Positions 1 through 64,000 of a stretch of DNA of 64,000 nt are shown here, one piece after another (the stretch's first letter is position 1; every line of letters starts with the position of its first letter). The notes beneath the pieces were generated by a model. That model was not told the DNA's origin and ran no database searches. It saw only the letters and a list, made by a program, of their open reading frames with translations. This stretch comes from Christensenellales bacterium (GTDB lineage Bacteria; Bacillota; Clostridia; Christensenellales; UBA1242): positions 5,669 through 69,668 of the forward strand of contig JBJFDC010000006.1 of assembly GCA_051889215.1 (NCBI GenBank), given 5' to 3'. Made by a program: the position numbers and the translations under genes.

Positions 1-371
1 GCGGGGTGAAGATAAAAATTTTTGTTCCAGGCATTGCCGACAAAAAATTGGTTAACATGGTGACAAAATCTCATTATGAGAGTGCAATTTCAAATGGCAT
101 TGAGATGTTGGAATTTGAAAAAGGGTTTATTCATTCAAAAAACATTCTTGTGGATAAGGCGACGATGCTTGTTGGCACAATAAACATTGATTATCGAAGT
201 TTTTTTCGAAATTTTGAATGCGCTGTCATTATCAAAAATTCAAACGCGGTTCAAGAACTTTTTGATGATTTCAAACAAATTGAAAAGCAGTGTAAAAAAG
301 TTGAGGCAAAAGATTTGCCTCGTCCAAACTTTTTTATCAAATTATTGAAACTCTTTGCTCCGGTTTTATAA
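1..371 (+). CDS. cls: cardiolipin synthase, C-terminal part (5' end lies outside the window)
   Basis: Translation carries a phospholipase-D HKD motif (HSKNILVD...GTINIDYRS). The frame is open to the window start. Confidence 0.8.
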   Translation, partial: GVKIKIFVPGIADKKLVNMVTKSHYESAISNGIEMLEFEKGFIHSKNILVDKATMLVGTINIDYRSFFRNFECAVIIKNSNAVQELFDDFKQIEKQCKKVEAKDLPRPNFFIKLLKLFAPVL

Positions 372-1127
372 TTTTATCAGATTAAAAACGTTTTTAATTT
401 TTTTGCTCAACGAGTTGGTTTCTGAAAGCGGAATTGGGTGCGAAAGATTGTCGTTTCCGAGTTCAATGGTCAGAGCGGGAATGTTTTGTTTCATTTCGCA
501 CCAATCGGAAAATCCGCCAAAACTCCCAGTGGTTTTGATTGGAACAAATCCAGAATAATGTGAAATTATGCTGGCAATTTGTCTGTCTTGTCCTTTGTTT
601 TTGCCATTCAAGAAATCGCCAAAATATATGACCTCACCTTTTGTGTGGAGGTTGAGAACAAGGCGGGGGTGGAGTCGTTTTGTGAAATTTGTGAGTGATA
701 GAGTTTCAATCTCACTTTCGGGATATGGACCAATATAATTTTCGTGATGAGGGTGAAAAAGATTGCTTTTTCCCTTTCCCCAATTTGCGTCAAAATTGAC
801 ATTTATGTCCACAAGGTTTGCATTTGCTTTAAACATTTTTTGATTGTCTTCCAAAACGATTTCGACCCCGTCAGGATTGACAACTGGCACAAACCAAATG
901 CCAAACTCATCGAAGTTGTATGCTTTAACCATCTCAAACCCCACTGCTGTTGAAACATATTCTCTTGCGTGGGTTGAAGAAGTGATCAGAATTTGAGGTT
1001 TTTCAAACTTTCCAAAGTGAAATGCGAAAATTGGCTTGTTTTTCACACTTTTGCCAATAATCAATCTGAAGTTCGCCTGATTTTTAATTTTTTTTACAAT
1101 GTTGTTCAAATCTTTGAAACTATCCAT
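366..1127 (-). CDS. M14-family zinc carboxypeptidase (gamma-D-glutamyl-meso-DAP peptidase-like)
   Basis: 253-aa ORF with SSTHAREYVS (HxxE zinc site) and VVNPDG motifs typical of M14 peptidases. It converges on cls and overlaps it by 6 nt. Confidence 0.7.
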   Translation of the reverse strand: MDSFKDLNNIVKKIKNQANFRLIIGKSVKNKPIFAFHFGKFEKPQILITSSTHAREYVSTAVGFEMVKAYNFDEFGIWFVPVVNPDGVEIVLEDNQKMFKANANLVDINVNFDANWGKGKSNLFHPHHENYIGPYPESEIETLSLTNFTKRLHPRLVLNLHTKGEVIYFGDFLNGKNKGQDRQIASIISHYSGFVPIKTTGSFGGFSDWCEMKQNIPALTIELGNDNLSHPIPLSETNSLSKKIKNVFNLIKL

Positions 1128-1205
1128 AATATATATTATGCTTTGTTGTGAAACAAAGAAACGGAATTGTTTTTGCTTTTTTTATGGCGTTTTTCCAGAA
1201 GAGTG

Positions 1206-1232
1206 TTGACATAGAAATGTTTGTGTGATAAT
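1206..1232 (+). promoter_or_regulatory. sigma-A-like promoter for the ABC operon
   Basis: TTGACA at 1206-1211 and TGtGATAAT (extended -10) at 1224-1232. The 15-nt spacer is short. Confidence 0.35.
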
Positions 1233-1283
1233 CTTTTTATGTTTTATGAAAGATAAAACAATTAGAATTTAATATTTTGACCC

Positions 1284-1312
1284 CCCTAATAAAAATTTAT
1301 TAGGGTCTTTTT
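1284..1312 (+). terminator. terminator-like hairpin inside the ABC-operon leader (possible attenuator)
   Basis: Perfect 10-bp stem CCCTAATAAA / TTTATTAGGG (1284-1293 / 1296-1305) followed by tcttttt. It lies between the putative promoter and the TTG start at 1350. Confidence 0.35.
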
Positions 1313-1349
1313 GCTTTCATAAAATAGATTTACAAAAGGAGAAACGCTT

Positions 1350-1685
1350 TTGATAAAGGTGAAAAATCTAACCAAATATTTCAAAATCTCAAAGCGCGAC
1401 AAGGGCTTTTGGGGTGCCATCAAGGGATTATTTGTCAGAAAAAAGATAATCAAAAAAGCACTCGATGGCGTGTCATTTGAAATTGCCGACGGCGAGATTG
1501 TTGGATATTTGGGACCAAACGGAGCAGGAAAAAGCACGACAATAAAAATTATGTGCGGGATTCTGACTCCAACGAGCGGAGCATGCGAGATTAATGGCTT
1601 TATCCCCTACAAGCAGCGCGAAAAATATGTCAAAAACATTGGCGTTGTGACAAAGGTGAATATTTTTTGGAGTTTGTCGCCATAG
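1350..1685 (+). pseudogene. ABC transporter ATP-binding protein, 5' fragment (authentic through 1649, then 11 nonsense-derived codons)
   Basis: RBS AAAGGAG sits 7 nt before TTG 1350. Walker A is GPNGAGKST. Homology ends at ...KNIGVV (codon ending 1649). The tail TKVNIFWSLSP is antisense of a permease gene. Confidence 0.85.
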
Positions 1686-2263
1686 ATGTTGAGTGGATAT
1701 TGACAAAGTTCTCTTCCGCCGTCAGTGAAAATATTAACAACTTCAATTCCGTCAATCGTGAATATCGCCCAAGACGCCCCGAGCATAAATAGTCCCAAAA
1801 ACACAACAACGCCACAAACACACATTCCGACAACAATCATCACTTTTCCAAATGTCCAAGCAAAATCTTGAATACACATTGCATAAATCAGTGTCGCAAT
1901 CGCAACAATGCATCGTCCAAATTTGGAAAGTTCAATATCGCAACATAGTGCCTGGTGAACAATCCCCCTTGGGCGGACAAGCATTCGGTCAACAGACCCG
2001 CTCTTGATGAAACTGGCAAATGTATCCATTCCGCGAAAGAAGCATTCGGTGAACGAGAAGGAAAACATGACGACGCCATATGTGAGCATAATTTGCTTGA
2101 AATTCCACCCTTCAACAACATTAAATCTTTCCATGAGCAGATAGATTGTGAGAAGCATGAGCACTGTGGTCAACATTTGCGCAAAGAACATCAGCGCAAG
2201 CGAAAGTTTGTATTGCAGTTGTTTTTTGATTTGCATTTTCATAAACGAAAAATATAGTTTCAT
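1650..2263 (-). pseudogene. ABC-2-type permease 2, N-terminal 204 codons (C-terminus displaced to 3738-3906)
   Basis: Multi-TM ORF. Family-like sequence ...YPLNIYGDKLQKIFTFV stops at 1650. The remaining 13 residues of the listed ORF are antisense of the ATPase gene. Confidence 0.8.
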
Positions 2264-3066
2264 CAGCCGCCTTGAACCTCCACTTTTTTTAGATTTAACT
2301 TAAACAAAAGTTTTCCGAGCAAAATTGTTGCAACAGTCCAGGCAATTTGAATTCCCAGTTGAATGGCAGACGATTTGATGTCAATGCTTCCGCAATATGT
2401 TCTGAAACACAAGTCATTGAGATATCTGAAAGGGAGATAATTCATGACATTTTGAAGCCAAACAGGCATGAGCGGAATTGGCAACATTGCTCCACTGCAA
2501 AACTGACTGATTGTCGCAAATATTGCAAATGTTCCGTTTGGTGTCATTGTCCGAAATAGCAGCGCATAACACAGCATTCCAAGCCCCGCAACCATGAAAC
2601 CTGCAACAACAAGCTCAATTAAAAACAATCCAAATGCACCCCAACTTGCTGGGAGCGAAAGTCTGATTGAAGAAGGAAGACAAAACGCAATAACAATGAG
2701 CGGCACCATTCGAAGGAGAGTTTTTGCAAGTCGTTCGGAATAGAGTGTTGCAAACCAGTTGTTATACAAACTCATGGGTCTAACCATTTCATAACTTATG
2801 TTGCCTTCAATAATGGCTTTGGTCATATCTTTGTTTTGTTGAAACAATCCAAAATACATGAAGAAACTTTGTTGCAGCCATAGATATGTAATCATTTGCG
2901 AATAAGAAAAGTTGTCAGGAACATTTCCCATGCGATAAAACGCGGTAAACAAAAGCACATACATAAAGCCAAAACAAATTTGTGTTGCAAGTCCAGCGAG
3001 TGCGGACACGCGATATTGCAAAGAGTTGATGAATTTGAGTTTGAAGATTGAAAAATATGTTCTCAT
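2263..3066 (-). CDS. ABC-2-type permease 1 (DUF990/ABC2_membrane_6-like; family recalled from memory)
   Basis: 267-aa polytopic membrane ORF. Its start overlaps the stop of the ATPase 3' fragment and its stop overlaps the permease 2 start (translational coupling). Confidence 0.7.
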   Translation of the reverse strand: MRTYFSIFKLKFINSLQYRVSALAGLATQICFGFMYVLLFTAFYRMGNVPDNFSYSQMITYLWLQQSFFMYFGLFQQNKDMTKAIIEGNISYEMVRPMSLYNNWFATLYSERLAKTLLRMVPLIVIAFCLPSSIRLSLPASWGAFGLFLIELVVAGFMVAGLGMLCYALLFRTMTPNGTFAIFATISQFCSGAMLPIPLMPVWLQNVMNYLPFRYLNDLCFRTYCGSIDIKSSAIQLGIQIAWTVATILLGKLLFKLNLKKVEVQGG

Positions 3067-3737
3067 ATTTCAAACTCCTGATAGAGTTTTGACATGATTT
3101 CTTCAAGTCCCAAATCTTCAACCTGAATGTCGACAACATCAAACTTTTTGCTGACGAAATTCGTGAATTTTGGCAAGTGAAACTCTCCGTGAGATTTATA
3201 TTTTGCTGTTTTGTCAATCACTTCGATAAGTTCATAACCTTCGAGCGAATAATCTTCATAATCTTTGGCATATTGAACGGTGAGAATTTTTTCTGTTCGA
3301 TATTTTTCTTTGATTTCAGAAAAATTGCCGTCATACAAGATTTTGCCTTTGCCGATGAGTATAATTCTGTTGGTTAGCGCTTCAATGTCGTTCATGTCAT
3401 GAGTTGTGAGAATGACGGTCACGCCGAGTTCTTTGTTAATCTTTTTAACAAACTCCCTCACCTGCAATTTGCTCACGGCATCAAGTCCGATGGTTGGCTC
3501 ATCGAGAAATAAGATTTTTGGGTCGTGAAGAAGTGAGCCCGCAAGTTCGCATTTCATTTTTTGTCCGAGTGACATTTGCCGAAGCGGAATGTCCAACAAA
3601 TCTTCAAGTTCGAGAGTTTCAGTCAACATTTTTAGTCTCTCTTCAAACTTGTCTTTTGGAATTTTGTAGACATCTTTCAAGAGATAATATGAGTCAATGA
3701 CAGGCACGTCCCAAAAGAGTTGCGACCTTTGTCCAAA
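3063..3737 (-). pseudogene. ABC transporter ATP-binding protein, 3' fragment (224 aa)
   Basis: Begins FGQRSQLFWDVPV. Carries the signature-like MSLGQKMK, Walker B ILFLDEPT and the H-loop TTHD. It has no Walker A. The 36 upstream residues of the listed ORF are antisense of the permease 2 C-terminus. Confidence 0.85.
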
Positions 3738-3906
3738 AATACCATATGCTTGTTTTAATGTTTTGCCTATGAAATATCTGTTTGGAATGGAAGGCGCAAC
3801 TTTGTGGAATGGGGCGCTCGCTCCCGTTTGGGGAATGCTGTTCATCGTTCCATGCTACATAATTTTTAGATTGAGTTTGCGCAAATACGAATCAAGCGGA
3901 ACATGA
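3738..3906 (+). pseudogene. ABC-2-type permease 2, orphan C-terminal fragment
   Basis: IPYACFNVLPMKYLFG...FRLSLRKYESSGT* looks like the canonical C-terminus of this permease family. It is followed directly by a terminator. Confidence 0.75.
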
Positions 3907-3913
3907 TTTTCAC

Positions 3914-3943
3914 AAAAAGGTCTTGCATTTGCAAGACCTTTTT
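3914..3943. terminator. bidirectional rho-independent terminator
   Basis: AAAAAGGTCTTGCA tt TGCAAGACCTTTTT, a perfect 14-bp stem with A/T runs on both sides. Confidence 0.8.
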
Positions 3944-3960
3944 ATGTCATAATATGATGA

Positions 3961-4152
3961 TTATTTTTCTTTGTGACAGTTGCACATTTTTTCGTAGGAT
4001 TTGCAAAAATGTGCGTCGCGAGTCCCTTGCTTTGTGATTTTGATTGCATCTTTGTCGCAAAGACAACCCTCAATGTTATGCACGCAGTCACAAACATCGC
4101 AACATACATCTGTTTTGAGTTTGGTTGGTGCTTTTGTGTTTACTTGTGTCAT
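3961..4152 (-). CDS. DUF1540-like cysteine-rich small protein
   Basis: 63 aa when started at MTQV, which is preceded by GGAGG. The Cys pattern CDVCDCVHN..C.C...I.I resembles DUF1540. Confidence 0.55.
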   Translation of the reverse strand: MTQVNTKAPTKLKTDVCCDVCDCVHNIEGCLCDKDAIKITKQGTRDAHFCKSYEKMCNCHKEK

Positions 4153-4238
4153 ATTTACCTCCAATTTTATTTTTTGCCACAATCAAACAATTATGCGAAA
4201 GTTTGATTGTTTTTTGTTTTTGAGGGCAAAATAGTTAT

Positions 4239-4613
4239 ATGTTGGACAAGCGAACTGAAATTATTTTGATGGCAATAAACAAAGAATGTCAAAGCGGCTC
4301 ATTTCAGGTGGTTGAGGTGAGCGATTTGATTGCTGCTCTTCCCAAAAAGTATTTGCCAGACCAAAACCTCGTCACACAATGTGTGAATGCATTGAGTCGA
4401 GAAGGTTATATTGAACTAAAATATCATGATAGCGAAGTGTTTTGTTTGTGTCCGCTCCCCAAAGGCAGAATGCTTTTTGAAAACAAAATTGAAAAGAAGG
4501 GCATGGCAAGACGTTATGTTTTGCTTTCGGTTCTTGGTCTTTTGGTGCTCACAATACTTTTGATTTTGACATCGTTTTGCGGTGTATTAATTTTTGAAAA
4601 GATATTCAAATAA
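4239..4613 (+). CDS. membrane-anchored winged-helix-like protein (paralog 1)
   Basis: 124 aa. The N-terminal ~90 aa is soluble and wHTH-like. A single C-terminal TM helix follows (VLLSVLGLLVLTILLILTSFCGVLIF). Confidence 0.45.
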   Translation: MLDKRTEIILMAINKECQSGSFQVVEVSDLIAALPKKYLPDQNLVTQCVNALSREGYIELKYHDSEVFCLCPLPKGRMLFENKIEKKGMARRYVLLSVLGLLVLTILLILTSFCGVLIFEKIFK

Positions 4614-4627
4614 ACCAAACAGAACGG

Positions 4628-4993
4628 GTGAAAATGTTAGATAAATATGAGAAAAAAGTTTTGATATACTTGATTGAAAATTGCTCAAAAAAACAGGTGT
4701 CTCTCATTCACAAGGAGGACATCATAAAAAATATGAGCAAAAATTTTGCTTTATCACTATCAACTTTGGACGATATTATGTTATCATTAGCAAAAGATAA
4801 TTACATTGATTATATCTCTTCTGACTCAAAAAAAGGTCCTGCCTATTGCATCACTCTAAAAAACAAGGCGCTGACATTCAACAAAGACCAGAAAAAACAA
4901 AAAAAATATGCCTATTTTTTAATTTTTCGAACCATTGGTCTTGCAATTTTGAGTTTTTTGGTGGGGATAATCTTAAAGGTGATATTCAGTTGA
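4628..4993 (+). CDS. membrane-anchored winged-helix-like protein (paralog 2)
   Basis: 121 aa with the same architecture as 4239-4613. Its stop overlaps the uvrB start (TGATG). Confidence 0.45.
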   Translation: MKMLDKYEKKVLIYLIENCSKKQVSLIHKEDIIKNMSKNFALSLSTLDDIMLSLAKDNYIDYISSDSKKGPAYCITLKNKALTFNKDQKKQKKYAYFLIFRTIGLAILSFLVGIILKVIFS

Positions 4994-6948
4994 TGGAAGA
5001 AAGAAAATTTGAGTTGGTTTCACACTTTATGCCTTCGGGCGACCAACCGCAAGCGATTGAAAGTCTTGTGGAAGGTCTTCGTGACGGGCTTAAGAATCAA
5101 GTGCTTTTGGGAGTCACTGGGAGTGGCAAGACTTTTACAATGGCAAATATCATAGAAAAAATCAACAAGCCAACTCTGGTTATTGCACACAACAAGACTC
5201 TTGCTGCCCAACTTTGCAACGAACTTCGCGAATTTTTTCCTCATAACAAAGTTGAGTTTTTTGTTTCATACTATGACTACTATCAGCCAGAGGCATACAT
5301 TGCCTCCTCTGATACATACATCGAAAAAGATATGTCGGTGAATGAGGAAATTGATAAGTTGCGTTCATCTGCCACTGCTGCACTTCTTGGGCGAAACGAC
5401 ACCATTGTTGTCGCCTCCGGTTCTTGCATATATGGTTTGGGCAATCCTCAAGAATATTTGTCTTTGCAACTATTTTATGAAAAAGGTCAAAAAATTGGGG
5501 TGAAGCAAGTCGTTCACGACCTCATTGGGATAAATTATGTTCGACAAGACGCGGGGCTTGTGAGAAATAGTTTTCGCTATAAAGGTGACACGCTTGAAAT
5601 CATGGGCTCAACAACAACCGATATTGGAGTTCGCATTGAATTTTTTGGCGATGAAATTGAACATATATATGAATTTGATGCCGTTTCGAAAAAAATTATC
5701 TCGGAATTAAGCGAGGTTTCATTTTTCCCTGCAACGCACTACACAGTTGGCTCAACAAGACTCAACAACGCTCTTTCCGAAATTGAAAAAGATGCCGAAA
5801 TTGAGGTTAAAGAGTTTGAAGAGCGCGGCAAACTCATTGAAGCACAGCGGCTCAAAGAGCGTGTTGCATATAATGTTGAAATGATTAGAGAACTGGGTTA
5901 TTGCAGTGGAATTGAAAACTATTCGCGATATTTTGATGGAAGAAAACCGGGTGAGCCGCCTTTTACTTTGCTCGATTATTTTCCAAATGGATTTTTGACT
6001 CTGATTGACGAGAGTCACATGACATTGCCTCAAATTCGCGGAATGTATAACGGAGACAGAGCGAGAAAAGAAAGTCTTGTTGAATACGGCTTTCGACTCA
6101 AGGCAAGCTTCGACAATCGTCCACTCAATTTTGACGAGTTTTCATCAAGACTTGGACAAACAATTTATGTTTCTGCAACACCTGGGGACTATGAAAAAAA
6201 TTTGTCGGATAACACTGTTGAACAACTCATTCGTCCGACTGGGCTTTTGGATCCTGAAATCGAAGTGTTGCCAACAAATGACCAAATTGCAGTGCTTATG
6301 GACAGAATAAAAGAAGTCACAAAACGAAATGAGCGCGTTCTTGTGACAACTCTAACAAAAAAAATGGCGGAAAGTTTGACGACATATCTTTGCGAGCATG
6401 GACTCAAAGCAAAATATATGCACTCTGAAATTGACACAATTGAGAGGGTTGAGATAATAAACTCATTGAGAAGTGGAGAATTTGATGTTTTGGTTGGCAT
6501 AAATCTTTTGCGTGAAGGTCTTGACCTTCCAGAGGTGAGCATGGTTGCAATTCTCGATGCAGACAAAGAGGGATTTTTGCGCAGCGAAGGTGCGCTCATT
6601 CAAACCATTGGGCGTGCTGCCCGCAATGAGCATGGCAAGGTGTTGATGTTTGCCGATGTTCAAACCGGCAGCATGAAGCGCGCGATTGACGAAACAAATC
6701 GCCGCAGAACTTTGCAAATGCAATTTAATGCCGAGCATGGCATAACGCCAAAAACCATAAAGAAAAATGTTGTCAATTCACTGCAAATAACAAAGCGTAA
6801 TCCAATCGGCAAGATAAACAAACAAGACATTCCAGAACAAATTGAAAAATTAAAAGCATTGATGAAAATTGCTTCAAATTCTTTGGATTTTGAAAATGCC
6901 ATCAAGCTTCGCGACGAAATCAATGCTCTAAAAAAGAGGTTAAACTGA
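4993..6948 (+). CDS. uvrB: excinuclease ABC subunit B
   Basis: MEERKFELVSHFMPSGDQPQAI, GVTGSGKT, the helicase motifs and the C-terminal UVR domain are all present. The listed ORF start at 4846 is an upstream in-frame extension. Confidence 0.95.
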   Translation: MEERKFELVSHFMPSGDQPQAIESLVEGLRDGLKNQVLLGVTGSGKTFTMANIIEKINKPTLVIAHNKTLAAQLCNELREFFPHNKVEFFVSYYDYYQPEAYIASSDTYIEKDMSVNEEIDKLRSSATAALLGRNDTIVVASGSCIYGLGNPQEYLSLQLFYEKGQKIGVKQVVHDLIGINYVRQDAGLVRNSFRYKGDTLEIMGSTTTDIGVRIEFFGDEIEHIYEFDAVSKKIISELSEVSFFPATHYTVGSTRLNNALSEIEKDAEIEVKEFEERGKLIEAQRLKERVAYNVEMIRELGYCSGIENYSRYFDGRKPGEPPFTLLDYFPNGFLTLIDESHMTLPQIRGMYNGDRARKESLVEYGFRLKASFDNRPLNFDEFSSRLGQTIYVSATPGDYEKNLSDNTVEQLIRPTGLLDPEIEVLPTNDQIAVLMDRIKEVTKRNERVLVTTLTKKMAESLTTYLCEHGLKAKYMHSEIDTIERVEIINSLRSGEFDVLVGINLLREGLDLPEVSMVAILDADKEGFLRSEGALIQTIGRAARNEHGKVLMFADVQTGSMKRAIDETNRRRTLQMQFNAEHGITPKTIKKNVVNSLQITKRNPIGKINKQDIPEQIEKLKALMKIASNSLDFENAIKLRDEINALKKRLN

Positions 6949-9758
6949 TGGAAGAATTTATCAAAATCACTGGAGCGAGGGAGAATAATCTAAAAAACAT
7001 TGACCTCACAATTCCAAGAAACAAGTTAATTGTTTTCACAGGCGTGAGCGGAAGCGGGAAAAGCACGCTTGCTTTTGATACAATTTTTGCTGAAAGTCAA
7101 AGGCGATATATGGAGAGTCTGTCGTCATATGCAAGACAATTTTTGGGGCAATCTTCAAAACCCGAGGTCGACAAAATTGAAGGTCTTTCACCATCTATTG
7201 CAATCGATCAAAAAACAACCAACCACAATCCTCGTTCAACTGTTGGAACTGTGACTGAAATATATGATTATATGAGACTCTTATATGCCAAAATTGGTGT
7301 TGCATATTGTCCAAAATGCCATAAGCCAATCAAAAGACAAAGTGTTGACCAAATTATTGATCGCATTGCTGAATATCCGCAAGGTGCAAAACTTTTGATT
7401 CTTGCCCCAATCGCGCGTGGGCAGAAAGGAACGTTTGCTGTCAAATTTGAAGAACTAAAAAAAGATGGATTTGTTCGCGTTGAGGTTGATGGAAATGTTC
7501 GTTCGCTTGACGAAGAAATTTCTCTTGAAAAAAACATCAAGCACGATATCTATGTTGTTGTTGACAGAGTTGTTGTAAAAGATGACATCAAAACACGTCT
7601 TTCAGACAGCGTTGAACTCGCGATAAAGACGGGCGATGGAATTGTCGTTGTTGAAAATGATGGACAAAAAGAAGTTTTTTCAACACTATATGCATGTGAT
7701 GAGTGCGGTTATTCAATCGAGGAAATCACGCCGCGCATGTTTTCGTTCAATAGTCCATATGGTGCTTGCGAGCATTGCACGGGGCTTGGATTTACAGAGG
7801 AAATTGACCCAAAACTCATCATCAAAGACCCACAAAAGAGTCTTAACCAAGGTGCGGTCAATGTTAGTGGCTGGAATTTCACAAACTCATATATGACGAA
7901 CATATATTTCAAAGCAATTTCCAAACAATATGGGATTGACCTAAACATGCCCATAAAGGATATGCCAAAAGACAAACTCGACATTGTGCTCTATGGCAAT
8001 CATGGCGAAAAACTCAATTATCACTATTCAAGTTTGAAATATTCTGGCGACATGAACTTTTCTTATGAGGGCGTTATTCCAAATCTTGAAAGAAGATTTC
8101 GCGAGACAACAAGCGATTGGATAAAGCAGGAAATTGCAAAATATATGCGTCAATCAACTTGCAAAGAATGTGATGGAAAAAGACTTAAAATGAGTGTTTT
8201 GAACATAAAAATCAATGGGCTAAATATATCTGAAATGTCAGATATGTCAGTGGATAAATTGCTTGATTATCTCCAAGGTTTGAAACTTGGAAAAACTGAA
8301 ACAGAGATTGCAAAGCCAATTCTCAAAGAAATTATTGCGCGCTTGTGTTTTCTTAAAAATGTTGGGCTTGGATATTTGACTTTGTCGCGAAGTGCTGAAA
8401 GCTTGAGCGGTGGAGAGTCGCAAAGAATTAGACTTGCAACTCAAATTGGAAGTGGACTCACTGGCGTTCTATATATTTTGGATGAGCCAAGCATTGGACT
8501 TCATCAATCTGACAACACAAAACTGCTCGACACGCTCAAAGCACTTCGAGATGTGGGAAACACGGTTATTGTTGTTGAGCATGATGAAGACACAATTCGC
8601 GAAGCTGACTTTGTCGTCGACATTGGCCGTTATGCGGGTGTTCATGGCGGGGAAGTTGTTGTTGCGGGAACTCCGATTGATGTGATGAACTGCCAAGAGT
8701 CAATCACTGGTGCATTTTTGTCTGGTCGCGAAAAGATATTAATCCCAGAAAAAACAAGGCAAGGTGAATATGGACAAATAAAGATTCGCGGGGCGCACCT
8801 TCATAATCTCAAAAATGTCGATGTGAATTTTCCTCTTTCAAAACTTACAGTTGTGACCGGTGTGAGCGGGAGCGGAAAAAGTTCATTGGTCAATGGGGTT
8901 TTGTGCCCAGGTGTGAGAAATAGTTTGCAAAAAGAACAGTTTGATTTGCCAGCGAAGAGCGTTGAAATTGTTGGGGAAGTGGACAAGATTGTTGACATTG
9001 ACCAGTCTCCAATCGGAAGGACACCGCGCTCAAACCCCGCAACATATGTTGGTGTTTTCACTCCAATACGAGAACTTTTTGCTTCGACCATTGACGCAAA
9101 AGAAAGGGGATATTCTGCAGGCAGATTCAGTTTTAATGTCAAAGGCGGAAGGTGTGAAAATTGCGAGGGAGATGGGGTTAAAGAAATCGAAATGTATTTC
9201 TTGCCAGACATTGAGGTTCCTTGTGAGGTTTGCAAAGGAAAACGTTATAATCGTGAGACACTTGAAGTAAAATATAAAGGCAAATCAATTTTTGACGTTC
9301 TCGACATGACAATCGAAGAAGCGCTCAAATTCTTTGACGCAATTCCACAAATAAAGAACAAACTCCAAGCACTGAGCGATGTTGGACTCGGATATGTCAA
9401 ACTTGGTCAATCTTCAACCACTCTTTCGGGTGGAGAGGCGCAAAGAGTTAAACTCGCGACAGAGCTCTCAAAGCGCTCGACGGGAAAAACGCTTTATATC
9501 CTTGATGAGCCAACAACAGGACTGAGCACCTATGATGTCAAAAAACTCATTCAAATCCTGCAAACACTTGTTGACAGAGGCAACACAGTTGTCGTGATTG
9601 AACATAATCTCGATGTCATCAAGGTTGCTGACAACATTATTGACCTTGGACCACACGGAGGAGACCAAGGCGGAGAGATTGTTGCAACTGGAACTCCAAG
9701 AGATGTTGCAAAAAGAGGTGTTGGACTCACCGCCGAATTTTTGAAGAAATATTTTTAG
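6948..9758 (+). CDS. uvrA: excinuclease ABC subunit A
   Basis: 936 aa with two ABC ATPase modules (GVSGSGKS twice, LSGGE twice) and zinc-finger cysteines. Confidence 0.95.
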   Translation: MEEFIKITGARENNLKNIDLTIPRNKLIVFTGVSGSGKSTLAFDTIFAESQRRYMESLSSYARQFLGQSSKPEVDKIEGLSPSIAIDQKTTNHNPRSTVGTVTEIYDYMRLLYAKIGVAYCPKCHKPIKRQSVDQIIDRIAEYPQGAKLLILAPIARGQKGTFAVKFEELKKDGFVRVEVDGNVRSLDEEISLEKNIKHDIYVVVDRVVVKDDIKTRLSDSVELAIKTGDGIVVVENDGQKEVFSTLYACDECGYSIEEITPRMFSFNSPYGACEHCTGLGFTEEIDPKLIIKDPQKSLNQGAVNVSGWNFTNSYMTNIYFKAISKQYGIDLNMPIKDMPKDKLDIVLYGNHGEKLNYHYSSLKYSGDMNFSYEGVIPNLERRFRETTSDWIKQEIAKYMRQSTCKECDGKRLKMSVLNIKINGLNISEMSDMSVDKLLDYLQGLKLGKTETEIAKPILKEIIARLCFLKNVGLGYLTLSRSAESLSGGESQRIRLATQIGSGLTGVLYILDEPSIGLHQSDNTKLLDTLKALRDVGNTVIVVEHDEDTIREADFVVDIGRYAGVHGGEVVVAGTPIDVMNCQESITGAFLSGREKILIPEKTRQGEYGQIKIRGAHLHNLKNVDVNFPLSKLTVVTGVSGSGKSSLVNGVLCPGVRNSLQKEQFDLPAKSVEIVGEVDKIVDIDQSPIGRTPRSNPATYVGVFTPIRELFASTIDAKERGYSAGRFSFNVKGGRCENCEGDGVKEIEMYFLPDIEVPCEVCKGKRYNRETLEVKYKGKSIFDVLDMTIEEALKFFDAIPQIKNKLQALSDVGLGYVKLGQSSTTLSGGEAQRVKLATELSKRSTGKTLYILDEPTTGLSTYDVKKLIQILQTLVDRGNTVVVIEHNLDVIKVADNIIDLGPHGGDQGGEIVATGTPRDVAKRGVGLTAEFLKKYF

Positions 9759-9772
9759 CATTTTGAGAAAAA

Positions 9773-9807
9773 GAAAAAATATGGAATAGAAAGCCCCATA
9801 TTTTTTT
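9773..9807. terminator. terminator between the convergent uvrA and DUF4363 genes
   Basis: AATATGG-N11-CCATATT stem flanked by an A run and a T run. Confidence 0.45.
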
Positions 9808-9820
9808 GACCGCAAAAACT

Positions 9821-10207
9821 TTAAACTACGTTTTGAATGTTGACCCCAAAGATGTGTTTATATCCATTGGCATAGAATATGACGAGGTCCAAGCTTGAGA
9901 GAAATTCTTCGTAATCTTTGTCGCGTTGGCTCGTTCGCATTTTTGTTATATATTCTCCGACCTCATCAATGTTGTTGTGATTTGTCATGAAGCATAAAAT
10001 GTTTTCGTGATGAGTCCAAACCTCTTCAAGTTTTGCCACCTCGTCGATGTGTTGTTGATCAAAAAATGTTTCGCGTGTGACAGTTTGGGCTATTGATGTT
10101 GAGAGATTGATGATTTCATTGATATACTTTTCGCTTAAAACGATTTCTATCACCGACACTGCAATAATAAATATGAGCGAAAATATGATGCCGATGAGTC
10201 TTTTCAT
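9821..10207 (-). CDS. DUF4363-like small membrane protein
   Basis: 128 aa with an N-terminal TM helix. It sits in the usual position downstream of a DUF421 gene, with a 4-nt overlap. Confidence 0.5.
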   Translation of the reverse strand: MKRLIGIIFSLIFIIAVSVIEIVLSEKYINEIINLSTSIAQTVTRETFFDQQHIDEVAKLEEVWTHHENILCFMTNHNNIDEVGEYITKMRTSQRDKDYEEFLSSLDLVIFYANGYKHIFGVNIQNVV

Positions 10208-10941
10208 ACTTTTATTCCTCCACCTTGCTTGGTTTGGAGAAGTTTGTAGTGCTGGTTTTTGGCTTGGATATAGACCTTTCCATTTTTGTCAAGAGTGCAA
10301 ATGATGCAGTCTTTTATTTTTTTGATTTTTGCTTCTTTGAGCATATCTCGAATAAAATCCTCGCCCACTCCAGCAATGTCCAAATTGTCTTTCATCACTG
10401 AACCCTCACTAACCAAAGTGACTGGAAGAGAAGAGATATCGTGTTTTATGTTGAGGTCATTTTTCGTCACGGGGGAGTTTGATGCTTTTGCCATTGCATT
10501 GATTTGTCCTGTTGTTTCAACAATGACATATGCGACATCGTCAAGCGAAAAAAAGCCCTTTCCGCGTATTCCTTCAATGATATCTTCAATGCTGATGTTT
10601 AGTGACCGGATTGCCTTGTAGTCAATTCCTTCTGGGGTCACAACAATAATTGGTCTGCCGTTTATGATTTTGTCAAGCTTGACGCTCTTTTGACAAATGA
10701 TTGACAAAAAATAGTGCACGACCAAAAGAGTGAGAAGTGGCACAACCCCGTGAAGCAATGGAATTGTCATTTCCGCCATTGGAATTGTCGATAGGTCCGC
10801 GATAATCAAAGTCAGCACCAATTCAAAAGGTTGCATTTGACCAATTTGTCGTTTTCCCATAAGTCGAAAAACAAACAAAATTAAAATATAAATTATTAAT
10901 GCTCGAATTATTATTGCTCCCATATAAATAAAGTGTTTCAA
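10204..10941 (-). CDS. DUF421 (YetF/YrbG-like) membrane protein
   Basis: LMGKRQIGQMQPFELVLTLIIADL is a motif typical of DUF421. Confidence 0.65.
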   Translation of the reverse strand: MKHFIYMGAIIIRALIIYILILFVFRLMGKRQIGQMQPFELVLTLIIADLSTIPMAEMTIPLLHGVVPLLTLLVVHYFLSIICQKSVKLDKIINGRPIIVVTPEGIDYKAIRSLNISIEDIIEGIRGKGFFSLDDVAYVIVETTGQINAMAKASNSPVTKNDLNIKHDISSLPVTLVSEGSVMKDNLDIAGVGEDFIRDMLKEAKIKKIKDCIICTLDKNGKVYIQAKNQHYKLLQTKQGGGIKV

Positions 10942-10992
10942 GCGAATAATTTTTATACTTTTTTATTAAAAATAATAATTAAATTAATTAAT

Positions 10993-12549
10993 TTATTTAT
11001 TTTTTTTAATTATTTTCTTTTTATTTTTAAATATTTTCATATTTTTCAATTTAAATTTTTTGATTTTTATCATGTATGCATCGATGTTGATAACTTTGAA
11101 TATGACACACAACAAGAAAAAGAATATTGCACCAATTGAACATGAAACTGCAAGGACAAAGAATGGCGTGAAAAAGTGTTCAAGAATGCCTGCACAAAAA
11201 GATGTCAAAGCGGCGACTGGGATTGAAATCAAGCACATTTTTAGCAAGGGTTTTATAATGTTGAGCGGTGCGTTTGTCGCCTTTTTTATTTTTCGAATGT
11301 TGAGAAGCGCGGTCAGTGTCATGCTGAGCCCCAAAGAATATCCAAGAGCATCAATGCCGATAAACCTTGGCAAAATCACCGCGCCCAAAATCATTATAGT
11401 TGAACCCAAGATGCTGTTTATGAACGATTTCATTTCAAGCCCAAGCCCATTGAGAATTGCGGTTGAAATGTTGTTTAGACCCATTGGAATCATAACCCAG
11501 GCAAAGCGCGCCAAGAGCATTCCGCTTGTCGCATTATCATAAAAGAAGAGGCCGACTTTTTCGCCCACCGCGATATAGAGCGGAACGAGAAATGTTGAAA
11601 TGAAAAGAGCAAAAGCAATGGAGGAGGACGTCCTGTTTTTTACGTGACTTGAATCATTATTTGTCTGTGCAGTGGAAAGGTCTGGAATGATTGCCATTGA
11701 AAGAGACCCAACCAAAGTTGTTGGGACAAACAAAAGTGGAAAAGTCATGCCCGAGGCAATTCCATAAAGTCCGAGAGCTTGACTGGTTGAATATCCGGCG
11801 CGTTCCAGCATGATTGGGATTATGATTGCAATGAGTGGCTGCATCATGCTGACGGCAAAACGCACTGCGGTGATTGGGGTTGCGCTTTTTGTTATTTCGC
11901 GATAAGTTTTGCTTGGTTTTTTTAGTTTGCCACCTTGAACAAAATATAAGACAACAACGAGCACTGCGCTAAATAGACATGCGATTGTGAGCGACAAACT
12001 TGCACTCACAACTCCGCTCAATGTCTTGTTGAGAAAAGTGAAGAACACAATGCAAAGTGCAATTCTTATAATTTGTTCAAATAACTCTGTCGCGCACACA
12101 CCAAAGTATTTGTCATGCCCCCACAGGTTTCCGCGAAACACCGAGTATATCGCCGAAAACACGACCGCCGGGAGCAAGATTAATAGTATTGTCACACATT
12201 GCTTGTCTAACAAAATAATGTTTAAAACAGGGGAGAATGCAAGCATAATCGTGCACAAGCCAAATGAAAAAATTAGTGAAAGAATGAGTGCGCTGCTCAT
12301 CATTCTGTGTTCTGACACCTTGTCGCCTTGAGTGTTATATCTTGCGGTGAGTTTTGAAATGACAAGAGGAAGACCGCTTGACACAAGCATGAGAAGAACA
12401 CCAAAAATCGAGAAAGAAATCTGATATATGCCAAGCATTTCACTTCCCAAAACTCTTGACATATATATCCTGAACACAAAGCCCAAAATTCTTGTGATGA
12501 CTGAAAATATTGTTATGATTGCGACTGATTTAAAAATGGATTTCATCAT
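10993..12549 (-). CDS. MOP-superfamily flippase, SpoVB/MurJ-like
   Basis: 518 aa, about 14 TM segments. The N-terminus ITRILGFVFRIYMSRVLGSEMLGIYQ is typical of SpoVB-type polysaccharide/lipid II flippases. Confidence 0.7.
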   Translation of the reverse strand: MMKSIFKSVAIITIFSVITRILGFVFRIYMSRVLGSEMLGIYQISFSIFGVLLMLVSSGLPLVISKLTARYNTQGDKVSEHRMMSSALILSLIFSFGLCTIMLAFSPVLNIILLDKQCVTILLILLPAVVFSAIYSVFRGNLWGHDKYFGVCATELFEQIIRIALCIVFFTFLNKTLSGVVSASLSLTIACLFSAVLVVVLYFVQGGKLKKPSKTYREITKSATPITAVRFAVSMMQPLIAIIIPIMLERAGYSTSQALGLYGIASGMTFPLLFVPTTLVGSLSMAIIPDLSTAQTNNDSSHVKNRTSSSIAFALFISTFLVPLYIAVGEKVGLFFYDNATSGMLLARFAWVMIPMGLNNISTAILNGLGLEMKSFINSILGSTIMILGAVILPRFIGIDALGYSLGLSMTLTALLNIRKIKKATNAPLNIIKPLLKMCLISIPVAALTSFCAGILEHFFTPFFVLAVSCSIGAIFFFLLCVIFKVINIDAYMIKIKKFKLKNMKIFKNKKKIIKKNK

Positions 12550-12646
12550 TACCTCAAATTAATATATTAATGAGGTGCAAAATTTATTTGCAAAATTATA
12601 CAATTTATTTTATACTATAAATCAAATTTTGGAATTGAGAGGAAAT

Positions 12647-13765
12647 ATGATTGAAATAATTGAAGTCAAAACCAAAAAGGAAATCAGACAGTTTGTGGAT
12701 TTTCCAACAAAATTATATAAAAAAGTCAAGCAATATGTTCACCCTTTGCGCTTTGATGAAATAAACAATTTTGACCCAAAGAAAAATATGTCTTTGAAAG
12801 AATGCGATTTGCAACTTTTTCTTGCAAAACGTGACGGCAAAATCGTCGGACGAATCGCGGGCATAATTCAAAGGTCATACAACAAAAAGGTCGGACAAAC
12901 AAGATGTCGTTTTTCGCGCTTTGATGCGATTGATGATGTTGAGGTTGCACGTGCTTTGTTTGGCGCCGTTGAAAAATGGGCAAAAGACAAAGGAATGAAC
13001 ATTGTTCATGGGCCGCTCGGCTTTAATGACTTGGACCGAGAAGGAATGCTCATTGAGGGTTTTGACGAGATTGCAACTTTTGAAGAACAATACAATTTTC
13101 CATATTACAAAGATTTGCTTGAAGCGTGTGGATATGAAAAAGAAACTGACTGGCTTGAATACAAAATTTATCCTTCACCACTTGATGAAAGAACTGATAA
13201 ACTTGCCGACATTGTTCTCAAGCGCTATAATTTGAGGGTTGTTGAAGAGAGGAACAAAAGAAGATTCCTCAAAAAATATGGCGACCAAATTTTTGAAGTT
13301 GTTGACGAAGCATATGCTCCACTTCATGGAACAGTGCCAATCAGCGAAAGTGTTCGCGCTCAAATATTGGAGCAATTTGCGCTTGTTCTTTCTCTCAAGT
13401 TTTTCATCACAATTGTTGATGAAAATGACAGAGTTGTTGCATTTGGATTTGCTTTGCCATCACTTGCAAAAGCGGTGAACAAGTCTCAAGGCAAAATGTT
13501 GCCGGCAGGAATTTTCAGAATGCTCCGTGCAATCAAAAAGCCACAAATTGTTGACCTTGCACTGGTCGGAATTCGTCCTGAATATCAAGGCAAAGGCGTC
13601 AATGCTATTATCATGAGATTCATGGCAAACACAATCAAGAAAAACCACATTCAATTTTGCGAAACCAATCTCAATCTTGAGGACAACATCAAAATTCAAC
13701 AACAATGGAAATTGTTTAATCACACACAACACAAACGCCGTCGTTGTTTCATAAAAAAACTTTAA
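12647..13765 (+). CDS. GNAT-like acyltransferase family protein
   Basis: Start at MIEIIEV follows GAGAGGA. The C-terminal region has an acetyltransferase-like motif (VGIRPEYQGKGVNAII). Confidence 0.5.
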   Translation: MIEIIEVKTKKEIRQFVDFPTKLYKKVKQYVHPLRFDEINNFDPKKNMSLKECDLQLFLAKRDGKIVGRIAGIIQRSYNKKVGQTRCRFSRFDAIDDVEVARALFGAVEKWAKDKGMNIVHGPLGFNDLDREGMLIEGFDEIATFEEQYNFPYYKDLLEACGYEKETDWLEYKIYPSPLDERTDKLADIVLKRYNLRVVEERNKRRFLKKYGDQIFEVVDEAYAPLHGTVPISESVRAQILEQFALVLSLKFFITIVDENDRVVAFGFALPSLAKAVNKSQGKMLPAGIFRMLRAIKKPQIVDLALVGIRPEYQGKGVNAIIMRFMANTIKKNHIQFCETNLNLEDNIKIQQQWKLFNHTQHKRRRCFIKKL

Positions 13766-13849
13766 TATATCTTTTTTAGTCAAACAGATGCTATTTATTT
13801 GTTTGATTTTTTTATCTATTTTGATTAAATTAATTATGGGGAGGCAATT

Positions 13850-15901
13850 ATGAATAAAATTTATGAACCGCTTTTTTCGAGTTGGAAAATCGGTGATGTT
13901 GAAATAAAAAACAGGATTGTTTTATGTCCGATGGGTGGAACCTCGTTGTTTGGTTGGATGGAACCAAATCATTTTGATGAGGAGTCTGCCCAATTTTTTT
14001 TGGAAAGGGCAAAAAACAATGTTGGGCTCGTCATTCCTGGCATTGCACCGCTCAAAGACAGCATTGGTGGACGTTGGCTCTATAAAAACAAAAAGATGTT
14101 TAAAAAACTCAAAGTATATATGGAAGAGTTTCACAAAACTGGCGCAAAATTATTCGTCCAACTGACGGCGGGTTTTGGTCGTTCATTTGCGATTACTGAC
14201 CCGTTGGTGAAAATTTATAATTGCAAACTTGTGAGAACTTTGATAAAACCTGTCATGGACCTTGGTTATGCATGTGCAAGTCCATCTGTTTTGCCATCGC
14301 GCTGGTCTGACAAGGTGACATGTCGTGCACTAAAAAAGAAAGAAATTGAAAAGATGATTTATGCTTTTGCCGAAACTGCAAAGCTTTGCAAAGAGGCAGG
14401 AGTTGACGGCGTTGAGGTTCATGCGGTTCATGAAGGATATCTCTTGGATCAATTCACTCTCAAATACACAAATCACAGAACAGATGAATATGGCGGCAGT
14501 TTTGAAAATCGATATCGTTTTGCGGTTGAGGTTGTGAAAGCAATCAAAGAGAAATGCGGGCAAGATTATCCTGTTTCTCTTCGCTATTCAGTCGTCAGCA
14601 AGACAAAAGATTTTTGCAAAGGTGCACTTCCTGGAGAAGAATATGTTGAGGTTGGACGTGACCTTGAAGAAAGTGAGAAGGCAGCCAAATATTTGGTTGA
14701 TGCGGGCTATGACATGCTCAACTGCGACAATGGAACATATGACGCGTGGTATTGGTCGCACCCTCCAGTTTATATGCATAACAACTGCAATTTGACCGAA
14801 GTTGCACATATCAAAAAGTTTGTTGATGTCCCAGTTGTTTGCGCAGGGCGAATGACACCACAAGTCGCAGCAAGGGCAATCAAGAATGGGGAAATTGATG
14901 CAATGGGTGTTGCTCGTCAGTTTTTGGTTGATGGCGAATGGGTGACAAAACTCATTCAAGAGCGAGAAGAAGACATTCAACCTTGCATTTGTTGTCACAA
15001 TGCGTGCTTTGTTATGGCACACTACAAAGGTGTCGCAAATGATGAGAGTTTTGAAGATGTCAAAAAAATGGCACGTTGCGCGCTTAATCCTGTCACAATG
15101 AATGGCGGGAAATATGTCATAAAACCTTGCAAAAAATCAAAGAAAATTGCTGTTGTCGGCGGGGGTGTTGGAGGAATGGAAGTTGCAAGAATTGCGACCC
15201 TTCGCGGACATAGTGTCGAAATTTATGAGAAAAGTGATAGACTTGGTGGCGTGTTTGTTGCCGCCTCAAACCCAAGTTTTAAAGAAAACGACAGGCGACT
15301 CCTCAGGTGGTATAAAAAACAGATCGACGATTTGGGGATTGTTGTGCACTATAATTCTGAAATAACCGACATAAAAAAACTTGATGCAGATGAGGTTGTT
15401 ATAGCGACTGGCGCTGTTGCAAAGGCACTTCATTTTGCAGGTGCGGAGAAAGCGATTGAGGCGATTGATTATCTCAATGGTCGCGAAGTTGGAAATGAAG
15501 TTGTCATCATTGGCGGAGGGCTCACGGGCTGCGAGATTGCCTATGATTTGTTCCTTAAAGGCAAAACGCCAAAAATTGTTGAGGCGAAAGATGACCTCAT
15601 CGCGACTCGTGGAGTGTGCCTTGCGAACTCGTCATATCTTCGCGACTTCTTTGAAACAAATAATGTCGAGGTCCACCTTGAAAGTTTTGTCAAATCAATC
15701 CGAGATGGTTATGTGGTTGTTGCGGACAAAAATGGGAATGAAAGCCGTGTTTCGTGCGACGATGTGATTGTTTCAATCGGCTATAAACCAAATCCACTTG
15801 CAAAATGCTCCAAACATGTTCATATCGTGGGAGATGCTGACAAGGTCGGAAATCTCCGAACAGTTGTTTGGCGTGCTTGGGAGGTTGCAGAAAAATTATA
15901 A
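13850..15901 (+). CDS. Old-Yellow-Enzyme/2,4-dienoyl-CoA-reductase-family flavoprotein (2-enoate reductase-like)
   Basis: 683 aa. N-terminal OYE TIM-barrel motifs, a Cys cluster (CICCHNAC) and a C-terminal GGGVGG dinucleotide-binding domain. Confidence 0.75.
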   Translation: MNKIYEPLFSSWKIGDVEIKNRIVLCPMGGTSLFGWMEPNHFDEESAQFFLERAKNNVGLVIPGIAPLKDSIGGRWLYKNKKMFKKLKVYMEEFHKTGAKLFVQLTAGFGRSFAITDPLVKIYNCKLVRTLIKPVMDLGYACASPSVLPSRWSDKVTCRALKKKEIEKMIYAFAETAKLCKEAGVDGVEVHAVHEGYLLDQFTLKYTNHRTDEYGGSFENRYRFAVEVVKAIKEKCGQDYPVSLRYSVVSKTKDFCKGALPGEEYVEVGRDLEESEKAAKYLVDAGYDMLNCDNGTYDAWYWSHPPVYMHNNCNLTEVAHIKKFVDVPVVCAGRMTPQVAARAIKNGEIDAMGVARQFLVDGEWVTKLIQEREEDIQPCICCHNACFVMAHYKGVANDESFEDVKKMARCALNPVTMNGGKYVIKPCKKSKKIAVVGGGVGGMEVARIATLRGHSVEIYEKSDRLGGVFVAASNPSFKENDRRLLRWYKKQIDDLGIVVHYNSEITDIKKLDADEVVIATGAVAKALHFAGAEKAIEAIDYLNGREVGNEVVIIGGGLTGCEIAYDLFLKGKTPKIVEAKDDLIATRGVCLANSSYLRDFFETNNVEVHLESFVKSIRDGYVVVADKNGNESRVSCDDVIVSIGYKPNPLAKCSKHVHIVGDADKVGNLRTVVWRAWEVAEKL

Positions 15902-15918
15902 TCAGCAAAAAAACAAAC

Positions 15919-15947
15919 AAGAGAGTTGCCGACTCTCTTTTTTGTTT
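15919..15947 (+). terminator. rho-independent terminator
   Basis: AAGAGAGT tgccg ACTCTCTT followed by a T run. Confidence 0.7.
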
Positions 15948-16005
15948 GAAAAAAGTCAAGCGGGGACGTGGAGGGATATGCGATGCAGTCGACGATAGAC
16001 GACTC

Positions 16006-16069
16006 CAGCGGTTCGAGTCCGCGCACAGCGGAGCGGAGGATGTGCGGAGCACATTAGAGGTGCCAACAA
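16006..16069 (+). other. inverted partial copy of the tRNA-Glu 3' half with a 31-nt insertion (not a foldable tRNA)
   Basis: CAGCGGTTCGAGTCCGC (16006-16022) is 17/17 identical to the tRNA T-arm. TTAGAGGTGCCAACAA (16054-16069) is 15/16 identical to the tRNA 3' end. The 31 nt between them are GC-rich and contain GCGGA three times. Confidence 0.6.
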
Positions 16070-16093
16070 AAAAGCCAACTGATTTCAGTTGGC
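16068..16093 (-). terminator. rho-independent terminator of tRNA-Glu
   Basis: GCCAACTG attt CAGTTGGC, a perfect 8-bp stem followed on the minus strand by TTTTTT. Confidence 0.75.
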
Positions 16094-16100
16094 AAATTGT

Positions 16101-16175
16101 TGGTACCTCTAAGCGGACTCGAACCGCTGATTTCGCCGTGAGAGGGCGACGTCTTAACCGCTTGACCATAGAGGC
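16101..16175 (-). tRNA. tRNA-Glu (anticodon CTC), CCA encoded
   Basis: Hand-folded cloverleaf: GCCTCTA TG GTCAAGCGGTTAAGAC G TCGCC CTCTCAC GGCGA AATC AGCGG TTCGAGT CCGCT TAGAGGT A CCA (75 nt). Positions 1 and 72 form a G-U pair. Confidence 0.85.
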
Positions 16176-16190
16176 ACGTTGACGAAAACT

Positions 16191-16219
16191 AATATAACAA
16201 AAAAAATCCCTAATTGCAA
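16191..16219 (-). promoter_or_regulatory. sigma-A-like promoter for tRNA-Glu
   Basis: On the minus strand: TTGCAA, 17 nt, TATATT. The -10 hexamer ends about 13-15 nt before the tRNA 5' end. Confidence 0.5.
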
Positions 16220-16278
16220 GACAATATCAAATATTTTTTTGAAAGTTTTGACGAGTGTGTTAAAATAGTGTCATACAA

Positions 16279-18312
16279 ATGAAGAAAAAGATATTGAATT
16301 TTCGAGCGGTGTTCGTTTTTGCGTGCTTGTTTGCACTCGGTCTTTTTTATGCAAAAGACCTCATATCTGGAAGTCTCGCAGCAATAATACTTTGCGGCTT
16401 GATTCTTGTTTTTTTCTTGGGCTGGTCAATAAAAGACAAGTCTTGGATAAAATTTGTTTTGCCACTTGTTGCGTTTGTTGTTGGGATTGGTCTTTTTGCA
16501 GTGTGTGATGCAACATATTTTCGCGGGGTGACAACGGACGGAGAATTTGAGGTTCGAGGACGCGTGGAATATGTCAACAAAGAATATGACACAACTCAAA
16601 TGTTAATTCTCTCAAATGTCGAGGTTGATGGAAAGAAACAATCAAAAAACATTTATCTCAAATATCGAAAAAATGGTCAAGGACTTGATGTTGGCGATGA
16701 AATTTGTTTTGTCGGAACGTTGGACAAGGTGACACTTTGGAACATGGGCAATTTTAATTCATTTTATTATAAAAACAAAATTGCAAGTTTTTGCTCATTG
16801 GATTCGTCTGAAAAAACATTATTAAACAGTGAACAAAAATTAAGCGAAAAATTTCAAGGCGCCATCAAAGATAAACTGTTTGAAAACATGACCGAACAAA
16901 ATGCTGAAATTTCTTATGCTTCGATATTCGGCGACAAATCGGGGATTGACGAGGATATTCAGAATGCGTTTTCAGATGTGGGTGTTGCGCATTTGCTTGC
17001 AATATCTGGTCTTCACATTGGATTCTTCGTTGCACTTTTGAGCTTTATTCTCTCCAAATGTCGCCTGCACAAAAAGTGGCATGTTTTGGTCATTGCGCCA
17101 ATTCTTTTTGTGTATTGTTATCTATGCCGTTTTTCACCAAGCGTTCTACGCGCGACAATAATGTCGATTATGGTGCTTTTGTCTCATAGTTTTGGAAGAA
17201 AAAACGACGCGTTAACGACTTTTTCAATCGCGCTAATTTTGGTTCTTCTCATTCGTCCACTCGACATTTTTGATGGCGGACTGCAACTCAGTTTCTTGTG
17301 TGTTTTCTCGCTTATCATTCTCTCGCCAATCATTCAAAAGGGTTTCAACAAAATCAAGCTTGAAAAACTTGGCAAAATTCTTTCTCCTGTGCTTGCTGTT
17401 CAAATCGGAACGCTTCCAGTTTTGATGAAATTATTTAAATCAATTTCGCTGCTTACAATTCTTGCAAACATGGTTTGCGTGCCAATCTTTGAAGTTGCAT
17501 ATATTTTGCTCATGGCACTCCTGCCTTTTTCATTTATTCCACATTTTGGTGTGATTTTGATTGCTCCAGAATTTTTGATAAATTCAATCGCGATGGCTGC
17601 AATTTTCTTGAGTGAAAAGAGTGCGTTTTTAACTTTGCCATATCTTGGAAAAGATGTGTCTGTGGTCTATGTCTTCTTCATGTTTGGTTTTTCAAGATTT
17701 GTCATGACAAACCTTGGCAAAAAAATGATGATTTCCTTGGGCCTCGTGTTTGTGATGGCGATATTGTTTTTTGCTTCATATTTCCAATTTGGTCAGGAGG
17801 AAAACTCAATGTTGGTTGTTGGGGCGAGCGATGTGTTTGTTGTGCGCGCGGACAACCAAAATTATTTGATAAACTTTTCGAGCAACTTTGAAAAAAATCA
17901 GAATAAATTAATTAATTGTCTAAACTATTGCAAGATATATAATATAGACACAGTTGTCGGAGTGGAAGATGTTGACTTCTCTTCTTTTTCACAACTCAAA
18001 CGAGCGCAAAAAGTGTTCAACTCTGGTCAAGATGCGGAATATTTTAAAATCAATGACAAAGTGAACGCTGTGAAATTTTCGACTGGCAAAAAAGTCTTTT
18101 TGTTTGTCTTGTCAATAAAAGACCAAACCGAGAAAGAAATTTTGGAATATCATTATGAAACTCAAAAATTTGATGTTGTTGTGAATCTGTGTGATACTGA
18201 AATAGCAATGTCGTCGGAACTAATAATTTCTTCAACCAGTTTTTCAAACAATGAAAATTGGACAATAAGCTTTGACTATGCTACACTTGGTCTTAAAAGG
18301 AGTTTGAGTTGA
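16279..18312 (+). CDS. comEC: ComEC/Rec2 DNA-internalisation channel protein
   Basis: 677 aa, polytopic. Competence-domain motif VAHLLAISGLHIGF. The C-terminal region lacks a recognisable HxHxDH metallo-beta-lactamase motif. Confidence 0.8.
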   Translation: MKKKILNFRAVFVFACLFALGLFYAKDLISGSLAAIILCGLILVFFLGWSIKDKSWIKFVLPLVAFVVGIGLFAVCDATYFRGVTTDGEFEVRGRVEYVNKEYDTTQMLILSNVEVDGKKQSKNIYLKYRKNGQGLDVGDEICFVGTLDKVTLWNMGNFNSFYYKNKIASFCSLDSSEKTLLNSEQKLSEKFQGAIKDKLFENMTEQNAEISYASIFGDKSGIDEDIQNAFSDVGVAHLLAISGLHIGFFVALLSFILSKCRLHKKWHVLVIAPILFVYCYLCRFSPSVLRATIMSIMVLLSHSFGRKNDALTTFSIALILVLLIRPLDIFDGGLQLSFLCVFSLIILSPIIQKGFNKIKLEKLGKILSPVLAVQIGTLPVLMKLFKSISLLTILANMVCVPIFEVAYILLMALLPFSFIPHFGVILIAPEFLINSIAMAAIFLSEKSAFLTLPYLGKDVSVVYVFFMFGFSRFVMTNLGKKMMISLGLVFVMAILFFASYFQFGQEENSMLVVGASDVFVVRADNQNYLINFSSNFEKNQNKLINCLNYCKIYNIDTVVGVEDVDFSSFSQLKRAQKVFNSGQDAEYFKINDKVNAVKFSTGKKVFLFVLSIKDQTEKEILEYHYETQKFDVVVNLCDTEIAMSSELIISSTSFSNNENWTISFDYATLGLKRSLS

Positions 18313-19280
18313 ATTACATACAATTTGTCAAAGAGATTAAATCACAAATAAAAAATTATTATGTCGTCACGGGCGATGACTTGTTTTTGTTGAAACAAGT
18401 TGAAACAAGAGTTGAGCACGAATGTGATATCACCATGCCAGAGTTTGACAAATTTTCTTTTGATGGAGAGAATTTTTCAGTTTCGGCGTTTGAAAATGCG
18501 TTTCTTCAACTTCCGATTGCCGCAAAAAAAAGATTGATTGTTGCAAAAAATTTGCCAAAACAATCCGAGTCAGACAAAAAAGCAATCCAACAAGTGTTGC
18601 ACAAACAAAATAATTGTTGCGTCCTGTTTTTTGCAAATTCTCAAGGTGAAGATTTTTCGTTTGTTTTGGACGCGACAAAAATTGACTGTTCAAAACTGTC
18701 TGACCAACTTTGCCAAAAGTTTGTTGATGACCGATTGACTCAAAGTCACATAAAAATAACAAATGAAGCAAAAGTGCAACTTGTCAAACTTTGTTCAAAC
18801 AACTTGGGCAAAATTTCAACAGAACTCGAAAAACTTGTGTTTCTTGCGATGGACAAGGGTGAGATTGAAGAAAGTGATGTTTTGGTTTCGGTAAAAAGCG
18901 ATTTGGAATACAAAATTTATGAGATATCCGACCTCTTGCTTGACAAAAATATTGACAGAGTGATGCTCATTGTTGAAGATTTGCTCACAAAAAAAGAAGA
19001 GCCAACGGCCATTTTATCTCTTCTCGCTTCAAATTTCAGAAGACTTTATTTTGCGAAAATCACACCCGACGACAATTCAACCCTTGCAAAAAATCTCGGG
19101 GTCAAAGAATATGCAATAAAAATGGCGAGAGAAAAGCTTGGCAAAATTGGGGCAGTCGCACTCAAACAAATCAACGAAATGTTGCTTGAAGTGGACTATT
19201 CCATAAAGTCGGGCGCCATGCCTGCCGACATTGCCATAAACTATGCAATCCTAAAAATCAATTCATTTATAAAAAAATGA
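18309..19280 (+). CDS. holA: DNA polymerase III delta subunit
   Basis: 323 aa in the conserved comEC-holA-(rpsT) arrangement, with delta-like N-terminal and C-terminal helical regions. Confidence 0.7.
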   Translation: MNYIQFVKEIKSQIKNYYVVTGDDLFLLKQVETRVEHECDITMPEFDKFSFDGENFSVSAFENAFLQLPIAAKKRLIVAKNLPKQSESDKKAIQQVLHKQNNCCVLFFANSQGEDFSFVLDATKIDCSKLSDQLCQKFVDDRLTQSHIKITNEAKVQLVKLCSNNLGKISTELEKLVFLAMDKGEIEESDVLVSVKSDLEYKIYEISDLLLDKNIDRVMLIVEDLLTKKEEPTAILSLLASNFRRLYFAKITPDDNSTLAKNLGVKEYAIKMAREKLGKIGAVALKQINEMLLEVDYSIKSGAMPADIAINYAILKINSFIKK

Positions 19281-19346
19281 CAACAAGCATTTTGCTCGGT
19301 GCACTATGTTTTGGTTATGGCTGGTGACAAAATATGATTGACGAAT

Positions 19347-19383
19347 AAAAAAAACAACCCAAAGCAGGGTTGTTTGTTTTTTT
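19347..19383. terminator. bidirectional terminator between holA and rpsT
   Basis: AAAACAACCC aaagca GGGTTGTTTG with flanking A and T runs. Confidence 0.75.
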
Positions 19384-19384
19384 G

Positions 19385-19657
19385 TTAGTTTGCTTTTCTT
19401 GCGTCGTCAAGAAGTTTTCTGAGATGAGCTTGTTTTCTGCTTGCGTTATTTTTGTGAATAACATTGTTTGCAGCAGCACTATCAAGCAAAGCAACAACTT
19501 CATTCAAGAGTTTTTCTGCATTTTCAAGTTCGCCGCCAGCAAGTTCTGCTTTATATTTTTTGATAAATGTTGCAAGTCTTGATTTGATTGCTCTGTTTTG
19601 TTGATTTTTTGTTTCGTTGACATTGACGCGTTTGATTGCTGATTTGATGTTTGGCAT
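19385..19657 (-). CDS. rpsT: 30S ribosomal protein S20
   Basis: MPNIKSAIKRVNVNETKNQQNRAIKSRL is the canonical S20 N-terminus. Confidence 0.95.
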   Translation of the reverse strand: MPNIKSAIKRVNVNETKNQQNRAIKSRLATFIKKYKAELAGGELENAEKLLNEVVALLDSAAANNVIHKNNASRKQAHLRKLLDDARKAN

Positions 19658-19759
19658 ACGTCTTCTCCTTTGAAAATTTACTGCGTTATTCTAACACATA
19701 AAAAATTCTTTTGCAAGGTTTTTTGTGGTTATTTTTTTATTTTGTCACAAAATAAATTT

Positions 19760-20497
19760 ATGAAAACGAATTATAGACTTTGTGCAAGTGTTTTGAGAAC
19801 AAAAAAAGTTGATGCGGAGCAAAAAAAATTTGGCATGACTTGTTCATATTCATACGACGATGACAGCAAAGATGAGGCAAATCTTGCTGTTGTTGAATTT
19901 GGTCTCGAATACGCATATTCAGACAAACATCAGAAGGCGATTTGCGACCTTGTTCGAGGGGCGATAAAAAGTGTCGGAAATCTCCAAATTCAAAGTGTTC
20001 AAAAAGTTCTTTTTATTGGAGTGGGCAATCCGACTTTTACGGCAGATTGTTTTGGTGTTTGTGTTTCAAAAAATCTTTATTCAAAACTATATCTTTCAAA
20101 TCAAACAGAATCAACAAAATTTAAATTTTACTATTTCAACCCAGACATTCGAGCAAAAACTGGACTTGACACAATCGCCATAACAAACTTGATTATCGAC
20201 GAAGTTTCGCCAGATATAATATTTTTGTTTGATTGCTATGCAACAAGGCATAATTCTCGTGTTGGAAAAGTTGTTGAGGTCAAAAACAAAGCGCTTCGTC
20301 CGGCGAGTGCGGTTGAGGGATATGACGACAAAATCGTTTCAAAGACTGGTGCAAAAATAATTTCGATTGGTGCAGTGCTTTTGAGGGTTTCAAAAAATGA
20401 ACAAATGCTTTCAATGAAAACCAATGCTGACCTTTTGACAATGCGGCTCGCAGAAAGTGTGGCAGATGCGGTGAGCGCTGTTTTAAGTGAATTATAA
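19760..20497 (+). CDS. peptidase A25 (Gpr/YyaC-like spore protease family), short divergent form
   Basis: LFIGVGNPTFTADCFG and IIFLFDCYATR align with the Gpr motifs LIVGLGNWNVTPDALGP and FVIAIDALAAR, and both Asp residues are kept. It sits in the rpsT-gpr synteny position. Confidence 0.55.
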   Translation: MKTNYRLCASVLRTKKVDAEQKKFGMTCSYSYDDDSKDEANLAVVEFGLEYAYSDKHQKAICDLVRGAIKSVGNLQIQSVQKVLFIGVGNPTFTADCFGVCVSKNLYSKLYLSNQTESTKFKFYYFNPDIRAKTGLDTIAITNLIIDEVSPDIIFLFDCYATRHNSRVGKVVEVKNKALRPASAVEGYDDKIVSKTGAKIISIGAVLLRVSKNEQMLSMKTNADLLTMRLAESVADAVSAVLSEL

Positions 20498-20532
20498 CTG
20501 ACAAAAACCTCAAAATTTTCATATAAAATTTT

Positions 20533-21276
20533 GTGTTAAACAGACCGTGTGTTTTGGTTGTTGATAGCGGAATTGGCGGGCTATCTCTGTTGAGGACATG
20601 TCGCAATGTTTGTTGTGACTTTGTTTTTGTTATGGACAATGCGTTTTGCCCATATGGCGAAAAATCGCCCGATGTTGTTGTTTCAAGAATAAAAACAATA
20701 TGTGAATATTTTGTCGCGACACATTCGGTTTGCGCCATTGTTTTGGCGTGCAACACGGCAACAAGTGTTGCAATTGAACAAATTCGAAAATGCTTTTCGG
20801 TTCCCATTATTGGAATGGAACCACCAATCAAAACTGCAATTTCGGACAACAAAAAGAACATCGTCGTTATGTCAACTCCAATAACAAACAAATTTAGCAA
20901 AGTTGTGGGGCAATATAAATCCAAAAAAGAAGTGCGGTTGGTTTCGTTTTGCGATTTGGCAAAAAAAATTGAACAAAATTTTTTTCATTTAAACAATTTG
21001 AAAGAGTATATTAGAGGCGGATTTTCCGAACAAGACTTAAAAGGGTGTGATGCGCTTGTTTTGGGGTGTTCGCATTTTCAATATGTTGAAAAAGAGTTGC
21101 GAGAAATTTTTCAGAACGACATTGTTGTTTATCATAGTGAGCAAGGCGTGAGAAGACGCCTGATTGAAATCCTTGGAGGAAAAATCCAACCATTTGGAAA
21201 TGCAAAAATTGCCATTGTCCAAACTCAATTTGATGAGAGTTTGTTGACAATAGCAAAAGAAATATTATGTAAATAA
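20533..21276 (+). CDS. murI: glutamate racemase
   Basis: VVDSGIGGLS, ACNTATS and LGCSHF motifs. GTG start. Confidence 0.9.
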   Translation: MLNRPCVLVVDSGIGGLSLLRTCRNVCCDFVFVMDNAFCPYGEKSPDVVVSRIKTICEYFVATHSVCAIVLACNTATSVAIEQIRKCFSVPIIGMEPPIKTAISDNKKNIVVMSTPITNKFSKVVGQYKSKKEVRLVSFCDLAKKIEQNFFHLNNLKEYIRGGFSEQDLKGCDALVLGCSHFQYVEKELREIFQNDIVVYHSEQGVRRRLIEILGGKIQPFGNAKIAIVQTQFDESLLTIAKEILCK

Positions 21277-21277
21277 A

Positions 21278-21457
21278 TTAGATTAGGGTTGAATTTGGGC
21301 AAGAACAACCACAGCCGCAGTTGTTTGAATCGTCTGCGCCAATGAGCGCAAGAAGAAGCAAAAGCAAGAAAGTTGTGTTGTTTGCCAGATCAACGTTTGC
21401 CGCATCTGCTATTATCGATAAGAAAATCAGGGCCAAAATTTCTGCCGATGTTGACAT
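21278..21457 (-). CDS. hydrophobic micropeptide with a C-terminal CGCGCSC cluster
   Basis: 59 aa: MSTSAEILALIFLSIIADAANVDLANNTTFLLLLLLALIGADDSNNCGCGCSCPNSTLI. A strong RBS (AAAGGAGGATTT) lies directly upstream of the ATG. Confidence 0.5.
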   Translation of the reverse strand: MSTSAEILALIFLSIIADAANVDLANNTTFLLLLLLALIGADDSNNCGCGCSCPNSTLI

Positions 21458-21611
21458 AAATCCTCCTTTGACAATATATGTCAAAAACATTCAAAAGCTT
21501 TTAAATTTGAACAAACTTTTCTTTTGATATAAAAATTTGCCAATTTAAAATTAATATAAATGCTGGTTTTATATATGAAAAACCAACTCAAAGTGTGAAA
21601 AGAGGTGAGAT

Positions 21612-21962
21612 ATGGAAGAAAAATTATTAACCGCGACTCCAAAAGTCAAAGACGACATAGACAAATTTTTGCCAAATAAAAAAGTTCTCGAAAAACTTGC
21701 AAACCACTTTTATTCTTTTTCAGACCCGACAAGACTAAAAATTATTAGTTGCTTATCTCTTTCAAAAATGTGTGTAGGAGACATTTCCACTCTTTTGAAA
21801 TTAAATCAAACAACTGTTTCCCATCAACTAAAAATTCTCAAATCGCAAAACATCGTCACCGCAGTCAGGACTGGAAAAATCATCACATATGGACTGACAA
21901 ACAAACTCATTGATGACACACTTCTCATCGGTGCCAATTTTGTTTCATCTTTCAGCGCGTGA
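21612..21962 (+). CDS. ArsR/SmtB-family metalloregulator
   Basis: FSDPTRLKIISCL...CVGDIS...NQTTVSHQLKILK is the typical ArsR wHTH. Confidence 0.8.
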   Translation: MEEKLLTATPKVKDDIDKFLPNKKVLEKLANHFYSFSDPTRLKIISCLSLSKMCVGDISTLLKLNQTTVSHQLKILKSQNIVTAVRTGKIITYGLTNKLIDDTLLIGANFVSSFSA

Positions 21963-22039
21963 AAGATTTTTACACAAAGTTTATATAATTTTTTGTTTAA
22001 AACATATGAAAATTTTTGCACTTGGGTTATAATTAAGTT

Positions 22040-23860
22040 GTGAATGAAATTCTAAAACAAAAAATTCGAGTTTTGCCCAAAGAGAGCGGCGTTTATGTCA
22101 TGCGCGACAAATCCAACAACGTCATTTATGTTGGCAAAGCAAAAAACCTGAAAAACAGGGTTAGTGGTTATTTTCAAAATTCCATCAAACACGAAAAAGT
22201 TCAACTCATGGTTGACAGCATCGAAGACATGGAATATTTTGTTGTGCCAAGCGAATATGATGCATTTGTCCTTGAAAGAAATTTGATTGCGAAATATCAA
22301 CCTTTTTTTAACATTCTCCTCAAAGACGGCAAGCAATATCCATATTTGAAACTCGATTTGTCCAAAAAATTTCCTCGACTCGAAGTCGCTCGCCGCGTCA
22401 AGGGTGACCATGCAAAATATTTTGGGCCATATCTCTTTCCTGTGAAAGCGGAAGAACTCATCAAAATTGTGAACTATGCATTTCCGCTTCGAACTTGCAC
22501 GATGACAATAAATCAAGACAAACCCAAGGCCCGCGGGTGTCTAAACTATGACCTGGGACTTTGTTCTGCTCCATGCGCAAACAAGATTTCGGAAAAAGAG
22601 TATTCGGAAATTGTCAAAAAGGTGACAAAATTCCTTAATGGTGACTCAACTGAAATGCTTAATATTTTGAATGAGAAAATGAGGACTGCTGCTGATGCTG
22701 AAAATTTTGAGACCGCTCTTGAACTCAAGAACAAAATCGCAATGGTCAAAAAACTTGACAGCAAAATTATCACCCAACTTCCCAACACCGCCAACTTTGA
22801 TGTTTTGGGGTGTTTTTCGGACGGCATGTTCATGTCAACTTGCATCATGCAAATCAGGGGCGGAAGACTTTTGGGTGTTGAGTGCTTCAATGTCGTCAAT
22901 TTTTCTGACAACAAGGTTGAGGTCATGCAAAATTTTGTTGTTGATTTCTATTCTCAACAAGTGCTTCCCGCAAAAGAAATTTTGGTTGGAATGGATATAT
23001 CGAACGGTGTTCTTGAGGAGTTTTTTCGAACTCAAAAAAATTTAAAAGTCGATTTTGTTCATGTTCAAAAGGGGATAAAGAAAAAACTTGTCGACATGGC
23101 GAATCTCAATGCACAAAAATATGTCGAACGCACAATCCAGAGCGAAAATCGCAAAAATGCAAGAACAATTGGTGCAATAACACGACTCAAAACAAAGCTT
23201 TCTCTTCGTCAACTCCCAGTCAGAATGGAGTGCTATGACATTTCACACTTGTCTGGCACAGAAAAAGTTGGTTCGATGGTGGTGTTCATTAATGGCGAAA
23301 AGAAAACAAAACTATATCGCAAGTTCAAGATAAAGACCATTGAGGGCATTGACGATTTTGCCAGTCTTCAAGAAGTTTTGAAAAGAAGAGTCGAGGAATA
23401 TAAAAAACAAAAAGATATTTCGTTTTCGCAAAAACCAAATCTCATCGTTATTGATGGCGGAAAGGGTCAACTCAATTATTGCCACAAACAAGTGCAAGAA
23501 CTTGGTTTTGATGTCGAGATGATTTCGCTTGCAAAAAAGTTTGAAGAGGTGTTTGTTGTTGGCGACTCTTTGCCGCATATGCTTGCTCGTGGGAGTGTGG
23601 AACTTGGAGTTTTGCAGCAAATTCGAGATGAGGCGCACAGATTTGCAATCACTTTCAATCGTGAGAGTCGGCTCAAATCGTCATTCAAATCTCCGTTGCT
23701 TGAAGTTGAAGGAGTTGGCGAGAAAACTGCCCAAAACCTCATAAAAAAATTTGGAACAATTTCAAAAATGAAGAAAGCGACCGCCGAGCAGTTGAGTGAA
23801 GTTTCTGGAATAAATAAAAATAATTTAAAAAATTTATTAAAATATTTGGAAATTAACTAA
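22040..23860 (+). CDS. uvrC: excinuclease ABC subunit C
   Basis: GIY-YIG motif (GVYVMRD...VIYVGKAKNLKNRV), a UVR domain, the endonuclease V-like domain and a C-terminal HhH. Confidence 0.95.
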   Translation: MNEILKQKIRVLPKESGVYVMRDKSNNVIYVGKAKNLKNRVSGYFQNSIKHEKVQLMVDSIEDMEYFVVPSEYDAFVLERNLIAKYQPFFNILLKDGKQYPYLKLDLSKKFPRLEVARRVKGDHAKYFGPYLFPVKAEELIKIVNYAFPLRTCTMTINQDKPKARGCLNYDLGLCSAPCANKISEKEYSEIVKKVTKFLNGDSTEMLNILNEKMRTAADAENFETALELKNKIAMVKKLDSKIITQLPNTANFDVLGCFSDGMFMSTCIMQIRGGRLLGVECFNVVNFSDNKVEVMQNFVVDFYSQQVLPAKEILVGMDISNGVLEEFFRTQKNLKVDFVHVQKGIKKKLVDMANLNAQKYVERTIQSENRKNARTIGAITRLKTKLSLRQLPVRMECYDISHLSGTEKVGSMVVFINGEKKTKLYRKFKIKTIEGIDDFASLQEVLKRRVEEYKKQKDISFSQKPNLIVIDGGKGQLNYCHKQVQELGFDVEMISLAKKFEEVFVVGDSLPHMLARGSVELGVLQQIRDEAHRFAITFNRESRLKSSFKSPLLEVEGVGEKTAQNLIKKFGTISKMKKATAEQLSEVSGINKNNLKNLLKYLEIN

Positions 23861-23887
23861 AAATATTTAATTTTCATATAAAAAAAT

Positions 23888-24796
23888 ATGAAAAATAATA
23901 AAAATAAAATAAAAATGTTTATAAAAGAATTTCCTGACATCACAAAAAGTGGTGTCAGTTTTTCTCAAATTTCAAGCATAGGAATTGGCGGTGAAATTGG
24001 CGCATTGTGCGATGTGCGAAATGTTGAAGAACTGAAAGATGTCGTTCGCTATTTGCAAGAACAAAATTTGCCATATATTGTTTTGGGGAATGGCACCAAC
24101 ATTGTCGGCAAAGATTGTGGCTTTTGCGGTGTTGTTATAAGACTTGCAGGAGATTTTCGAAAAATTGAAAAAAGTGGAGAAAAGGTGTTTGTTGGTGCTG
24201 GCGTCAATATGTTTGTTTTGGGCAAAAAACTTTTGGAATTTTCGCTTGGAGGGCTTGAGTTCTCATATGGCATTCCTGGAAGCGTGGGGGGTTGCATAAA
24301 GATGAATGCCGGGGCATTTGGAGGAAGTGTTGGCGACAGTGTTTTGTGGGTTGAAGTTTTGGAAAACAACAAAATAAAAAAATATTTTAATAAAAAATGC
24401 AATTTTTCATACAGAAATTCAATATTTTTGCATAATTTTGCGATAATTTTGCGAGTTTGTTTCAAATTGCAGCATCAAAACCCCGAAATAATTTTGGCAA
24501 AGCAAAACGATTTTTTTGAAAGACGAAAACAAAGTCAGCCATATTCTTTTCGCTCGGCTGGAAGTGTATTCAGACGCTCGGGAGATTTTATTCCAGCAAA
24601 ATCAATCGACGAACTCGGGCTCAAAGGAAAACAAATCGGTGAAGCAATGGTGTCAAAAATTCATGCAGGATTTATTGTAAATTTGGGCTCGGCGACTTGC
24701 CAAGATTTTCTTAATTTGGTATCTTATATACAAGACTTGGTTTATAATAACTATAAACAAAAATTGGAACTTGAAATTCAAGTCTTGGGGGATTAA
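23888..24796 (+). CDS. murB: UDP-N-acetylenolpyruvoylglucosamine reductase
   Basis: FAD-binding GIGGE...LGNGTNIV and a C-terminal MurB domain (SAGSVFR). The start may instead be the ATG at 23915. Confidence 0.9.
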   Translation: MKNNKNKIKMFIKEFPDITKSGVSFSQISSIGIGGEIGALCDVRNVEELKDVVRYLQEQNLPYIVLGNGTNIVGKDCGFCGVVIRLAGDFRKIEKSGEKVFVGAGVNMFVLGKKLLEFSLGGLEFSYGIPGSVGGCIKMNAGAFGGSVGDSVLWVEVLENNKIKKYFNKKCNFSYRNSIFLHNFAIILRVCFKLQHQNPEIILAKQNDFFERRKQSQPYSFRSAGSVFRRSGDFIPAKSIDELGLKGKQIGEAMVSKIHAGFIVNLGSATCQDFLNLVSYIQDLVYNNYKQKLELEIQVLGD

Positions 24797-24797
24797 G

Positions 24798-25547
24798 ATG
24801 ATTTTGTTTGGAGATTATCACACACACACTCAATATAGTCATGGCAAGGGGACGATTCTTGACAATGCCAAAGTTGCCCAAAGCAAAGGGCTCAAAGAAA
24901 TTGCCATAACCGACCATGGCTTTGGACACACGCTATATGGCGTGAAAAGGCAAGATGTTTCAAATATTTTGCGAGATATAAAAAGCGCCGAGAAGCAAAC
25001 AGGTGTGAAAATCCTTTATGGGGTTGAGGGCAACTTTGTGGACAGGCAGGGCAATATTGATGTGACAAGTGAAGATTATTCAAAAATGGATATATTGCTC
25101 GTTGGACATCATAATTTTGTTCGTGCGACTCGTTTTTCGGACAAGTTCCCAATGTTCTATCGCAATATGCTCACTGGCATTTGGGCTCCAAGCAAAAAAC
25201 TTGTTGAAAACAACACGGCAATATATCTTCGTGCTTTTGAAAAGAACAGAATTGATGTCATAACACATTTGAATTATGGAATGAAGGTTGACACAATGGA
25301 AGTTGCGCGCGCTGCAAAACAAGTCGGAACATTCATTGAACTTAACGGAAAAAGAATTTTATTCACCGATGACGAAATTGTTAAAATGGCGGAAGAAGGG
25401 GTGAAGTTTATTATCGACTCCGATGCGCACACGCCAGATGCGGTCGGTGAATGCAACAGAGCAACAAATCTCATTCGTCGCCTTGAAATTCCGCTTGACC
25501 GTGTCGTCAATATAAACAAATTCCCAATTTTTCACAAAGGAAGATAA
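24798..25547 (+). CDS. PHP-domain phosphoesterase
   Basis: GDYHTHTQYSHG at the N-terminus and DSDAH near the C-terminus. Confidence 0.75.
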   Translation: MILFGDYHTHTQYSHGKGTILDNAKVAQSKGLKEIAITDHGFGHTLYGVKRQDVSNILRDIKSAEKQTGVKILYGVEGNFVDRQGNIDVTSEDYSKMDILLVGHHNFVRATRFSDKFPMFYRNMLTGIWAPSKKLVENNTAIYLRAFEKNRIDVITHLNYGMKVDTMEVARAAKQVGTFIELNGKRILFTDDEIVKMAEEGVKFIIDSDAHTPDAVGECNRATNLIRRLEIPLDRVVNINKFPIFHKGR

Positions 25548-25548
25548 A

Positions 25549-26526
25549 ATGTCATTTTCTCATTCATGCAAACTTGAAGTGTTGAAATCGCCACTGGAGA
25601 ACGATTGTTGTTCTCTGGCGTTTTTGTGTGGGCTTTTGCATGCTTGTGGGGAGATAAGCATATCTGACAAGCATTATGTTGCGACAATAAACACAGACAT
25701 CGTTGAGGTCTATGATTTTTGCAACAAAATTTTGCAAACGCTTTATGGAGACTATTGCACTCTTGAAATAACCGATGACTATGCGATAAACAAGCGCGTG
25801 TATTATGAAATCTCTTTTCCAAAAGACAAGTCTGAAGAAATTTTGCTTGATTGCGGAGTCTTGGAGCGGGGCGAGGACGGGAGTCCGGTTGTCGCTGTGA
25901 ACATTCCGGATTTTGTCACACAAGGGGATTGCTGCAAAAAAGCTTTTGTCAAAGGTGCATTTGTTGGGTGTGCGACATCAAACATCAAACTTTCTGTTGA
26001 GGCGACAAAAAAGACTTCGAGCGGTTATCATTTGGAATTTACATCTCACAGCATTGATTTTTTGAACAACATCGACAAACTTCTGCGAACCTATGACCTC
26101 AATCCAAAAATTTCCGAGAGAAAAAGCATATATGTTTTGTATCTCAAAGAAGCAAACCAAATCAGCGATGTTTTGGCTTTGGTCGATGCGTATGACGGTG
26201 TTTTGGCGCTCCAAAACGAGATTATCACTCGTGAAATGCGCAACAAAATTAATCGCGAAACAAACTGCATTTCATCAAACATTGCAAAAACTGTTGAGGC
26301 GAGTTTGCGTCAACTTGAAGCAATAAAATACATTCAAGAAACAGTCGGACTTGAAACGCTTTCCCAAGACCTTGAGGAAGTCGCACTTTTGAGACTTGCA
26401 AACCAAGAAGAGTCTCTTGAAGACTTGCTCAAACTCAGCACAATAAAACTCACCAAAAGTGGTCTTAATCATCGATTTAGAAAAATCATTAGCATTGCAG
26501 AAAAATTAAAAAACACCAAACACTGA
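25549..26526 (+). CDS. whiA: DNA-binding sporulation/cell-division regulator WhiA
   Basis: MSFSHSCKLEV...CC.LAFL.G....G, LAGLIDADG-like domains and a C-terminal HTH. Confidence 0.9.
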   Translation: MSFSHSCKLEVLKSPLENDCCSLAFLCGLLHACGEISISDKHYVATINTDIVEVYDFCNKILQTLYGDYCTLEITDDYAINKRVYYEISFPKDKSEEILLDCGVLERGEDGSPVVAVNIPDFVTQGDCCKKAFVKGAFVGCATSNIKLSVEATKKTSSGYHLEFTSHSIDFLNNIDKLLRTYDLNPKISERKSIYVLYLKEANQISDVLALVDAYDGVLALQNEIITREMRNKINRETNCISSNIAKTVEASLRQLEAIKYIQETVGLETLSQDLEEVALLRLANQEESLEDLLKLSTIKLTKSGLNHRFRKIISIAEKLKNTKH

Positions 26527-26540
26527 CGAGGAATTTTGAT

Positions 26541-29500
26541 ATGGAAGATTTTGTTCATTTGCATCTACACACTGAATATAGTTTGCTTGACGGGGCGGCA
26601 AGAATTGGCAAGGTCGTCAAAACTGCCAAAGACATGGGAATGAGGGCAATCGCCATCACTGACCACGGCAATATGTATGGCACCATCGCACTTTTTGATG
26701 AATGCAACAAAGTTGGCGACATAAAGCCAATTTTTGGCTGCGAGTTTTATGTTGCAGATGACCTTCATCAAAAATCTGGAAAGCCAAAACTTCGTCACCT
26801 CATTTTGCTTGTCAAAAACGAAGAAGGATATAAAAACATTTGTATGCTAAACACCATTGCTTTTCGCGATGGCTATTATTACAAACCAAGAATCGACTAC
26901 AAAACTCTCAACCAATATCGCAAAGGATTGATTTGTCTTTCGGCATGTCTTGCGGGGACTTTGCCACAACTTCTTCTTTCGGGGCAAATGGAAGAGGCGG
27001 ACAAGTTTGTTGAAAACATGAAAGAGATGTTTGGAGAGGATTTTTATGTTGAAGTTCAAGACCATGGACTTGAAGACGAAAAAAGGGTCTATCCAATGCT
27101 CGTGGACATCGCTCGTCGCCATGGCGTCAAAACTGTTGCGACAAACGACGTGCACTACATCAACAAAGAGGACAGTGTTGTTCAAGATGTTTTGATGTGC
27201 GTTCAAATGCAAAAAACAGTTGATGACCCAGACCGTCTCAAGTTTGAAACCGACGAATTCTATCTCAAATCTGGCGACCAAATGGCAGCACTTTTTCCAG
27301 ATAATCCCGAGGCAATCAAAAACACACTTGAAATTGCCGACAAATGCAATTTTACATTCAAAGATATTGACAAAAACATCTATCTTTTCCCTCAATATCA
27401 TGCACCAGACGGACAAGACAACTATGAGTTTATGCGTAAAATGGTGTTTGACGGACTTGCAAAAAAATATCCAGAAGTGACGCAACCAATCATTGACCGA
27501 GCAGAGCGCGAACTCGCACTCATCAAACGTCAAGGTTTTGTTGAATACTTTTTGACTGTTTGGGATTACATTAATGCAGCACGAAACATGGGTGTGCCAG
27601 TTGGGCCTGGTCGAGGCAGCGGCGCGGGAAGCATTGTCGCATACGCGATTGGAATCACAAACATTGACCCACTCAAATTTGATTTGCTATTTGAGCGATT
27701 TTTGCATGAAGAACGTGTGACTGCACCCGACTTTGACGTTGATTTTGCCGATGACAGACGTGGAGATGTCATTGAATATGTCCGCCAAAAATATGGCGAA
27801 AAACGCGTCGTCAAAATTGTCACATTTGGCACAATGGCTGCAAAAAACGCAATAAAAGATGTCGGACGTGTTTTGCGTGTGCCATATTCTGAACTCGACA
27901 AGGTGACAAAAAACATTCCAAACATTCCTGCAAAACATCACGATGTCATCAAAAAATGCTTTGGATTTTACAAGAGCGAGCAAGGCGAACCAAACTACGC
28001 CATTCCTGAACTTGTCGAAACATATAACTCAAATCCAGACATCAAAAAAGTTGTTGACATTGCCATGAAACTCGAAGGAATGCCCAGACAATGCTCGACA
28101 CATGCTTGCGGAGTTGTTATTGGAAGTGACGACCTTGAAAAATTTATGCCGCTCAGTCGAAATGGCGACGACATCACAACACAATATTCCATGACCGATA
28201 TTGAGCGTCTTGGACACCTCAAAATGGACTTTTTGGGGTTGAGGAACTTGAATGATATTCAAAAGGCGATTGAATATATCAAACAAAATCATGGAGTTGA
28301 TGTTGACTTTATGAAACTGGGTTATGATGACCCAGAAGTCTACAAACTCATTTCAAGCGGAAACACAAAAGCAATTTTCCAAATTGAAAGTGCGGGTTTT
28401 CAAAAGTTTTTGAAGCAACTTCGCCCAACTTGCATTGAAGATATCACTGCGGGTGTGTCGCTCTATCGTCCGGGGCCAATGGATTCAATTCCGACTTACA
28501 CTCACAACAAACATCATCCAGAAGATGTCAAATATGACCACCCAATTCTTGAGAATATCCTCAATGTCACATATGGTTGCATTGTTTATCAGGAACAAGT
28601 TATGAGAATTTGCCAAGATATGGCTGGCTACACTCTTGGACAAGCCGACATGGTTCGACGTATGATGGGAAAGAAAAAGGTTGATGCCATGAAGGCAGAA
28701 AAGCAAGTTTTCCTCTATGGAAAGCCCGCTCAAAATGGCAAGCCGGCCATTGATGGTGCGGTCAAACGCGGTGTTCCAGAAGATGTTGCAATCAAGGTTT
28801 GGGACCAAATGGAAAAGTTTGCCCAATATGCTTTCAACAAGTCGCATGCTGCGGCATATAGTTTGATAACCTATCAAACCGCATATCTCAAATGCTATTA
28901 TGAACCAGAATTCTTGACGGCGGTTCTCAACAACAGAATAACAAATATCGACGAAATCAAAAACTATGTCACATATGCCAGAAGCGAGGGCATTGAAATT
29001 TTGCCACCAGACATAAACAAGAGCATGACAGGTTTTTCTGTTCGTGACGGAAAGATTAGATTTGGACTTGCTGCCCTCAAAAATGTTGGACTTGGCGTTA
29101 TTGATTCAATCATTGATGAGCGCAATCGTGGCGGAGAATTCAAAGACTTTATGGATTTTGCAAAACGAGTTGACCCACAAGCACTCAACAAACGTTGTCT
29201 TGAAAGTTTGATTTTGAGTGGTGCGTTTGATTGCTTTGGCAAATTCCGTTCTCAACTGATGCAGGTTTATGACATGGTTGTTGACCGTGTTGCAAAAGAC
29301 AAGAAGAACCGCGAGACTGGACAATTTTCTTTATTTGATGACCCAACTCTTGTGAGTGCAGTTGAATTTGACGAAATTCAATATCCAAGGATAAAAGAAT
29401 ATAACAAAGAAGCTTTTTTGAAATTTGAAAAAGAAGTCGTTGGCATTTATATTTCTGGCAGTCCGCTTGACGACTATATTGATGAGTATAAAAACTTTAA

Positions 29501-30125
29501 TTTCACATCGGACATGATTGCAAATCTTGAATCTGAAGATGATGGCGAAACGGTTGATGAAGACAATCAAATTGAGGGCGAAGATAAATTCCAAGACAAC
29601 GGGATTGTCGACAACATGCATGTGACCTGCGGCGGACTTGTTTCATCAATAAAAAAAGTCGTCACAAAAATGACCAACAAAGAAATGGGAATTCTGACAA
29701 TTGAAGATCTCTATGGTTCATTTGATTGCATGTTATTTGCAAACAACTATGCAAAATATAAACATAGTCTCAAAGAAGACCAATTCATCAAAATTGACGG
29801 GAAACTTTCTCTTCGTGAAGGGCAGAATCCAGTCATCATCGCAGAGAAAATCAGTTTTGCGACAAATGCTCCAGTGACGACTGATATTGTTGAAGAACAG
29901 CCAAAAGAGCAAAAATTATATTTAAAATTCAATGTGAATGACAAAAATGTTTATAACAAGGTCGAAGGAATTTTGTCATCATATCCGGGAACCAGTCAAA
30001 TTGTCGTCAAAGATGAGCCGTCGGGTTCGGTGTTTATGCTGAAAAATCGAAATGTCAAAATTAATGACGGACTTGTTAATGAACTTATTGGTGAACTTGG
30101 CGAAAAAAATGTTGTTGTGAGGTGA
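26541..30125 (+). CDS. dnaE: DNA polymerase III alpha subunit (DnaE type)
   Basis: 1194 aa. PHP N-terminus FVHLHLHTEYSLLDGA, polymerase core and a C-terminal OB fold. Confidence 0.95.
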   Translation: MEDFVHLHLHTEYSLLDGAARIGKVVKTAKDMGMRAIAITDHGNMYGTIALFDECNKVGDIKPIFGCEFYVADDLHQKSGKPKLRHLILLVKNEEGYKNICMLNTIAFRDGYYYKPRIDYKTLNQYRKGLICLSACLAGTLPQLLLSGQMEEADKFVENMKEMFGEDFYVEVQDHGLEDEKRVYPMLVDIARRHGVKTVATNDVHYINKEDSVVQDVLMCVQMQKTVDDPDRLKFETDEFYLKSGDQMAALFPDNPEAIKNTLEIADKCNFTFKDIDKNIYLFPQYHAPDGQDNYEFMRKMVFDGLAKKYPEVTQPIIDRAERELALIKRQGFVEYFLTVWDYINAARNMGVPVGPGRGSGAGSIVAYAIGITNIDPLKFDLLFERFLHEERVTAPDFDVDFADDRRGDVIEYVRQKYGEKRVVKIVTFGTMAAKNAIKDVGRVLRVPYSELDKVTKNIPNIPAKHHDVIKKCFGFYKSEQGEPNYAIPELVETYNSNPDIKKVVDIAMKLEGMPRQCSTHACGVVIGSDDLEKFMPLSRNGDDITTQYSMTDIERLGHLKMDFLGLRNLNDIQKAIEYIKQNHGVDVDFMKLGYDDPEVYKLISSGNTKAIFQIESAGFQKFLKQLRPTCIEDITAGVSLYRPGPMDSIPTYTHNKHHPEDVKYDHPILENILNVTYGCIVYQEQVMRICQDMAGYTLGQADMVRRMMGKKKVDAMKAEKQVFLYGKPAQNGKPAIDGAVKRGVPEDVAIKVWDQMEKFAQYAFNKSHAAAYSLITYQTAYLKCYYEPEFLTAVLNNRITNIDEIKNYVTYARSEGIEILPPDINKSMTGFSVRDGKIRFGLAALKNVGLGVIDSIIDERNRGGEFKDFMDFAKRVDPQALNKRCLESLILSGAFDCFGKFRSQLMQVYDMVVDRVAKDKKNRETGQFSLFDDPTLVSAVEFDEIQYPRIKEYNKEAFLKFEKEVVGIYISGSPLDDYIDEYKNFNFTSDMIANLESEDDGETVDEDNQIEGEDKFQDNGIVDNMHVTCGGLVSSIKKVVTKMTNKEMGILTIEDLYGSFDCMLFANNYAKYKHSLKEDQFIKIDGKLSLREGQNPVIIAEKISFATNAPVTTDIVEEQPKEQKLYLKFNVNDKNVYNKVEGILSSYPGTSQIVVKDEPSGSVFMLKNRNVKINDGLVNELIGELGEKNVVVR

Positions 30126-30127
30126 GT

Positions 30128-31072
30128 ATGAAAATTGGGATTTTGACAAGTGGCGGAGACGCCCCAGGAATGAACACGTGTGTGGCACGACTTGTGACAT
30201 CTCTTTGCAGAAAAGGGCATAAGGTTGTCGGAATTATGTTTGGTTATAAAGGGCTTTTGGAAGAGAACTTTATTCCACTCACGCAAGAGAGCGTGCAAAA
30301 CATCAGTTATTTGGGCGGCAGTTTCCTAAAAAGTTATCGCTGTCCCGAGTTTAAGTCCGAAGCGGGCGTAAAAAAAGCGGTCAAAGTTTTTAAAAAACAT
30401 AAATTTGATGCAGTCGTTGCCATTGGAGGAGATGGAACGCTCAAGGGCGTGAAAGAACTCAATGATGCCGGAGTCAATGTGACATTCATTCCTGCAACCA
30501 TTGACAATGATGTCATGATTTCAGAAAAAAGTTTGGGCTTTGACACCGCGATAAACAATGCAGTCTCGGCGATTGATATGATTGAGCAAACCATGGCAAC
30601 GATGGACAGAGGAATGGTTGTTGAAACAATGGGAAGAGATTGTTCGGACATTGCTGTTGCCTGCGGTCTTGCAGTGGGTGCAACAATGATTTTGACACCT
30701 GAAAGTGATTTAAATTTTGAACATATTTTGCAAAAACTCAACAAAAAACTCAATGCGGGCGACAAAACTCCGATAATTATTGTTCAAGAACACGTGCTTG
30801 AAATTGAAAAATTGGCCAAATATTTGGAGGAAAACACAAATATTGAGTTTAGGTCAATAAATCTTGGCTACATTCAAAGAGGTGGAGCGCCAACTGTTGC
30901 TGACAGAATTTTGGCGATAAAATTTGCAAAATGTGTGGTGGATAGTCTTGAGCGCGGTGAGAAAAACCGCTGTGCAAGCATTTTGAACGATGAGGCATGC
31001 GTCTTATCAATGAAAGTCATAACAAAAAATGCTCATAAATCTAGTCAATATCTCGTTGACTTTATTGATTGA
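30128..31072 (+). CDS. pfkA: ATP-dependent 6-phosphofructokinase
   Basis: IGILTSGGDAPGMN, GGDGT and TIDND motifs. The ATG follows GAGGTGA. An alternative GTG start lies at 30122. Confidence 0.92.
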   Translation: MKIGILTSGGDAPGMNTCVARLVTSLCRKGHKVVGIMFGYKGLLEENFIPLTQESVQNISYLGGSFLKSYRCPEFKSEAGVKKAVKVFKKHKFDAVVAIGGDGTLKGVKELNDAGVNVTFIPATIDNDVMISEKSLGFDTAINNAVSAIDMIEQTMATMDRGMVVETMGRDCSDIAVACGLAVGATMILTPESDLNFEHILQKLNKKLNAGDKTPIIIVQEHVLEIEKLAKYLEENTNIEFRSINLGYIQRGGAPTVADRILAIKFAKCVVDSLERGEKNRCASILNDEACVLSMKVITKNAHKSSQYLVDFID

Positions 31073-31120
31073 ATATGATATTGTAAAAAATGACCATATT
31101 TTTAAAAAAAGAGATGTGAG

Positions 31121-32269
31121 ATGAAAACAGATTTAAATATTGACGAACTTGGCGTCTATGAATTGAGAGAACTTGCAAGAAAATTGGGCGTAAAAAGTCC
31201 AACAACAAAAAAAATTGGGCAACTAAAAGAAGAAATCAAATTGATTCAAAGTGGACAAATGAAGGGGGTCAACACAAACAAAATTGGCAGACCACCAAAG
31301 TCTTTGACGCGTCAAGCGGGCGACATTTCTGCATTTTTTATTCCTCATGACATTTCTGCTTTGATTCACGAAGAATCAAAAGATTTGAGCGAGGAAGAAT
31401 TGAATTTGAAAAAGCTTATTTTCAAAACCAACGTTCAATCATTTGACGAAGAAGATTTTGCAAACGGATATTTGAGAAAAACCGATGCAAATCATTTCTA
31501 TTTTTGGTCTCAAAGCAGAAATTGTTTCAAAAAAGATTTATTGGTTTATGTGACCGATGCTTTTGCAGATGAATATGCGCTCAGAGTTGGCGATTTTGTT
31601 CAAACAAAAATTGAAAAATACGAAGAAAATAACTATGCCATTGCAAACAAAATTATTCGCGTTAATGGCGAGCAATATGAGGCGGGCAAGAGAATTGAAC
31701 CGGTTGACTTGGGAAAATTGAGTCTGCCAAATGTGGCAATGGACATTATGTTTGGAGAACAAATGAACAAGGGTGGCCGTGCGATTGCTGTGTTTGATGA
31801 CAGGGCACATATGTCAACCATAATTGACTATGCAAAAACACAAGCTGAAAAAGGTTTTCGCGTTGTTGTTTGTGGGTGTGAAACACCTCCAGAATTATTT
31901 TCTTGTGTGACAAATCCAAACATTGAACTTTTTATATCGAGATTTGGAGACGGACTAAAAGGTTCTTACAACACAATTATCAATGCACTAAATCACGCAC
32001 AATCACTTGCTTGCGACCATAAAGATGTTGTCGTAATCATGTATGACACAATGGGATTGCTTGAAACAATGAAAATGTATTTTGAATCCATTGGTCAACA
32101 TCAAGTGAACGGGACACAACTGACAAAGTCGATATTTGGAATGGGTGGCAACTTTGAAGGACTTGCATCAATTTCAACCATTGCTTGCATGTTGAAAAAC
32201 GAATATCATGAAGATTTTGTCAAAAAAGAGCTGGAGAGAGTTGCTTCTTGTGTTGTTGGCAACTATTAA
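31121..32269 (+). CDS. Rho-like protein with a degenerate ATPase domain
   Basis: Rho_N-like YELRELARKLGV and a CSD-like NGYLRK...LRVGDFV. The RecA-like region is alignable to Rho, but the P-loop APPKAGKT is replaced by FDDRAHMS and LLIDE by VCGCE. Confidence 0.6.
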   Translation: MKTDLNIDELGVYELRELARKLGVKSPTTKKIGQLKEEIKLIQSGQMKGVNTNKIGRPPKSLTRQAGDISAFFIPHDISALIHEESKDLSEEELNLKKLIFKTNVQSFDEEDFANGYLRKTDANHFYFWSQSRNCFKKDLLVYVTDAFADEYALRVGDFVQTKIEKYEENNYAIANKIIRVNGEQYEAGKRIEPVDLGKLSLPNVAMDIMFGEQMNKGGRAIAVFDDRAHMSTIIDYAKTQAEKGFRVVVCGCETPPELFSCVTNPNIELFISRFGDGLKGSYNTIINALNHAQSLACDHKDVVVIMYDTMGLLETMKMYFESIGQHQVNGTQLTKSIFGMGGNFEGLASISTIACMLKNEYHEDFVKKELERVASCVVGNY

Positions 32270-32362
32270 TTAATTGTTTTAATTAATTGACTTATTATTT
32301 ATTTATACTTAAAATAATGTTTATGATTTTTGAGTAAGTTCATACTTACAAATGGAGAGAAA

Positions 32363-33682
32363 ATGAAAAAGTTTATACCCGTTTTGGTCATGATGCTTTT
32401 TGCAACAATCGCGTTGTTTGCAGGTTGTTCTTCATCAACGCCAACACCAAATCAAAACGACCCAGTTTATGGCAATGGAGGACTTTCGGTCATCAAAGGT
32501 GATTATATCTATTATGTTAATGGATATGAAAGCAACGAAACAACAAAACAAACGCATGCAAACAAAGAGGGACAAGTTGAAGTTTCTTCAATTTATGTTG
32601 CAAAACTTCAAAATGGTGTTTTGACAGATAAAAAACAACTCGTTTCAAAAGTTGGCGGATTTGAATATTCCGACCTATATATTTTTGGAGATAGATTATA
32701 CTTTTTGTCGCCAAACACAAAAAAAGATGACACTGGTGAAATCAGGAGCGACATCATCACTCTTTGTTCAATCAAGTTTGATGGTTCAAAACTAACAGAA
32801 ATATTCACACCTGAACAATACTCTTCCGGGGCATTCTCAATGAAAGAAGTTGACGGCAAAATTTATGCTTTTGTTTATGATGGCTCAAAACTTTCTCAAA
32901 TTGAAATAAGCAACAAAAACAAAGTGACTGTTGTTGCAGAAGGTGTGACGAGTTTTGCAACATCACGAGACAAAACCTGCTATTCTGAAAATGCACAAAA
33001 AACACTCGACTCTTCGCTTGACGGATTTTTGTTTTACTCGCGTTCAAGAAATGAACAAGAAGGAAAGAATGAGGGCATTGGCGGAAACATTTTGGAAAAA
33101 TATGATATTGTTTCAGGTCAAAAAACAATCATTTCTTCAAATATAAACACAACAACTCAAGTCACAAATGTTGAGGGTGGAAGACTTTTCTACAAAAAAG
33201 GGGATTGTTATTATTCTTCAGACAGCAGTTTTTCAAGCGAACTTCGACATTCTTATGTTGCTGTTGACTCATTTATTCCACTTGGAAAAGGTGAAAGTGG
33301 CGAAGAACTTGGAGTCGTTGTGAAATACAATTCAAAATTCTATCTGCAAAAACTCACCGATTCGGTTATCCCAGCCGATGCTTTGAGTGACAAAGATTTG
33401 ACCATTATCTCACAAGACCAAGATGTGCTCATTGCAAAAGATGCAAATTCAAATATTTTGGCGATTTCAACAAAAGACAAGTCGGCAACCACAATATTCG
33501 AAAACACAGACGAACAAACTCTTGGCGACAAGTTTGATTATGATGGAAGATATTTGATAATGCTGGGAAGCGTAAAAGAATATAAATCAAATTATTCATT
33601 TTTGATTGACACATATGGGTCTGTTGGCGGGCAAACAGGTGCAACTCAAATTGGAACATTGATTGATTCAGACAAAGAATAG
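32363..33682 (+). CDS. lipoprotein with beta-propeller-like repeats (DUF5050-like)
   Basis: Signal peptide MKKFIPVLVMMLFATIALFAGC with a lipobox. YIYYVNG/LYF-type repeats recur along the protein. Confidence 0.5.
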   Translation: MKKFIPVLVMMLFATIALFAGCSSSTPTPNQNDPVYGNGGLSVIKGDYIYYVNGYESNETTKQTHANKEGQVEVSSIYVAKLQNGVLTDKKQLVSKVGGFEYSDLYIFGDRLYFLSPNTKKDDTGEIRSDIITLCSIKFDGSKLTEIFTPEQYSSGAFSMKEVDGKIYAFVYDGSKLSQIEISNKNKVTVVAEGVTSFATSRDKTCYSENAQKTLDSSLDGFLFYSRSRNEQEGKNEGIGGNILEKYDIVSGQKTIISSNINTTTQVTNVEGGRLFYKKGDCYYSSDSSFSSELRHSYVAVDSFIPLGKGESGEELGVVVKYNSKFYLQKLTDSVIPADALSDKDLTIISQDQDVLIAKDANSNILAISTKDKSATTIFENTDEQTLGDKFDYDGRYLIMLGSVKEYKSNYSFLIDTYGSVGGQTGATQIGTLIDSDKE

Positions 33683-33686
33683 AAAA

Positions 33687-33717
33687 CAAAACAACTCAAT
33701 AAAACGAGTTGTTTTTT
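33687..33717 (+). terminator. rho-independent terminator
   Basis: AAAACAACTC aataaaac GAGTTGTTTT followed by further T residues. Confidence 0.75.
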
Positions 33718-33787
33718 TATTTGTGTTGTTTTTAAAATTCTTTTTTTTATTTTAAATTTTAATGTTTTATTTCAATTTATAAATATA

Positions 33788-33794
33788 TTCGACA
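33788..33794. promoter_or_regulatory. candidate Spo0A box upstream of spo0A
   Basis: TTCGACA, the reverse complement of the 0A-box consensus TGTCGAA, lies about 120 nt upstream of the spo0A start. A single 7-mer is weak evidence. Confidence 0.25.
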
Positions 33795-33912
33795 ATATTC
33801 TACACATATCACACAAATTTGGCAAAAGAGTAAAAAATAAAACAACCGATTTTATATTTTTTGGCACAAATTCGTGATATTCTTTCCTCGTAGAAAAAAC
33901 ATGGAGGAAAAA

Positions 33913-34680
33913 ATGGAAACAAAAAAACAAAAAGTAAAAATTTTGATTGCTGATGCGAGTGAGGAATCGAGGAATATGCTCGTGAATCATTTTTCAAAAT
34001 CTGACAGATTTGAAATTGTGGGTTCGTCAAGCGACGGCCAAGAAGTTCTGGACACAATTCTAAATAACAGTGTTGACGTTGTTGTGATGGACGTTGTCCT
34101 GACGGGGATTGACGGATTTGAAGTTTTGGAGGAGGCAAAAAAGCATGCCAACATCACATCAAAATTCATCATTGAATCAAACCTAACTCATGATGGATTT
34201 GTGACAAAAGCGACAATGCTGGGGGCGAACTATTTTATTGCCAAACCAATCAACTGCGCTGTCATTGAGAAAAGGGCTTTGGAACTTGTTGAGAACAAGA
34301 CACCACAAAGCAATGTAAACAAAATGGGCAGTCGCCAGCTTGAAGAAAAAATTTCCAACATCTTTATTACGGTTGGCATACCGGCTCACATAAAAGGTTA
34401 TCAGTTTTTGCGTGAGGCGATAAAACTCGCGATTGACAGTCCAGAAATCATAAATTCAATAACCAAAAAATTGTATCCGACCATTGCAGACAAATATTCA
34501 ACTTCTTCAAGCAAGGTTGAGCGCGCAATAAGACATGCGATTGAGGTTGCATGGAATCGGGGCAAGATTGAAAATATAAACTCAATTTTTGGTCTCAAAG
34601 TGTATAATTCCAACGAAAAACCAACCAACGGTGAGTTTATTGCTCTTGTCGCTGACAAAATGTTGATTGAAGGGGCATAA
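33913..34680 (+). CDS. spo0A: sporulation master regulator Spo0A
   Basis: Receiver domain (ILIAD...VVVMDVVLTGIDG...YFIAKP) plus the diagnostic Spo0A C-terminal domain (GIPAHIKGYQFLREAI...SKVERAIRHAIEVAW). GGAGG lies 5 nt before ATG 33913. Confidence 0.93.
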   Translation: METKKQKVKILIADASEESRNMLVNHFSKSDRFEIVGSSSDGQEVLDTILNNSVDVVVMDVVLTGIDGFEVLEEAKKHANITSKFIIESNLTHDGFVTKATMLGANYFIAKPINCAVIEKRALELVENKTPQSNVNKMGSRQLEEKISNIFITVGIPAHIKGYQFLREAIKLAIDSPEIINSITKKLYPTIADKYSTSSSKVERAIRHAIEVAWNRGKIENINSIFGLKVYNSNEKPTNGEFIALVADKMLIEGA

Positions 34681-34830
34681 ACACATTATTTTTGATGAAG
34701 TTTGAAAATATAAAAAACCTTTTTAAAAAAATTTTTATAACATATTAAAAATAGTTGCATATTATATTTAAAATTGATATTATCTCAACATAAAAACCAA
34801 TATAATAAAACATTTTTTAAAGAGGTGTTT

Positions 34831-35346
34831 ATGGCAGCAAAACCAGTATATGTCAGATGTCCAAGATGCGAACTCAACTACATCAAAAAAGGTGAAAAAC
34901 TTTGTTCGGTTTGCAAAAGCGAACTTGATGGAACAAGTGAACTTGACGAACTCGACCTCGAGTATTGCCCAGTTTGCAAAACAAACTATATTCAACCTGA
35001 CGAAATCATGTGTGCAACTTGCGCAAAAGAACGCTCTCTTGACTCAAATTTTCAAGGTGACGAATATGAGAATGACGAGTGGGACGAATATATCAATGCC
35101 AAAGACACAGACGGCTATGAAGAAGATGATGACGATGATCTCACTCAAGTTCATGATGCCGACGACGATGATGATTTGATGGGTTCGGACGATCTTCCTT
35201 TGGAACTTGAAGACGACTTTGATGAAGATTCTGACGAAGACGACGAAGAAGATGAAGACGAAGACGATGATGACTTGGAGTTTGACCCCGCAGACGATGA
35301 CGACCTTGACGAAGAAGATGAAGACGATGAAGATATCGATGACTAA
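34831..35346 (+). CDS. double zinc-ribbon protein with a ~100-aa polyacidic tail
   Basis: CPRC..17..CSVC and CPVC..14..CATC motifs, then a D/E-rich tail ending DEEDEDDEDIDD. RBS AGAGGTG. Confidence 0.6.
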   Translation: MAAKPVYVRCPRCELNYIKKGEKLCSVCKSELDGTSELDELDLEYCPVCKTNYIQPDEIMCATCAKERSLDSNFQGDEYENDEWDEYINAKDTDGYEEDDDDDLTQVHDADDDDDLMGSDDLPLELEDDFDEDSDEDDEEDEDEDDDDLEFDPADDDDLDEEDEDDEDIDD

Positions 35347-35418
35347 TTAATCCCGCAAAGGGATTTTTTAGTGTGTTTAAATCTCAACTTTTTTGGCAAA
35401 AATTGTTTGAGGTGAAAA

Positions 35419-35658
35419 ATGAAAAAAAATTTGTTATCGCTTTCAGAGGTGAAAGACCAAATCCTTGCACTAAAAGGCGAGAATGTGAAACTTACAATCA
35501 ATCGCGGAAGAAAAAGGATTGAAAAAATGGTGGCGACCATTGACTCTTGTTATCCAAGTGTATTCACAGTTAAAACAGATGAGACCCAAACAAACAGCAT
35601 ACAAACATTTTCATATTCAGATGTTTTGTGTGGCGATGTGAAAGTATCAACAAAATAA
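35419..35658 (+). CDS. veg: Veg (DUF1021) protein
   Basis: 79 aa. The LK..GE.V.LT.NRGRK and YPSVF motifs match B. subtilis Veg. Confidence 0.8.
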   Translation: MKKNLLSLSEVKDQILALKGENVKLTINRGRKRIEKMVATIDSCYPSVFTVKTDETQTNSIQTFSYSDVLCGDVKVSTK

Positions 35659-35734
35659 TTTTTAATTTTTGGTTCTAAAAACAAAAAATCCTCTATACAT
35701 TATTACAAAGTCAAATGTGTGGAGGGTTTTTATT

Positions 35735-37258
35735 GTGGCAGAAACAAACCAAAAAATTTCAGTCGTAAACAAAAGAATGCTTGGAAGCGTTCAAAATAAT
35801 ATTGAATGCAGAATTTCATCAATGGAACAAAAAGTTGTTGGCTTATTGATGTCGTCAGCAAAAGTCGAAGTGACGGGCTGCGAACCGCTTGTTAAAGAAG
35901 CCAATGTTTCGGGGAAAGTCATTATTGACATCTTATATAAGAGCGAAAATGACGAAATTGCTTCGGCAACCAGTGCTTTTGCTTTTTCGACCAAAGTTGA
36001 AGGGGATTTTGAGCCAAGCATCTACACGGTCGCGACAGCGGAAATTGAAGATTGTCAAATCGATGGCGTCAGTGAAGATGAGGTTAGATTTGTCGTCACT
36101 TCAACAATCAATGTTTTGGGTTATCCTCAAACCGAACTTGAAGTTGCAAGTTCCAACGATGACTGCTGTGTAAAAATGTCGCATAACAGTGCCACAAGAC
36201 TCACAAAGACCTCCAATCAAAAATTATCCGACACCTTGACATTTGATTTAAAAGACAAAATCAAAAAAGTGTTAAGAGTCGATGTTCAAACAATTTGCAA
36301 AGATGTTCAAGCGGGAAACGGTTATGTGTCACTTTGTGGCGAAGATTTGGTTGATGTTCTCTATGTTGAGGACGATGTTGAACCAAAACTAAAAAGCGCG
36401 TCATTCGTTCATCAATTTGGTGAAGAACTCGAGGTTGGAGGTGTCACAAAAGACAGTCTCATCGATCAGTTTATATCGCTAAATTACGATGGTGTCACAA
36501 ACACACTTGAACAAAATGAAGAGGGGACAAAAATTGTTGTAAATCGCGAGGCCAATGTCCAAATATGCGCTTTTGAGAAATTTGATTTTGAGACCATTGA
36601 AGATGTGTATTCATTAACTCACACAACACTTGTTTCAACAAACTCTTATGAATATCTCGCACCTCAAAAACAGATGTTTTTCCAAAATAAAATTGATGGC
36701 ACAGTGACGGCTGGAGACAACACTCCAAGAATTGACAAAGTGCTTGAAAACTCCGCCAACATGTTAAAAGTGGTTGCGTCCTATGTCCAAGACGATGAAA
36801 TTGTTATTCAAGGGACAATGCAGACAACAGTGCTATATCTCAATGATGAAAATTCAAGCATTGAGTCCATTGAAGTCGAAATCCCATATGAGGTCAAACA
36901 ACGCATTGAAGAAATTGATGGCGCAATGATTGATGTGAAGTGTGCAGTTGATAATGTCGATGTTGTTGCAAAACGAGGAAAAGACATTTTTGTTGAGGCA
37001 GAAGTCAAAACCTATGTTGGGGTATATTCAACTCAAACCGGTGCCGCAATCACCAAAGTTGAACTCCAAGATGAACTTCCACCAAAAACAGGTGCGATGG
37101 AAATATATTTTGCAACCGCAGGGCAAACACTTTGGGATATCGCGAAAGAAATGGTTGAAGATGTTGAGACTCTCGCCAAATTTAATCCCGAACTTCCTCA
37201 AGTCATGACGGGAGAAGAAAAAATTGTATGCTATAGAAAGAAAAGTATAAACTTTTAG
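35735..37258 (+). CDS. DUF3794 + C-terminal LysM protein, SipL-like spore-coat morphogenetic protein
   Basis: GTG start 8 nt after GGAGGG. C-terminal LysM (YFATAGQTLWDIAKEM...LAKFNPEL). Its size and position next to veg match clostridial sipL. Confidence 0.6.
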   Translation: MAETNQKISVVNKRMLGSVQNNIECRISSMEQKVVGLLMSSAKVEVTGCEPLVKEANVSGKVIIDILYKSENDEIASATSAFAFSTKVEGDFEPSIYTVATAEIEDCQIDGVSEDEVRFVVTSTINVLGYPQTELEVASSNDDCCVKMSHNSATRLTKTSNQKLSDTLTFDLKDKIKKVLRVDVQTICKDVQAGNGYVSLCGEDLVDVLYVEDDVEPKLKSASFVHQFGEELEVGGVTKDSLIDQFISLNYDGVTNTLEQNEEGTKIVVNREANVQICAFEKFDFETIEDVYSLTHTTLVSTNSYEYLAPQKQMFFQNKIDGTVTAGDNTPRIDKVLENSANMLKVVASYVQDDEIVIQGTMQTTVLYLNDENSSIESIEVEIPYEVKQRIEEIDGAMIDVKCAVDNVDVVAKRGKDIFVEAEVKTYVGVYSTQTGAAITKVELQDELPPKTGAMEIYFATAGQTLWDIAKEMVEDVETLAKFNPELPQVMTGEEKIVCYRKKSINF

Positions 37259-37340
37259 AGTATAAATAAAATAATAGAGTCAATAATCCTTCTTGAAAAA
37301 AGCTTGCCTTTTTGGCAAGCCAAAAGAGGGGTTATTTTTT

Positions 37341-37880
37341 ATGAGAAAAGTTGTTATTGCAGTGTTGATTGTTGTCATTGGGGTGACTTTTGTTTTGTTT
37401 TCAACAAAAAAGACCGAACCGAATGAAGAGTATTTGAGAATACATATTCGTGCCAATTCAAACCTTGATGTTGACCAAAATGTAAAATATATAATAAAGG
37501 ATAAAGTGGTTGAATATCTCATTCCAATCCTTTGCGACTGCGAAACAAAAGAACAGGCCGAGAGTGCTTTGCAAAAAAATTTTCAAGGAATTGAAGCGGT
37601 CGCCGACTCAATTCTCAAACAAAATGGTTTTTCTTATTCTTCTCATGCAAAACTTTGCAATGAATATTTTCCGACGAGAAGTTATCAAGACCTCACGCTT
37701 GACGAGGGCTTTTATGATGCGTTGATTTTGGAACTTGGACAAGCAAAGGGCGATAATTGGTGGTGTGTTGTATATCCTCCGTTATGTTTTGTGTCAACCA
37801 ACCCGACAGGAGAAGGAGTTGTGTATAAATCCAAAATTTTGCACATAATAAACAAAATTCTTGGTCGGGAGGAAACATGA
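37341..37880 (+). CDS. spoIIR: stage II sporulation protein R
   Basis: LRIHIRANSN...GDNWWCVVYPPLCF are diagnostic SpoIIR motifs. Confidence 0.9.
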   Translation: MRKVVIAVLIVVIGVTFVLFSTKKTEPNEEYLRIHIRANSNLDVDQNVKYIIKDKVVEYLIPILCDCETKEQAESALQKNFQGIEAVADSILKQNGFSYSSHAKLCNEYFPTRSYQDLTLDEGFYDALILELGQAKGDNWWCVVYPPLCFVSTNPTGEGVVYKSKILHIINKILGREET

Positions 37881-38545
37881 AAAGACGAAATAGTATTTTA
37901 TTTGCCGTGCTGCTGCTTTTTGCGGTGGTGTTGGTGGGTTGCATTGTCAGTGTTGACAATGTCAACAACAATAATATCAACACAATCAGTCAAGTTGCAA
38001 CAACCTCGCAAAACAAACAAATTCAACAAAAATTAAAGGATTTGGGATATTATTCTGGCGCAGTTGATGGAATTTATGGAAATGCAACAAGGAGTGCTGT
38101 TATTGCTTTTCAAAAGGCAAACGGTCTTGTTGCTGATGGAATTGCTGGACCAAAGACGATTGCAGCTCTTGGTCTCAATTTTAATTCTGCGACATCGAGC
38201 GACCTCTATCTCCTTGCAAAATGCGTTCATGCAGAGGCGAGAGGCGAGCCATATGTTGGACAAGTCGCAGTTGCTGCTGTGATTTTGAATCGTGTGAAAG
38301 ACCCCGCTTTTCCCAACACGATTTCGGGTGTAATCTATCAACCATGGGCTTTCACTGCGGTTAATGATGGGCAGATTAATTTGGAACCAAACTCAACCGC
38401 TTATCAGGCGGCGCAAGACGCGCTCAACGGTTGGGACCCGACCTATGGGTGCTTGTATTATTATAATCCAGCAACCGCCACAAGCAAGTGGATTTTCTCA
38501 AGGCAAACAGTTGTCACCATTGGCAAACACGTGTTTGCGATATAG
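37877..38545 (+). CDS. sleB: spore cortex-lytic enzyme SleB
   Basis: PG_binding_1 repeat (LGYYSGAVDGIYGNATRSAVIAFQKANGL) plus the Hydrolase_2 motif (AEARGEPYVGQVAVAAVILNR). The start overlaps the spoIIR stop. Confidence 0.88.
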   Translation: MKRRNSILFAVLLLFAVVLVGCIVSVDNVNNNNINTISQVATTSQNKQIQQKLKDLGYYSGAVDGIYGNATRSAVIAFQKANGLVADGIAGPKTIAALGLNFNSATSSDLYLLAKCVHAEARGEPYVGQVAVAAVILNRVKDPAFPNTISGVIYQPWAFTAVNDGQINLEPNSTAYQAAQDALNGWDPTYGCLYYYNPATATSKWIFSRQTVVTIGKHVFAI

Positions 38546-38554
38546 GAGGGGACA

Positions 38555-39916
38555 ATGGAAGCAAAAACACAAACAAGAACAAAAAAATCAACCACAATAG
38601 TTTTTATTGTGCTGACAGCAGTGTTTGCAGCCCTCATGATTGCGGCAGTTTTGGCATTATTCATCAACACAAACAAAATGAACGCATATGGGTCAAGCTT
38701 GGAATATGTTTATCAACGCTCCTACTATGACCTTGAAGACAACATCAATAATGCTGAAAACAAACTTTCAAAACTCATGGCGTCAAGTTCAGGCGACTAT
38801 CAGAAAAAACTTGTAAAAGAAATTTCCGCCAATGCCAAAGCGGCGCAAGAAAATCTTAACATCTTGCCGGTGTCGGCGGGCGGGATTAACGAATCAATCA
38901 AGTTTATTAATCAATTTTATGGATATATGTCATCTTTGGAAACATCGATTGAAAAAACGAACAAACTAACCCCAGAACAAAAACAAAAGGTCGGCGAACT
39001 CCATCAGGCGATAAAAGAAATCAAATTTAATCTTGAAAATTTCACAAAAAAACTTTCGGGCGGTTATTCAATTCTCAAAGCAAGCAAGAATTTTGAGGGA
39101 GATTTCAACAATCTCACAAATGACCTTCGTCAAGTCAAAACTGACGACATTGAATACCCTTCAATGATTTATGATGGACCTTTTTCGGATTCTGTGACAA
39201 ATGTTGAAATCAAAGGTCTTGTTGGAGAAAGCATTGATTCAATGACCGCGGAAAACAATTTGCGACAAATTTATAAGGACAAAAATCTTGAAAATTTGAA
39301 ATACCTTGGTCAAACAAATGGAAAATTCAAAACTCATGACTTTTCATTCTATCTTGAGGGCTCAAATCGAGTTGCGCAAATAACCGAAGTTGGTGGGCAC
39401 CTTCTCACATTGAGCGGGGGAATTGCAACAAAAACTTCAAACATTGATTTTGATCAAGCAAAAAATGCGGCACTTGACTTTGCAAAAAATTCAGATTTTG
39501 GAGAACTTGAAGTTGTTTGGAGTGACGAAAAAGATGGAGAAGCATATTTCAATCTTGCCCCAATTCAAAACGATGTTATTCTCTATCCCGATTTAATCAA
39601 GGTCAAAGTTGATAAATCCACAGGAAACATCGCGGGAATTGATGCGAGCGCATATTTCACAAATCACACAAATCGAACAATTGGAGCTGCAAAAATTTCA
39701 TCAAGTGAAGCAAAAAACACAATAGAAAATGGATATAACATTCAGACATCAAAGCTTTGCCTTGTGCCACTTGACTACAATCGCGAAGTTTTGTGCTATG
39801 AATTTAAATGCGACTATCTCGGTTCAATCTATTTCATTTATATAAATGCTGAAACCGGAGTGGAAGAGAACATTCTTCAAGTCGTTTCCTCCGAAAGTGG
39901 CCAAAAACTCATGTAA
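38555..39916 (+). CDS. ypeB: germination protein YpeB
   Basis: 453 aa with an N-terminal TM helix and PepSY-like C-terminal repeats, in the conserved sleB-ypeB operon position. Confidence 0.8.
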   Translation: MEAKTQTRTKKSTTIVFIVLTAVFAALMIAAVLALFINTNKMNAYGSSLEYVYQRSYYDLEDNINNAENKLSKLMASSSGDYQKKLVKEISANAKAAQENLNILPVSAGGINESIKFINQFYGYMSSLETSIEKTNKLTPEQKQKVGELHQAIKEIKFNLENFTKKLSGGYSILKASKNFEGDFNNLTNDLRQVKTDDIEYPSMIYDGPFSDSVTNVEIKGLVGESIDSMTAENNLRQIYKDKNLENLKYLGQTNGKFKTHDFSFYLEGSNRVAQITEVGGHLLTLSGGIATKTSNIDFDQAKNAALDFAKNSDFGELEVVWSDEKDGEAYFNLAPIQNDVILYPDLIKVKVDKSTGNIAGIDASAYFTNHTNRTIGAAKISSSEAKNTIENGYNIQTSKLCLVPLDYNREVLCYEFKCDYLGSIYFIYINAETGVEENILQVVSSESGQKLM

Positions 39917-39923
39917 AAAAGAA

Positions 39924-39960
39924 AAGATGTGATTAAAGAGCAAAAATCACATCTTTTTTT
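39924..39960 (+). terminator. rho-independent terminator after ypeB
   Basis: AAGATGTGATT-N10-AATCACATCTT followed by TTTTT. Confidence 0.8.
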
Positions 39961-39963
39961 ATG

Positions 39964-39993
39964 TTGACCAAGATATTTTTGTTGTGTTATAAT
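39964..39993 (+). promoter_or_regulatory. sigma-A-type promoter
   Basis: TTGACC, 18 nt, TATAAT, with TGt (extended -10) immediately upstream. It lies inside the 5' end of the listed ORF 39961-40845, so the true start must be downstream. Confidence 0.55.
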
Positions 39994-39999
39994 TTTTGC

Positions 40000-40845
40000 A
40001 TGGAAACAATGACTTTGGAAAAAGAAAGTATGTCTGAAAATGGAATTTTGACAGACGACATCATTTTTGGAAAAGCGCAAACAAAAAAAGCGATGGACAC
40101 GAGTGGATATGGGGATTTCACCGTCATTATTTTGCTCGCAAAAAACCCCGCTTTCAAAGGTGTGCTCAAACCATATGAGATAAATATTTATGGCAAAAAA
40201 ATGTGGCAGTGGGTTGCACTTGCTTGCGAGGGATATAACACAAAAACTGTTGCTTGCTCTCCCGAGAGCAACATTTTGTCACTCATAAAACCTCATCTTG
40301 AGGACACAAAGTTTACGGCAGTTTTCTATTCTGACACACCTCTTCTTCAAAAATCGACTATTGAAGAAATTTTTATGTTTGCGCGAAGCAGAGACATCAA
40401 TGTTATGCGGCTCACACGCGGATTTATATTCAATACTGAATATGTCAGGAGTGCGACAGAGATTGCCGCAATGCAGACTGAATATTTTGAGGAAGAAGAT
40501 TTCATCACTTGCTACAATCAAAAGCAAGTTGCATTTGTGTCCGATATAATCAAAAACAGAATTTTGGACTTTCACATGACCCAAGGAGTTCAAATTGTTG
40601 ACCCAAACACAACATTCATCGACTGCGATTCAATCATTGGCGAAGGAACGGTGATTGAACCAAACAATGTCATTCGTGGAATGACCATGATATATCCAAA
40701 CTGCAAACTCGAGAGCGGAAATATAATTGAAAACAGCATTATTGGCGAGAATTGCAAAATTATTGCAAGTTTTGTTTCTGAAAGCAGAATAAAAGACAGG
40801 CAGGTTGTTGGACCATATGAGAATATAATAAAAAAATCCACGTGA
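40000..40845 (+). CDS. truncated/degenerate GlmU-like protein (nucleotidyltransferase-like N-domain plus a short left-handed beta-helix)
   Basis: It sits in the glmU slot upstream of pth-mfd. Hexapeptide-repeat-like C-terminus (IGEGTVIEPNNVIRG...IIGENCKI). The LAAGKGTRM motif is replaced by LLAKNPAFKG. The start is uncertain (ATG at 40000, 40009 or 40030). Confidence 0.45.
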   Translation: METMTLEKESMSENGILTDDIIFGKAQTKKAMDTSGYGDFTVIILLAKNPAFKGVLKPYEINIYGKKMWQWVALACEGYNTKTVACSPESNILSLIKPHLEDTKFTAVFYSDTPLLQKSTIEEIFMFARSRDINVMRLTRGFIFNTEYVRSATEIAAMQTEYFEEEDFITCYNQKQVAFVSDIIKNRILDFHMTQGVQIVDPNTTFIDCDSIIGEGTVIEPNNVIRGMTMIYPNCKLESGNIIENSIIGENCKIIASFVSESRIKDRQVVGPYENIIKKST

Positions 40846-40852
40846 GGCGAAA

Positions 40853-41380
40853 ATGAAACTTGTTTTTGGACTGGGGAATCCTGGACGAGAATATGAGAGA
40901 ACTTATCACAACATTGGCTTTATGTCAGTGGATTTTTTGTTGAAAAATTATTGCGAAAATGTCAAACAAAAAAAAGAGGGCAAAGCACAAACTTTTCACG
41001 CTTTGCTTTGTGGCGAAAAAGTGATTATTGCAAAGCCCGAAACTTTTATGAATGCGTCGGGCGAAAGTGTTTTGGCACTTATGACAAAATATAAAGTTTC
41101 TCCACGCGATGTTTTTGTTTTTGTTGACGACATCGACCAAGACAAAGGCAAGGTGAGATTTCGTGAGCGAGGAAGCGCGGGAACACACAACGGGCTGAGG
41201 AGCATTGTCGGACTTGTTGGCGAGGATTTTAATCGCATTCGAATTGGAATTTCAAAAAATCCCGACATGAATCTTGCGGACTATGTTCTTTCAAAAATTG
41301 ACGACGAAAGCATGAAATTGATTGAACCTGCGATTGAAAAGGGAGTTCAAATTTTGTTGGAGAAAATCAATGTCAAATAA
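40853..41380 (+). CDS. pth: peptidyl-tRNA hydrolase
   Basis: LVFGLGNPGREYERTYHNIGF is the canonical Pth N-terminus. Confidence 0.93.
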   Translation: MKLVFGLGNPGREYERTYHNIGFMSVDFLLKNYCENVKQKKEGKAQTFHALLCGEKVIIAKPETFMNASGESVLALMTKYKVSPRDVFVFVDDIDQDKGKVRFRERGSAGTHNGLRSIVGLVGEDFNRIRIGISKNPDMNLADYVLSKIDDESMKLIEPAIEKGVQILLEKINVK

Positions 41381-44300
41381 TGTGTCTTGCTATTTTGAAC
41401 ACTTGTTTGAGACGCCAAAGTTTCAAAAAATAAGACAAAATTGTGGAATAAAAGATATAAACATAAGCGGCCTTTCAAGCGGAGAAAAGGCGGTTGTTTT
41501 GTCATCTCTTGGCAAAAAGTTTGTTTATGTGGCAAGTGACCTCATAGAGGCAAATGCGACACAAAAAGTTCTTGACGATTTTGGGATATCAAGTCGGATA
41601 ATATATTCGGCGATAACAAGTCCTGTTCTCACGATGGGCAAAATTGATGACATTCAGTTTGATGCACTCAACAAACTATATGATTTTTTGAATGATGAAG
41701 TTTTTGCCTTGATTGTTTTGCCTTCTTTTTTGACTCAACGCTTGCCTTCGCGAACAAAACTTTTTGAAAATCAATTTTGTCTCAAGGTGGACGATGAGGT
41801 GCGTCAAAAAGACTTTGAAAACATGCTCATTCACTTTGGTTTTTCTCGAGCGGAAGGACGAGGGAATATTGGCGAATTTTGTGTTCGTGGGGACACGATT
41901 GAAGTTTGTGCATGCGGTGATGAAACTCTTGTTCGAATTGAATTTTTTGATGATGTCGTTGAAAAAATAAAAATTTGCGACAAGACAACTCTGTCATTAA
42001 TTAAGAATGTTGACAAATATTATTTTCACCCGACAAGCATATTTTTTCTTGAAAAAGAGCAAAAAAACGCAGTTTTATCAAAATTATTTGAACAAAAATC
42101 AAAAAATGTTCAAAATTCTAGACTTGACGAGAACCTGTCGGGCGCAATAAACATTGTTGAAAACAACTTTTGCATGCCTGCATTCATGCAGCCATATCTA
42201 ATTGGTTTTCACGACACAATTGCAACAATTTGCACAGATGAGGTTTTTGCATTTGACGAAACAAAAAAAATCAAAGATGCAATCACTGGGGCGACCTCTG
42301 AATTCTTTTCGGGATTTTTGAGTCTGGTTGAAGGCGGAGAACTTCTCAAAGAACATAAAGATTTTCTGCTCACAGAAAGCGAAATTTTTTCAAGCATTCC
42401 TCATTGCCTGTTTTTTGATAATATCATCGAAGAAAAGCGCGATATTGAAATTGACTTTCAAAAGGCAATGACAAACAAATATACTTTTGACTTTTCGTCA
42501 CTTCTTTGTGATTTAAAAATATATAAAGAAAAGGGCAAGTTTGTTGTTCTTTTTGCAGGCGGAAAAACATCTTGTGAAAATCTAAAAAATTATATGCTTG
42601 AAAATGGATTATATTTTGATGATTTTTCGCAGTCTTCAAGCAAAGGCATATTTTTGTCAAATCAAACGCTTTCAATTTCGGTTGGATTTGCAGATGAAAA
42701 CTTTGTTGCAATCGCGACACCTGATTTGATAAAAAAATCAACGAATTTTGCAGTCGCCAACAAGAAAAAGGTTTTTTATCTTCCAAAGGTGGGAGATTAT
42801 GTTGTTCATGTCACTCACGGGATTGGAAAATGTGTTGGAATTGAAAAATTAAAACTTTCATCAGTCTATAAAGATTATTTCATCATCGAATATAAGGGCG
42901 GGGACAGACTTTATGTTCCAAGTGAACAAGCAAATTCGATTTCGGCATATCTTGGAGGTGAGGCAGAGCCAAAACTAAACAAGATTGGCGGTCTTGAATT
43001 TCGAAAAGCAAAGGAAAAAGTTTATAAAAGCGTCAAAGAAATGGCTGGCGAACTCGTCAAACTCTATTCTGCTCGCGAGCAAAAACACGGCTTCAAATTT
43101 AGCGAAGATGGATATTTGCAGGCGGCATTTGAAGAGGCATTTCCATATGACGAAACAGAAGATCAAATTGTTGCAACCAATGAAATAAAAAAGGACATGC
43201 AGTCAACAAAAATCATGGATCGACTGCTTTGTGGAGATGTTGGATATGGAAAAACAGAGGTTGCCATGCGTGCTGCATACAAGGCGGTGATTGATGGCAA
43301 ACAAGTCGCCTTTATGTGTCCAACAACAATACTTTCTCAACAACATTTCAACACGTGTCAAAACCGTTTTAAAGATTTTATGTGTCGTGTTGAAGTCCTC
43401 AACAGGTTTAAGACACCCAAGCAGCAAAAAGAGATTTTGGAAAAATTGAAGCGCGGCGAGATTGATGTCATTTGCGGCACACATAGACTGCTGGGAAAAG
43501 ACGTTGAGTTCAAGGATTTGGGACTCTTGATTTTGGACGAAGAGCAACGTTTTGGGGTTGCAGACAAGGAAAAAATCAAAAAACTTAAGAACGATGTTGA
43601 TGTGCTCGCTCTTTCCGCAACTCCAATCCCGCGAACACTCCATATGTCACTCAGTGGAATACGAGACATCAGCATTCTTTCAACGCCGCCAAAGGATAGA
43701 CTTCCTGTGCAAACCTATGTCACAGAGTTTTCGCCAATGCTTCTGAAAGATGCATGTCTCAAAGAAATTGCGCGTGGCGGTCAAATTTTGATTGTGTATA
43801 ATCGCGTTGACAAAATTAATGAATTTGCCGCATTTGTCAAAAATCTTCTTCCAGGTGTTGATGTTGGCGTCGCACACGGACAAATGGACGAAAAACTGCT
43901 TGAACAAGCAATCTTCAAACTATATAATCGCGAGTATCAAGTCTTTATCAGCACAACTCTCATTGAAAATGGCATTGATTTGCCGCTTGCCAACACGTTG
44001 TTTGTTTTGGATAGTGACCGACTGGGACTTTCTCAACTCTATCAACTTCGCGGGAGAATTGGCAGAGGAAACAGACTCGCGTATGCATATTTCACATTTG
44101 ACGGCGGGAAAAAATTGACCGAGCAAGCATTCAAGAGACTTGAGGCAATAATGCAATTTCGAGAACTTGGAAGCGGGTTTAAAATTGCGATGCGAGACCT
44201 TGAAATCCGTGGAGCTGGCAATGTTTTGGGAAAAGAACAGCACGGACAAATGCAAAAAGTTGGATATGACCTATATTGCAAAATCCTCAAAGATGCGGTC

Positions 44301-44771
44301 GGTGAACTCTCTGGCGAGCACGAAAAACCAAAACGAGATGTCAAACTTGACATTGCAGTCGAGGCATATATCGAGCCGGATTATATTGGCGAAGAAGATT
44401 TGCGAATAAAAATTTACAATTCAATAAGTGAACTGACGAGCGTTGAACAGATGCGAGAACTTGAGGGGCAACTTGAAAATTCGTTCGGAGAACTTGCCGT
44501 TCCTGCAAAAAATTTGCTGCGTCTTGCGGTTGTTAAAAATCTCGCTGAAAAGCATGAAATTTCAAGAATTTTTATAAATAATTCAAATTTTTCCATATTT
44601 TTCTATGAAAAAGAGAAAATTATTGAGCAAAATGTGGTTGATGTCGTCAGTGCTTACAACAAGTTCTGCGTATTAAAATTTTCACCATTGCCAATAATTG
44701 AAGTGAACATTCCGCATGCTTCATGTGAAGAAAAACTCAATTTCTTGCTTGGATTTTTGTCGAAAATGTAA
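41370..44771 (+). CDS. mfd: transcription-repair coupling factor
   Basis: 1133 aa from MSNNVSCY. UvrB-homology region, CarD-like domain, superfamily-2 translocase motifs (GDVGYGKTEVA, DEEQRFG) and a TRG motif. Confidence 0.93.
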   Translation: MSNNVSCYFEHLFETPKFQKIRQNCGIKDINISGLSSGEKAVVLSSLGKKFVYVASDLIEANATQKVLDDFGISSRIIYSAITSPVLTMGKIDDIQFDALNKLYDFLNDEVFALIVLPSFLTQRLPSRTKLFENQFCLKVDDEVRQKDFENMLIHFGFSRAEGRGNIGEFCVRGDTIEVCACGDETLVRIEFFDDVVEKIKICDKTTLSLIKNVDKYYFHPTSIFFLEKEQKNAVLSKLFEQKSKNVQNSRLDENLSGAINIVENNFCMPAFMQPYLIGFHDTIATICTDEVFAFDETKKIKDAITGATSEFFSGFLSLVEGGELLKEHKDFLLTESEIFSSIPHCLFFDNIIEEKRDIEIDFQKAMTNKYTFDFSSLLCDLKIYKEKGKFVVLFAGGKTSCENLKNYMLENGLYFDDFSQSSSKGIFLSNQTLSISVGFADENFVAIATPDLIKKSTNFAVANKKKVFYLPKVGDYVVHVTHGIGKCVGIEKLKLSSVYKDYFIIEYKGGDRLYVPSEQANSISAYLGGEAEPKLNKIGGLEFRKAKEKVYKSVKEMAGELVKLYSAREQKHGFKFSEDGYLQAAFEEAFPYDETEDQIVATNEIKKDMQSTKIMDRLLCGDVGYGKTEVAMRAAYKAVIDGKQVAFMCPTTILSQQHFNTCQNRFKDFMCRVEVLNRFKTPKQQKEILEKLKRGEIDVICGTHRLLGKDVEFKDLGLLILDEEQRFGVADKEKIKKLKNDVDVLALSATPIPRTLHMSLSGIRDISILSTPPKDRLPVQTYVTEFSPMLLKDACLKEIARGGQILIVYNRVDKINEFAAFVKNLLPGVDVGVAHGQMDEKLLEQAIFKLYNREYQVFISTTLIENGIDLPLANTLFVLDSDRLGLSQLYQLRGRIGRGNRLAYAYFTFDGGKKLTEQAFKRLEAIMQFRELGSGFKIAMRDLEIRGAGNVLGKEQHGQMQKVGYDLYCKILKDAVGELSGEHEKPKRDVKLDIAVEAYIEPDYIGEEDLRIKIYNSISELTSVEQMRELEGQLENSFGELAVPAKNLLRLAVVKNLAEKHEISRIFINNSNFSIFFYEKEKIIEQNVVDVVSAYNKFCVLKFSPLPIIEVNIPHASCEEKLNFLLGFLSKM

Positions 44772-44839
44772 GTCAAAATATTTGCGTTTTTGATTGATTT
44801 TAATTTTATTATAGTATAGAATAGATTAATATTTGAGCG

Positions 44840-46561
44840 ATGCTCAAAGACATGAAATTATATGCTTTGGAGAAAATTGTGAAAAAAAGAATTTTTGGAG
44901 TATTGTGTCTGGTTATTTGTGCGTGCCTTTTGATGACGGGGTGCGGACTTTGGACACTCAATCAAGATAGATATTTGTCAAGAACGGTCGCGACTGTTGA
45001 TGACGACATTGTCGTGACAAAAGAAGAACTTTTGACGATGTATAATCAATATGCCTCAACACTTGTCAATGGCTATGGCTACACAAATGAACAAGCGGTT
45101 GAATATTGCATTGACCTTCTCATAAACAAAAAAATCATGCTTAAGAAGGCAAAAGAAATTTATCCAACTCTTTCGGACAAGGAAACAAGCAAATGTTGGA
45201 AAGACACATATGACACCATGAACGAAATTCTGGCAGACTATGAAAGTGCGGTCAAGGTTGATTGGGGAATCAAAGACGACGACACAAAAAATGAAACTGC
45301 AGGAACAAGTGACTCGAGTTCAACTTCCACAGCATATTCTCCATATGAGAAAAAGGCAACTCTTGTTCAAAATGAAGAGGGTGTTTGGGAAATCAAAACA
45401 ATTCCTGAAGAAGATGAACTTGCAGACGTTGAAATCATTGAAGGTGGTGCCGACAAATTTTTGACAAACTACCGCACAATTTCTCGCGAAGATGTTTCAA
45501 AAGAAGCGCTGAAGAGATATATCAAAGCGCTCAAAAAGAATGAAGAGGGCAGAACTTTTGAGGGTGAAAATGCCTATTCAGACGATGCCGTTCTTAATCG
45601 TGCAATAAATCGTGTTTATAAACAAATTGAAGAGAGTTATTATCTTGCAAAACTCAAAAAACACCTCGTGAAAGACACCAGTGTTTCAGTTGACCAAATT
45701 TTGAATGCTTTTAAAGAAAAACTTATTTCTGCCTACACCAAGTATAGTGTTGGCTCGGGTGATTTTGCGACCGATATTTTGAATAGTGCTGAAAACATGT
45801 ATTATGTTCCTGAAAGCGCACAAGGCAAATTCTTCTATGTTTCACATTTCTTGGTCAAGTTTAATTCTGAAGAACAAGCAAAAGTTGACGACCTCAAAGA
45901 ACAAATGAATCAAGGTTATATCAGCCAAAAAGAATATGACATGGCGCTTGAAGCGATTGTTGCAAAAATGGAAGCAACAGTTTATGACGATGAAGGCAAT
46001 GCAACCGAAGACAAGGTTTTGGTAAAAGACATTCTTTCTTCGCTCAATGCTGATATGGCTGGAAAATCGCAAGAAGAAAAAACAGAAATATTCAGACAAT
46101 ATCTATATAAATATAATGAAGACACTGGACTCAACAACAAAGAATATTCTTATGTTGTTGGCGACGAAAAATCAAGCATGGTTGAAAGCTTCACGAACGC
46201 CGCAAGACAGCTTCACCGACCAAATGCGGAAAATCAAGAGATTTTGGGAAATGTCGGCGACATCAGCGGCATTGTTCCAAGTGAATATGGCGTTCACATC
46301 TTGATGTATTGTGGCGAAGTTAAAAACTTGTTTGATATCAATCCGGATAATGCAAATGAATTTGAACTTAAAAATGCGGATATAAAAGTTCTCTATGACA
46401 CATTGCTCAATGTTTGCAACAACAAAACAATTTTTGACAAATTATATGATGAAGTGTTTAGCGATTCATATTCAGTTTTTGAAAGCGCATACCTTCAATC
46501 ATTAAAGCAAGGTTCAACAATAAAAGTTTATAAAAAGGCATATAAAGATTTGCTTGGTTGA
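44840..46561 (+). CDS. PrsA/SurA-like peptidyl-prolyl isomerase lipoprotein
   Basis: Lipobox LLMTGC, a long helical SurA_N-like region and a parvulin-like C-terminus (SEYGVHILMY). The start could instead be ATG 44852. Confidence 0.55.
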   Translation: MLKDMKLYALEKIVKKRIFGVLCLVICACLLMTGCGLWTLNQDRYLSRTVATVDDDIVVTKEELLTMYNQYASTLVNGYGYTNEQAVEYCIDLLINKKIMLKKAKEIYPTLSDKETSKCWKDTYDTMNEILADYESAVKVDWGIKDDDTKNETAGTSDSSSTSTAYSPYEKKATLVQNEEGVWEIKTIPEEDELADVEIIEGGADKFLTNYRTISREDVSKEALKRYIKALKKNEEGRTFEGENAYSDDAVLNRAINRVYKQIEESYYLAKLKKHLVKDTSVSVDQILNAFKEKLISAYTKYSVGSGDFATDILNSAENMYYVPESAQGKFFYVSHFLVKFNSEEQAKVDDLKEQMNQGYISQKEYDMALEAIVAKMEATVYDDEGNATEDKVLVKDILSSLNADMAGKSQEEKTEIFRQYLYKYNEDTGLNNKEYSYVVGDEKSSMVESFTNAARQLHRPNAENQEILGNVGDISGIVPSEYGVHILMYCGEVKNLFDINPDNANEFELKNADIKVLYDTLLNVCNNKTIFDKLYDEVFSDSYSVFESAYLQSLKQGSTIKVYKKAYKDLLG

Positions 46562-47997
46562 TGAAAATAAAGAAAAAAGAAATCATTGTTCGTGATGAAC
46601 AACAAATAGAAGAAAAAAGTGCAGTGGCAGAAAATTGTCATGCACCTTTTTCTCGTGATGAACAAAATGCATCAACTCCGACTCAAACCGAACAAAATGT
46701 CGCTCTCGATCATACAAATTTGTCCGAAGGTGTTCAAATAAACATTGAAGAGGCAATAAGCGAGGCGGAAAAACAGCGCAAGAATGCATCTCCGGTCCAA
46801 AACGAAGAGGAACAAATAAACGAAGCTGAAGAGGCCGTTGCGGGCAGAAAATCAAAGAAGAAGCGTTGGGGCAGTCTGATATTAATGCTCATTAATATTG
46901 TCATTGTCGCAGTGATTATCATAACTCAAATCAAAGGCAACAACATGGTTCCGCTCAGCGAGGTTTTGGAGGGCGGAATAAATTGGTGGTTTTTGCTTGT
47001 GTGTTTTGCAACATTTGGTGTGATGACAATACTTGAGGCGATTAGAATTGAGATATTCGTTCACGACTCAACAAAAAAGAGGCATTTCGCGCTCTCATAT
47101 AAAACCGCACAGATTGGCAGATATTATGACTGCGTGACTCCGCTTTCAACGGGCGGACAACCATTTCAAATTTATTACTTAAAAAAACATGGTTTGACTG
47201 CGGCTCAATCTGTTGCAGTTCCAATGGGAAGATATGTTTTTACTCAACTGACAGCAGTTATCTTCTTCACGTGTGTTTTGTTTTCGACTTTTTCTGGAAG
47301 TCTTGGCGGTGGTGTTGCAACAACAGTTGTGTCGGCTGCGAGTTGGATTGGATATGTCCTTAACTTCAGCGTCATCTTTTTGGTTTTGCTTATTTCAATC
47401 AATAGAAAAATCGGAACAAAACTTGTTGGCGGAGTCATAAAACTTGGGCATAAAATGAAATTGGTCAAGAATTATGACAAGACCTATAACAATGTCATCA
47501 AAGTTGTTGACGATTTTCAATCAAGCATAAAATATTATGTAAAGACTCCAAAAACTTTTATATTGGGGCTGCTGGCAACGGGTGCTAGTTATTTGCTCAA
47601 CTACACAATCCCATTCTTTATTTATTGCACATTCGCCGGATATGAGGTGGGAATGTGGAGCACGATTTTGGTCCGTTGCGTCATGATTGATTTGGCTTCG
47701 TCTTTCATTCCGCTTCCTGGTGGAACGGGAGCGGCTGAACTTTCGTTCACAACATTGTTTGCTTCTTTCTTTGTTGGAGGAAAACTCTTCTGGGCACTAT
47801 TGCTTTGGAGAATTCTGACATACTACGGCTATATTTTCCAAGGCATAATAATAATGATTTATGACTATGCGATTGGAGATAAAAAATATAAATGGCAAAA
47901 GAAGAAAAATGAACTTGAAACCGAAAGTGAAAAATTCAAAGCCGAACAATTAAGTCAGTTTAAAAGCAGGAAACTAAAAAAACAAAAAAATAAATGA
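46558..47997 (+). CDS. UPF0104 / MprF-flippase-like (LPG_synthase_TM) membrane protein
   Basis: YYDCVTPLSTGGQPFQIYYLKKHG is a motif typical of the family. A ~110-aa acidic N-terminal extension precedes it. Confidence 0.6.
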   Translation: MMKIKKKEIIVRDEQQIEEKSAVAENCHAPFSRDEQNASTPTQTEQNVALDHTNLSEGVQINIEEAISEAEKQRKNASPVQNEEEQINEAEEAVAGRKSKKKRWGSLILMLINIVIVAVIIITQIKGNNMVPLSEVLEGGINWWFLLVCFATFGVMTILEAIRIEIFVHDSTKKRHFALSYKTAQIGRYYDCVTPLSTGGQPFQIYYLKKHGLTAAQSVAVPMGRYVFTQLTAVIFFTCVLFSTFSGSLGGGVATTVVSAASWIGYVLNFSVIFLVLLISINRKIGTKLVGGVIKLGHKMKLVKNYDKTYNNVIKVVDDFQSSIKYYVKTPKTFILGLLATGASYLLNYTIPFFIYCTFAGYEVGMWSTILVRCVMIDLASSFIPLPGGTGAAELSFTTLFASFFVGGKLFWALLLWRILTYYGYIFQGIIIMIYDYAIGDKKYKWQKKKNELETESEKFKAEQLSQFKSRKLKKQKNK

Positions 47998-48042
47998 ATA
48001 AAAAAATAATATCGCCTCAAAATAAATTTGAGGTGATTTTTT

Positions 48043-48648
48043 ATGAAAGAAAAAGAAATTCAAACTCCAACTCAAAAGAGAAAAAACAAAATTGCGATTT
48101 GGATTATTGTTGCGCTCAGCGTGCTTTTGCTCTTGTCGTTCATTCTCGGAATATCTGGTGCATATTTTCAAGGGACTGACACTGCAACCGGAGATATCAC
48201 GACTGGTGGACCTGTCAACATTGACATCACTCAAGGTGGCGCAAGCGTGGCAACATTGACCTTTTCTGATGCTGCAATGCCTGGAGATGTTTATGACCAA
48301 GCAATTCAAGTCACAGCACCAGCAGGGACATCAAAAGCCGTTTTAAGGGCGAAATTAACCATTTCCAACGATGCTGGACTATCTGCTCCGGTCATGGCGA
48401 CAACCGCTTCAAGTTGGACATTGAACACTGATGATTATTATTACTATGCTGGGACAATTTCGGCAGGCGACACTGTTGATTTCGTCACACAAGTTGAAGT
48501 TCCAACATCACTGACCAATGAAGACGCCAACAAAACAAACACAATCAGCATTGTTGTTGAAGCAATCCAGCATGCAAATGGAGCGGCAAAAGTGATTTGG
48601 ACAACAGCTCCGGCCGATTGGATAACGACTTATGGCAGTGGAACTTGA
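48043..48648 (+). CDS. TasA/camelysin-family secreted protein with a SipW-type signal peptide
   Basis: KRKNKIAIWIIVALSVLLLLSFILGISGAYFQGTD resembles the SipW-cognate signal/AYF motif. The beta-sandwich-like body carries MPGD. Confidence 0.55.
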   Translation: MKEKEIQTPTQKRKNKIAIWIIVALSVLLLLSFILGISGAYFQGTDTATGDITTGGPVNIDITQGGASVATLTFSDAAMPGDVYDQAIQVTAPAGTSKAVLRAKLTISNDAGLSAPVMATTASSWTLNTDDYYYYAGTISAGDTVDFVTQVEVPTSLTNEDANKTNTISIVVEAIQHANGAAKVIWTTAPADWITTYGSGT

Positions 48649-48661
48649 CATGGTTAAAAAT

Positions 48662-48686
48662 AAAAGAGGGCAAAAGCCCTTTTTTG
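48662..48686 (+). terminator. rho-independent terminator
   Basis: AGGGC aaaa GCCCT followed by a T run. Confidence 0.55.
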
Positions 48687-48766
48687 TTTGACTTAATCCG
48701 CGTTTGGAAATAGAATGAAAATAAGGTAATTTATGCCTGAAAATCTGAGGGGGAGAACAAGCGGGC

Positions 48767-49918
48767 GTGGATGAAGATAAAATAAAAAACGTTAAGTCTG
48801 CTGGCGTTTCACCAGAGGATAAAAACTCTGGCGGTTCTTTTTCGCAATCAGCAAAAAAACGAACTCCGCCACCTCCACCACCACAAGCAGGCGTTCCACC
48901 AAAACCACCGAAGCCACCAAGACCCCCAAAAGCTGCTGGTTCTGCTTTGAGTGAAAAATCTCCAAAACCAGCAAGCCCTTCAAATCCTGACTTGAACACA
49001 CAACCCTCAAAAACCAAAACAAAAAAAGAAGAAGTTGAACAAAAAGATAAGCCAGAAGGTTTGGTTGATTCAAATTCGCCTGAAAAAAATGTCCAGACAA
49101 ACCCAGAAGACAATGCAAAACTAACTTTGGAAGAAGAGGTTGAAATTGCTCAACTTCAATGTGAAGATGATGACAATGCCGCTGCGATTCTAAATCGCGA
49201 TGAGGTCATTGAAAAGAGTTATAAAGCGGGACTCAGCGATCAAGACAAACAAAGGCAAAAGAGAAAATGGAGACGTTTGTTGCTGTTGTTGTTGCTTTTG
49301 CTTCTATTTGCTGGAACTGTTTCGGCAACTTATTTCATTGTTAAAAACAAAACTGAATATGTGCCGGAATTCTATGATAATGTTGCGATTGATGTTGATT
49401 TTAACCTGCAAAGAAGTGAAGATAGAATGCCTGGAGATAATTTGCTTCTCATTCGTCCAATCGAAGTTCTTGTCAAGGCAGACACAGAAGAAATCAATTA
49501 TGATATTGTTGCACTTGGCATCAGGGTGACAGCAAAATTTACTGATTCTGGCGAAGATTGTTCAGATATAATTGATGTTGGAATTTATGATGTCAATCAA
49601 ATTTATCGAACAGACGATTTGGAATATACTGGCGGGAATTATATCCGATGCGGGAAAGATGTGATGTTATACTACAAGAAAGTTCTTGAACCCGGACAAA
49701 ACGAAAAACTGATTAACTCAATAAGAATAAATGCTTCAACGTCAAATGAATATGCAAAAAAAGAAATAACTGTCAAGGTTGAAGTTTTGGCGGTATATCC
49801 AAACCCTGCTCAAATCAGAGCAGACAACTCTGACTTCAAAGATGCACCTCAAGGTTGGGTTGAAGAAGTGTATGGAAAAATGAATGACATATTCAAGGAA
49901 AGAGCAAAAAACAGATAA
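48767..49918 (+). CDS. TasA/camelysin-like protein with a long proline-rich cytoplasmic N-terminal extension
   Basis: GTG start. The N-terminal ~165 aa is rich in Pro, Lys and Glu (PPPPPPQAGVPPKPPKPPRPPK). A poly-Leu TM follows, ending ...FAGTVSATYF. The C-terminal domain carries MPGD and a VKVEVLAVY strand. Confidence 0.5.
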   Translation: MDEDKIKNVKSAGVSPEDKNSGGSFSQSAKKRTPPPPPPQAGVPPKPPKPPRPPKAAGSALSEKSPKPASPSNPDLNTQPSKTKTKKEEVEQKDKPEGLVDSNSPEKNVQTNPEDNAKLTLEEEVEIAQLQCEDDDNAAAILNRDEVIEKSYKAGLSDQDKQRQKRKWRRLLLLLLLLLLFAGTVSATYFIVKNKTEYVPEFYDNVAIDVDFNLQRSEDRMPGDNLLLIRPIEVLVKADTEEINYDIVALGIRVTAKFTDSGEDCSDIIDVGIYDVNQIYRTDDLEYTGGNYIRCGKDVMLYYKKVLEPGQNEKLINSIRINASTSNEYAKKEITVKVEVLAVYPNPAQIRADNSDFKDAPQGWVEEVYGKMNDIFKERAKNR

Positions 49919-51007
49919 TTATTTGCGATAATTCCAATCCAAAACGCTTTTATAGGGGAAAAGGTCGGCAAGATCTTTTCCTTTATTTTTTATTGTGTAT
50001 CCATCGAGAGGGCAGCGATCCATAAACAAAATTTGTTCTTTTTTATCAACTCCCCGAGGAAACATAGACATAAAGCTTTTGACTCCAACGCCGCAAAAAA
50101 GCTTGAAGCCGTCATCAACCAAAAGCCGATGCTTTTCGGAGATGTTTCCATAAGTGTCCAAGATTTCCCATTCCCCATAAGGATACACATAGATGTCCGT
50201 CTTGCCGATGAGTGGCACGACTTCACGATTCCATGACTCAAGTTCTTGCTTGAACTGATTGATTCCGATTTTTTTCATATGATAATGTCCATATGAGTGA
50301 CAAGCAAAACTCCAACCATCTTGCTTGAGCTTTTTGACAACTTTTTTGCATTCGTCAATTTCTTGTGCTCGATTTTTGGTGTTTTTTGATTGAGTGCGAT
50401 ATCCCAATATTCCGTCATAACCTGTCAAACATAAAACGCCTTTTGCGCCATTAAGTGAAAAATCAGGGTGACAATTTACGAAAGAGTTGAGGATTGGAAC
50501 AAATTCATTGTCGTGCGAAATGATGTCTTTTCCATTTTTATTTGTTTGAGTTGCAATTTCTCCGCGACTGTCCAAAACAAGTTTGTCAACCATGCCTTTT
50601 CCCATTTTTTTGTGGTCATAATTCACATCGTCAAAAGAAAAAATCAGAGGTTTTTTGTTTTGTGGAATGAATAATTGTTTTAAACAAATTTGAGAGTCCT
50701 TTAGTTCAAACAACTCATGAGGGTCAATCAAAATATAGTTGTTTTGATACAAGTGGTGCAAAATCGATTTGAATTCGTCTTTTGTTATGCAATCGCGAGC
50801 ATAATCTTTTGCCATTGGGTTTTTGGGAGAGAGAGCAAGAGATGGGTCACTGAGAAGACAATGAGTGAAAACATGTTTGACCTCTCCAGAATATTTCACC
50901 AAATTTTGATTTTGGTCGCCTTCTGCAAAAACTGGTTTTTGAATCAAAAATATTAAAAAAATACAAAAAAATGAACAAAATAATGTAAAAAATCTGATTT
51001 TTTTCAT
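49919..51007 (-). CDS. secreted polysaccharide deacetylase (CE4/NodB-like) family protein
   Basis: Signal peptide, FSFDDV (the TFDD-like motif) and CHSYGH (H-x-x-x-H). Confidence 0.65.
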   Translation of the reverse strand: MKKIRFFTLFCSFFCIFLIFLIQKPVFAEGDQNQNLVKYSGEVKHVFTHCLLSDPSLALSPKNPMAKDYARDCITKDEFKSILHHLYQNNYILIDPHELFELKDSQICLKQLFIPQNKKPLIFSFDDVNYDHKKMGKGMVDKLVLDSRGEIATQTNKNGKDIISHDNEFVPILNSFVNCHPDFSLNGAKGVLCLTGYDGILGYRTQSKNTKNRAQEIDECKKVVKKLKQDGWSFACHSYGHYHMKKIGINQFKQELESWNREVVPLIGKTDIYVYPYGEWEILDTYGNISEKHRLLVDDGFKLFCGVGVKSFMSMFPRGVDKKEQILFMDRCPLDGYTIKNKGKDLADLFPYKSVLDWNYRK

Positions 51008-51130
51008 AATTATATTATTTTATAAATAAAAAAAATTATTATTTTTTTCATATTAATGCAACAATTCTCGACACCTTTCCCCTTTCTTTGTGAGGATATT
51101 TTGATAAAATAATACTCGTTTGGAGAGGGT

Positions 51131-52312
51131 ATGGAACCATTTTATAATAATATAATTTATCAGAAAAATGCAATCAGAGAATTTGGAAACTATCTTTCTC
51201 AAAATTTTTTTAAGAAAAGAGTTCTGTGTGTTTTTTCAAGTCAGGCAAAAAAAGACCACTTGTCGCAGATAGTGAACAAATTAAACAAAGCGGGTTGTGT
51301 TTTTTCGACTTTGACACTTGACAGAACTCCGTTTATATCTCGTCAAATGATTGCGGAAATTTACTCGTCAAAATCAAGAGCATATGATTTGGTTGTTGGC
51401 ATTGGCGGGGGAGCATGCTCTGATGCGACAAAACTTTTGGCAAAAAAATATTTTTGTCAAAGTGTTTTTGTTGCGTCAAGTTTTTCCAATATGTCAATGT
51501 TTAATCCGTTTGTTGTGATTGAGAACGGTGAAAAGGTTGAATTTGACTATGCATTTGCCCATTCAAAGGTCTTTATTGATGAGGGTTGGGTCAAAAATTT
51601 CGACTCGAAAAAATTTGAACAGACTGAAATGTTTTTGTGCTCACTCGCAACAATGGTTGACGACCTATATTTTTATAAGATGATATTTGGACAAAACACT
51701 CCTTTTGATCTGGAAGAATTAAAACAAACAATAATTCAAATGAAAAATGAATTGGCTGAAATAAAAAACGAGGACGAAAAAAATTTGAAGCTTCAAGATT
51801 ATGTCATTGAAATCTCATATATCTTGAGAGATTCTCAAATTGAATATTTGCATTTAATCAAAATGGCGAACTTGCTTTCGCGCCTATTGATAAAAAAACA
51901 CACGCAAAAATCATTTGGCGAACTATGCTATATATCTTCGTTAACCATGCAAAAGTTTTATTATGAATTTTATCAAATTAAACATATTCAACTTTTTGAA
52001 CCATATGTTCCGAGTGATTTGCAAAAACTTTCGAACAAGTTTTCCATGAAAAGAACGAGTTTCAAAAATGTTGAAAATGAGTATTACTATCATAAAAACA
52101 AACTTTTTTTCCAAAAAATTAATGCCGTGAAACAAAATTTGGCAAAAAATTCGCTTGTCACAAAAAACAACATACTCAATTTTGAAAATTTCATGGTTGA
52201 AAGTTATCTTTGCGGTGAAGATTTATACGACCTTTTCAAAGCGCTATCTTTGGCGTATGACAGCGGAATGGTGGTGGGGCTCATCAAAAGGACTGGACTT
52301 TTAAACGCGTAG
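51131..52312 (+). CDS. iron-ADH/glycerol-phosphate-dehydrogenase-like (DHQS-like superfamily) protein, divergent
   Basis: VVGIGGGACSDATKLLAKK resembles the GxGGGSxxDxAK nucleotide-binding motif. RBS GGAGAGGG. Confidence 0.45.
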   Translation: MEPFYNNIIYQKNAIREFGNYLSQNFFKKRVLCVFSSQAKKDHLSQIVNKLNKAGCVFSTLTLDRTPFISRQMIAEIYSSKSRAYDLVVGIGGGACSDATKLLAKKYFCQSVFVASSFSNMSMFNPFVVIENGEKVEFDYAFAHSKVFIDEGWVKNFDSKKFEQTEMFLCSLATMVDDLYFYKMIFGQNTPFDLEELKQTIIQMKNELAEIKNEDEKNLKLQDYVIEISYILRDSQIEYLHLIKMANLLSRLLIKKHTQKSFGELCYISSLTMQKFYYEFYQIKHIQLFEPYVPSDLQKLSNKFSMKRTSFKNVENEYYYHKNKLFFQKINAVKQNLAKNSLVTKNNILNFENFMVESYLCGEDLYDLFKALSLAYDSGMVVGLIKRTGLLNA

Positions 52313-52345
52313 TATAAAATTAATAAAAGTGGCAAACATTCTTGC

Positions 52346-52819
52346 ATGAAGAGAATGTTTGTTTTTTTGTTTGTATTGCTGTGTCTTTGTTTTGTGTTTT
52401 CATATAAAAAACCTTCAAATATGGCGCTTCAAAGTTTGAGGGGGGAATATTGTTTGTATCTTAACTCTCAAAGTGCGGAAAACATTCCTCCGTTTGCAAA
52501 AGTGATAAAAAATGGTGCCGGTCAAATCATTCAATGCGATATTTCGCAAATGAATGAATTAACATTCAAAAAAGATGAGGTTGGTGGAGAAAGTGTGAAG
52601 GTGAGTGCGAAAGATTATACATATGAACAAATTTGCAAAATTTTGGGTTTTCGTTCAAAAAAACACTATGAGTTTTCTGATGGGCTAAAAACATTTTATG
52701 GCGAAGCAAAGTATGGCGATAAATTCGTGTTTGTTGGCAAAGAAAGAATAAATTGCGAGATTGCAATAAACAATGGGTATGTTTATATTGGATTTCCTGT
52801 GATTTTGGGTTCGTATTGA
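52346..52819 (+). CDS. hypothetical exported protein
   Basis: 157 aa with an N-terminal signal-like hydrophobic segment. I recognise no family with confidence. Confidence 0.35.
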   Translation: MKRMFVFLFVLLCLCFVFSYKKPSNMALQSLRGEYCLYLNSQSAENIPPFAKVIKNGAGQIIQCDISQMNELTFKKDEVGGESVKVSAKDYTYEQICKILGFRSKKHYEFSDGLKTFYGEAKYGDKFVFVGKERINCEIAINNGYVYIGFPVILGSY

Positions 52820-52865
52820 TGTATAGATGCAAAAATTATGTCAATAATTCGTTTGGAGGTAAAAA

Positions 52866-53453
52866 ATGGAAAAAAACAGCACAAAGACAAAAAAATTTTT
52901 TAAGAAGTTTGGGTTTTACATTTTGGCGGGGTGTTTGGCGGTTGCAATAATCCTCACATTGACACTCAGTCTATCAAAAGTTGAGTCGAACACAAATGTC
53001 GCCCAGGAGCCAGTTGTCGATGTCGATACAACACCACTTGTGTTCAATCTTCCACTTGAAGGCGCTCAAGTTATGAAAGGTTTTTCGTCAACAGACCTTA
53101 TGTATAACTCAACACTCAAACAATGGGAGTCACACAAAGCAGTTGACCTCGTTAGTGAAACGTCAAACATGGCGGTTGCTTGTCTTGAAGGAACTGTGAG
53201 AAAAGTTGAAAAGACTTACGCGAATGGAACTATGATTGAAATTGAGCATAAAAACGGTTTTGTTTCAACATATTCTTCTCTTGCGGACAGTCTTGTCAAA
53301 CAAGGAGACAATGTGAGCGCGGGACAAAACCTTGGCGAAATATCATCGACAGGTGCAAACGAAATGGCTCAAGGTGACCACTTGCATTTCTCACTTTCAA
53401 AAGATGCACAAATTGTTGATCCTTCTTCCTATCTTGAACTTTCAAACAAATAG
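52866..53453 (+). CDS. membrane-anchored M23/LytM-domain protein, SpoIIQ-like
   Basis: N-terminal TM helix plus a LytM domain with HKAVD (HxxxD) and GDHLHF (HxH) intact. Positioned upstream of spoIIID. Confidence 0.6.
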   Translation: MEKNSTKTKKFFKKFGFYILAGCLAVAIILTLTLSLSKVESNTNVAQEPVVDVDTTPLVFNLPLEGAQVMKGFSSTDLMYNSTLKQWESHKAVDLVSETSNMAVACLEGTVRKVEKTYANGTMIEIEHKNGFVSTYSSLADSLVKQGDNVSAGQNLGEISSTGANEMAQGDHLHFSLSKDAQIVDPSSYLELSNK

Positions 53454-53463
53454 TCGAATTTTG

Positions 53464-53493
53464 TGGACAAATCCAACACGCTTGTGATATAGT
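53464..53493 (+). promoter_or_regulatory. candidate sigma-A promoter of acpP
   Basis: TGGACA, 18 nt, TGaTATAGT (extended -10). Confidence 0.3.
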
Positions 53494-53511
53494 ATTGTGT
53501 TGGAGGTCGAC

Positions 53512-53736
53512 ATGGTCTTAGAGAAAGTAAAAGAAATCATCTCTTCGCAACTTAATATCCCTGTTGAAAAAATCACTGAAGATTCAAGACTTGTTGAAGA
53601 CTTGGGTGCTGATTCACTCGATATGGTTGAACTTTTAATGGCATTTGAAGATGAGTTTTCAACCACAATTTCAGACGAAATCGCGGTTAACATCAAAACT
53701 GTATCAGACATAATAAAGATGATTGAAGGAAAGTAA
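53512..53736 (+). CDS. acpP: acyl carrier protein
   Basis: LGADSLDMVELLMAFEDEF contains the phosphopantetheine-attachment Ser. GGAGG lies 6 nt before the ATG. Confidence 0.92.
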   Translation: MVLEKVKEIISSQLNIPVEKITEDSRLVEDLGADSLDMVELLMAFEDEFSTTISDEIAVNIKTVSDIIKMIEGK

Positions 53737-53743
53737 AAAATAA

Positions 53744-53771
53744 GCAAGCACAAATTTGTGCTTGTTTTTTT
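53744..53771 (+). terminator. rho-independent terminator after acpP
   Basis: Palindrome AAGCACAAA|TTTGTGCTT followed by GTTTTTTT. Confidence 0.7.
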
Positions 53772-53781
53772 ATGGATTTTT

Positions 53782-53810
53782 GCATATCTCGACATTTTTC
53801 GCCATATCTT
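53782..53810 (+). promoter_or_regulatory. candidate sigma-E-type promoter of spoIIID
   Basis: GCATATC, 14 nt, CATATCTT, compared with the remembered sigma-E consensus ZHATAXX-14-CATACAHT. The match is partial. Confidence 0.35.
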
Positions 53811-53824
53811 GCATTGGAGGGAAA

Positions 53825-54079
53825 ATGCGAGAGGATTTGGTTGAAAGATGCAAAATATTGGGGCAATATATATACGAAAACAATGCGACAATAAGGCAGG
53901 CCGCAAAGCAGTTCTCATATTCAAAAAGCACTGTTCATGTTGATGTGTCAAAAAGACTGAAAAGGGTTGACGGGGCGCTTTTTGACAAGGTTAGACTTGT
54001 GCTTGAAAACAACTTTGAGGAAAAACATTTGCGCGGGGGACTGGCCACAAAAATCAAATATAAAAATTCAGAAAAATAA
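53825..54079 (+). CDS. spoIIID: stage III sporulation protein D
   Basis: 84 aa. IRQAAKQFSYSKSTVHVDV...HLRGGLATKIKYK matches the SpoIIID HTH and the basic C-terminal motif. GGAGGG RBS. Confidence 0.9.
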   Translation: MREDLVERCKILGQYIYENNATIRQAAKQFSYSKSTVHVDVSKRLKRVDGALFDKVRLVLENNFEEKHLRGGLATKIKYKNSEK

Positions 54080-54181
54080 ATTAAAATTAAAATAAAAATA
54101 ATTAAAAATTTAATAAAAAAATTAAAAAAATCGCTTATTTTTGAATTTTTTATTAATTTTTTTATGAAAATAAATAAATTA

Positions 54182-54964
54182 TTAATTATTTTGGATTTTG
54201 TCAAAGAGGTTATATCTTTCGGTTTCAATGATTGATGAAATCAATCTTTCTTTTCCAAAAGGTGCCATTTTTGACATGTATTCAACGAGTTTTTTTGCCT
54301 CGCTGCGCTTGCTTGTTTTGTCCATCGGACAAGGATTTTTTTGAATTGGCATGTTTGTTGCTTGTTTGATTATGTATTCTTCTGGGACCAAAATCAGTGG
54401 GCGAATTAGAGTGATGTCGGAGCGAGATAAATAGATTTTTGGGTGAAATGTGTTGAGTCGTCCTTCGAATAGCATTGACATAAAAAGTGTCTCAATGAGA
54501 TCGTCGGCATGATGGGCAAAGGCAACTTTGTTGCAGCCCATTTTTTTTGCTGTGCTATATAGCACTCCTTTTCGCATTTTGGCACAAAGTGAGCATGGAT
54601 TTTTTTCTTTTCTGATATCAAAAACAACCTCAAAAATGTCCGTGGTTATGATTGTGTGTTCAACGCCCAAACTGTTGCAAAATTCAGTGATTTTTGACCA
54701 ATCTTGCTTGCCCGAAGAAAGGTCGATTGTCAGGGCGCAAATCTCAAATTTTGTTTTGATTTTTGCTTGAAGTTTTTTTAGCGCTTGCAAAAGAACAAGA
54801 CTATCCTTTCCTCCAGATAGTCCAACACAGATTTTGTCTCCTTCTTCAATCGGGTTGTAGAGTTTGCACGCTTTTGTCAGCCCTTGCATGATTTCTTTCA
54901 TGCCCAAAGAATAGCAAAATACGATCAATTTTGCAAATAAATTTTTGATATTTGCAATCAGCAA
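54182..54964 (-). CDS. PP-loop ATPase, TtcA-like tRNA thiolation enzyme
   Basis: VGLSGGKDSLVLL (PP-loop) and CSLCAKMRKG. The true start is probably MKEIMQG, near 54901. Confidence 0.7.
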   Translation of the reverse strand: MLIANIKNLFAKLIVFCYSLGMKEIMQGLTKACKLYNPIEEGDKICVGLSGGKDSLVLLQALKKLQAKIKTKFEICALTIDLSSGKQDWSKITEFCNSLGVEHTIITTDIFEVVFDIRKEKNPCSLCAKMRKGVLYSTAKKMGCNKVAFAHHADDLIETLFMSMLFEGRLNTFHPKIYLSRSDITLIRPLILVPEEYIIKQATNMPIQKNPCPMDKTSKRSEAKKLVEYMSKMAPFGKERLISSIIETERYNLFDKIQNN

Positions 54965-55093
54965 AAAGTCGGCATTAATTATATATAATTAAATTAAATA
55001 TTTATGCAAATAATAATGTAAATAATTTGACAACAAAAGATTAAAAATTATAAAATTCTTCATATAGAACAAAACTTTGTAGGGGAGTTATTG

Positions 55094-58000
55094 ATGAAAA
55101 AGTTTTTTGCACTATTTGCTTTGATATTGATTGCGGTCATGCCGGTTTGTTTGGTTGGCTGCAAGAGTAAATATGACAACTTGTCGATTGAAATGGAGTC
55201 GAGTTATGAAATTGTGCTCGGCGAGAGTGAAAACGACTCAATCACAATTGAAGCAAAAGTGACGGGGAACAGTGATGAAAATGGTGGAAGATTGAGTTTT
55301 TCGCCGGATAATGACAAACTTGTCAAAATCTCCCAAGACTACAAAAATGGAATAAACTACATAACTCTCAAAGCACTTGCGCCTGGAAAAGTCAACATTG
55401 AAGCGAGAACACTTGAAGGTGGTGTGACAAAAAATTTTGTCGTCAACATAATTCAACCAATCAAAAACTTTTCTGTCAAATCTGGACAATTCACTGTTGT
55501 TCGTGGAGGGGAATGGAAGATTGATGTTGAGAAACATTTGAATCTTGAACCAACAAACACAACTCAAACTGATTTTGTTGTTTCTTTTGCGGCAAATCAA
55601 GACATCGAAGGAATTCAAATTGAAGACAATGTTTTGAAAGTGTCAAAAGATTCAAATCAAGACGAAATCGTTTTGAATGTTCAATCGTCGGCAAATTCCG
55701 ATATTGCGCCAAAAGAAATCAAACTCGTTGTCTTGAATGAGTTCGTTGAGATTGACAAGCAAACTCAATCAACTCAGTCGAAGTTTGATGATGGAGATAT
55801 TTTAGTTTTTGAAAAAAATGAATCAATGCTCACATATGACAAACTCGAAGAGCTCAACATAATTTCCAACTTAATTTCAGAAAGTGAAAAAGAAATTGTT
55901 GTCCGCGTTTATTCTTCAAGAGAAGTCGATGTAAACCATCAAAGCAACTCAAGACTTTCAATCAAAAAACTTTCGTCAATAAAGACATATCAAGCAAATG
56001 GACAAGTTGAATACACGGATTTTTTCTTCTCTGTTCGATTTGCTGACACTGTTTCTTCTGGAGCAAAAACAAGTTTGAGTTTTGTTGTGAGTTATGTTGG
56101 ATTTGATTTAAACAAACAACTCTTGCCGATTTCAGTTGCATATGAACTCGCGCCAAAAACAATTCTCGTCAACGATCAAGACGACTTGAATGAGTTCACT
56201 CTTTACAACTTTTATTCAATGGCAAAAAAAGGGCAGAAACTTCAATTTGGAGTTCTGCCAACTTCTGTTTCTCCAAACAACTCAAAAATGATGCTTCTCA
56301 ACAAAGATAATCTCGTTGATGCCTTCGAGTATCTTCAATTTTTCAGAAACAATGGCGAGGAATTGTTTGAGGGCGATGAAATAAATGTCAATGAAGTTAT
56401 TTATGCAAGAGCAAGAAGCGGCGTAAAAACTGGTTCTTTTGAAGTTTTGCTTCAGACAAAATTTGTTGACCCACAAACAAATGCTTCTCTTTCAAAAGTG
56501 TTGAAATTCAATGTTCTTTCTGGAATAACAGAAATGAGATTTGTTGATGACGAGCAAATCAATCTCCAACTCAATTCAACACAAAACTCTGCTGAAATCT
56601 TGCTTGACGTCAGCCCGGCAAATATTGATATAACAAAAATTCACGTTGAAGAAATTGACGGATTGTCTTTTTCGACAATGACGACAAAGTCTCAAACAGA
56701 AGAGGGCTTGACTCTTCGATTTGTCGCTTATGCCCAAAAGGTTGGGAACTACAAAATAAAGGTTTATTCTGAAAACGGAATTGAAATAACAAAACAAATC
56801 AAAGTAATCAACGCTCTTGAGAATGTCGTTTTGTCTGCGCCAAGCCCAAACGAAAATTCGGTTGTTGGAGACAGGCAAATTGTTGACGGTGAACTCAGGT
56901 CTGTTGCGGTGTCGCTGGGCGGTGCGATTGCTCTCGAAGAAAACATTTCGCCAAGTGATGCAAATTATCGCGTGGAATTTTCGTATTTCGAAACCGAAAG
57001 TTTTCCAGAGTTTGCTCTATCGAGTTATGATTATCCAAACTTGGTCACTTCAACATCTGTTGGAGTGTTGGACTATTCTCAACTTTTGGGATACAAAAAA
57101 ATTGTTGCTCTGAAGGTTGGATATTCTGTTGTTCGCGCAAAATATATTCCAGTTGGAATTGTTAATAATGAAGAAACTGAACTTGAGCCGATTTACAAGT
57201 ATTTTGTTGTTCAAGGATACAAGCCAATTCGTTCGGTTGTGATGTCGTCAAACTATGCAACCCTCTACTCTCTGAAAAGTGTTGGTATTTTCAACAAAGA
57301 TCTCACAATGACAAAAGTTCAACTTTCAGTTTTCCCAATTGATGCAACATATGCAAACAGCATTGTTTGGGATTATGACAAAAGTGGCGAATACTTTCAG
57401 TTCGACGAAGAAAATTTGATTGTTTACGCAACAAAACGCTATGCTGGAACAATTTCAATTCTTGCAACAATAAAAGAACTGAACAGAACTTATACTCAAA
57501 CTCTTTCAATAACAATTCTTGATGCAAAAACTGTCAGCGATATCAGTGTCAACGGCATCGGAGATAGCATCTATATTGAGAACACTGACGACACGACAAA
57601 GACATTTGTCATCAATGCTGTGGCTTTCCCAAACGATGCATATAACACAAAACTCAAATATGACTTTATTGACAAAGCGGGAAATATTATTGGCGACATC
57701 AAAATATCTGCTGATGGAGTCATGACAATTCCTGCTGGTGTTGGACTCAGCGGATATGTCAGAATTGCTGCTGAAGATTGTTTTCAAGAGAACTCTTTGA
57801 CGGGTGAGTATCAACCTGTCGGAATTGAGGGCAAAAACATCATTCTCATTCCAACAACCATTGCAAATGGAACGAGCAAAGACACAGCAATAAGAATCAA
57901 CTCAAAAGAAGAATTGCAAAATATTGACACAAAAAAGCACTACAAAATTTACTGTGACCTTGATGTCAGTGGAATCAGTTTTGATAACTTTTCTGGCGGA

Positions 58001-61000
58001 CTATATGGATATAATTCACAAAATCGAGTTGTTTTGAGTGGATTTGATAGAACATTTATTCAAACACTTTCAAAAACTGGAATGCTTGAGGATTTGGAAA
58101 TTGATTGCGACATTGAAATGTTTGGTGAAAATGGCGTTTTGGTTGGAAAAAATGAAGGACACATAAACAATGTTGTGGCAAAAGGCAACTGGAAAGGCGC
58201 ATTGAGCATTGTTGCAACCAATTTTGGCAAGATTTACAATGTGACAAGCGAAGTGATTTTTGACGGAGAAAAATTTGCAGGAATTGCACTCTCAAATTCG
58301 GGTGAAATATACAACTGCTTCTTTATGGGTTCAATCACCGCATCAAATCAAGCGGCCGGCATCACACTTTCAAATGCTGGAACATTGGAAGTTTGTGCAA
58401 CTCTTCTTGTTGGCGAAAATTCAATCAAACTCGCATCAGTTTTTGATGCTGGGGCAAGACTTGCGGGAGTTTGTGTCGAAAACTTGGAAGGCGGCAAAAT
58501 TTTGCGCTCATATATTCACTCATACAAATCTAATTCATCGTTTGCCGATTCAGACTTCGCCTTTGTTGGTGGGTTTGTTCACACAAATTCGGGATCAATT
58601 CAAAAAAGTTTTTCTGCTCTGCATTCAACTGATTTGGTGACGGGCTTTGTTTACATCAACAATTCTTCAGCAGGCATTGAAAACTGCTTTTCAGACACAA
58701 CTTTTGCAAATTTCAACTATGGAACAATAAAAAAATGTTTTTGTGTTCTTGATGACGAAAGACTCAACTCTGCGATTAGTTGTTATTCTGGCACAGCCGC
58801 AACCGAAAAAACAGTTGCCGATTGGCTCAAGACTGATTGGGATATTTCTTGCACATATGAAAAAGCAACCATATGGAAAATATATCTTGACTCACAAAAT
58901 CCATATCTTCGTGAAATTTCTGCCGAGGTTAAACCAGAAAGCATGAATATTTCGATCAAAGAGCCAAAAAATTCAAATTCATATTTAAAACTCAATGAAA
59001 ATCAAGTTTTGCTCTATCGTTATGAATCTCAAGTTTCCCCAATGACTTCGGCTGAAAAAGCAAAACTCAATCAATATAACAGCATTTCAATTTATGATTT
59101 GCTCACTTTTGAAATTTTGCCATACAATGCAAGTTCGTCGCCAGACATGTTCTATTATTCGCTTTCCGAAGGCAGTGCGCTTTCAATGAGCGGACTCAAC
59201 ATCAATGTTTTGGGACTTGGAAAACAAACGCTCACAATCACTTCAAAACTCAATCCTGAATTGACATTCTCGCTTGATATATTCACGAGTTATCCAATCA
59301 GAGATTTCAATATTTTTGCATCTTCATCGAGTCTTGACCCAACTGGCGCACTAACTGATGGCTCGATAATTTATCTCAAACGCACCTACACTCAAGCACT
59401 CTATTCAAAAGTTTCGTCTTCAATTATTCTTGTTGATAGAGAAATCTCATTCAAGATGCTTGACCTCAAAATTGACTATGCTAGTGAAATCGATGCGAAA
59501 GAACTGGGACTTTACCTTTTGAGATTTGATGAGAAACAAACCATTGACAACTTTGTTTGTTCATTGGATTTCAGCGGCATAACCTTGTATGAACAGTTTG
59601 AAGAAATAAAACCAATGCTTCCAAATTATTTCTCAAGAACTTTCAAGGTTGTTGTCTATAATGGTGCCGAAAACATGTCCGTTTCTCAATATAGTTTTGA
59701 AATGGAACCGATTGACACAATCGAACTTGGTGTTCAGTTAAAAACCGATGTTTCTGATGAGGTTTTGAATGAAAAATACAACAACAAGGCAATAAAATAC
59801 GAAATTTATAATATGTCGGGTGTAAATCTCACTGACGACTATTTCTTGATTGAATATTCAAACGCAAGTGAACCAATTATTGAAAAAAATGCAGCAGGAG
59901 AGCCAACTGGCTTTAGAACGTTTGATATAAAACTCACAATCAGTCTAAAGAACAGAACAACTCAAATAAGCGGCGACTATTATATCCGCATTTATGCAAA
60001 CGAAGAAGAATTTACCACATTTGCCATTGCTCCAATTGATGTTTCAATCAAACTTCTTCCTCAATCACTTCAAAGAATTGATTATTCTCACTATTATGGA
60101 GAGTCGACAGTAAAAGGTGACAAAGAAGTTCTTGTTGCAAACACTTCCCCATCAAATGCTTTGGCGCCTGGTCAAGTTGGACTTCTTGAAGTTAACTTGT
60201 TCCCAACATATAGTGAAATATCCCATGTTGAAATTGAATCCATTCCAAATCAAAACAGCACTGTAAAACTTCAACTCTATCAAAGAAGTGGAACAGGACT
60301 TGCTGAATTCACAATGGTTCAACAAAATTCAGATTACAACAGAACTGAAAACGGCATTGTTGTTGGATACACAATGATTTCGAATGGAACAATTTATGTG
60401 AAGACTCAAGTTGCTTCAGACATCCCCGAAGAACTTACTTTTGAACTCGTTGTTCGTGCATACAAAACTAAAGACGACCCAAATCCAATCGAACAACATG
60501 TTTTCCTTGCCGCAAAATTTATTCCATCAGCTCGCGTTGAGGTCGAAGGACAAAAAGACTACATTGTCATGGGTCGCGGAACATCAAAAGACATGACCAT
60601 CACGGTTGTTGGCGAAGGCGATGTTGAAATATACGCAAATGACGAAGCAGACAAGCAAAAAAATATCTATGAAAGAGCATATGTCGGTCAAAAAACATTG
60701 ATTGAGACCAAAAATCTCGGAACACAAAATCAATATGTTTATAGTTGTCCAATTTTTGTCGGCTCAAAGTTCACAAACGACAAAAATGATGTTGTTAGAA
60801 TTGAAGTTGTTGTCTCGCGCGAGGTTAACGGTGTTCGTGAAAAGAAAACAACAATTCTTGTTGTTCGCGTTCTTGATTTTGTTGTCAACAAAGTCGTTCT
60901 CACAAACGGAACAGACAAATATAGTTCAAAGGTCAGCGTGAAGACAAAATTTGACTTTTCGTATGACATTTCTCAACCTCAAGCGTTCACAAATGACGAT

Positions 61001-64000
61001 GACGATATAAAAGCGGTTGACGACCTGAATAACAAAATTAATGCCTTCAAAAAATATCAATATTTCACAACTTTCGGCGATAAGGGTTCGGCATATACAT
61101 ACGAAAAATCATTTATGTATGTTGATGAAAATGGCGACCACTCTTTTGCAATCTATAATGACGATGGATATGCTTTTGCCCAGAATGAATACATAAAGTT
61201 TGAAGACAACTTTGACTCGAACAAAAATTATTTGTTCACCACGGCGACTGGACTTAAAACTGGAATTCAAAAAATAAAACTCAAAGTTTCATCGTCAAGC
61301 ACGACGAACTCGACTGAAATATATTCCATAACCTATGAATTTGATGTCGTTGTGACAAACTACTCAAACGAAGACAAACCAATGCCAATCGGCTCACTTG
61401 AAGACTTCAATGCAATATTTGAACAAAACGATGCACAAGATTATATTCTCACAAGCGATATTGAAATTGGTGACCATGTGCTTTATTCCGACACTTCAAA
61501 AATCAGAAGTCTTGACGGAAATAATCACAAAATCATAATAACTTCACTAAATCTTGGTGAAAATCAAACTTTGGACGTCGCTCTCTTTAACACAATCAGC
61601 GAAATAACAACAATCAAAAATCTCATCGTTGATTATCAAATTGGCGAAATAAATGTTAATTCGGACCAATTTTCAAGCATTAGCGTTGCGGGACTTGCTT
61701 TGAATAATGATGGAATTGTCACAAACACTCATGTGCTTTCATCGCAAACCCACCCAACTCAAACAACTGGCGGAATTCAAATTTCGTCATCTCTCAGTCA
61801 ATCAGCACAAATTCAAATGGCAGGATTTGTTCTCAACAACTCGGGTTCAATAACGAATTCAAGAGTGGGAGACACGAGTGTTTCAATTGTTGACACAAAT
61901 GGCAGCAAGAGTGAAAAACCACTCAAAGTGTTTGCTCTTGTTGGTCAGGACCAAATGGCAGGATTTGTTCTCAACAACTCGGGCATTATTTCCGCTTCAT
62001 ACGCAAAAAACATCACAATAATAAACAATTCCAAATTCCAATCAAACAATCAAACAGCGGGATTTGTTCTCAACAACCAAGCAGGCGCAAAAATCACAGG
62101 GTGCTATGTTCGTGGCGTTGAAGGACTTGACCAAAGCGATGTTTATGTTCAAGGAATGGGCATTGAATCATCATTTGAAGTTGCGGGTTTTGTTTATGAT
62201 AATTTGTCATATATTTCAGATTGTTATAGCAATATAAAACTATATAAAGAACTGCCAAGCGAAAACAGAAAAGGCGTTAGAAGTGCTGGATTTGTTTATA
62301 GAAATGAATTGGGCGCTCAAATTGTTTCAAGTTTGGCTCTCTCAAAAATCGTTGAAGACGACACAAGCCAAGAGTATTTCTGCGGCGTTGATGGTGAAAA
62401 TCAATCAAATAATTTTGGAACAATCATATATTCTTATTATTATTCAAAGTTTGACAAACTCCAAAGTGTTGCTGACGGCGCGGAGATGTTGAATGCGACT
62501 GCGGTCAAACAACAAGATAGTTATTATGCTTTCTCTTTTACAACTCCTGGCGCACTTGACGGAATGTGGATGATGACAAGCCGCGGACCTGAATTGGTTT
62601 CGGCAAACAACATCGCTTTGTCAAAGAGATATTTGGTGAGTGTTGAAGAAGATAAATATGATGTTGCATATGTTCCAAACTACGAATATGGTTCAATTCA
62701 AAACCCAATTCTCATTCGTTCGGCAACAGAATTCAATGAGGTTTTTGGCACAAGCAAAGATGACTCAATAAAAAAATATTTTGACCAAACACCAAAACAA
62801 GCATTTGGAAATTATAGATTAATCAACGACATTGACTTGGCGGATTTGTCGCTTGGAGGAAATGAAACAACAACACTTTCTTCAACGGGCTATTCCCTAA
62901 TGCGCAAAACTGACGCATTTGGTTCTGTTGTTGGAAGTGGCGTTCTCGAAGGCAACGCAATGACAATTTCAAATCTTGATTTTTCAATCACGGATACCGA
63001 CCAAACATATTTTGGATTGTTTGCATCAATCAAGAATGGGGCAGTTGTTAAAAACCTCAACCTCACAGTCAAAGAGATTTCGGCGTCAAGTGTAAATTAT
63101 GTTGGCGCGCTTGCAGGATATGTTGAAAATTCAAAGATTATTAATGTTTCTGCCGACATTGCTCAAAATCAACAAATTGCACTCGTCCAAGGTCGAAATA
63201 TTGTTGGCGGTGTTGTCGGAGCGGTTGCTGGAACAAGCGAACTAAACAATTTGAGTTCAAGCATATCAGCGCATTCGACATATGTTGATGGCAAACAAAT
63301 CAACGAAGTTAATCGAAACGGAGAAAATTTTGTCCAAGTTGCAGTGCCAAATCTTCCGGCAGAAGGAACAGGACTTAATGCAACAGTTTCAATCGCGGGT
63401 GGTGTTGCCGGTGCAGTTTTTGCAAAAGATATAAACGATTCATCAAACAATAATCTTGCGACAATCGACAATGCACAAGTCAAAAAAATAAAAGCAAGCG
63501 GAAAATTCACAATCAGTGCAAAAATCGCCGGCGGACTGATTGGATATGTTGGAAAAACAACATATCTTCATGACGCATGGCTTGCAATTTCAGAAGGACA
63601 AAATATAAATGCTTATGAAAATGGTGTTGCCGGTGGGGCAGTTGGACTCAGTTATGGAAAACTTTCACACATTCGAATTGAGCATAATGACATTCAAGAC
63701 TACTCGTCTTCTGCTGAAAATGTTCAAAAAGAAATCGAGGCAAATGTAAAAGATTATTACACGAACAAGTCAAATGAAAGAAAAACATATGAAAATATGT
63801 TCACTTCAACAAATCAAGGTCAGACCATTGGTGGAATTGTTGGCATCATGAACGGCGGTGTTCTTGAGGACAGTTATACAAAACTTGATGTCATTTCAGA
63901 CTCCGCATACAACCTTGGTGGCGTTGTCGGAATTGTTAAAAACCAAAAATACGAAATCAGCAGGGTATATTCATTCTCAAACGTTCAATCAAAATCAACC
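55094..64000 (+). CDS. giant surface lipoprotein (at least 2,969 aa, 3' end outside the window) with Ig-like domains and three GLUG-like beta-helix repeat modules
   Basis: RBS AGGGGAG, then ATG 55094. Signal peptide MKKFFALFALILIAVMPVCLVGC with a lipobox. I translated the whole frame by hand to 64000 and found no stop. It is absent from the supplied ORF track because it has no stop in the window. Confidence 0.85.
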   Translation, partial: MKKFFALFALILIAVMPVCLVGCKSKYDNLSIEMESSYEIVLGESENDSITIEAKVTGNSDENGGRLSFSPDNDKLVKISQDYKNGINYITLKALAPGKVNIEARTLEGGVTKNFVVNIIQPIKNFSVKSGQFTVVRGGEWKIDVEKHLNLEPTNTTQTDFVVSFAANQDIEGIQIEDNVLKVSKDSNQDEIVLNVQSSANSDIAPKEIKLVVLNEFVEIDKQTQSTQSKFDDGDILVFEKNESMLTYDKLEELNIISNLISESEKEIVVRVYSSREVDVNHQSNSRLSIKKLSSIKTYQANGQVEYTDFFFSVRFADTVSSGAKTSLSFVVSYVGFDLNKQLLPISVAYELAPKTILVNDQDDLNEFTLYNFYSMAKKGQKLQFGVLPTSVSPNNSKMMLLNKDNLVDAFEYLQFFRNNGEELFEGDEINVNEVIYARARSGVKTGSFEVLLQTKFVDPQTNASLSKVLKFNVLSGITEMRFVDDEQINLQLNSTQNSAEILLDVSPANIDITKIHVEEIDGLSFSTMTTKSQTEEGLTLRFVAYAQKVGNYKIKVYSENGIEITKQIKVINALENVVLSAPSPNENSVVGDRQIVDGELRSVAVSLGGAIALEENISPSDANYRVEFSYFETESFPEFALSSYDYPNLVTSTSVGVLDYSQLLGYKKIVALKVGYSVVRAKYIPVGIVNNEETELEPIYKYFVVQGYKPIRSVVMSSNYATLYSLKSVGIFNKDLTMTKVQLSVFPIDATYANSIVWDYDKSGEYFQFDEENLIVYATKRYAGTISILATIKELNRTYTQTLSITILDAKTVSDISVNGIGDSIYIENTDDTTKTFVINAVAFPNDAYNTKLKYDFIDKAGNIIGDIKISADGVMTIPAGVGLSGYVRIAAEDCFQENSLTGEYQPVGIEGKNIILIPTTIANGTSKDTAIRINSKEELQNIDTKKHYKIYCDLDVSGISFDNFSGGLYGYNSQNRVVLSGFDRTFIQTLSKTGMLEDLEIDCDIEMFGENGVLVGKNEGHINNVVAKGNWKGALSIVATNFGKIYNVTSEVIFDGEKFAGIALSNSGEIYNCFFMGSITASNQAAGITLSNAGTLEVCATLLVGENSIKLASVFDAGARLAGVCVENLEGGKILRSYIHSYKSNSSFADSDFAFVGGFVHTNSGSIQKSFSALHSTDLVTGFVYINNSSAGIENCFSDTTFANFNYGTIKKCFCVLDDERLNSAISCYSGTAATEKTVADWLKTDWDISCTYEKATIWKIYLDSQNPYLREISAEVKPESMNISIKEPKNSNSYLKLNENQVLLYRYESQVSPMTSAEKAKLNQYNSISIYDLLTFEILPYNASSSPDMFYYSLSEGSALSMSGLNINVLGLGKQTLTITSKLNPELTFSLDIFTSYPIRDFNIFASSSSLDPTGALTDGSIIYLKRTYTQALYSKVSSSIILVDREISFKMLDLKIDYASEIDAKELGLYLLRFDEKQTIDNFVCSLDFSGITLYEQFEEIKPMLPNYFSRTFKVVVYNGAENMSVSQYSFEMEPIDTIELGVQLKTDVSDEVLNEKYNNKAIKYEIYNMSGVNLTDDYFLIEYSNASEPIIEKNAAGEPTGFRTFDIKLTISLKNRTTQISGDYYIRIYANEEEFTTFAIAPIDVSIKLLPQSLQRIDYSHYYGESTVKGDKEVLVANTSPSNALAPGQVGLLEVNLFPTYSEISHVEIESIPNQNSTVKLQLYQRSGTGLAEFTMVQQNSDYNRTENGIVVGYTMISNGTIYVKTQVASDIPEELTFELVVRAYKTKDDPNPIEQHVFLAAKFIPSARVEVEGQKDYIVMGRGTSKDMTITVVGEGDVEIYANDEADKQKNIYERAYVGQKTLIETKNLGTQNQYVYSCPIFVGSKFTNDKNDVVRIEVVVSREVNGVREKKTTILVVRVLDFVVNKVVLTNGTDKYSSKVSVKTKFDFSYDISQPQAFTNDDDDIKAVDDLNNKINAFKKYQYFTTFGDKGSAYTYEKSFMYVDENGDHSFAIYNDDGYAFAQNEYIKFEDNFDSNKNYLFTTATGLKTGIQKIKLKVSSSSTTNSTEIYSITYEFDVVVTNYSNEDKPMPIGSLEDFNAIFEQNDAQDYILTSDIEIGDHVLYSDTSKIRSLDGNNHKIIITSLNLGENQTLDVALFNTISEITTIKNLIVDYQIGEINVNSDQFSSISVAGLALNNDGIVTNTHVLSSQTHPTQTTGGIQISSSLSQSAQIQMAGFVLNNSGSITNSRVGDTSVSIVDTNGSKSEKPLKVFALVGQDQMAGFVLNNSGIISASYAKNITIINNSKFQSNNQTAGFVLNNQAGAKITGCYVRGVEGLDQSDVYVQGMGIESSFEVAGFVYDNLSYISDCYSNIKLYKELPSENRKGVRSAGFVYRNELGAQIVSSLALSKIVEDDTSQEYFCGVDGENQSNNFGTIIYSYYYSKFDKLQSVADGAEMLNATAVKQQDSYYAFSFTTPGALDGMWMMTSRGPELVSANNIALSKRYLVSVEEDKYDVAYVPNYEYGSIQNPILIRSATEFNEVFGTSKDDSIKKYFDQTPKQAFGNYRLINDIDLADLSLGGNETTTLSSTGYSLMRKTDAFGSVVGSGVLEGNAMTISNLDFSITDTDQTYFGLFASIKNGAVVKNLNLTVKEISASSVNYVGALAGYVENSKIINVSADIAQNQQIALVQGRNIVGGVVGAVAGTSELNNLSSSISAHSTYVDGKQINEVNRNGENFVQVAVPNLPAEGTGLNATVSIAGGVAGAVFAKDINDSSNNNLATIDNAQVKKIKASGKFTISAKIAGGLIGYVGKTTYLHDAWLAISEGQNINAYENGVAGGAVGLSYGKLSHIRIEHNDIQDYSSSAENVQKEIEANVKDYYTNKSNERKTYENMFTSTNQGQTIGGIVGIMNGGVLEDSYTKLDVISDSAYNLGGVVGIVKNQKYEISRVYSFSNVQSKST
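61814..61983 (+). repeat. perfect 32-bp direct repeat inside the giant ORF (copies at 61814-61845 and 61952-61983)
   Basis: CAAATGGCAGGATTTGTTCTCAACAACTCGGG occurs twice, 138 bp (46 codons) apart, encoding QMAGFVLNNSG. A third diverged copy lies near 62050. Confidence 0.85.

Follow-up and report, generated by a model that had tools for sequence, protein, structure and literature searches.

A recent, strain-specific inversion that very likely inactivates an ABC transporter operon in a wild-boar gut lineage of Christensenellales

An exact and real inversion of 2,090 bp interrupts an ABC transporter operon in the window, by which is meant the whole 64-kb stretch of DNA that was analyzed, a short-read NCBI MAG contig annotated 'Christensenellales bacterium'. 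The inversion is recent and restricted to one lineage, which is present in two samples. Very likely it is an illegitimate (non-programmed), strain-specific event that arose once and inactivates the operon. Because every related strain examined is intact, it looks like a recent one-off knockout rather than a programmed switch.

Structure of the inverted operon

The features of the locus, in window coordinates, are as follows.

1206..1232, plus strand: putative promoter, with a -35 element TTGACA (1206-1211), a 15-nt spacer and an extended -10 element TGTGATAAT (1224-1232), read by eye
1284..1312, plus strand: terminator-like leader hairpin, CCCTAATAA/TTATTAGGG followed by TCTTTTT
1350..1648, plus strand: N-terminal fragment of the ABC ATPase, codons 1-100 with Walker A, still behind the promoter (ORF, restoration, Pfam)
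1649..3738, no strand: inverted segment (BLAST; junctions aligned with the sequence of 10 uninverted relatives; restoration)
1649..1657, plus strand: left arm of an inverted repeat of 9 bp, GACAAAGGT, directly abutting the left junction (simulation, p=0.003)
1649..2263, minus strand: N-terminal fragment of permease 2 (PF06182), codons 1-204, antisense to the promoter
2263..3066, minus strand: permease 1, ABC-2 type, 267 aa, an intact ORF that is inverted and without a promoter
3063..3738, minus strand: C-terminal fragment of the ABC ATPase, codons 101-324, with Q-loop FGQRSQ, signature SLGQK, Walker B ILFLDEP and H-loop TTHD
3725..3733, plus strand: right arm of this repeat, ACCTTTGTC, on the inner side of the right junction and 5 nt away from it
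3739..3906, plus strand: C-terminal fragment of permease 2, IPYACF...KYESSGT, the last 56 codons and stop (ORF, restoration)
3914..3943, no strand: intrinsic terminator, consisting of an A-run, the stem GGTCTTGC/GCAAGACC and a T-run (fold)

Alignment to uninverted relatives places the junctions at 1648/1649 and 3738/3739. The breakpoints are ambiguous by a single nucleotide (T/A), so that 1648..3739 is equivalent to 1649..3738, and no bases were lost or gained at either junction. One breakpoint lies within the Q-loop codons of the ATPase (GTTGT/TTTTGG) and the other within permease 2 (TTTGTC/ATACC). When the segment is re-inverted, site A reproduces L003-L006, L010 and L012 base for base over ±40 nt, the one exception being a C/T polymorphism in L010. 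At site B, all relatives match across the junction, with a common C/T polymorphism 24 nt downstream.

Reverse-complementing the segment yields an operon that encodes an ABC ATPase of 324 aa and two permeases, of 267 and 260 aa. In the present orientation, ORF 1350..1685 on the plus strand contains 100 codons of the ATPase, with Walker A (GPNGAGKST) among them, and ends in 11 junk codons, while ORF 3063..3845 on the minus strand begins with 36 junk codons and then encodes the ATPase from FGQRSQ to its end. Walker A is thus separated from every other ATPase motif, and GPNGAGKST, FGQRSQ, SLGQK, ILFLDEP and TTHD occur in one polypeptide only after restoration. Similarly, ORF 1607..2263 on the minus strand contains 204 codons of permease 2 and then 14 junk codons. 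The restored ATPase matches ABC_tran (PF00005, E=1.3e-26), permease 1 matches ABC2_membrane (PF01061, E=2.9e-7, residues 19-218) and the restored permease 2 matches ABC2_membrane_6 (PF06182, E=7e-37) at 2-229 of the 229 profile positions. The restored 260-aa permease is also identical to a protein, P0121, that is present on 18 contigs. A search of the transporter against NCBIfam reached no equivalog or curated cut-off.

A preliminary description of this DNA had proposed that an inversion splits the ATPase and permease 2, that its reversal restores both genes in frame, and that all three genes are at present promoterless or truncated. The ORF layout and the retranslation of the reversed interval, which gave continuous ATPase and permease ORFs, bear this out. 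The segment proposed there, 1650..3737, also restores continuous ORFs of 324, 267 and 260 aa, although comparison with the relatives shows it to be 1 nt off at each end. The proposed order of promoter, ATPase, two permeases and terminator is upheld by the ORFs and by the terminator fold; its promoter, with the 15-nt spacer, stays putative.

From its sequence, 1206..1232 would be the promoter of the operon. A consensus promoter scan, which requires a spacer of 16-18 nt, did not list it because its spacer is only 15 nt. The leader hairpin is a possible attenuator; it had no match in Rfam, where the whole 64-kb window gave only a tRNA. At the other end of the operon, the terminator stem (3919-3926/3931-3938) is an 8-bp, G+C-rich helix that extends to 13 bp with the A-run and T-run, and the 55-nt stretch 3896-3950 that contains it folds at -19.5 kcal/mol. 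This terminator, which a consensus terminator scanner did not list, is probably bidirectional.

Occurrence in relatives and in wild-boar samples

The operon is uninverted in 13/13 related loci (L003-L015), which share 90-98% nucleotide identity and include the GTDB species representative; those with a stated source are from the human gut. In the nine loci with enough flanking sequence (L003-L011), the neighbourhood is the same as in the window, with an M14 peptidase on one side of the operon and uvrB-uvrA on the other. When PFK, Spo0A and the M14 peptidase were looked up by exact match, to follow collinearity beyond about 8 kb, only a 4-kb contig or no record was returned. More widely, Clostridia and Christensenellales MAGs very commonly encode homologous ATPases, 323-363 aa in length, and in protein clusters of 210 to 255 members the sampled members all read through the junction positions, except for the MAG's own fragments. 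A 25-mer of the inverted junction had 0 matches in 185,579 species genomes and JGI metagenome contigs.

The inverted allele was found in only one strain, represented by the window MAG and by assemblies of the wild-boar faecal metagenomes SRR30616845 and SRR30616848. These runs are from separate samples and are PCR-free Illumina PE150 libraries (PMC13169683). They belong to PRJNA1158959 (SRR30616763-851), together with 87 other runs, and the assemblies of that project are GCA_051866235 to GCA_051940925. The two samples may share a herd or site and so may lack epidemiological independence. The assemblies, from Logan, are k-mer based and were made with a different assembler from that of the MAG. 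In SRR30616845, contig L002 alone spans both junctions; in SRR30616848, L018 spans the left junction and L001 the right. Their identity to the window is 100% or 99.98%, and the 100%-identical contigs suggest that the MAG originated in the wild-boar project. A single base, at window 5420, distinguishes L001 from the window, so that the two are not one consensus.

In both samples only the inverted path was assembled, and no assembly shows the forward orientation of the strain. The exact strain-specific permease 1 protein occurs only on L001 and L002, both of which are inverted, and the restored, forward form of the strain-specific ATPase is in no assembly and is absent from a collection of 15 billion proteins. 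The ends of the Logan contigs (window 1681, 1688 and 3756) fall neither at the branch points expected of a mixed-orientation population (1649 and 3768) nor at a known SNP at 3763, and they carry no information on population heterogeneity.

In the operon, the substitutions private to the strain are 11 synonymous and 4 non-synonymous, with 0 stops and 0 frameshifts; examples of SNPs private to the strain are window 1582C, 2868 and 3227. Their dN/dS is about 0.1 (P=2e-5 against neutrality). The 11:4 ratio and the lack of stops indicate that the inversion is recent, and the low dN/dS with neither stops nor frameshifts indicates that the operon was functional for almost the whole of the private branch. 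Low dN/dS and intact frames would also be expected if reversible flipping had kept the operon in use.

Mechanism and competing explanations

The ancestral order would have been promoter, leader, ATPase, permease 1, permease 2 and terminator. The lineage comes from the wild-boar gut and belongs to an uncultured Christensenellales species, represented in GTDB by UMGS1470. In it, breaks would have occurred in the Q-loop codons of the ATPase and in permease 2, and the intervening piece would have been rejoined in reverse with no base lost or gained. The promoter would now drive only a 100-aa Walker-A stub, and the remainder of the ATPase, permease 1 and most of permease 2 would lie antisense, behind a bidirectional terminator. 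With the stub alone driven by the promoter and the rest antisense behind the terminator, the transporter should be null. Candidate mechanisms are the rejoining of two breaks and a double template switch, with microhomology of about 1 nt. Several observations are those expected of illegitimate recombination, in which junction homology is about 0-10 nt, namely the 1-nt microhomology, the adjacent 9-bp inverted repeat, the failure to find an IS element or recombinase, and the confinement to a single lineage. No IS element was found, and a Pfam scan of 43 ORFs in the 64-kb window found no integrase, resolvase, transposase or recombinase domain, in agreement with the preliminary description. The neighbourhood consists of core housekeeping genes (uvrABC, mfd, dnaE, pfk, spo0A).

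Only 1 nt of inverted homology is common to both breakpoints, and the two sites share no sequence similarity when aligned there. The longest repeat at the segment ends is the perfect 9-bp inverted repeat already noted in the preliminary description, both arms of which are present; no inverted repeat longer than 9 bp flanks the segment. By simulation, this repeat lies nearer to the two breakpoints than expected at random (p≈0.003), and it may have helped to bring the two break sites together. Its arm at site A is broken in the sublineage of L007, L009 and L011. A crossover within the repeat would leave TTTTG on the wrong side, frameshift both genes and fail to reproduce the relatives; the loss of frame had been anticipated. 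The 5-nt offset of the repeat fits no simple model that was tried. Models of staggered cutting by a recombinase or gyrase, in which the overlaps were 4-8 nt and mismatch repair was either included or left out, were worked through by hand and did not reproduce the observed junctions.

The preliminary description had left three explanations unranked: a fixed inactivating inversion, an intragenic switch and an assembly error. The recent, fixed inactivating inversion is now favoured by the 13/13 uninverted relatives, the single lineage, the assembly of this orientation alone in two separate samples, the lack of a repeat at the crossover and the failure to find a recombinase among the ORFs scanned in the window. 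Assembly error is disfavoured, and the switch has gained no positive support. If the true genome were forward and the MAG contig mis-joined, this could be attributed to the short-read origin of the contig, and the exact 253-aa M14 peptidase ORF, as delimited, is indeed absent from the contig index. However, the Logan assemblies of two separate runs cross both junctions (L002 in one, L018 and L001 in the other), which makes such an error very unlikely indeed. Moreover, L001 represents a different consensus, the segment ends contain no repeat as long as a k-mer, and the libraries were PCR-free.

A programmed inverton, in which an invertase encoded elsewhere flips 1649..3738 to turn the operon ON or OFF and the wild-boar strain was caught OFF, would account for the perfectly conservative and reciprocal exchange, for three intact reading frames with a dN/dS of about 0.1 and for a 9-bp inverted repeat adjoining both ends beyond chance. 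Furthermore, gut bacteria are known to carry invertons that are intragenic or partly intergenic (10.1101/2023.03.11.532203). This reading is nevertheless improbable. All 13 relatives are forward and every assembly of the strain is inverted; the crossover lies outside the inverted repeat, where an exchange inside it would have shifted both frames and not matched the relatives; the sites are dissimilar at the breakpoints; the repeat is not conserved, its site A arm being missing in L007, L009 and L011; and no recombinase domain was found in the 43 ORFs scanned across the 64-kb window. Serine recombinases use a 2-bp core and tyrosine recombinases an overlap of 6-8 bp, for which the 1 nt shared here is too little. 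A more elaborate form, an operon-scale reversible ON/OFF inverton with a hypothetical invertase, asymmetric and nearly homology-free sites, and the GACAAAGGT arms serving for binding and not for crossover, is similarly improbable; if true, it would explain why the broken genes stayed intact and under purifying selection. Demonstration of both orientations in reads would make the case considerably more interesting. A one-off inversion catalysed at accidental sites by a site-specific recombinase, a topoisomerase (gyrase) or a nuclease recognising GACAAAGGT is unlikely. It fits the exactly reciprocal exchange, with neither loss nor gain, and the non-random position of the same 9-mer near both breaks. 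However, the cuts would be asymmetric to the 9-mer, at distances from it of 0 nt and 5 nt, the staggered-cut models predict other junctions, and no candidate enzyme was identified. The outcome, a fixed knockout, would be the same, and only the molecular cause would differ.

Comparison with known systems

Microhomology-mediated inversions have been described quite generally. Schofield, Agbunag and Miller reportedly described, in 1992, illegitimate inversions in the lac region of E. coli that arose spontaneously and independently of RecA at short inverted repeats or microhomology. Like those, the inversion described here is probably a one-time and unprogrammed event, with very short homology and no recombinase found, an inverted repeat of about 9 bp at the ends and a gene disruption fixed in the lineage. 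In contrast to the lac inversions, the exchange lies outside the repeat, adjoining one arm directly and separated from the other by 5 nt, it is perfectly reciprocal with an ambiguity of 1 nt, and it was found in a natural gut population and not in a selection experiment. The inversion provides a clean natural example of a small, exactly reciprocal and homology-poor inversion circulating in the gut strain of a wild animal, and the transporter that it would knock out is widely conserved.

The locus was also compared with Hin/Gin, FimB/E, the invertible promoters of Bacteroides and the invertons of Chanin et al. (10.1101/2023.03.11.532203), which are intragenic or partly intergenic. As in these invertons, the inversion is exact, both ends are inside coding sequence, genes are truncated and ORF calls changed, and the host is a gut bacterium. 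It differs in that the crossover lies outside any inverted repeat, the ORFs scanned in the 64-kb window include no invertase domain and the related strains do not share it, and in that the segment spans three genes of an operon rather than a promoter or part of one gene. For those searching for invertons, restored frames and a nearby short inverted repeat are insufficient to call a switch, which also requires comparison with relatives and counts at read level.

The restored operon has the architecture of ABC-2 type transporters in which a DrrA-like ATPase is combined with two permeases (PF00005 + PF01061 + PF06182), although in the wild-boar strain, unlike those, it is broken. In GenBank, the proteins MGN1162455-57 of the MAG carry the names 'ABC transporter permease' and 'AAA family ATPase'; they are fragments, or a stranded gene, of the operon that the inversion broke.

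The split operon and its breakpoints

The ABC transporter operon is divided by an inversion that separates both the ATPase gene and the permease 2 gene into two parts, arranged as follows.

Parts of the split operon in the window
1350..1685, plus strand: ORF with the N-terminal part of the ABC ATPase, 100 residues that include Walker A (GPNGAGKST), followed by 11 junk codons
Within ORF 3063..3845, minus strand: remainder of the ABC ATPase
3066..2263, minus strand: permease 1, intact, 267 aa, after the ATPase remainder
2263..1650, minus strand: 204 codons of permease 2, after permease 1
3739..3906, plus strand: last 56 codons of permease 2, with a strong hairpin terminator directly 3'

Each detail of this anatomy in the preliminary description (ORFs, strands, fragments and terminator) was reproduced. 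Its claim that reversal restores the genes also held, as continuous ORFs of 324, 267 and 260 aa were obtained when the interval was reverse-complemented and then translated. In Pfam, the restored ATPase was assigned to ABC_tran (E=1e-26), permease 1 to ABC2_membrane (E=3e-7) and the restored permease 2 to ABC2_membrane_6 (E=7e-37), the last over the entire profile. In an NCBIfam profile search for a substrate, the ATPase was DrrA-like and nothing reached the cut-off. The deposited annotation covers window 1607-3845 with MGN1162455.1, MGN1162456.1 and MGN1162457.1. Two of the deposited proteins were entered like normal genes, under the names 'ABC transporter permease' and 'AAA family ATPase', but are fragments left by the inversion, chimeras of 218 and 260 aa whose termini are junk.

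The restored 260-aa permease 2 is identical to a protein on record, P0121, found on 18 contigs of public assemblies. Thirteen relatives were compared, comprising ten P0121 loci, two contigs from human-gut metagenomes and UMGS1470, which represents the species in GTDB. Against these, the window aligns in three blocks at 90-98% identity, of which the outer two (1..1648 and from 3739 on) are forward and the middle one (1648..3739) is reversed. The ancestral site in the ATPase Q-loop codons (site A) reads GGCGTTGT up to the breakpoint and TTTTGGACAAAGGTCGC beyond it, and that in permease 2 reads CACCTTTGTC followed by ATACCATATGC. Inverting 1649..3738 (2,090 bp) matches both sites base for base, with no nucleotides gained or lost and a 1-nt T/A as the sole ambiguity. 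Judged by the relatives' junctions, the interval proposed initially, 1650..3737, misses each end by 1 nt, but the encoded proteins are the same.

With this arrangement, the promoter and leader would now drive only a Walker-A stub, and the remaining coding sequence would lie antisense behind a terminator that probably acts in both directions, so that the strain is expected to lack a functional transporter. The 5' leader (1233-1349, plus strand) contains a terminator-like hairpin at 1284-1305 followed by TCTTTTT, which may be an attenuator. In the minimum free energy fold, a longer-range stem encloses this hairpin, and its 5' arm contains a 5-codon mini-ORF, ATGTTTTATGAAAGATAA, at approximately 1239-1256. 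An Rfam search returned no match for the leader.

Distribution and age of the inverted allele

In the comparison with relatives suggested by the preliminary description, the operon was forward in all 13, and the inverted allele was confined to one strain. The window and the nine relatives with sufficient flank share the gene order M14 peptidase (minus strand), operon, small DUF1540-like gene, two small genes, uvrB and uvrA. The 90%-identity protein clusters have 210-255 members, and all those sampled are continuous across the junctions except the fragments of this MAG. The inverted left junction, searched as a 25-mer, was absent from 185,579 species genomes and from the JGI metagenome contigs, collections in which the ancestral junction is present.

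The inverted allele is known from the window MAG (NCBI, 'Christensenellales bacterium'; 75,305-bp contig, proteins MGN1162455-57) and from Logan contigs of SRR30616845 and SRR30616848. One contig from SRR30616845 equals window 823..3756 at 100% identity and covers both junctions. From SRR30616848, one equals 763..1688 at 100% identity and covers the left junction, and another equals 1681..6729 with a single mismatch at 5420 and covers the right. Both runs belong to PRJNA1158959, and each represents one faecal sample from wild boar; the libraries were PCR-free (Illumina PE150), and the study's authors assembled sample by sample with metaSPAdes (PMC13169683). The identical contigs suggest that the window MAG belongs to the same project.

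Relative to all relatives, the operon carries 15 private substitutions, 11 synonymous and 4 non-synonymous (dN/dS ~0.1; P=2e-5 under neutrality), with no stops or frameshifts. Thus, purifying selection acted on the operon along practically the entire private branch, and the inversion is recent. Private substitutions at 1345 (T>C) and 1347 (G>C) abolish an ATG from which some gene callers start the ATPase in relatives (MVLIKV..., 326 aa). This loss may be without effect, because the TTG at 1350 is better spaced from the GGAG ribosome-binding site.

Origin of the inversion

An artefact of assembly or library is very unlikely as the source of the inversion, because a second assembler recovered both junctions from two separate libraries, one resulting contig has a one-base difference from the window elsewhere, and a search of the segment ends found no repeats near k-mer length. 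A reversible switch would also fit the purifying selection and intact frames and so keeps a slight chance. Invertons are defined by inverted repeats containing the crossover, a site-specific recombinase, coexisting orientations and, usually, a conserved site (10.1101/2023.03.11.532203), and none of the features testable in the window and its relatives was found. Homology at the crossover is 1 nt, and the two sites aligned at the breaks show no similarity. A single repeat lies nearby, with arms GACAAAGGT at 1649-1657 and ACCTTTGTC at 3725-3733 that both fall inside the segment, one flush with its break and the other 5 nt away. As previously stated for the frames, a crossover within this repeat would not restore them; it would frameshift both genes and yield a sequence different from that of the relatives. 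The earlier report of no recombinase gene was borne out, with no recombinase, integrase or transposase domain in 43 ORFs scanned across the window, a core chromosomal region (uvrABC, mfd, dnaE, holA, pfk, spo0A, murB, whiA). Additionally, one sublineage (L007, L009 and L011) has a degenerate arm at site A, with Q-loop codons (e.g., L007 ~6527) that read GGGCAACGGT in place of GGACAAAGGT, so the repeat is restricted to part of the species, including the inverted lineage. This strain's own version of permease 1 was seen on no contigs but the inverted Logan contigs matching window 823..3756 and 1681..6729, and the strain's forward-form ATPase was not found in a 15-billion-protein collection. Of the three explanations originally offered, assembly error and a switch thus give way to an inactivating inversion that is real, recent and lineage-specific. 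It is an ordinary type of mutation with unusually clean documentation, and a switch is not demonstrated.

Such an inversion could have arisen from two flush breaks that were resealed with the intervening segment turned round or, alternatively, from a double template switch with ~1 nt of microhomology. Staggered-cut and repeat-crossover models did not reproduce the observed junctions, nor did they account for the 5-nt offset. The 9-bp repeat is itself not rare, as 2.4 kb contains 42 inverted pairs of at least 9 nt. Its position is unusual, since among position pairs drawn at random with a 2,090-bp spacing only 0.3% have a repeat of at least 9 bp within ±15 nt of both ends, and it is therefore suspected of having helped to bring the two sites together.

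Other features of the window

The stretch from the operon to uvrB contains three small conserved genes that are syntenic in all relatives, and a tRNA gene is located further along the window.

Additional genes
3961-4182, minus strand: small conserved gene
4239-4613, plus strand: small conserved gene
4634-4993, plus strand: small conserved gene
16104-16175, minus strand: tRNA gene; no other Rfam match passed the gathering threshold across the 64 kb of the window

One of the small genes encodes a Cys-rich product with weak similarity to DUF1540 (E=0.0055, under the Pfam cut-off), and the 124-aa and 119-aa proteins had no Pfam or NCBIfam match. Lastly, a single ORF of at least 2,990 codons (55031-64000, plus strand) starts with a lipoprotein-like signal, MKKFFALFALILIAVMPVCLVGC, and runs past the window end; it probably encodes a giant surface protein.

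What the first reader, a model, noticed from the sequence alone, without database searches (positions are those of the whole stretch)
31121..32269. Rho-derived protein that keeps the RNA-binding half but has lost the ATPase motifs
The 382-aa product has a Rho_N-like helix-hairpin (YELRELARKLGVKSPTTKKIGQLKEEI) and a cold-shock-like primary RNA-binding region (NGYLRK...LLVYVTDAFADEYALRVGDFVQTKI, compared with GFGFLR...DIYVSPSQIRRFNLRTGD in E. coli Rho). Its C-terminal half aligns to the Rho RecA fold (KDVVVIMYDTMGLL against KDVIILLDSITRLA; GLASISTIACML against GGSLTIIATALI). However, Walker A APPKAGKT is FDDRAHMS, Walker B LLIDE is VCGCE, and the C-terminus is truncated. That makes it a likely pseudo-enzyme, either an RNA-binding Rho paralog or a very divergent Rho. 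It sits between pfkA and a lipoprotein gene.
Basis: partly seen in the sequence, partly recalled or inferred. Interest (0 to 1): 0.55.

Follow-up and report, generated by a model that had tools for sequence, protein, structure and literature searches.

The report
ATPase-dead descendant of termination factor Rho
This gene encodes a well-conserved protein that descends from the bacterial transcription terminator Rho but has lost everything needed to burn ATP, so it probably binds RNA or DNA without acting as a motor; it belongs to a large, unstudied family in uncultured spore-forming gut Clostridia.

Summary
The 382-aa ORF at 31121-32269 (+) is real, and its descent from Rho is confirmed three ways: family profile vs PDB (Rho, E=1.3e-18), HHalign (97.5%), and AlphaFold model vs PDB (top 50 hits all Rho, E~1e-16). 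It keeps Rho's domain order: N-terminal helix hairpin, OB RNA-binding domain, RecA-like core. It has no P-loop, no catalytic Glu or Arg valve, a shortened Q-loop, and no C-terminal subdomain or Arg finger. The true Walker B Asp (Rho D265) is retained as D309.

It is not a pseudogene: dN/dS is about 0.09 in all domains, and 225 clusters at 50% identity match at E≤1e-30.

The wider family shows graded motor decay. Bona fide Rho proteins of a related Clostridia clade share its signature head (SPTxKK…GRP) and sit at veg-sipL-spoIIR-sleB-ypeB-rho. P-loop-intact and P-loop-less Rho-like genes occupy that same slot in other lineages. The window protein is therefore most likely a decayed, repurposed Rho acting as an ATP-independent nucleic-acid binder.

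I could not test whether a canonical rho co-exists in the genome. No description of this family turned up in the literature searches.

The parts
31121..32269 (+). Rho-derived pseudo-ATPase gene (382 aa)
   Evidence: ORF. Family profile vs PDB Rho E=1.3e-18. HHalign 97.5%. Foldseek top 50 hits all Rho. dN/dS about 0.08-0.10.
31056..31084 (+). sigma-70-like promoter candidate (TTGACT-17-TATTGT, TG-extended) 37 nt upstream of the start codon, inside the 3' end of pfkA
   Evidence: Consensus scan and sequence. A consensus match only, not evidence of function.
31145..31240 (+). Rho_N-like helix-extended-helix head (aa 9-40), the most conserved part of the family
   Evidence: Invariant G11 Y13 E14 L15 R16 A19 R20 T28 T29 K30 L35 I39. 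Pfam Rho_N hit in 26/53 members and Fan1_SAP in 12/53.
31256..31315 (+). basic linker (aa 46-65) with invariant GRPPK (aa 56-60; nt 31286-31300), AT-hook-like, predicted disordered
   Evidence: GRPPK in 120/120 members. Net charge +5.0±1.1 across the family. pLDDT 48-57. GRP at the same place in 111/120 canonical Rho proteins of the related clade.
31316..31456 (+). low-confidence, acidic helical insertion between head and OB domain (aa 66-112)
   Evidence: pLDDT 41-73. Charge -8 in the window protein. Corresponds in position to the insertion region of 'Type 2' Rho (PMC11347177).
31457..31690 (+). OB/cold-shock-like domain homologous to the Rho primary RNA-binding site (aa 113-190)
   Evidence: Pfam Rho_RNA_bind in 33/53 members. 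Aligned to Rho 53-130. Aromatic PBS equivalents are present in the window protein: Y127=F64, Y143=Y80, Y172=Y110. Family frequencies are Y 116/120, Y/F 85/120 and Y/F 53/120.
31760..32266 (+). degenerate RecA-like core (aa 214-382) without nucleotide-binding motifs, ending near Rho residue ~345
   Evidence: HHalign and HMMER alignment to Rho 166-322. pLDDT >90. No ATP-synt_ab Pfam hit in any of 53 members. dN/dS 0.08-0.10.
31793..31813 (+). former Walker A site: FDDRAHM (aa 225-231) in place of APPKAGK, plus a 3-residue deletion
31874..31894 (+). GCETPPE (aa 252-258) in place of LIDERPE. Catalytic Glu211 and Arg valve R212 are not conserved.
   Evidence: Column frequencies: position 255 is L/I/V/T, position 256 is A/S/T/P.
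32027..32047 (+). retained Walker B strand VVVIMYD (aa 303-309); D309 = Rho D265
   Evidence: HHalign. D in 110/120 and N in 10/120.
32330..33682 (+). downstream lipoprotein-like gene (likely start ATG 32364 after GGAGAG), no Pfam family. Conserved partner in this sub-clade only.
   Evidence: Same order in relatives down to 48% identity.
33874..39916 (+). spo0A - Zn-ribbon/acidic protein - veg - sipL - spoIIR - sleB - ypeB sporulation cluster. In related lineages the canonical rho or the Rho-like gene sits at its 3' end.
   Evidence: Pfam of called genes. Comparison with L029, L030, L031, L046.

Best explanation
The gene encodes a functional, selectively maintained descendant of transcription termination factor Rho that can no longer bind or hydrolyse ATP.

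Shown:
- It has Rho's domain order and fold: helix-hairpin head, basic GRPPK linker, OB domain, RecA-like core.
- It lacks Walker A, the catalytic Glu and Arg valve, most of the Q-loop, and the whole C-terminal subdomain that carries the Arg finger.
- It is under strong purifying selection.
- It belongs to a large family confined to uncultured spore-forming Clostridia.
- Its signature head is shared with the bona fide Rho of a related clade.
- Canonical, half-decayed and fully decayed versions occupy the same chromosomal slot in different lineages.

Inferred:
- The family arose when a lineage's own GRP-headed rho was released from the motor function. The window clade is the most reduced form and has been relocated to the other side of the spo0A-ypeB cluster.
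- The protein works as an ATP-independent nucleic-acid binder. The invariant head plus the +5 GRPPK linker and the OB cleft (all three aromatic primary-site residues are kept in the window protein) capture single-stranded, probably pyrimidine-rich RNA, as the same elements do in Rho.
- The dead RecA-like core serves as an assembly or partner-binding platform rather than a translocase.

It therefore cannot terminate transcription by the canonical translocation mechanism. A passive role on nascent or free RNA (occupancy, protection, or recruitment to RNA polymerase or another partner) is the most likely activity.
For: Rho homology: E=1.3e-18; 97.5%; top 50 PDB matches all Rho; Rho_N 26/53, Rho_RNA_bind 33/53, Rho equivalog weakly 51/53.

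Motor loss. No GK[ST] at the Walker A site in 249/254 members. A [DEK]RP catalytic segment in only 13/254. A long C-terminal tail in only 18/254. The window protein ends 18 residues after the equivalent of Rho 330.

Functional constraint: dN/dS 0.08-0.10 in the head, OB and RecA-like parts. 225 clusters at 50% identity with E<=1e-30. Invariant residues.

Descent from a real Rho: P0287 and P0378 have a complete canonical motor, are named Rho by NCBI, carry the SPTxKK...GRP head, and lie at veg-sipL-spoIIR-sleB-ypeB-rho-mnmA. GRP is present in 111/120 of these, against 6/90 other canonical Rho proteins and 245/250 Rho-like proteins. P0257 (P-loop kept, E211K) and P0187 (P-loop lost, ERPED kept) sit in the same slot.

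Rate release: canonical Rho proteins are 70% identical where host YpeB proteins are 38%. Rho-like proteins are 23-30% identical where YpeB is 33-36%.

Nucleic-acid binding capacity: PBS aromatic residues retained. Linker charge +5.0±1.1, while the RecA-like core is -4.
Against: - No biochemical data exist for any member.
- RNA versus DNA cannot be decided. A HeH/SAP-like head plus a GRP motif is also a classic double-stranded-DNA-binding combination.
- PBS residues other than the F64 equivalent are only partly conserved across the family: the Y110 position is Cys in 62/120, and the E108 and R66 equivalents vary.
- Oligomeric state is unknown (monomer model only).
- Whether a canonical rho co-exists in the same genome was not testable. 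This leaves open a regulatory role on Rho itself.
- The retained Walker B Asp and the new near-invariant N288/N291 hint at a ligand or partner site that this model does not explain.
Confidence: 0.6

Rival explanations
1. It is an extra paralog that co-exists with a working Rho and modulates it. It could form mixed, poisoned rings, or compete for rut-like RNA, NusG or RNA polymerase, giving conditional (for example sporulation-linked) relief of Rho-dependent termination.
For: It keeps the Rho fold and probably part of the subunit interface. ATPase-defective Rho subunits are dominant-negative in E. coli (own knowledge). Clostridia include Rho-positive species (PMC13613805). A canonical rho at the standard rpmE-prmC-prfA locus exists in some gut Clostridia MAGs (P0285). 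The gene is linked to the spo0A-spoIIR-sleB-ypeB cluster.
Against: Canonical and decayed forms occupy the same slot, one copy per locus, in different lineages. That is the pattern expected for orthologous decay. No canonical rho lies in the 64-kb window or in about 550 kb of flanks of family members. The C-terminal subdomain, which forms much of the Rho ring interface and the ATP pocket, is missing. Sequence identity to any canonical Rho is only about 22-28%.
Confidence: 0.2
2. It has been repurposed as a DNA-binding chromosome-organisation, division or sporulation factor. The HeH/SAP-like head and AT-hook-like GRPPK would bind AT-rich double-stranded DNA, and the dead RecA core would multimerise.
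For: Fan1_SAP hits in 12/53 members. A GRP core flanked by basic residues resembles AT-hooks (own knowledge). The genome is AT-rich (about 38% GC). The gene is linked to the spo0A...ypeB sporulation cluster in four divergent lineages. In 13 loci of two sub-clades it is followed by a small membrane protein and a DivIVA-N-like coiled-coil protein, with FtsK/SpoIIIE nearby in one group.
Against: The same head and GRP motif occur in 111/120 bona fide Rho proteins of the related clade, where their expected substrate is RNA. The link to the sporulation cluster is shared by the canonical rho, so it can be inherited synteny rather than functional coupling. The DivIVA assignment is weak: no Pfam hit on direct scan. 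The neighbourhood varies between sub-clades.
Confidence: 0.15
3. It is still an active, very divergent Rho that binds nucleotide through a non-canonical site.
For: The Walker B Asp is kept in 110/120 members and the G218-x-R220 strand preceding the former P-loop is kept. The fold is preserved with high confidence.
Against: There is no phosphate-binding loop: a 3-residue deletion and acidic residues occupy its place. There is no catalytic Glu or Arg valve, no Arg finger or C-terminal subdomain, and the Q-loop is shortened. No ATP-synt_ab detection in 53/53 members.
Confidence: 0.03
4. It is a decaying remnant (pseudogene in progress) with no function.
For: Progressive loss of motifs across the superfamily.
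Against: dN/dS is 0.08-0.10 in every domain. Full-length conservation spans identities from 79% down to 22%, with invariant residues. There are 225 distinct 50%-identity clusters. Gene order is stable down to 48% identity.
Confidence: 0.02

Closest known systems
Canonical transcription termination factor Rho (E. coli Rho; TIGR00767 / NF006886), and specifically the GRP-headed Rho of uncultured Clostridia (P0287, P0378)
   Same: Same domain order and folds (Rho_N hairpin, OB primary RNA-binding domain, RecA-like core). Same SPTxKK...GRP head as the Clostridial clade. Same chromosomal neighbourhood in related lineages. Walker B Asp and PBS aromatic residues retained.
   Different: No Walker A, no catalytic Glu or Arg valve, shortened Q-loop, no conserved R-loop Lys, and no C-terminal subdomain or Arg finger. 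Scores 25 bits against a 315-bit cut-off. Evolves several-fold faster. Cannot be an ATP-driven translocase.
'Rho-like' sequences as operationally defined in the 2024 survey of Rho diversity (PMC11347177): proteins in which only the N-terminal and/or RNA-binding domains are detected
   Same: HMM-based surveys would place this protein in that bin: Rho_N and Rho_RNA_bind are detectable and the ATPase is not.
   Different: That category is heterogeneous and was set aside to the paper's supplement without analysis. Here the 'missing' ATPase domain is shown to be present as a degenerate RecA-like core, and an evolutionary series back to a real Rho is traced.
Rho_N-only proteins: cyanobacterial DUF4912 'Rho-like' proteins and plant chloroplast RHON1 (PMC13613805, PMC12642595)
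   Same: They share the Rho_N helix hairpin. RHON1 is reported to bind RNA through it.
   Different: Those proteins lack the OB domain and the RecA-like core, and share no overall architecture with this family.
Short-form / 'Group B' / Type 4 Rho paralogs (NF041509 paralog_Rho2)
   Same: Non-standard Rho relatives found alongside or instead of typical Rho.
   Different: Those lack the N-terminal domain but keep an intact ATPase, which is the opposite pattern. The window protein matches NF041509 only at E=0.2.

Membership tests
Transcription termination factor Rho (functional, canonical) | N-terminal Rho_N helix-hairpin domain | tested here: met
   NCBIfam Rho alignment starts at residue 7. Pfam Rho_N in 26/53 family members. 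Helices 12-22 and 32-43 in the model.
Transcription termination factor Rho (functional, canonical) | OB-fold primary RNA-binding domain with aromatic pyrimidine-binding residues (F64, Y80, Y110) | tested here: met
   Rho_RNA_bind in 33/53 members. The window protein has Y127, Y143 and Y172 at these positions. Family-wide only the F64 equivalent is near-invariant.
Transcription termination factor Rho (functional, canonical) | RecA-type core fold | tested here: met
   Foldseek top 50 PDB matches are all Rho, TM 0.5-0.6. HHalign over Rho 77-322.
Transcription termination factor Rho (functional, canonical) | Walker A P-loop (PPKAGKT, K181/K184/T185) | tested here: not met
   FDDRAHM plus a 3-residue deletion. 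0/120 close members and 5/254 superfamily members have GK[ST] at this site.
Transcription termination factor Rho (functional, canonical) | Catalytic Glu211 and Arg valve R212 (IDERPEE) | tested here: not met
   GCETPPE. No Arg at or next to the R212 position. Columns are L/I/V/T and A/S/T/P.
Transcription termination factor Rho (functional, canonical) | Walker B Asp265 | tested here: met
   D309 aligns with D265. D in 110/120 and N in 10/120.
Transcription termination factor Rho (functional, canonical) | Q-loop and R-loop secondary RNA-binding site (T286, K326) | tested here: not met
   The Q-loop region is several residues shorter than in E. coli Rho and the canonical Clostridial Rho proteins and is not conserved. 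The R-loop Lys is not conserved.
Transcription termination factor Rho (functional, canonical) | C-terminal subdomain with Arg finger R366 | tested here: not met
   The protein ends about 18 residues after the equivalent of Rho 330, against 90 in E. coli. Longer relatives keep this subdomain.
Transcription termination factor Rho (functional, canonical) | Passes curated equivalog score (NF006886 315 bits; TIGR00767 509 bits) | tested here: not met
   25.4 and 15.8 bits.
Transcription termination factor Rho (functional, canonical) | Homohexameric ring | not testable with these tools
   Only monomer prediction is available and no coordinates are exposed.
'Rho-like' sequences sensu PMC11347177 | Rho N-terminal and/or RNA-binding domain detected, ATPase domain not detected by HMM | tested here: met
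   No PF00006 hit in any of 53 members.
Short-form Rho paralog (NF041509) | Lacks the N-terminal domain, intact ATPase, passes the 628-bit cut-off | tested here: not met
   E=0.2, 10.9 bits. The N-terminal domain is present and the ATPase motifs are absent.
AT-hook-type minor-groove binding motif | GRP core flanked by basic residues in a disordered segment | tested here: met
   K-I-G-R-P-P-K in the window protein. GRPPK invariant in 120/120 members. Linker charge +5. pLDDT about 50. This is pattern resemblance only.
AT-hook-type minor-groove binding motif | Binds the minor groove of AT-rich DNA | not testable with these tools
   Needs binding assays. The motif also occurs in 111/120 bona fide Rho proteins of the related clade, where RNA is the expected ligand.

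The most novel reading that the evidence does not exclude
A whole clade of spore-forming gut Clostridia has converted its only rho gene, in place, into an ATPase-dead protein. It passed through P-loop-intact, hydrolysis-impaired 'switch' intermediates. The product is kept under strong selection for a new ATP-independent job that depends on an ultra-conserved head. On this reading these bacteria are functionally Rho-negative, yet still depend on a Rho-derived nucleic-acid-binding assembly.
Probability: 0.35. Interest if true: 0.8.

Novelty: new variant of a known kind. Interest (0 to 1): 0.6.

Why it matters
Rho is regarded as one of the most conserved bacterial motors. Surveys classify genomes simply as Rho-positive or Rho-negative according to whether the ATPase domain is detected.

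This family shows a third state: a Rho scaffold that is retained and strongly constrained after the motor has been dismantled, with living intermediates at the same locus.

It offers three things:
1. A natural experiment on which Rho functions are separable from ATP-driven translocation, such as RNA capture or partner and RNA polymerase binding.
2. A correction to Rho presence/absence calls in Clostridia.
3. A candidate new RNA- or DNA-binding factor in abundant but uncultured gut spore-formers.

Tried and rejected
- **Single-sequence PDB search** found nothing. A family profile was needed.
- **BFVD viral fold search** gave only weak generic RecA/AAA matches. PADLOC and PHROGs gave no hits. 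A phage or defence origin is rejected.
- **Rfam on the window** found only one tRNA. Nothing RNA-based is associated with the gene.
- **Canonical rho in the window and fetched flanks:** tblastn of E. coli Rho found none apart from the Rho-like genes themselves. This says nothing about the rest of the genome.
- **Co-occurrence test by contig-length 'fingerprints':** I compared the contig lengths of canonical Rho clusters with those of X-bearing contigs. No match, so inconclusive.
- **Supplement of PMC11347177**, which describes 'Rho-like' sequences, is not held.
- **Literature search for assembly GCA_002919055.1** found nothing. Searches for a described ATPase-less Rho homolog found none.
- **Synteny with dnaE-pfkA as a functional clue:** rejected. 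It holds only in the window sub-clade, down to 48% identity.
- **'DivIVA' identity of the recurrent downstream gene:** could not be confirmed by direct Pfam scan.
Full report
**1. The observation.**
The window holds an ATG-initiated 382-codon ORF at 31121..32269 on the + strand. Upstream is a phosphofructokinase gene (30122..31072; PFK Pfam hit on the orthologous product). Downstream is a gene whose product begins with a lipoprotein-type signal (MKKFIPVLVMMLFATIALFAGCSSS; likely start 32364 after GGAGAG). The wider region is an ordinary chromosomal stretch of a spore-forming Clostridium-class organism. It reads uvrB, uvrA, comEC, holA, gpr, uvrC, murB, whiA, dnaE, pfkA, X, lipoprotein, spo0A, a Zn-ribbon/acidic protein, veg, sipL, spoIIR, sleB, ypeB, pth, mfd. 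A 99%-identical copy lies in MAG GCA_964315195.1.

**2. Is it Rho-related?**
The single sequence is only marginally recognised. Pfam Rho_RNA_bind gives E=1.3e-3, below cut-off. The NCBIfam Rho equivalog gives E=5.7e-6, 25 bits against a 315-bit cut-off, covering only profile positions 6-131. The PDB sequence search found nothing.

A database search returned 135 full-length homologs of 346-412 aa, none named. A 53-sequence alignment (A1) turned the signal decisive:
- The profile hits solved Rho structures at E=1.3e-18 (Thermus) and 2.5e-14 (E. coli), over Rho residues about 53-331. That covers both the OB domain and most of the RecA-like domain.
- HHalign against E. coli Rho gives 97.5% probability.
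- The AlphaFold2 model is confident (mean pLDDT 82, C-terminal half >90).
- The model's 50 best PDB matches are all Rho chains, with E down to 1e-16 and TM 0.5-0.6.

Across the alignment, 51/53 members weakly hit the Rho equivalog, 33/53 hit Rho_RNA_bind, 26/53 hit Rho_N, and none hits an ATPase-domain model.

**3. What is lost and what is kept.**
I used E. coli numbering. The sequence was recalled from memory and then checked, and it reproduces F62, F64, R66, Y80, E108, Y110, K181, K184, T185, E211, R212, D265, T286, K326 and R366. The roles of these residues are established knowledge and are summarised in PMC11347177.

| Rho feature | Window protein | Family-wide |
|---|---|---|
| Walker A, APPKAGKT | FDDRAHM plus a 3-residue deletion | No GK[ST] here in any of 120 close members; the segment is a short, mostly acidic turn |
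| Catalytic Glu211 / Arg valve R212, LIDERPE | GCETPPE; neither residue conserved | Not conserved |
| Q-loop | Several residues shorter | Not conserved |
| R-loop Lys | Not conserved | Not conserved |
| C-terminal subdomain with Arg finger R366 | Absent; ends about 18 residues after the equivalent of Rho 330 | Short in 236/254 |
| Walker B Asp265, VIILLD | D309 | D in 110/120 |
| G171-x-R173 strand before the P-loop | Kept | Kept |
| PBS aromatics F64 / Y80 / Y110 | Y127 / Y143 / Y172 | Only the first is near-invariant |

That is a mislabel, since LLIDE carries the catalytic Glu and the Arg valve. The true Walker B Asp is retained.

The strongest conservation lies in the N-terminal head:
- Residues G11, Y13, E14, L15, R16, A19, R20, T28, T29, K30, L35 and I39 are invariant.
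- A GRPPK motif at residues 56-60 is invariant.
- GRPPK sits in a predicted-disordered 20-residue linker whose net charge is +5.0±1.1 across the family.
- The RecA-like core is mildly acidic, -4 against +1 in E. coli.

**4. It is a working gene.**
Against the 79%-identical orthologs (L005, L006), dN/dS is 0.08-0.10 overall. It is 0.11, 0.04-0.06 and 0.08-0.10 for the head, the OB domain and the degenerate core respectively. dS is near saturation, so these ratios are approximate. An exhaustive profile search of 1.84 billion representatives finds 225 clusters at 50% identity with E≤1e-30. A decaying pseudogene is excluded.

**5. Distribution and annotation status.**
In 185,579 species-representative genomes, the head motif G[VI]YELRELA found 20 loci. 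All are in uncultured gut Clostridia/Firmicutes MAGs, some labelled Christensenella, Catabacter or Lachnospiraceae. The pattern is narrow, so this is a lower bound. Where a source gives a name, it is 'hypothetical protein' or 'Rho termination factor N-terminal domain-containing protein'. There are no PADLOC or PHROGs matches and no specific viral fold match.

**6. A graded series back to a real Rho.**
The top representatives include longer proteins of 445-493 aa. They have the same head but retain more of the motor:
- Several keep IDERPED and the C-terminal subdomain, with an Arg at the finger position (for example SCTARKELLL, SFTMRAELLL), but have no P-loop. P0182, P0187, P0201 and P0214 are examples.
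- A group around P0257/P0247 keeps a genuine Walker A (GxKGSGK[ST]), a hhhhDD Walker B and a confident ATP-synt_ab Pfam hit, but has LDKRPED (Glu211→Lys).
- Within that group only 11 of 29 clusters keep Walker A.

Of 254 superfamily members, 5 have GK[ST] at the Walker A site, 13 have a [DEK]RP catalytic segment, and 18 have the long C-terminus.

The search with P0257 showed a sharp gap, from E≤1e-60 to about 1e-30, before canonical Rho proteins appear. Among the best canonical hits, P0287 has a complete canonical motor (AAPKTGKT, LLIDERPEEV, ILLDSITRL, SGRTMTGGLD, DTGSKMDD, SGTRREEML). Yet it carries the family's head (GVKSPTSKKKEEL…KKGRPA). NCBI names its relatives 'transcription termination factor Rho [Clostridia bacterium]'. 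GRP at residues 36-100 occurs in:
- 111/120 of these canonical Rho proteins,
- 6/90 of other canonical Rho proteins,
- 245/250 of the Rho-like superfamily.

The head of the window protein is therefore inherited from a functional Rho lineage.

**7. Positional evidence.**

| Locus | Protein | Motor state | Gene order |
|---|---|---|---|
| L046 | P0378 | Canonical Rho | veg-sipL-(GHMP kinase)-spoIIR-sleB-ypeB-rho-mnmA |
| L031 | P0287 | Canonical Rho | sleB-(71 aa)-ypeB-rho-mnmA |
| L030 | P0257 | P-loop intact, E211K | veg-sipL-spoIIR-sleB-ypeB-[Rho-like] |
| L029 | P0187 | P-loop lost, ERPED kept | spo0A-…-veg-sipL-spoIIR-sleB-ypeB-[Rho-like] |
| L024 | 333-aa relative | More divergent | directly after spoIIR, before greA |
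| Window | X | All lost, truncated | X-lipoprotein-spo0A-…-sleB-ypeB |

In the window the same cluster is intact at 33874..39916, but the gene lies at its other end. That order is stable down to 48% identity. In more distant short-form members the neighbourhood differs: fba-hpf-X, or Zn-peptidase-X, often followed by a 171-aa membrane protein and a DivIVA-N-like coiled-coil protein.

Each locus has one copy. This is the pattern of orthologous decay in situ, not of an added paralog.

Host-marker comparison supports a rate release:
- The two canonical Rho proteins are 70% identical, while their hosts' YpeB and SleB are 38% and 67% identical.
- The Rho-like proteins of window, L029 and L030 are 23-30% identical, while YpeB and SleB are 33-36% and 52-65% identical.

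**8. What could not be settled.**
I could not test whether the window genome, or any genome carrying the family, also has a canonical rho elsewhere. One candidate site is the standard rplJL…rho-rpmE-prmC-prfA locus seen for P0285. No rho lies in the window or in about 550 kb of fetched flanks. Contig-length fingerprinting gave no match. The literature states that Clostridia contains both Rho-positive and Rho-negative species (PMC13613805) and that 30% of Bacillota lack functional Rho (PMC11347177). Both outcomes are therefore plausible.

**9. Mechanism.**
*Shown:* this is a Rho-fold protein without nucleotide-binding or hydrolysis determinants and without the secondary RNA-binding loops. It keeps a conserved, basic, disordered GRPPK linker, an ultra-conserved helix-hairpin head and an OB domain whose primary-site aromatic residues remain in this protein.

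*Inferred:*
- It cannot translocate, so it cannot terminate transcription by the canonical mechanism.
- Its head and OB module most likely still capture single-stranded nucleic acid. RNA is favoured because the same head serves bona fide Rho factors.
- The dead RecA-like core acts as an assembly or partner platform.

The rivals are a modulator of a co-resident Rho, a DNA-binding sporulation or division factor, a cryptically active Rho, and a pseudogene. I rate them at 0.2, 0.15, 0.03 and 0.02.

**10. Comparison with what is known, and novelty.**
It fails membership of functional Rho on five defining features that were tested: Walker A, the catalytic Glu and Arg valve, the Q/R loops, the Arg finger and its subdomain, and the curated score. 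It passes on domain order, folds and Walker B. Operationally it falls into the unanalysed 'Rho-like' bin of PMC11347177. It differs from the Rho_N-only proteins (DUF4912, RHON1) and from the short-form Rho paralogs, which keep the ATPase and lose the N-terminal domain.

My literature searches found no description of a P-loop-less Rho with the full architecture or of this family. I classify it as a new variant of a known kind. Interest is 0.6. That would rise to about 0.8 if these genomes prove to lack any canonical rho.

Noticed in passing
window 55091..64000 (+), runs off the window end: Giant ORF of at least 2,990 aa with a lipoprotein-type signal (MKKFFALFALILIAVMPVCLVGCKS) and no closed end in the window. 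Giant no-Pfam ORFs (2,488-3,543 aa) also flank Rho-like genes in L027, L028, L029 and L030.
   Followed up: partly
L007-L017, L021, L026 (e.g. L007 11137-11652 and 11649-12443): In 13 loci of two sub-clades with different upstream context, the Rho-like gene is followed by a ~171-aa membrane protein and a ~264-aa coiled-coil protein. The gene caller missed the membrane protein in L025 and L026. The coiled-coil protein has a DivIVA-N-like start (FSKQKNGFNENEVNQYI), but Pfam support is only weak.
   Followed up: partly
L024 9962-10963 and 11346-11813: A 333-aa, more divergent relative with the same HeH + GRPAK head and an OB-like middle. It lies directly after spoIIR and is followed by a confident greA.
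   Followed up: partly
window 34774..35346 (+): 190-aa protein with a double zinc ribbon and an extreme poly-Asp/Glu C-terminal tail, located between spo0A and veg. A gene of similar size occupies the same slot in L024 (tblastn match), L029 and L048.
   Followed up: partly
L029 11469-21202; L030 12539-21383: Next to the Rho-like gene on the opposite strand lie a giant ORF (2,488 or 2,804 aa) and then a TraG/VirD4-type coupling protein (T4SS-DNA_transf, TrwB_AAD_bind). This may be an integrated conjugative element or a secretion-related module bordering the ancestral rho slot.
   Followed up: no
proteins P0391, P0404, P0453: Canonical Rho proteins that cluster with uncultured Clostridia Rho are labelled 'MAG... 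[Corallococcus sp.]' by NCBI. These are probably taxonomic mis-assignments of the MAGs.
   Followed up: no
window 33688..33715: Bidirectional terminator-like hairpin (AAAACAACTC…GAGTTGTTTT with T-runs on both sides) after the lipoprotein gene. It is the only clean intrinsic terminator between dnaE and spo0A, so pfkA, X and the lipoprotein gene may share read-through transcripts despite internal promoter-like sites.
   Followed up: partly
window 30122..30125: The longest ORF for pfkA (GTG at 30122) overlaps the dnaE stop codon by 4 nt. The gene caller places the pfkA start 6 nt downstream on the orthologous contigs. Either way this is a tightly packed dnaE-pfkA pair, conserved in L001-L006 and L048.
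   Followed up: no
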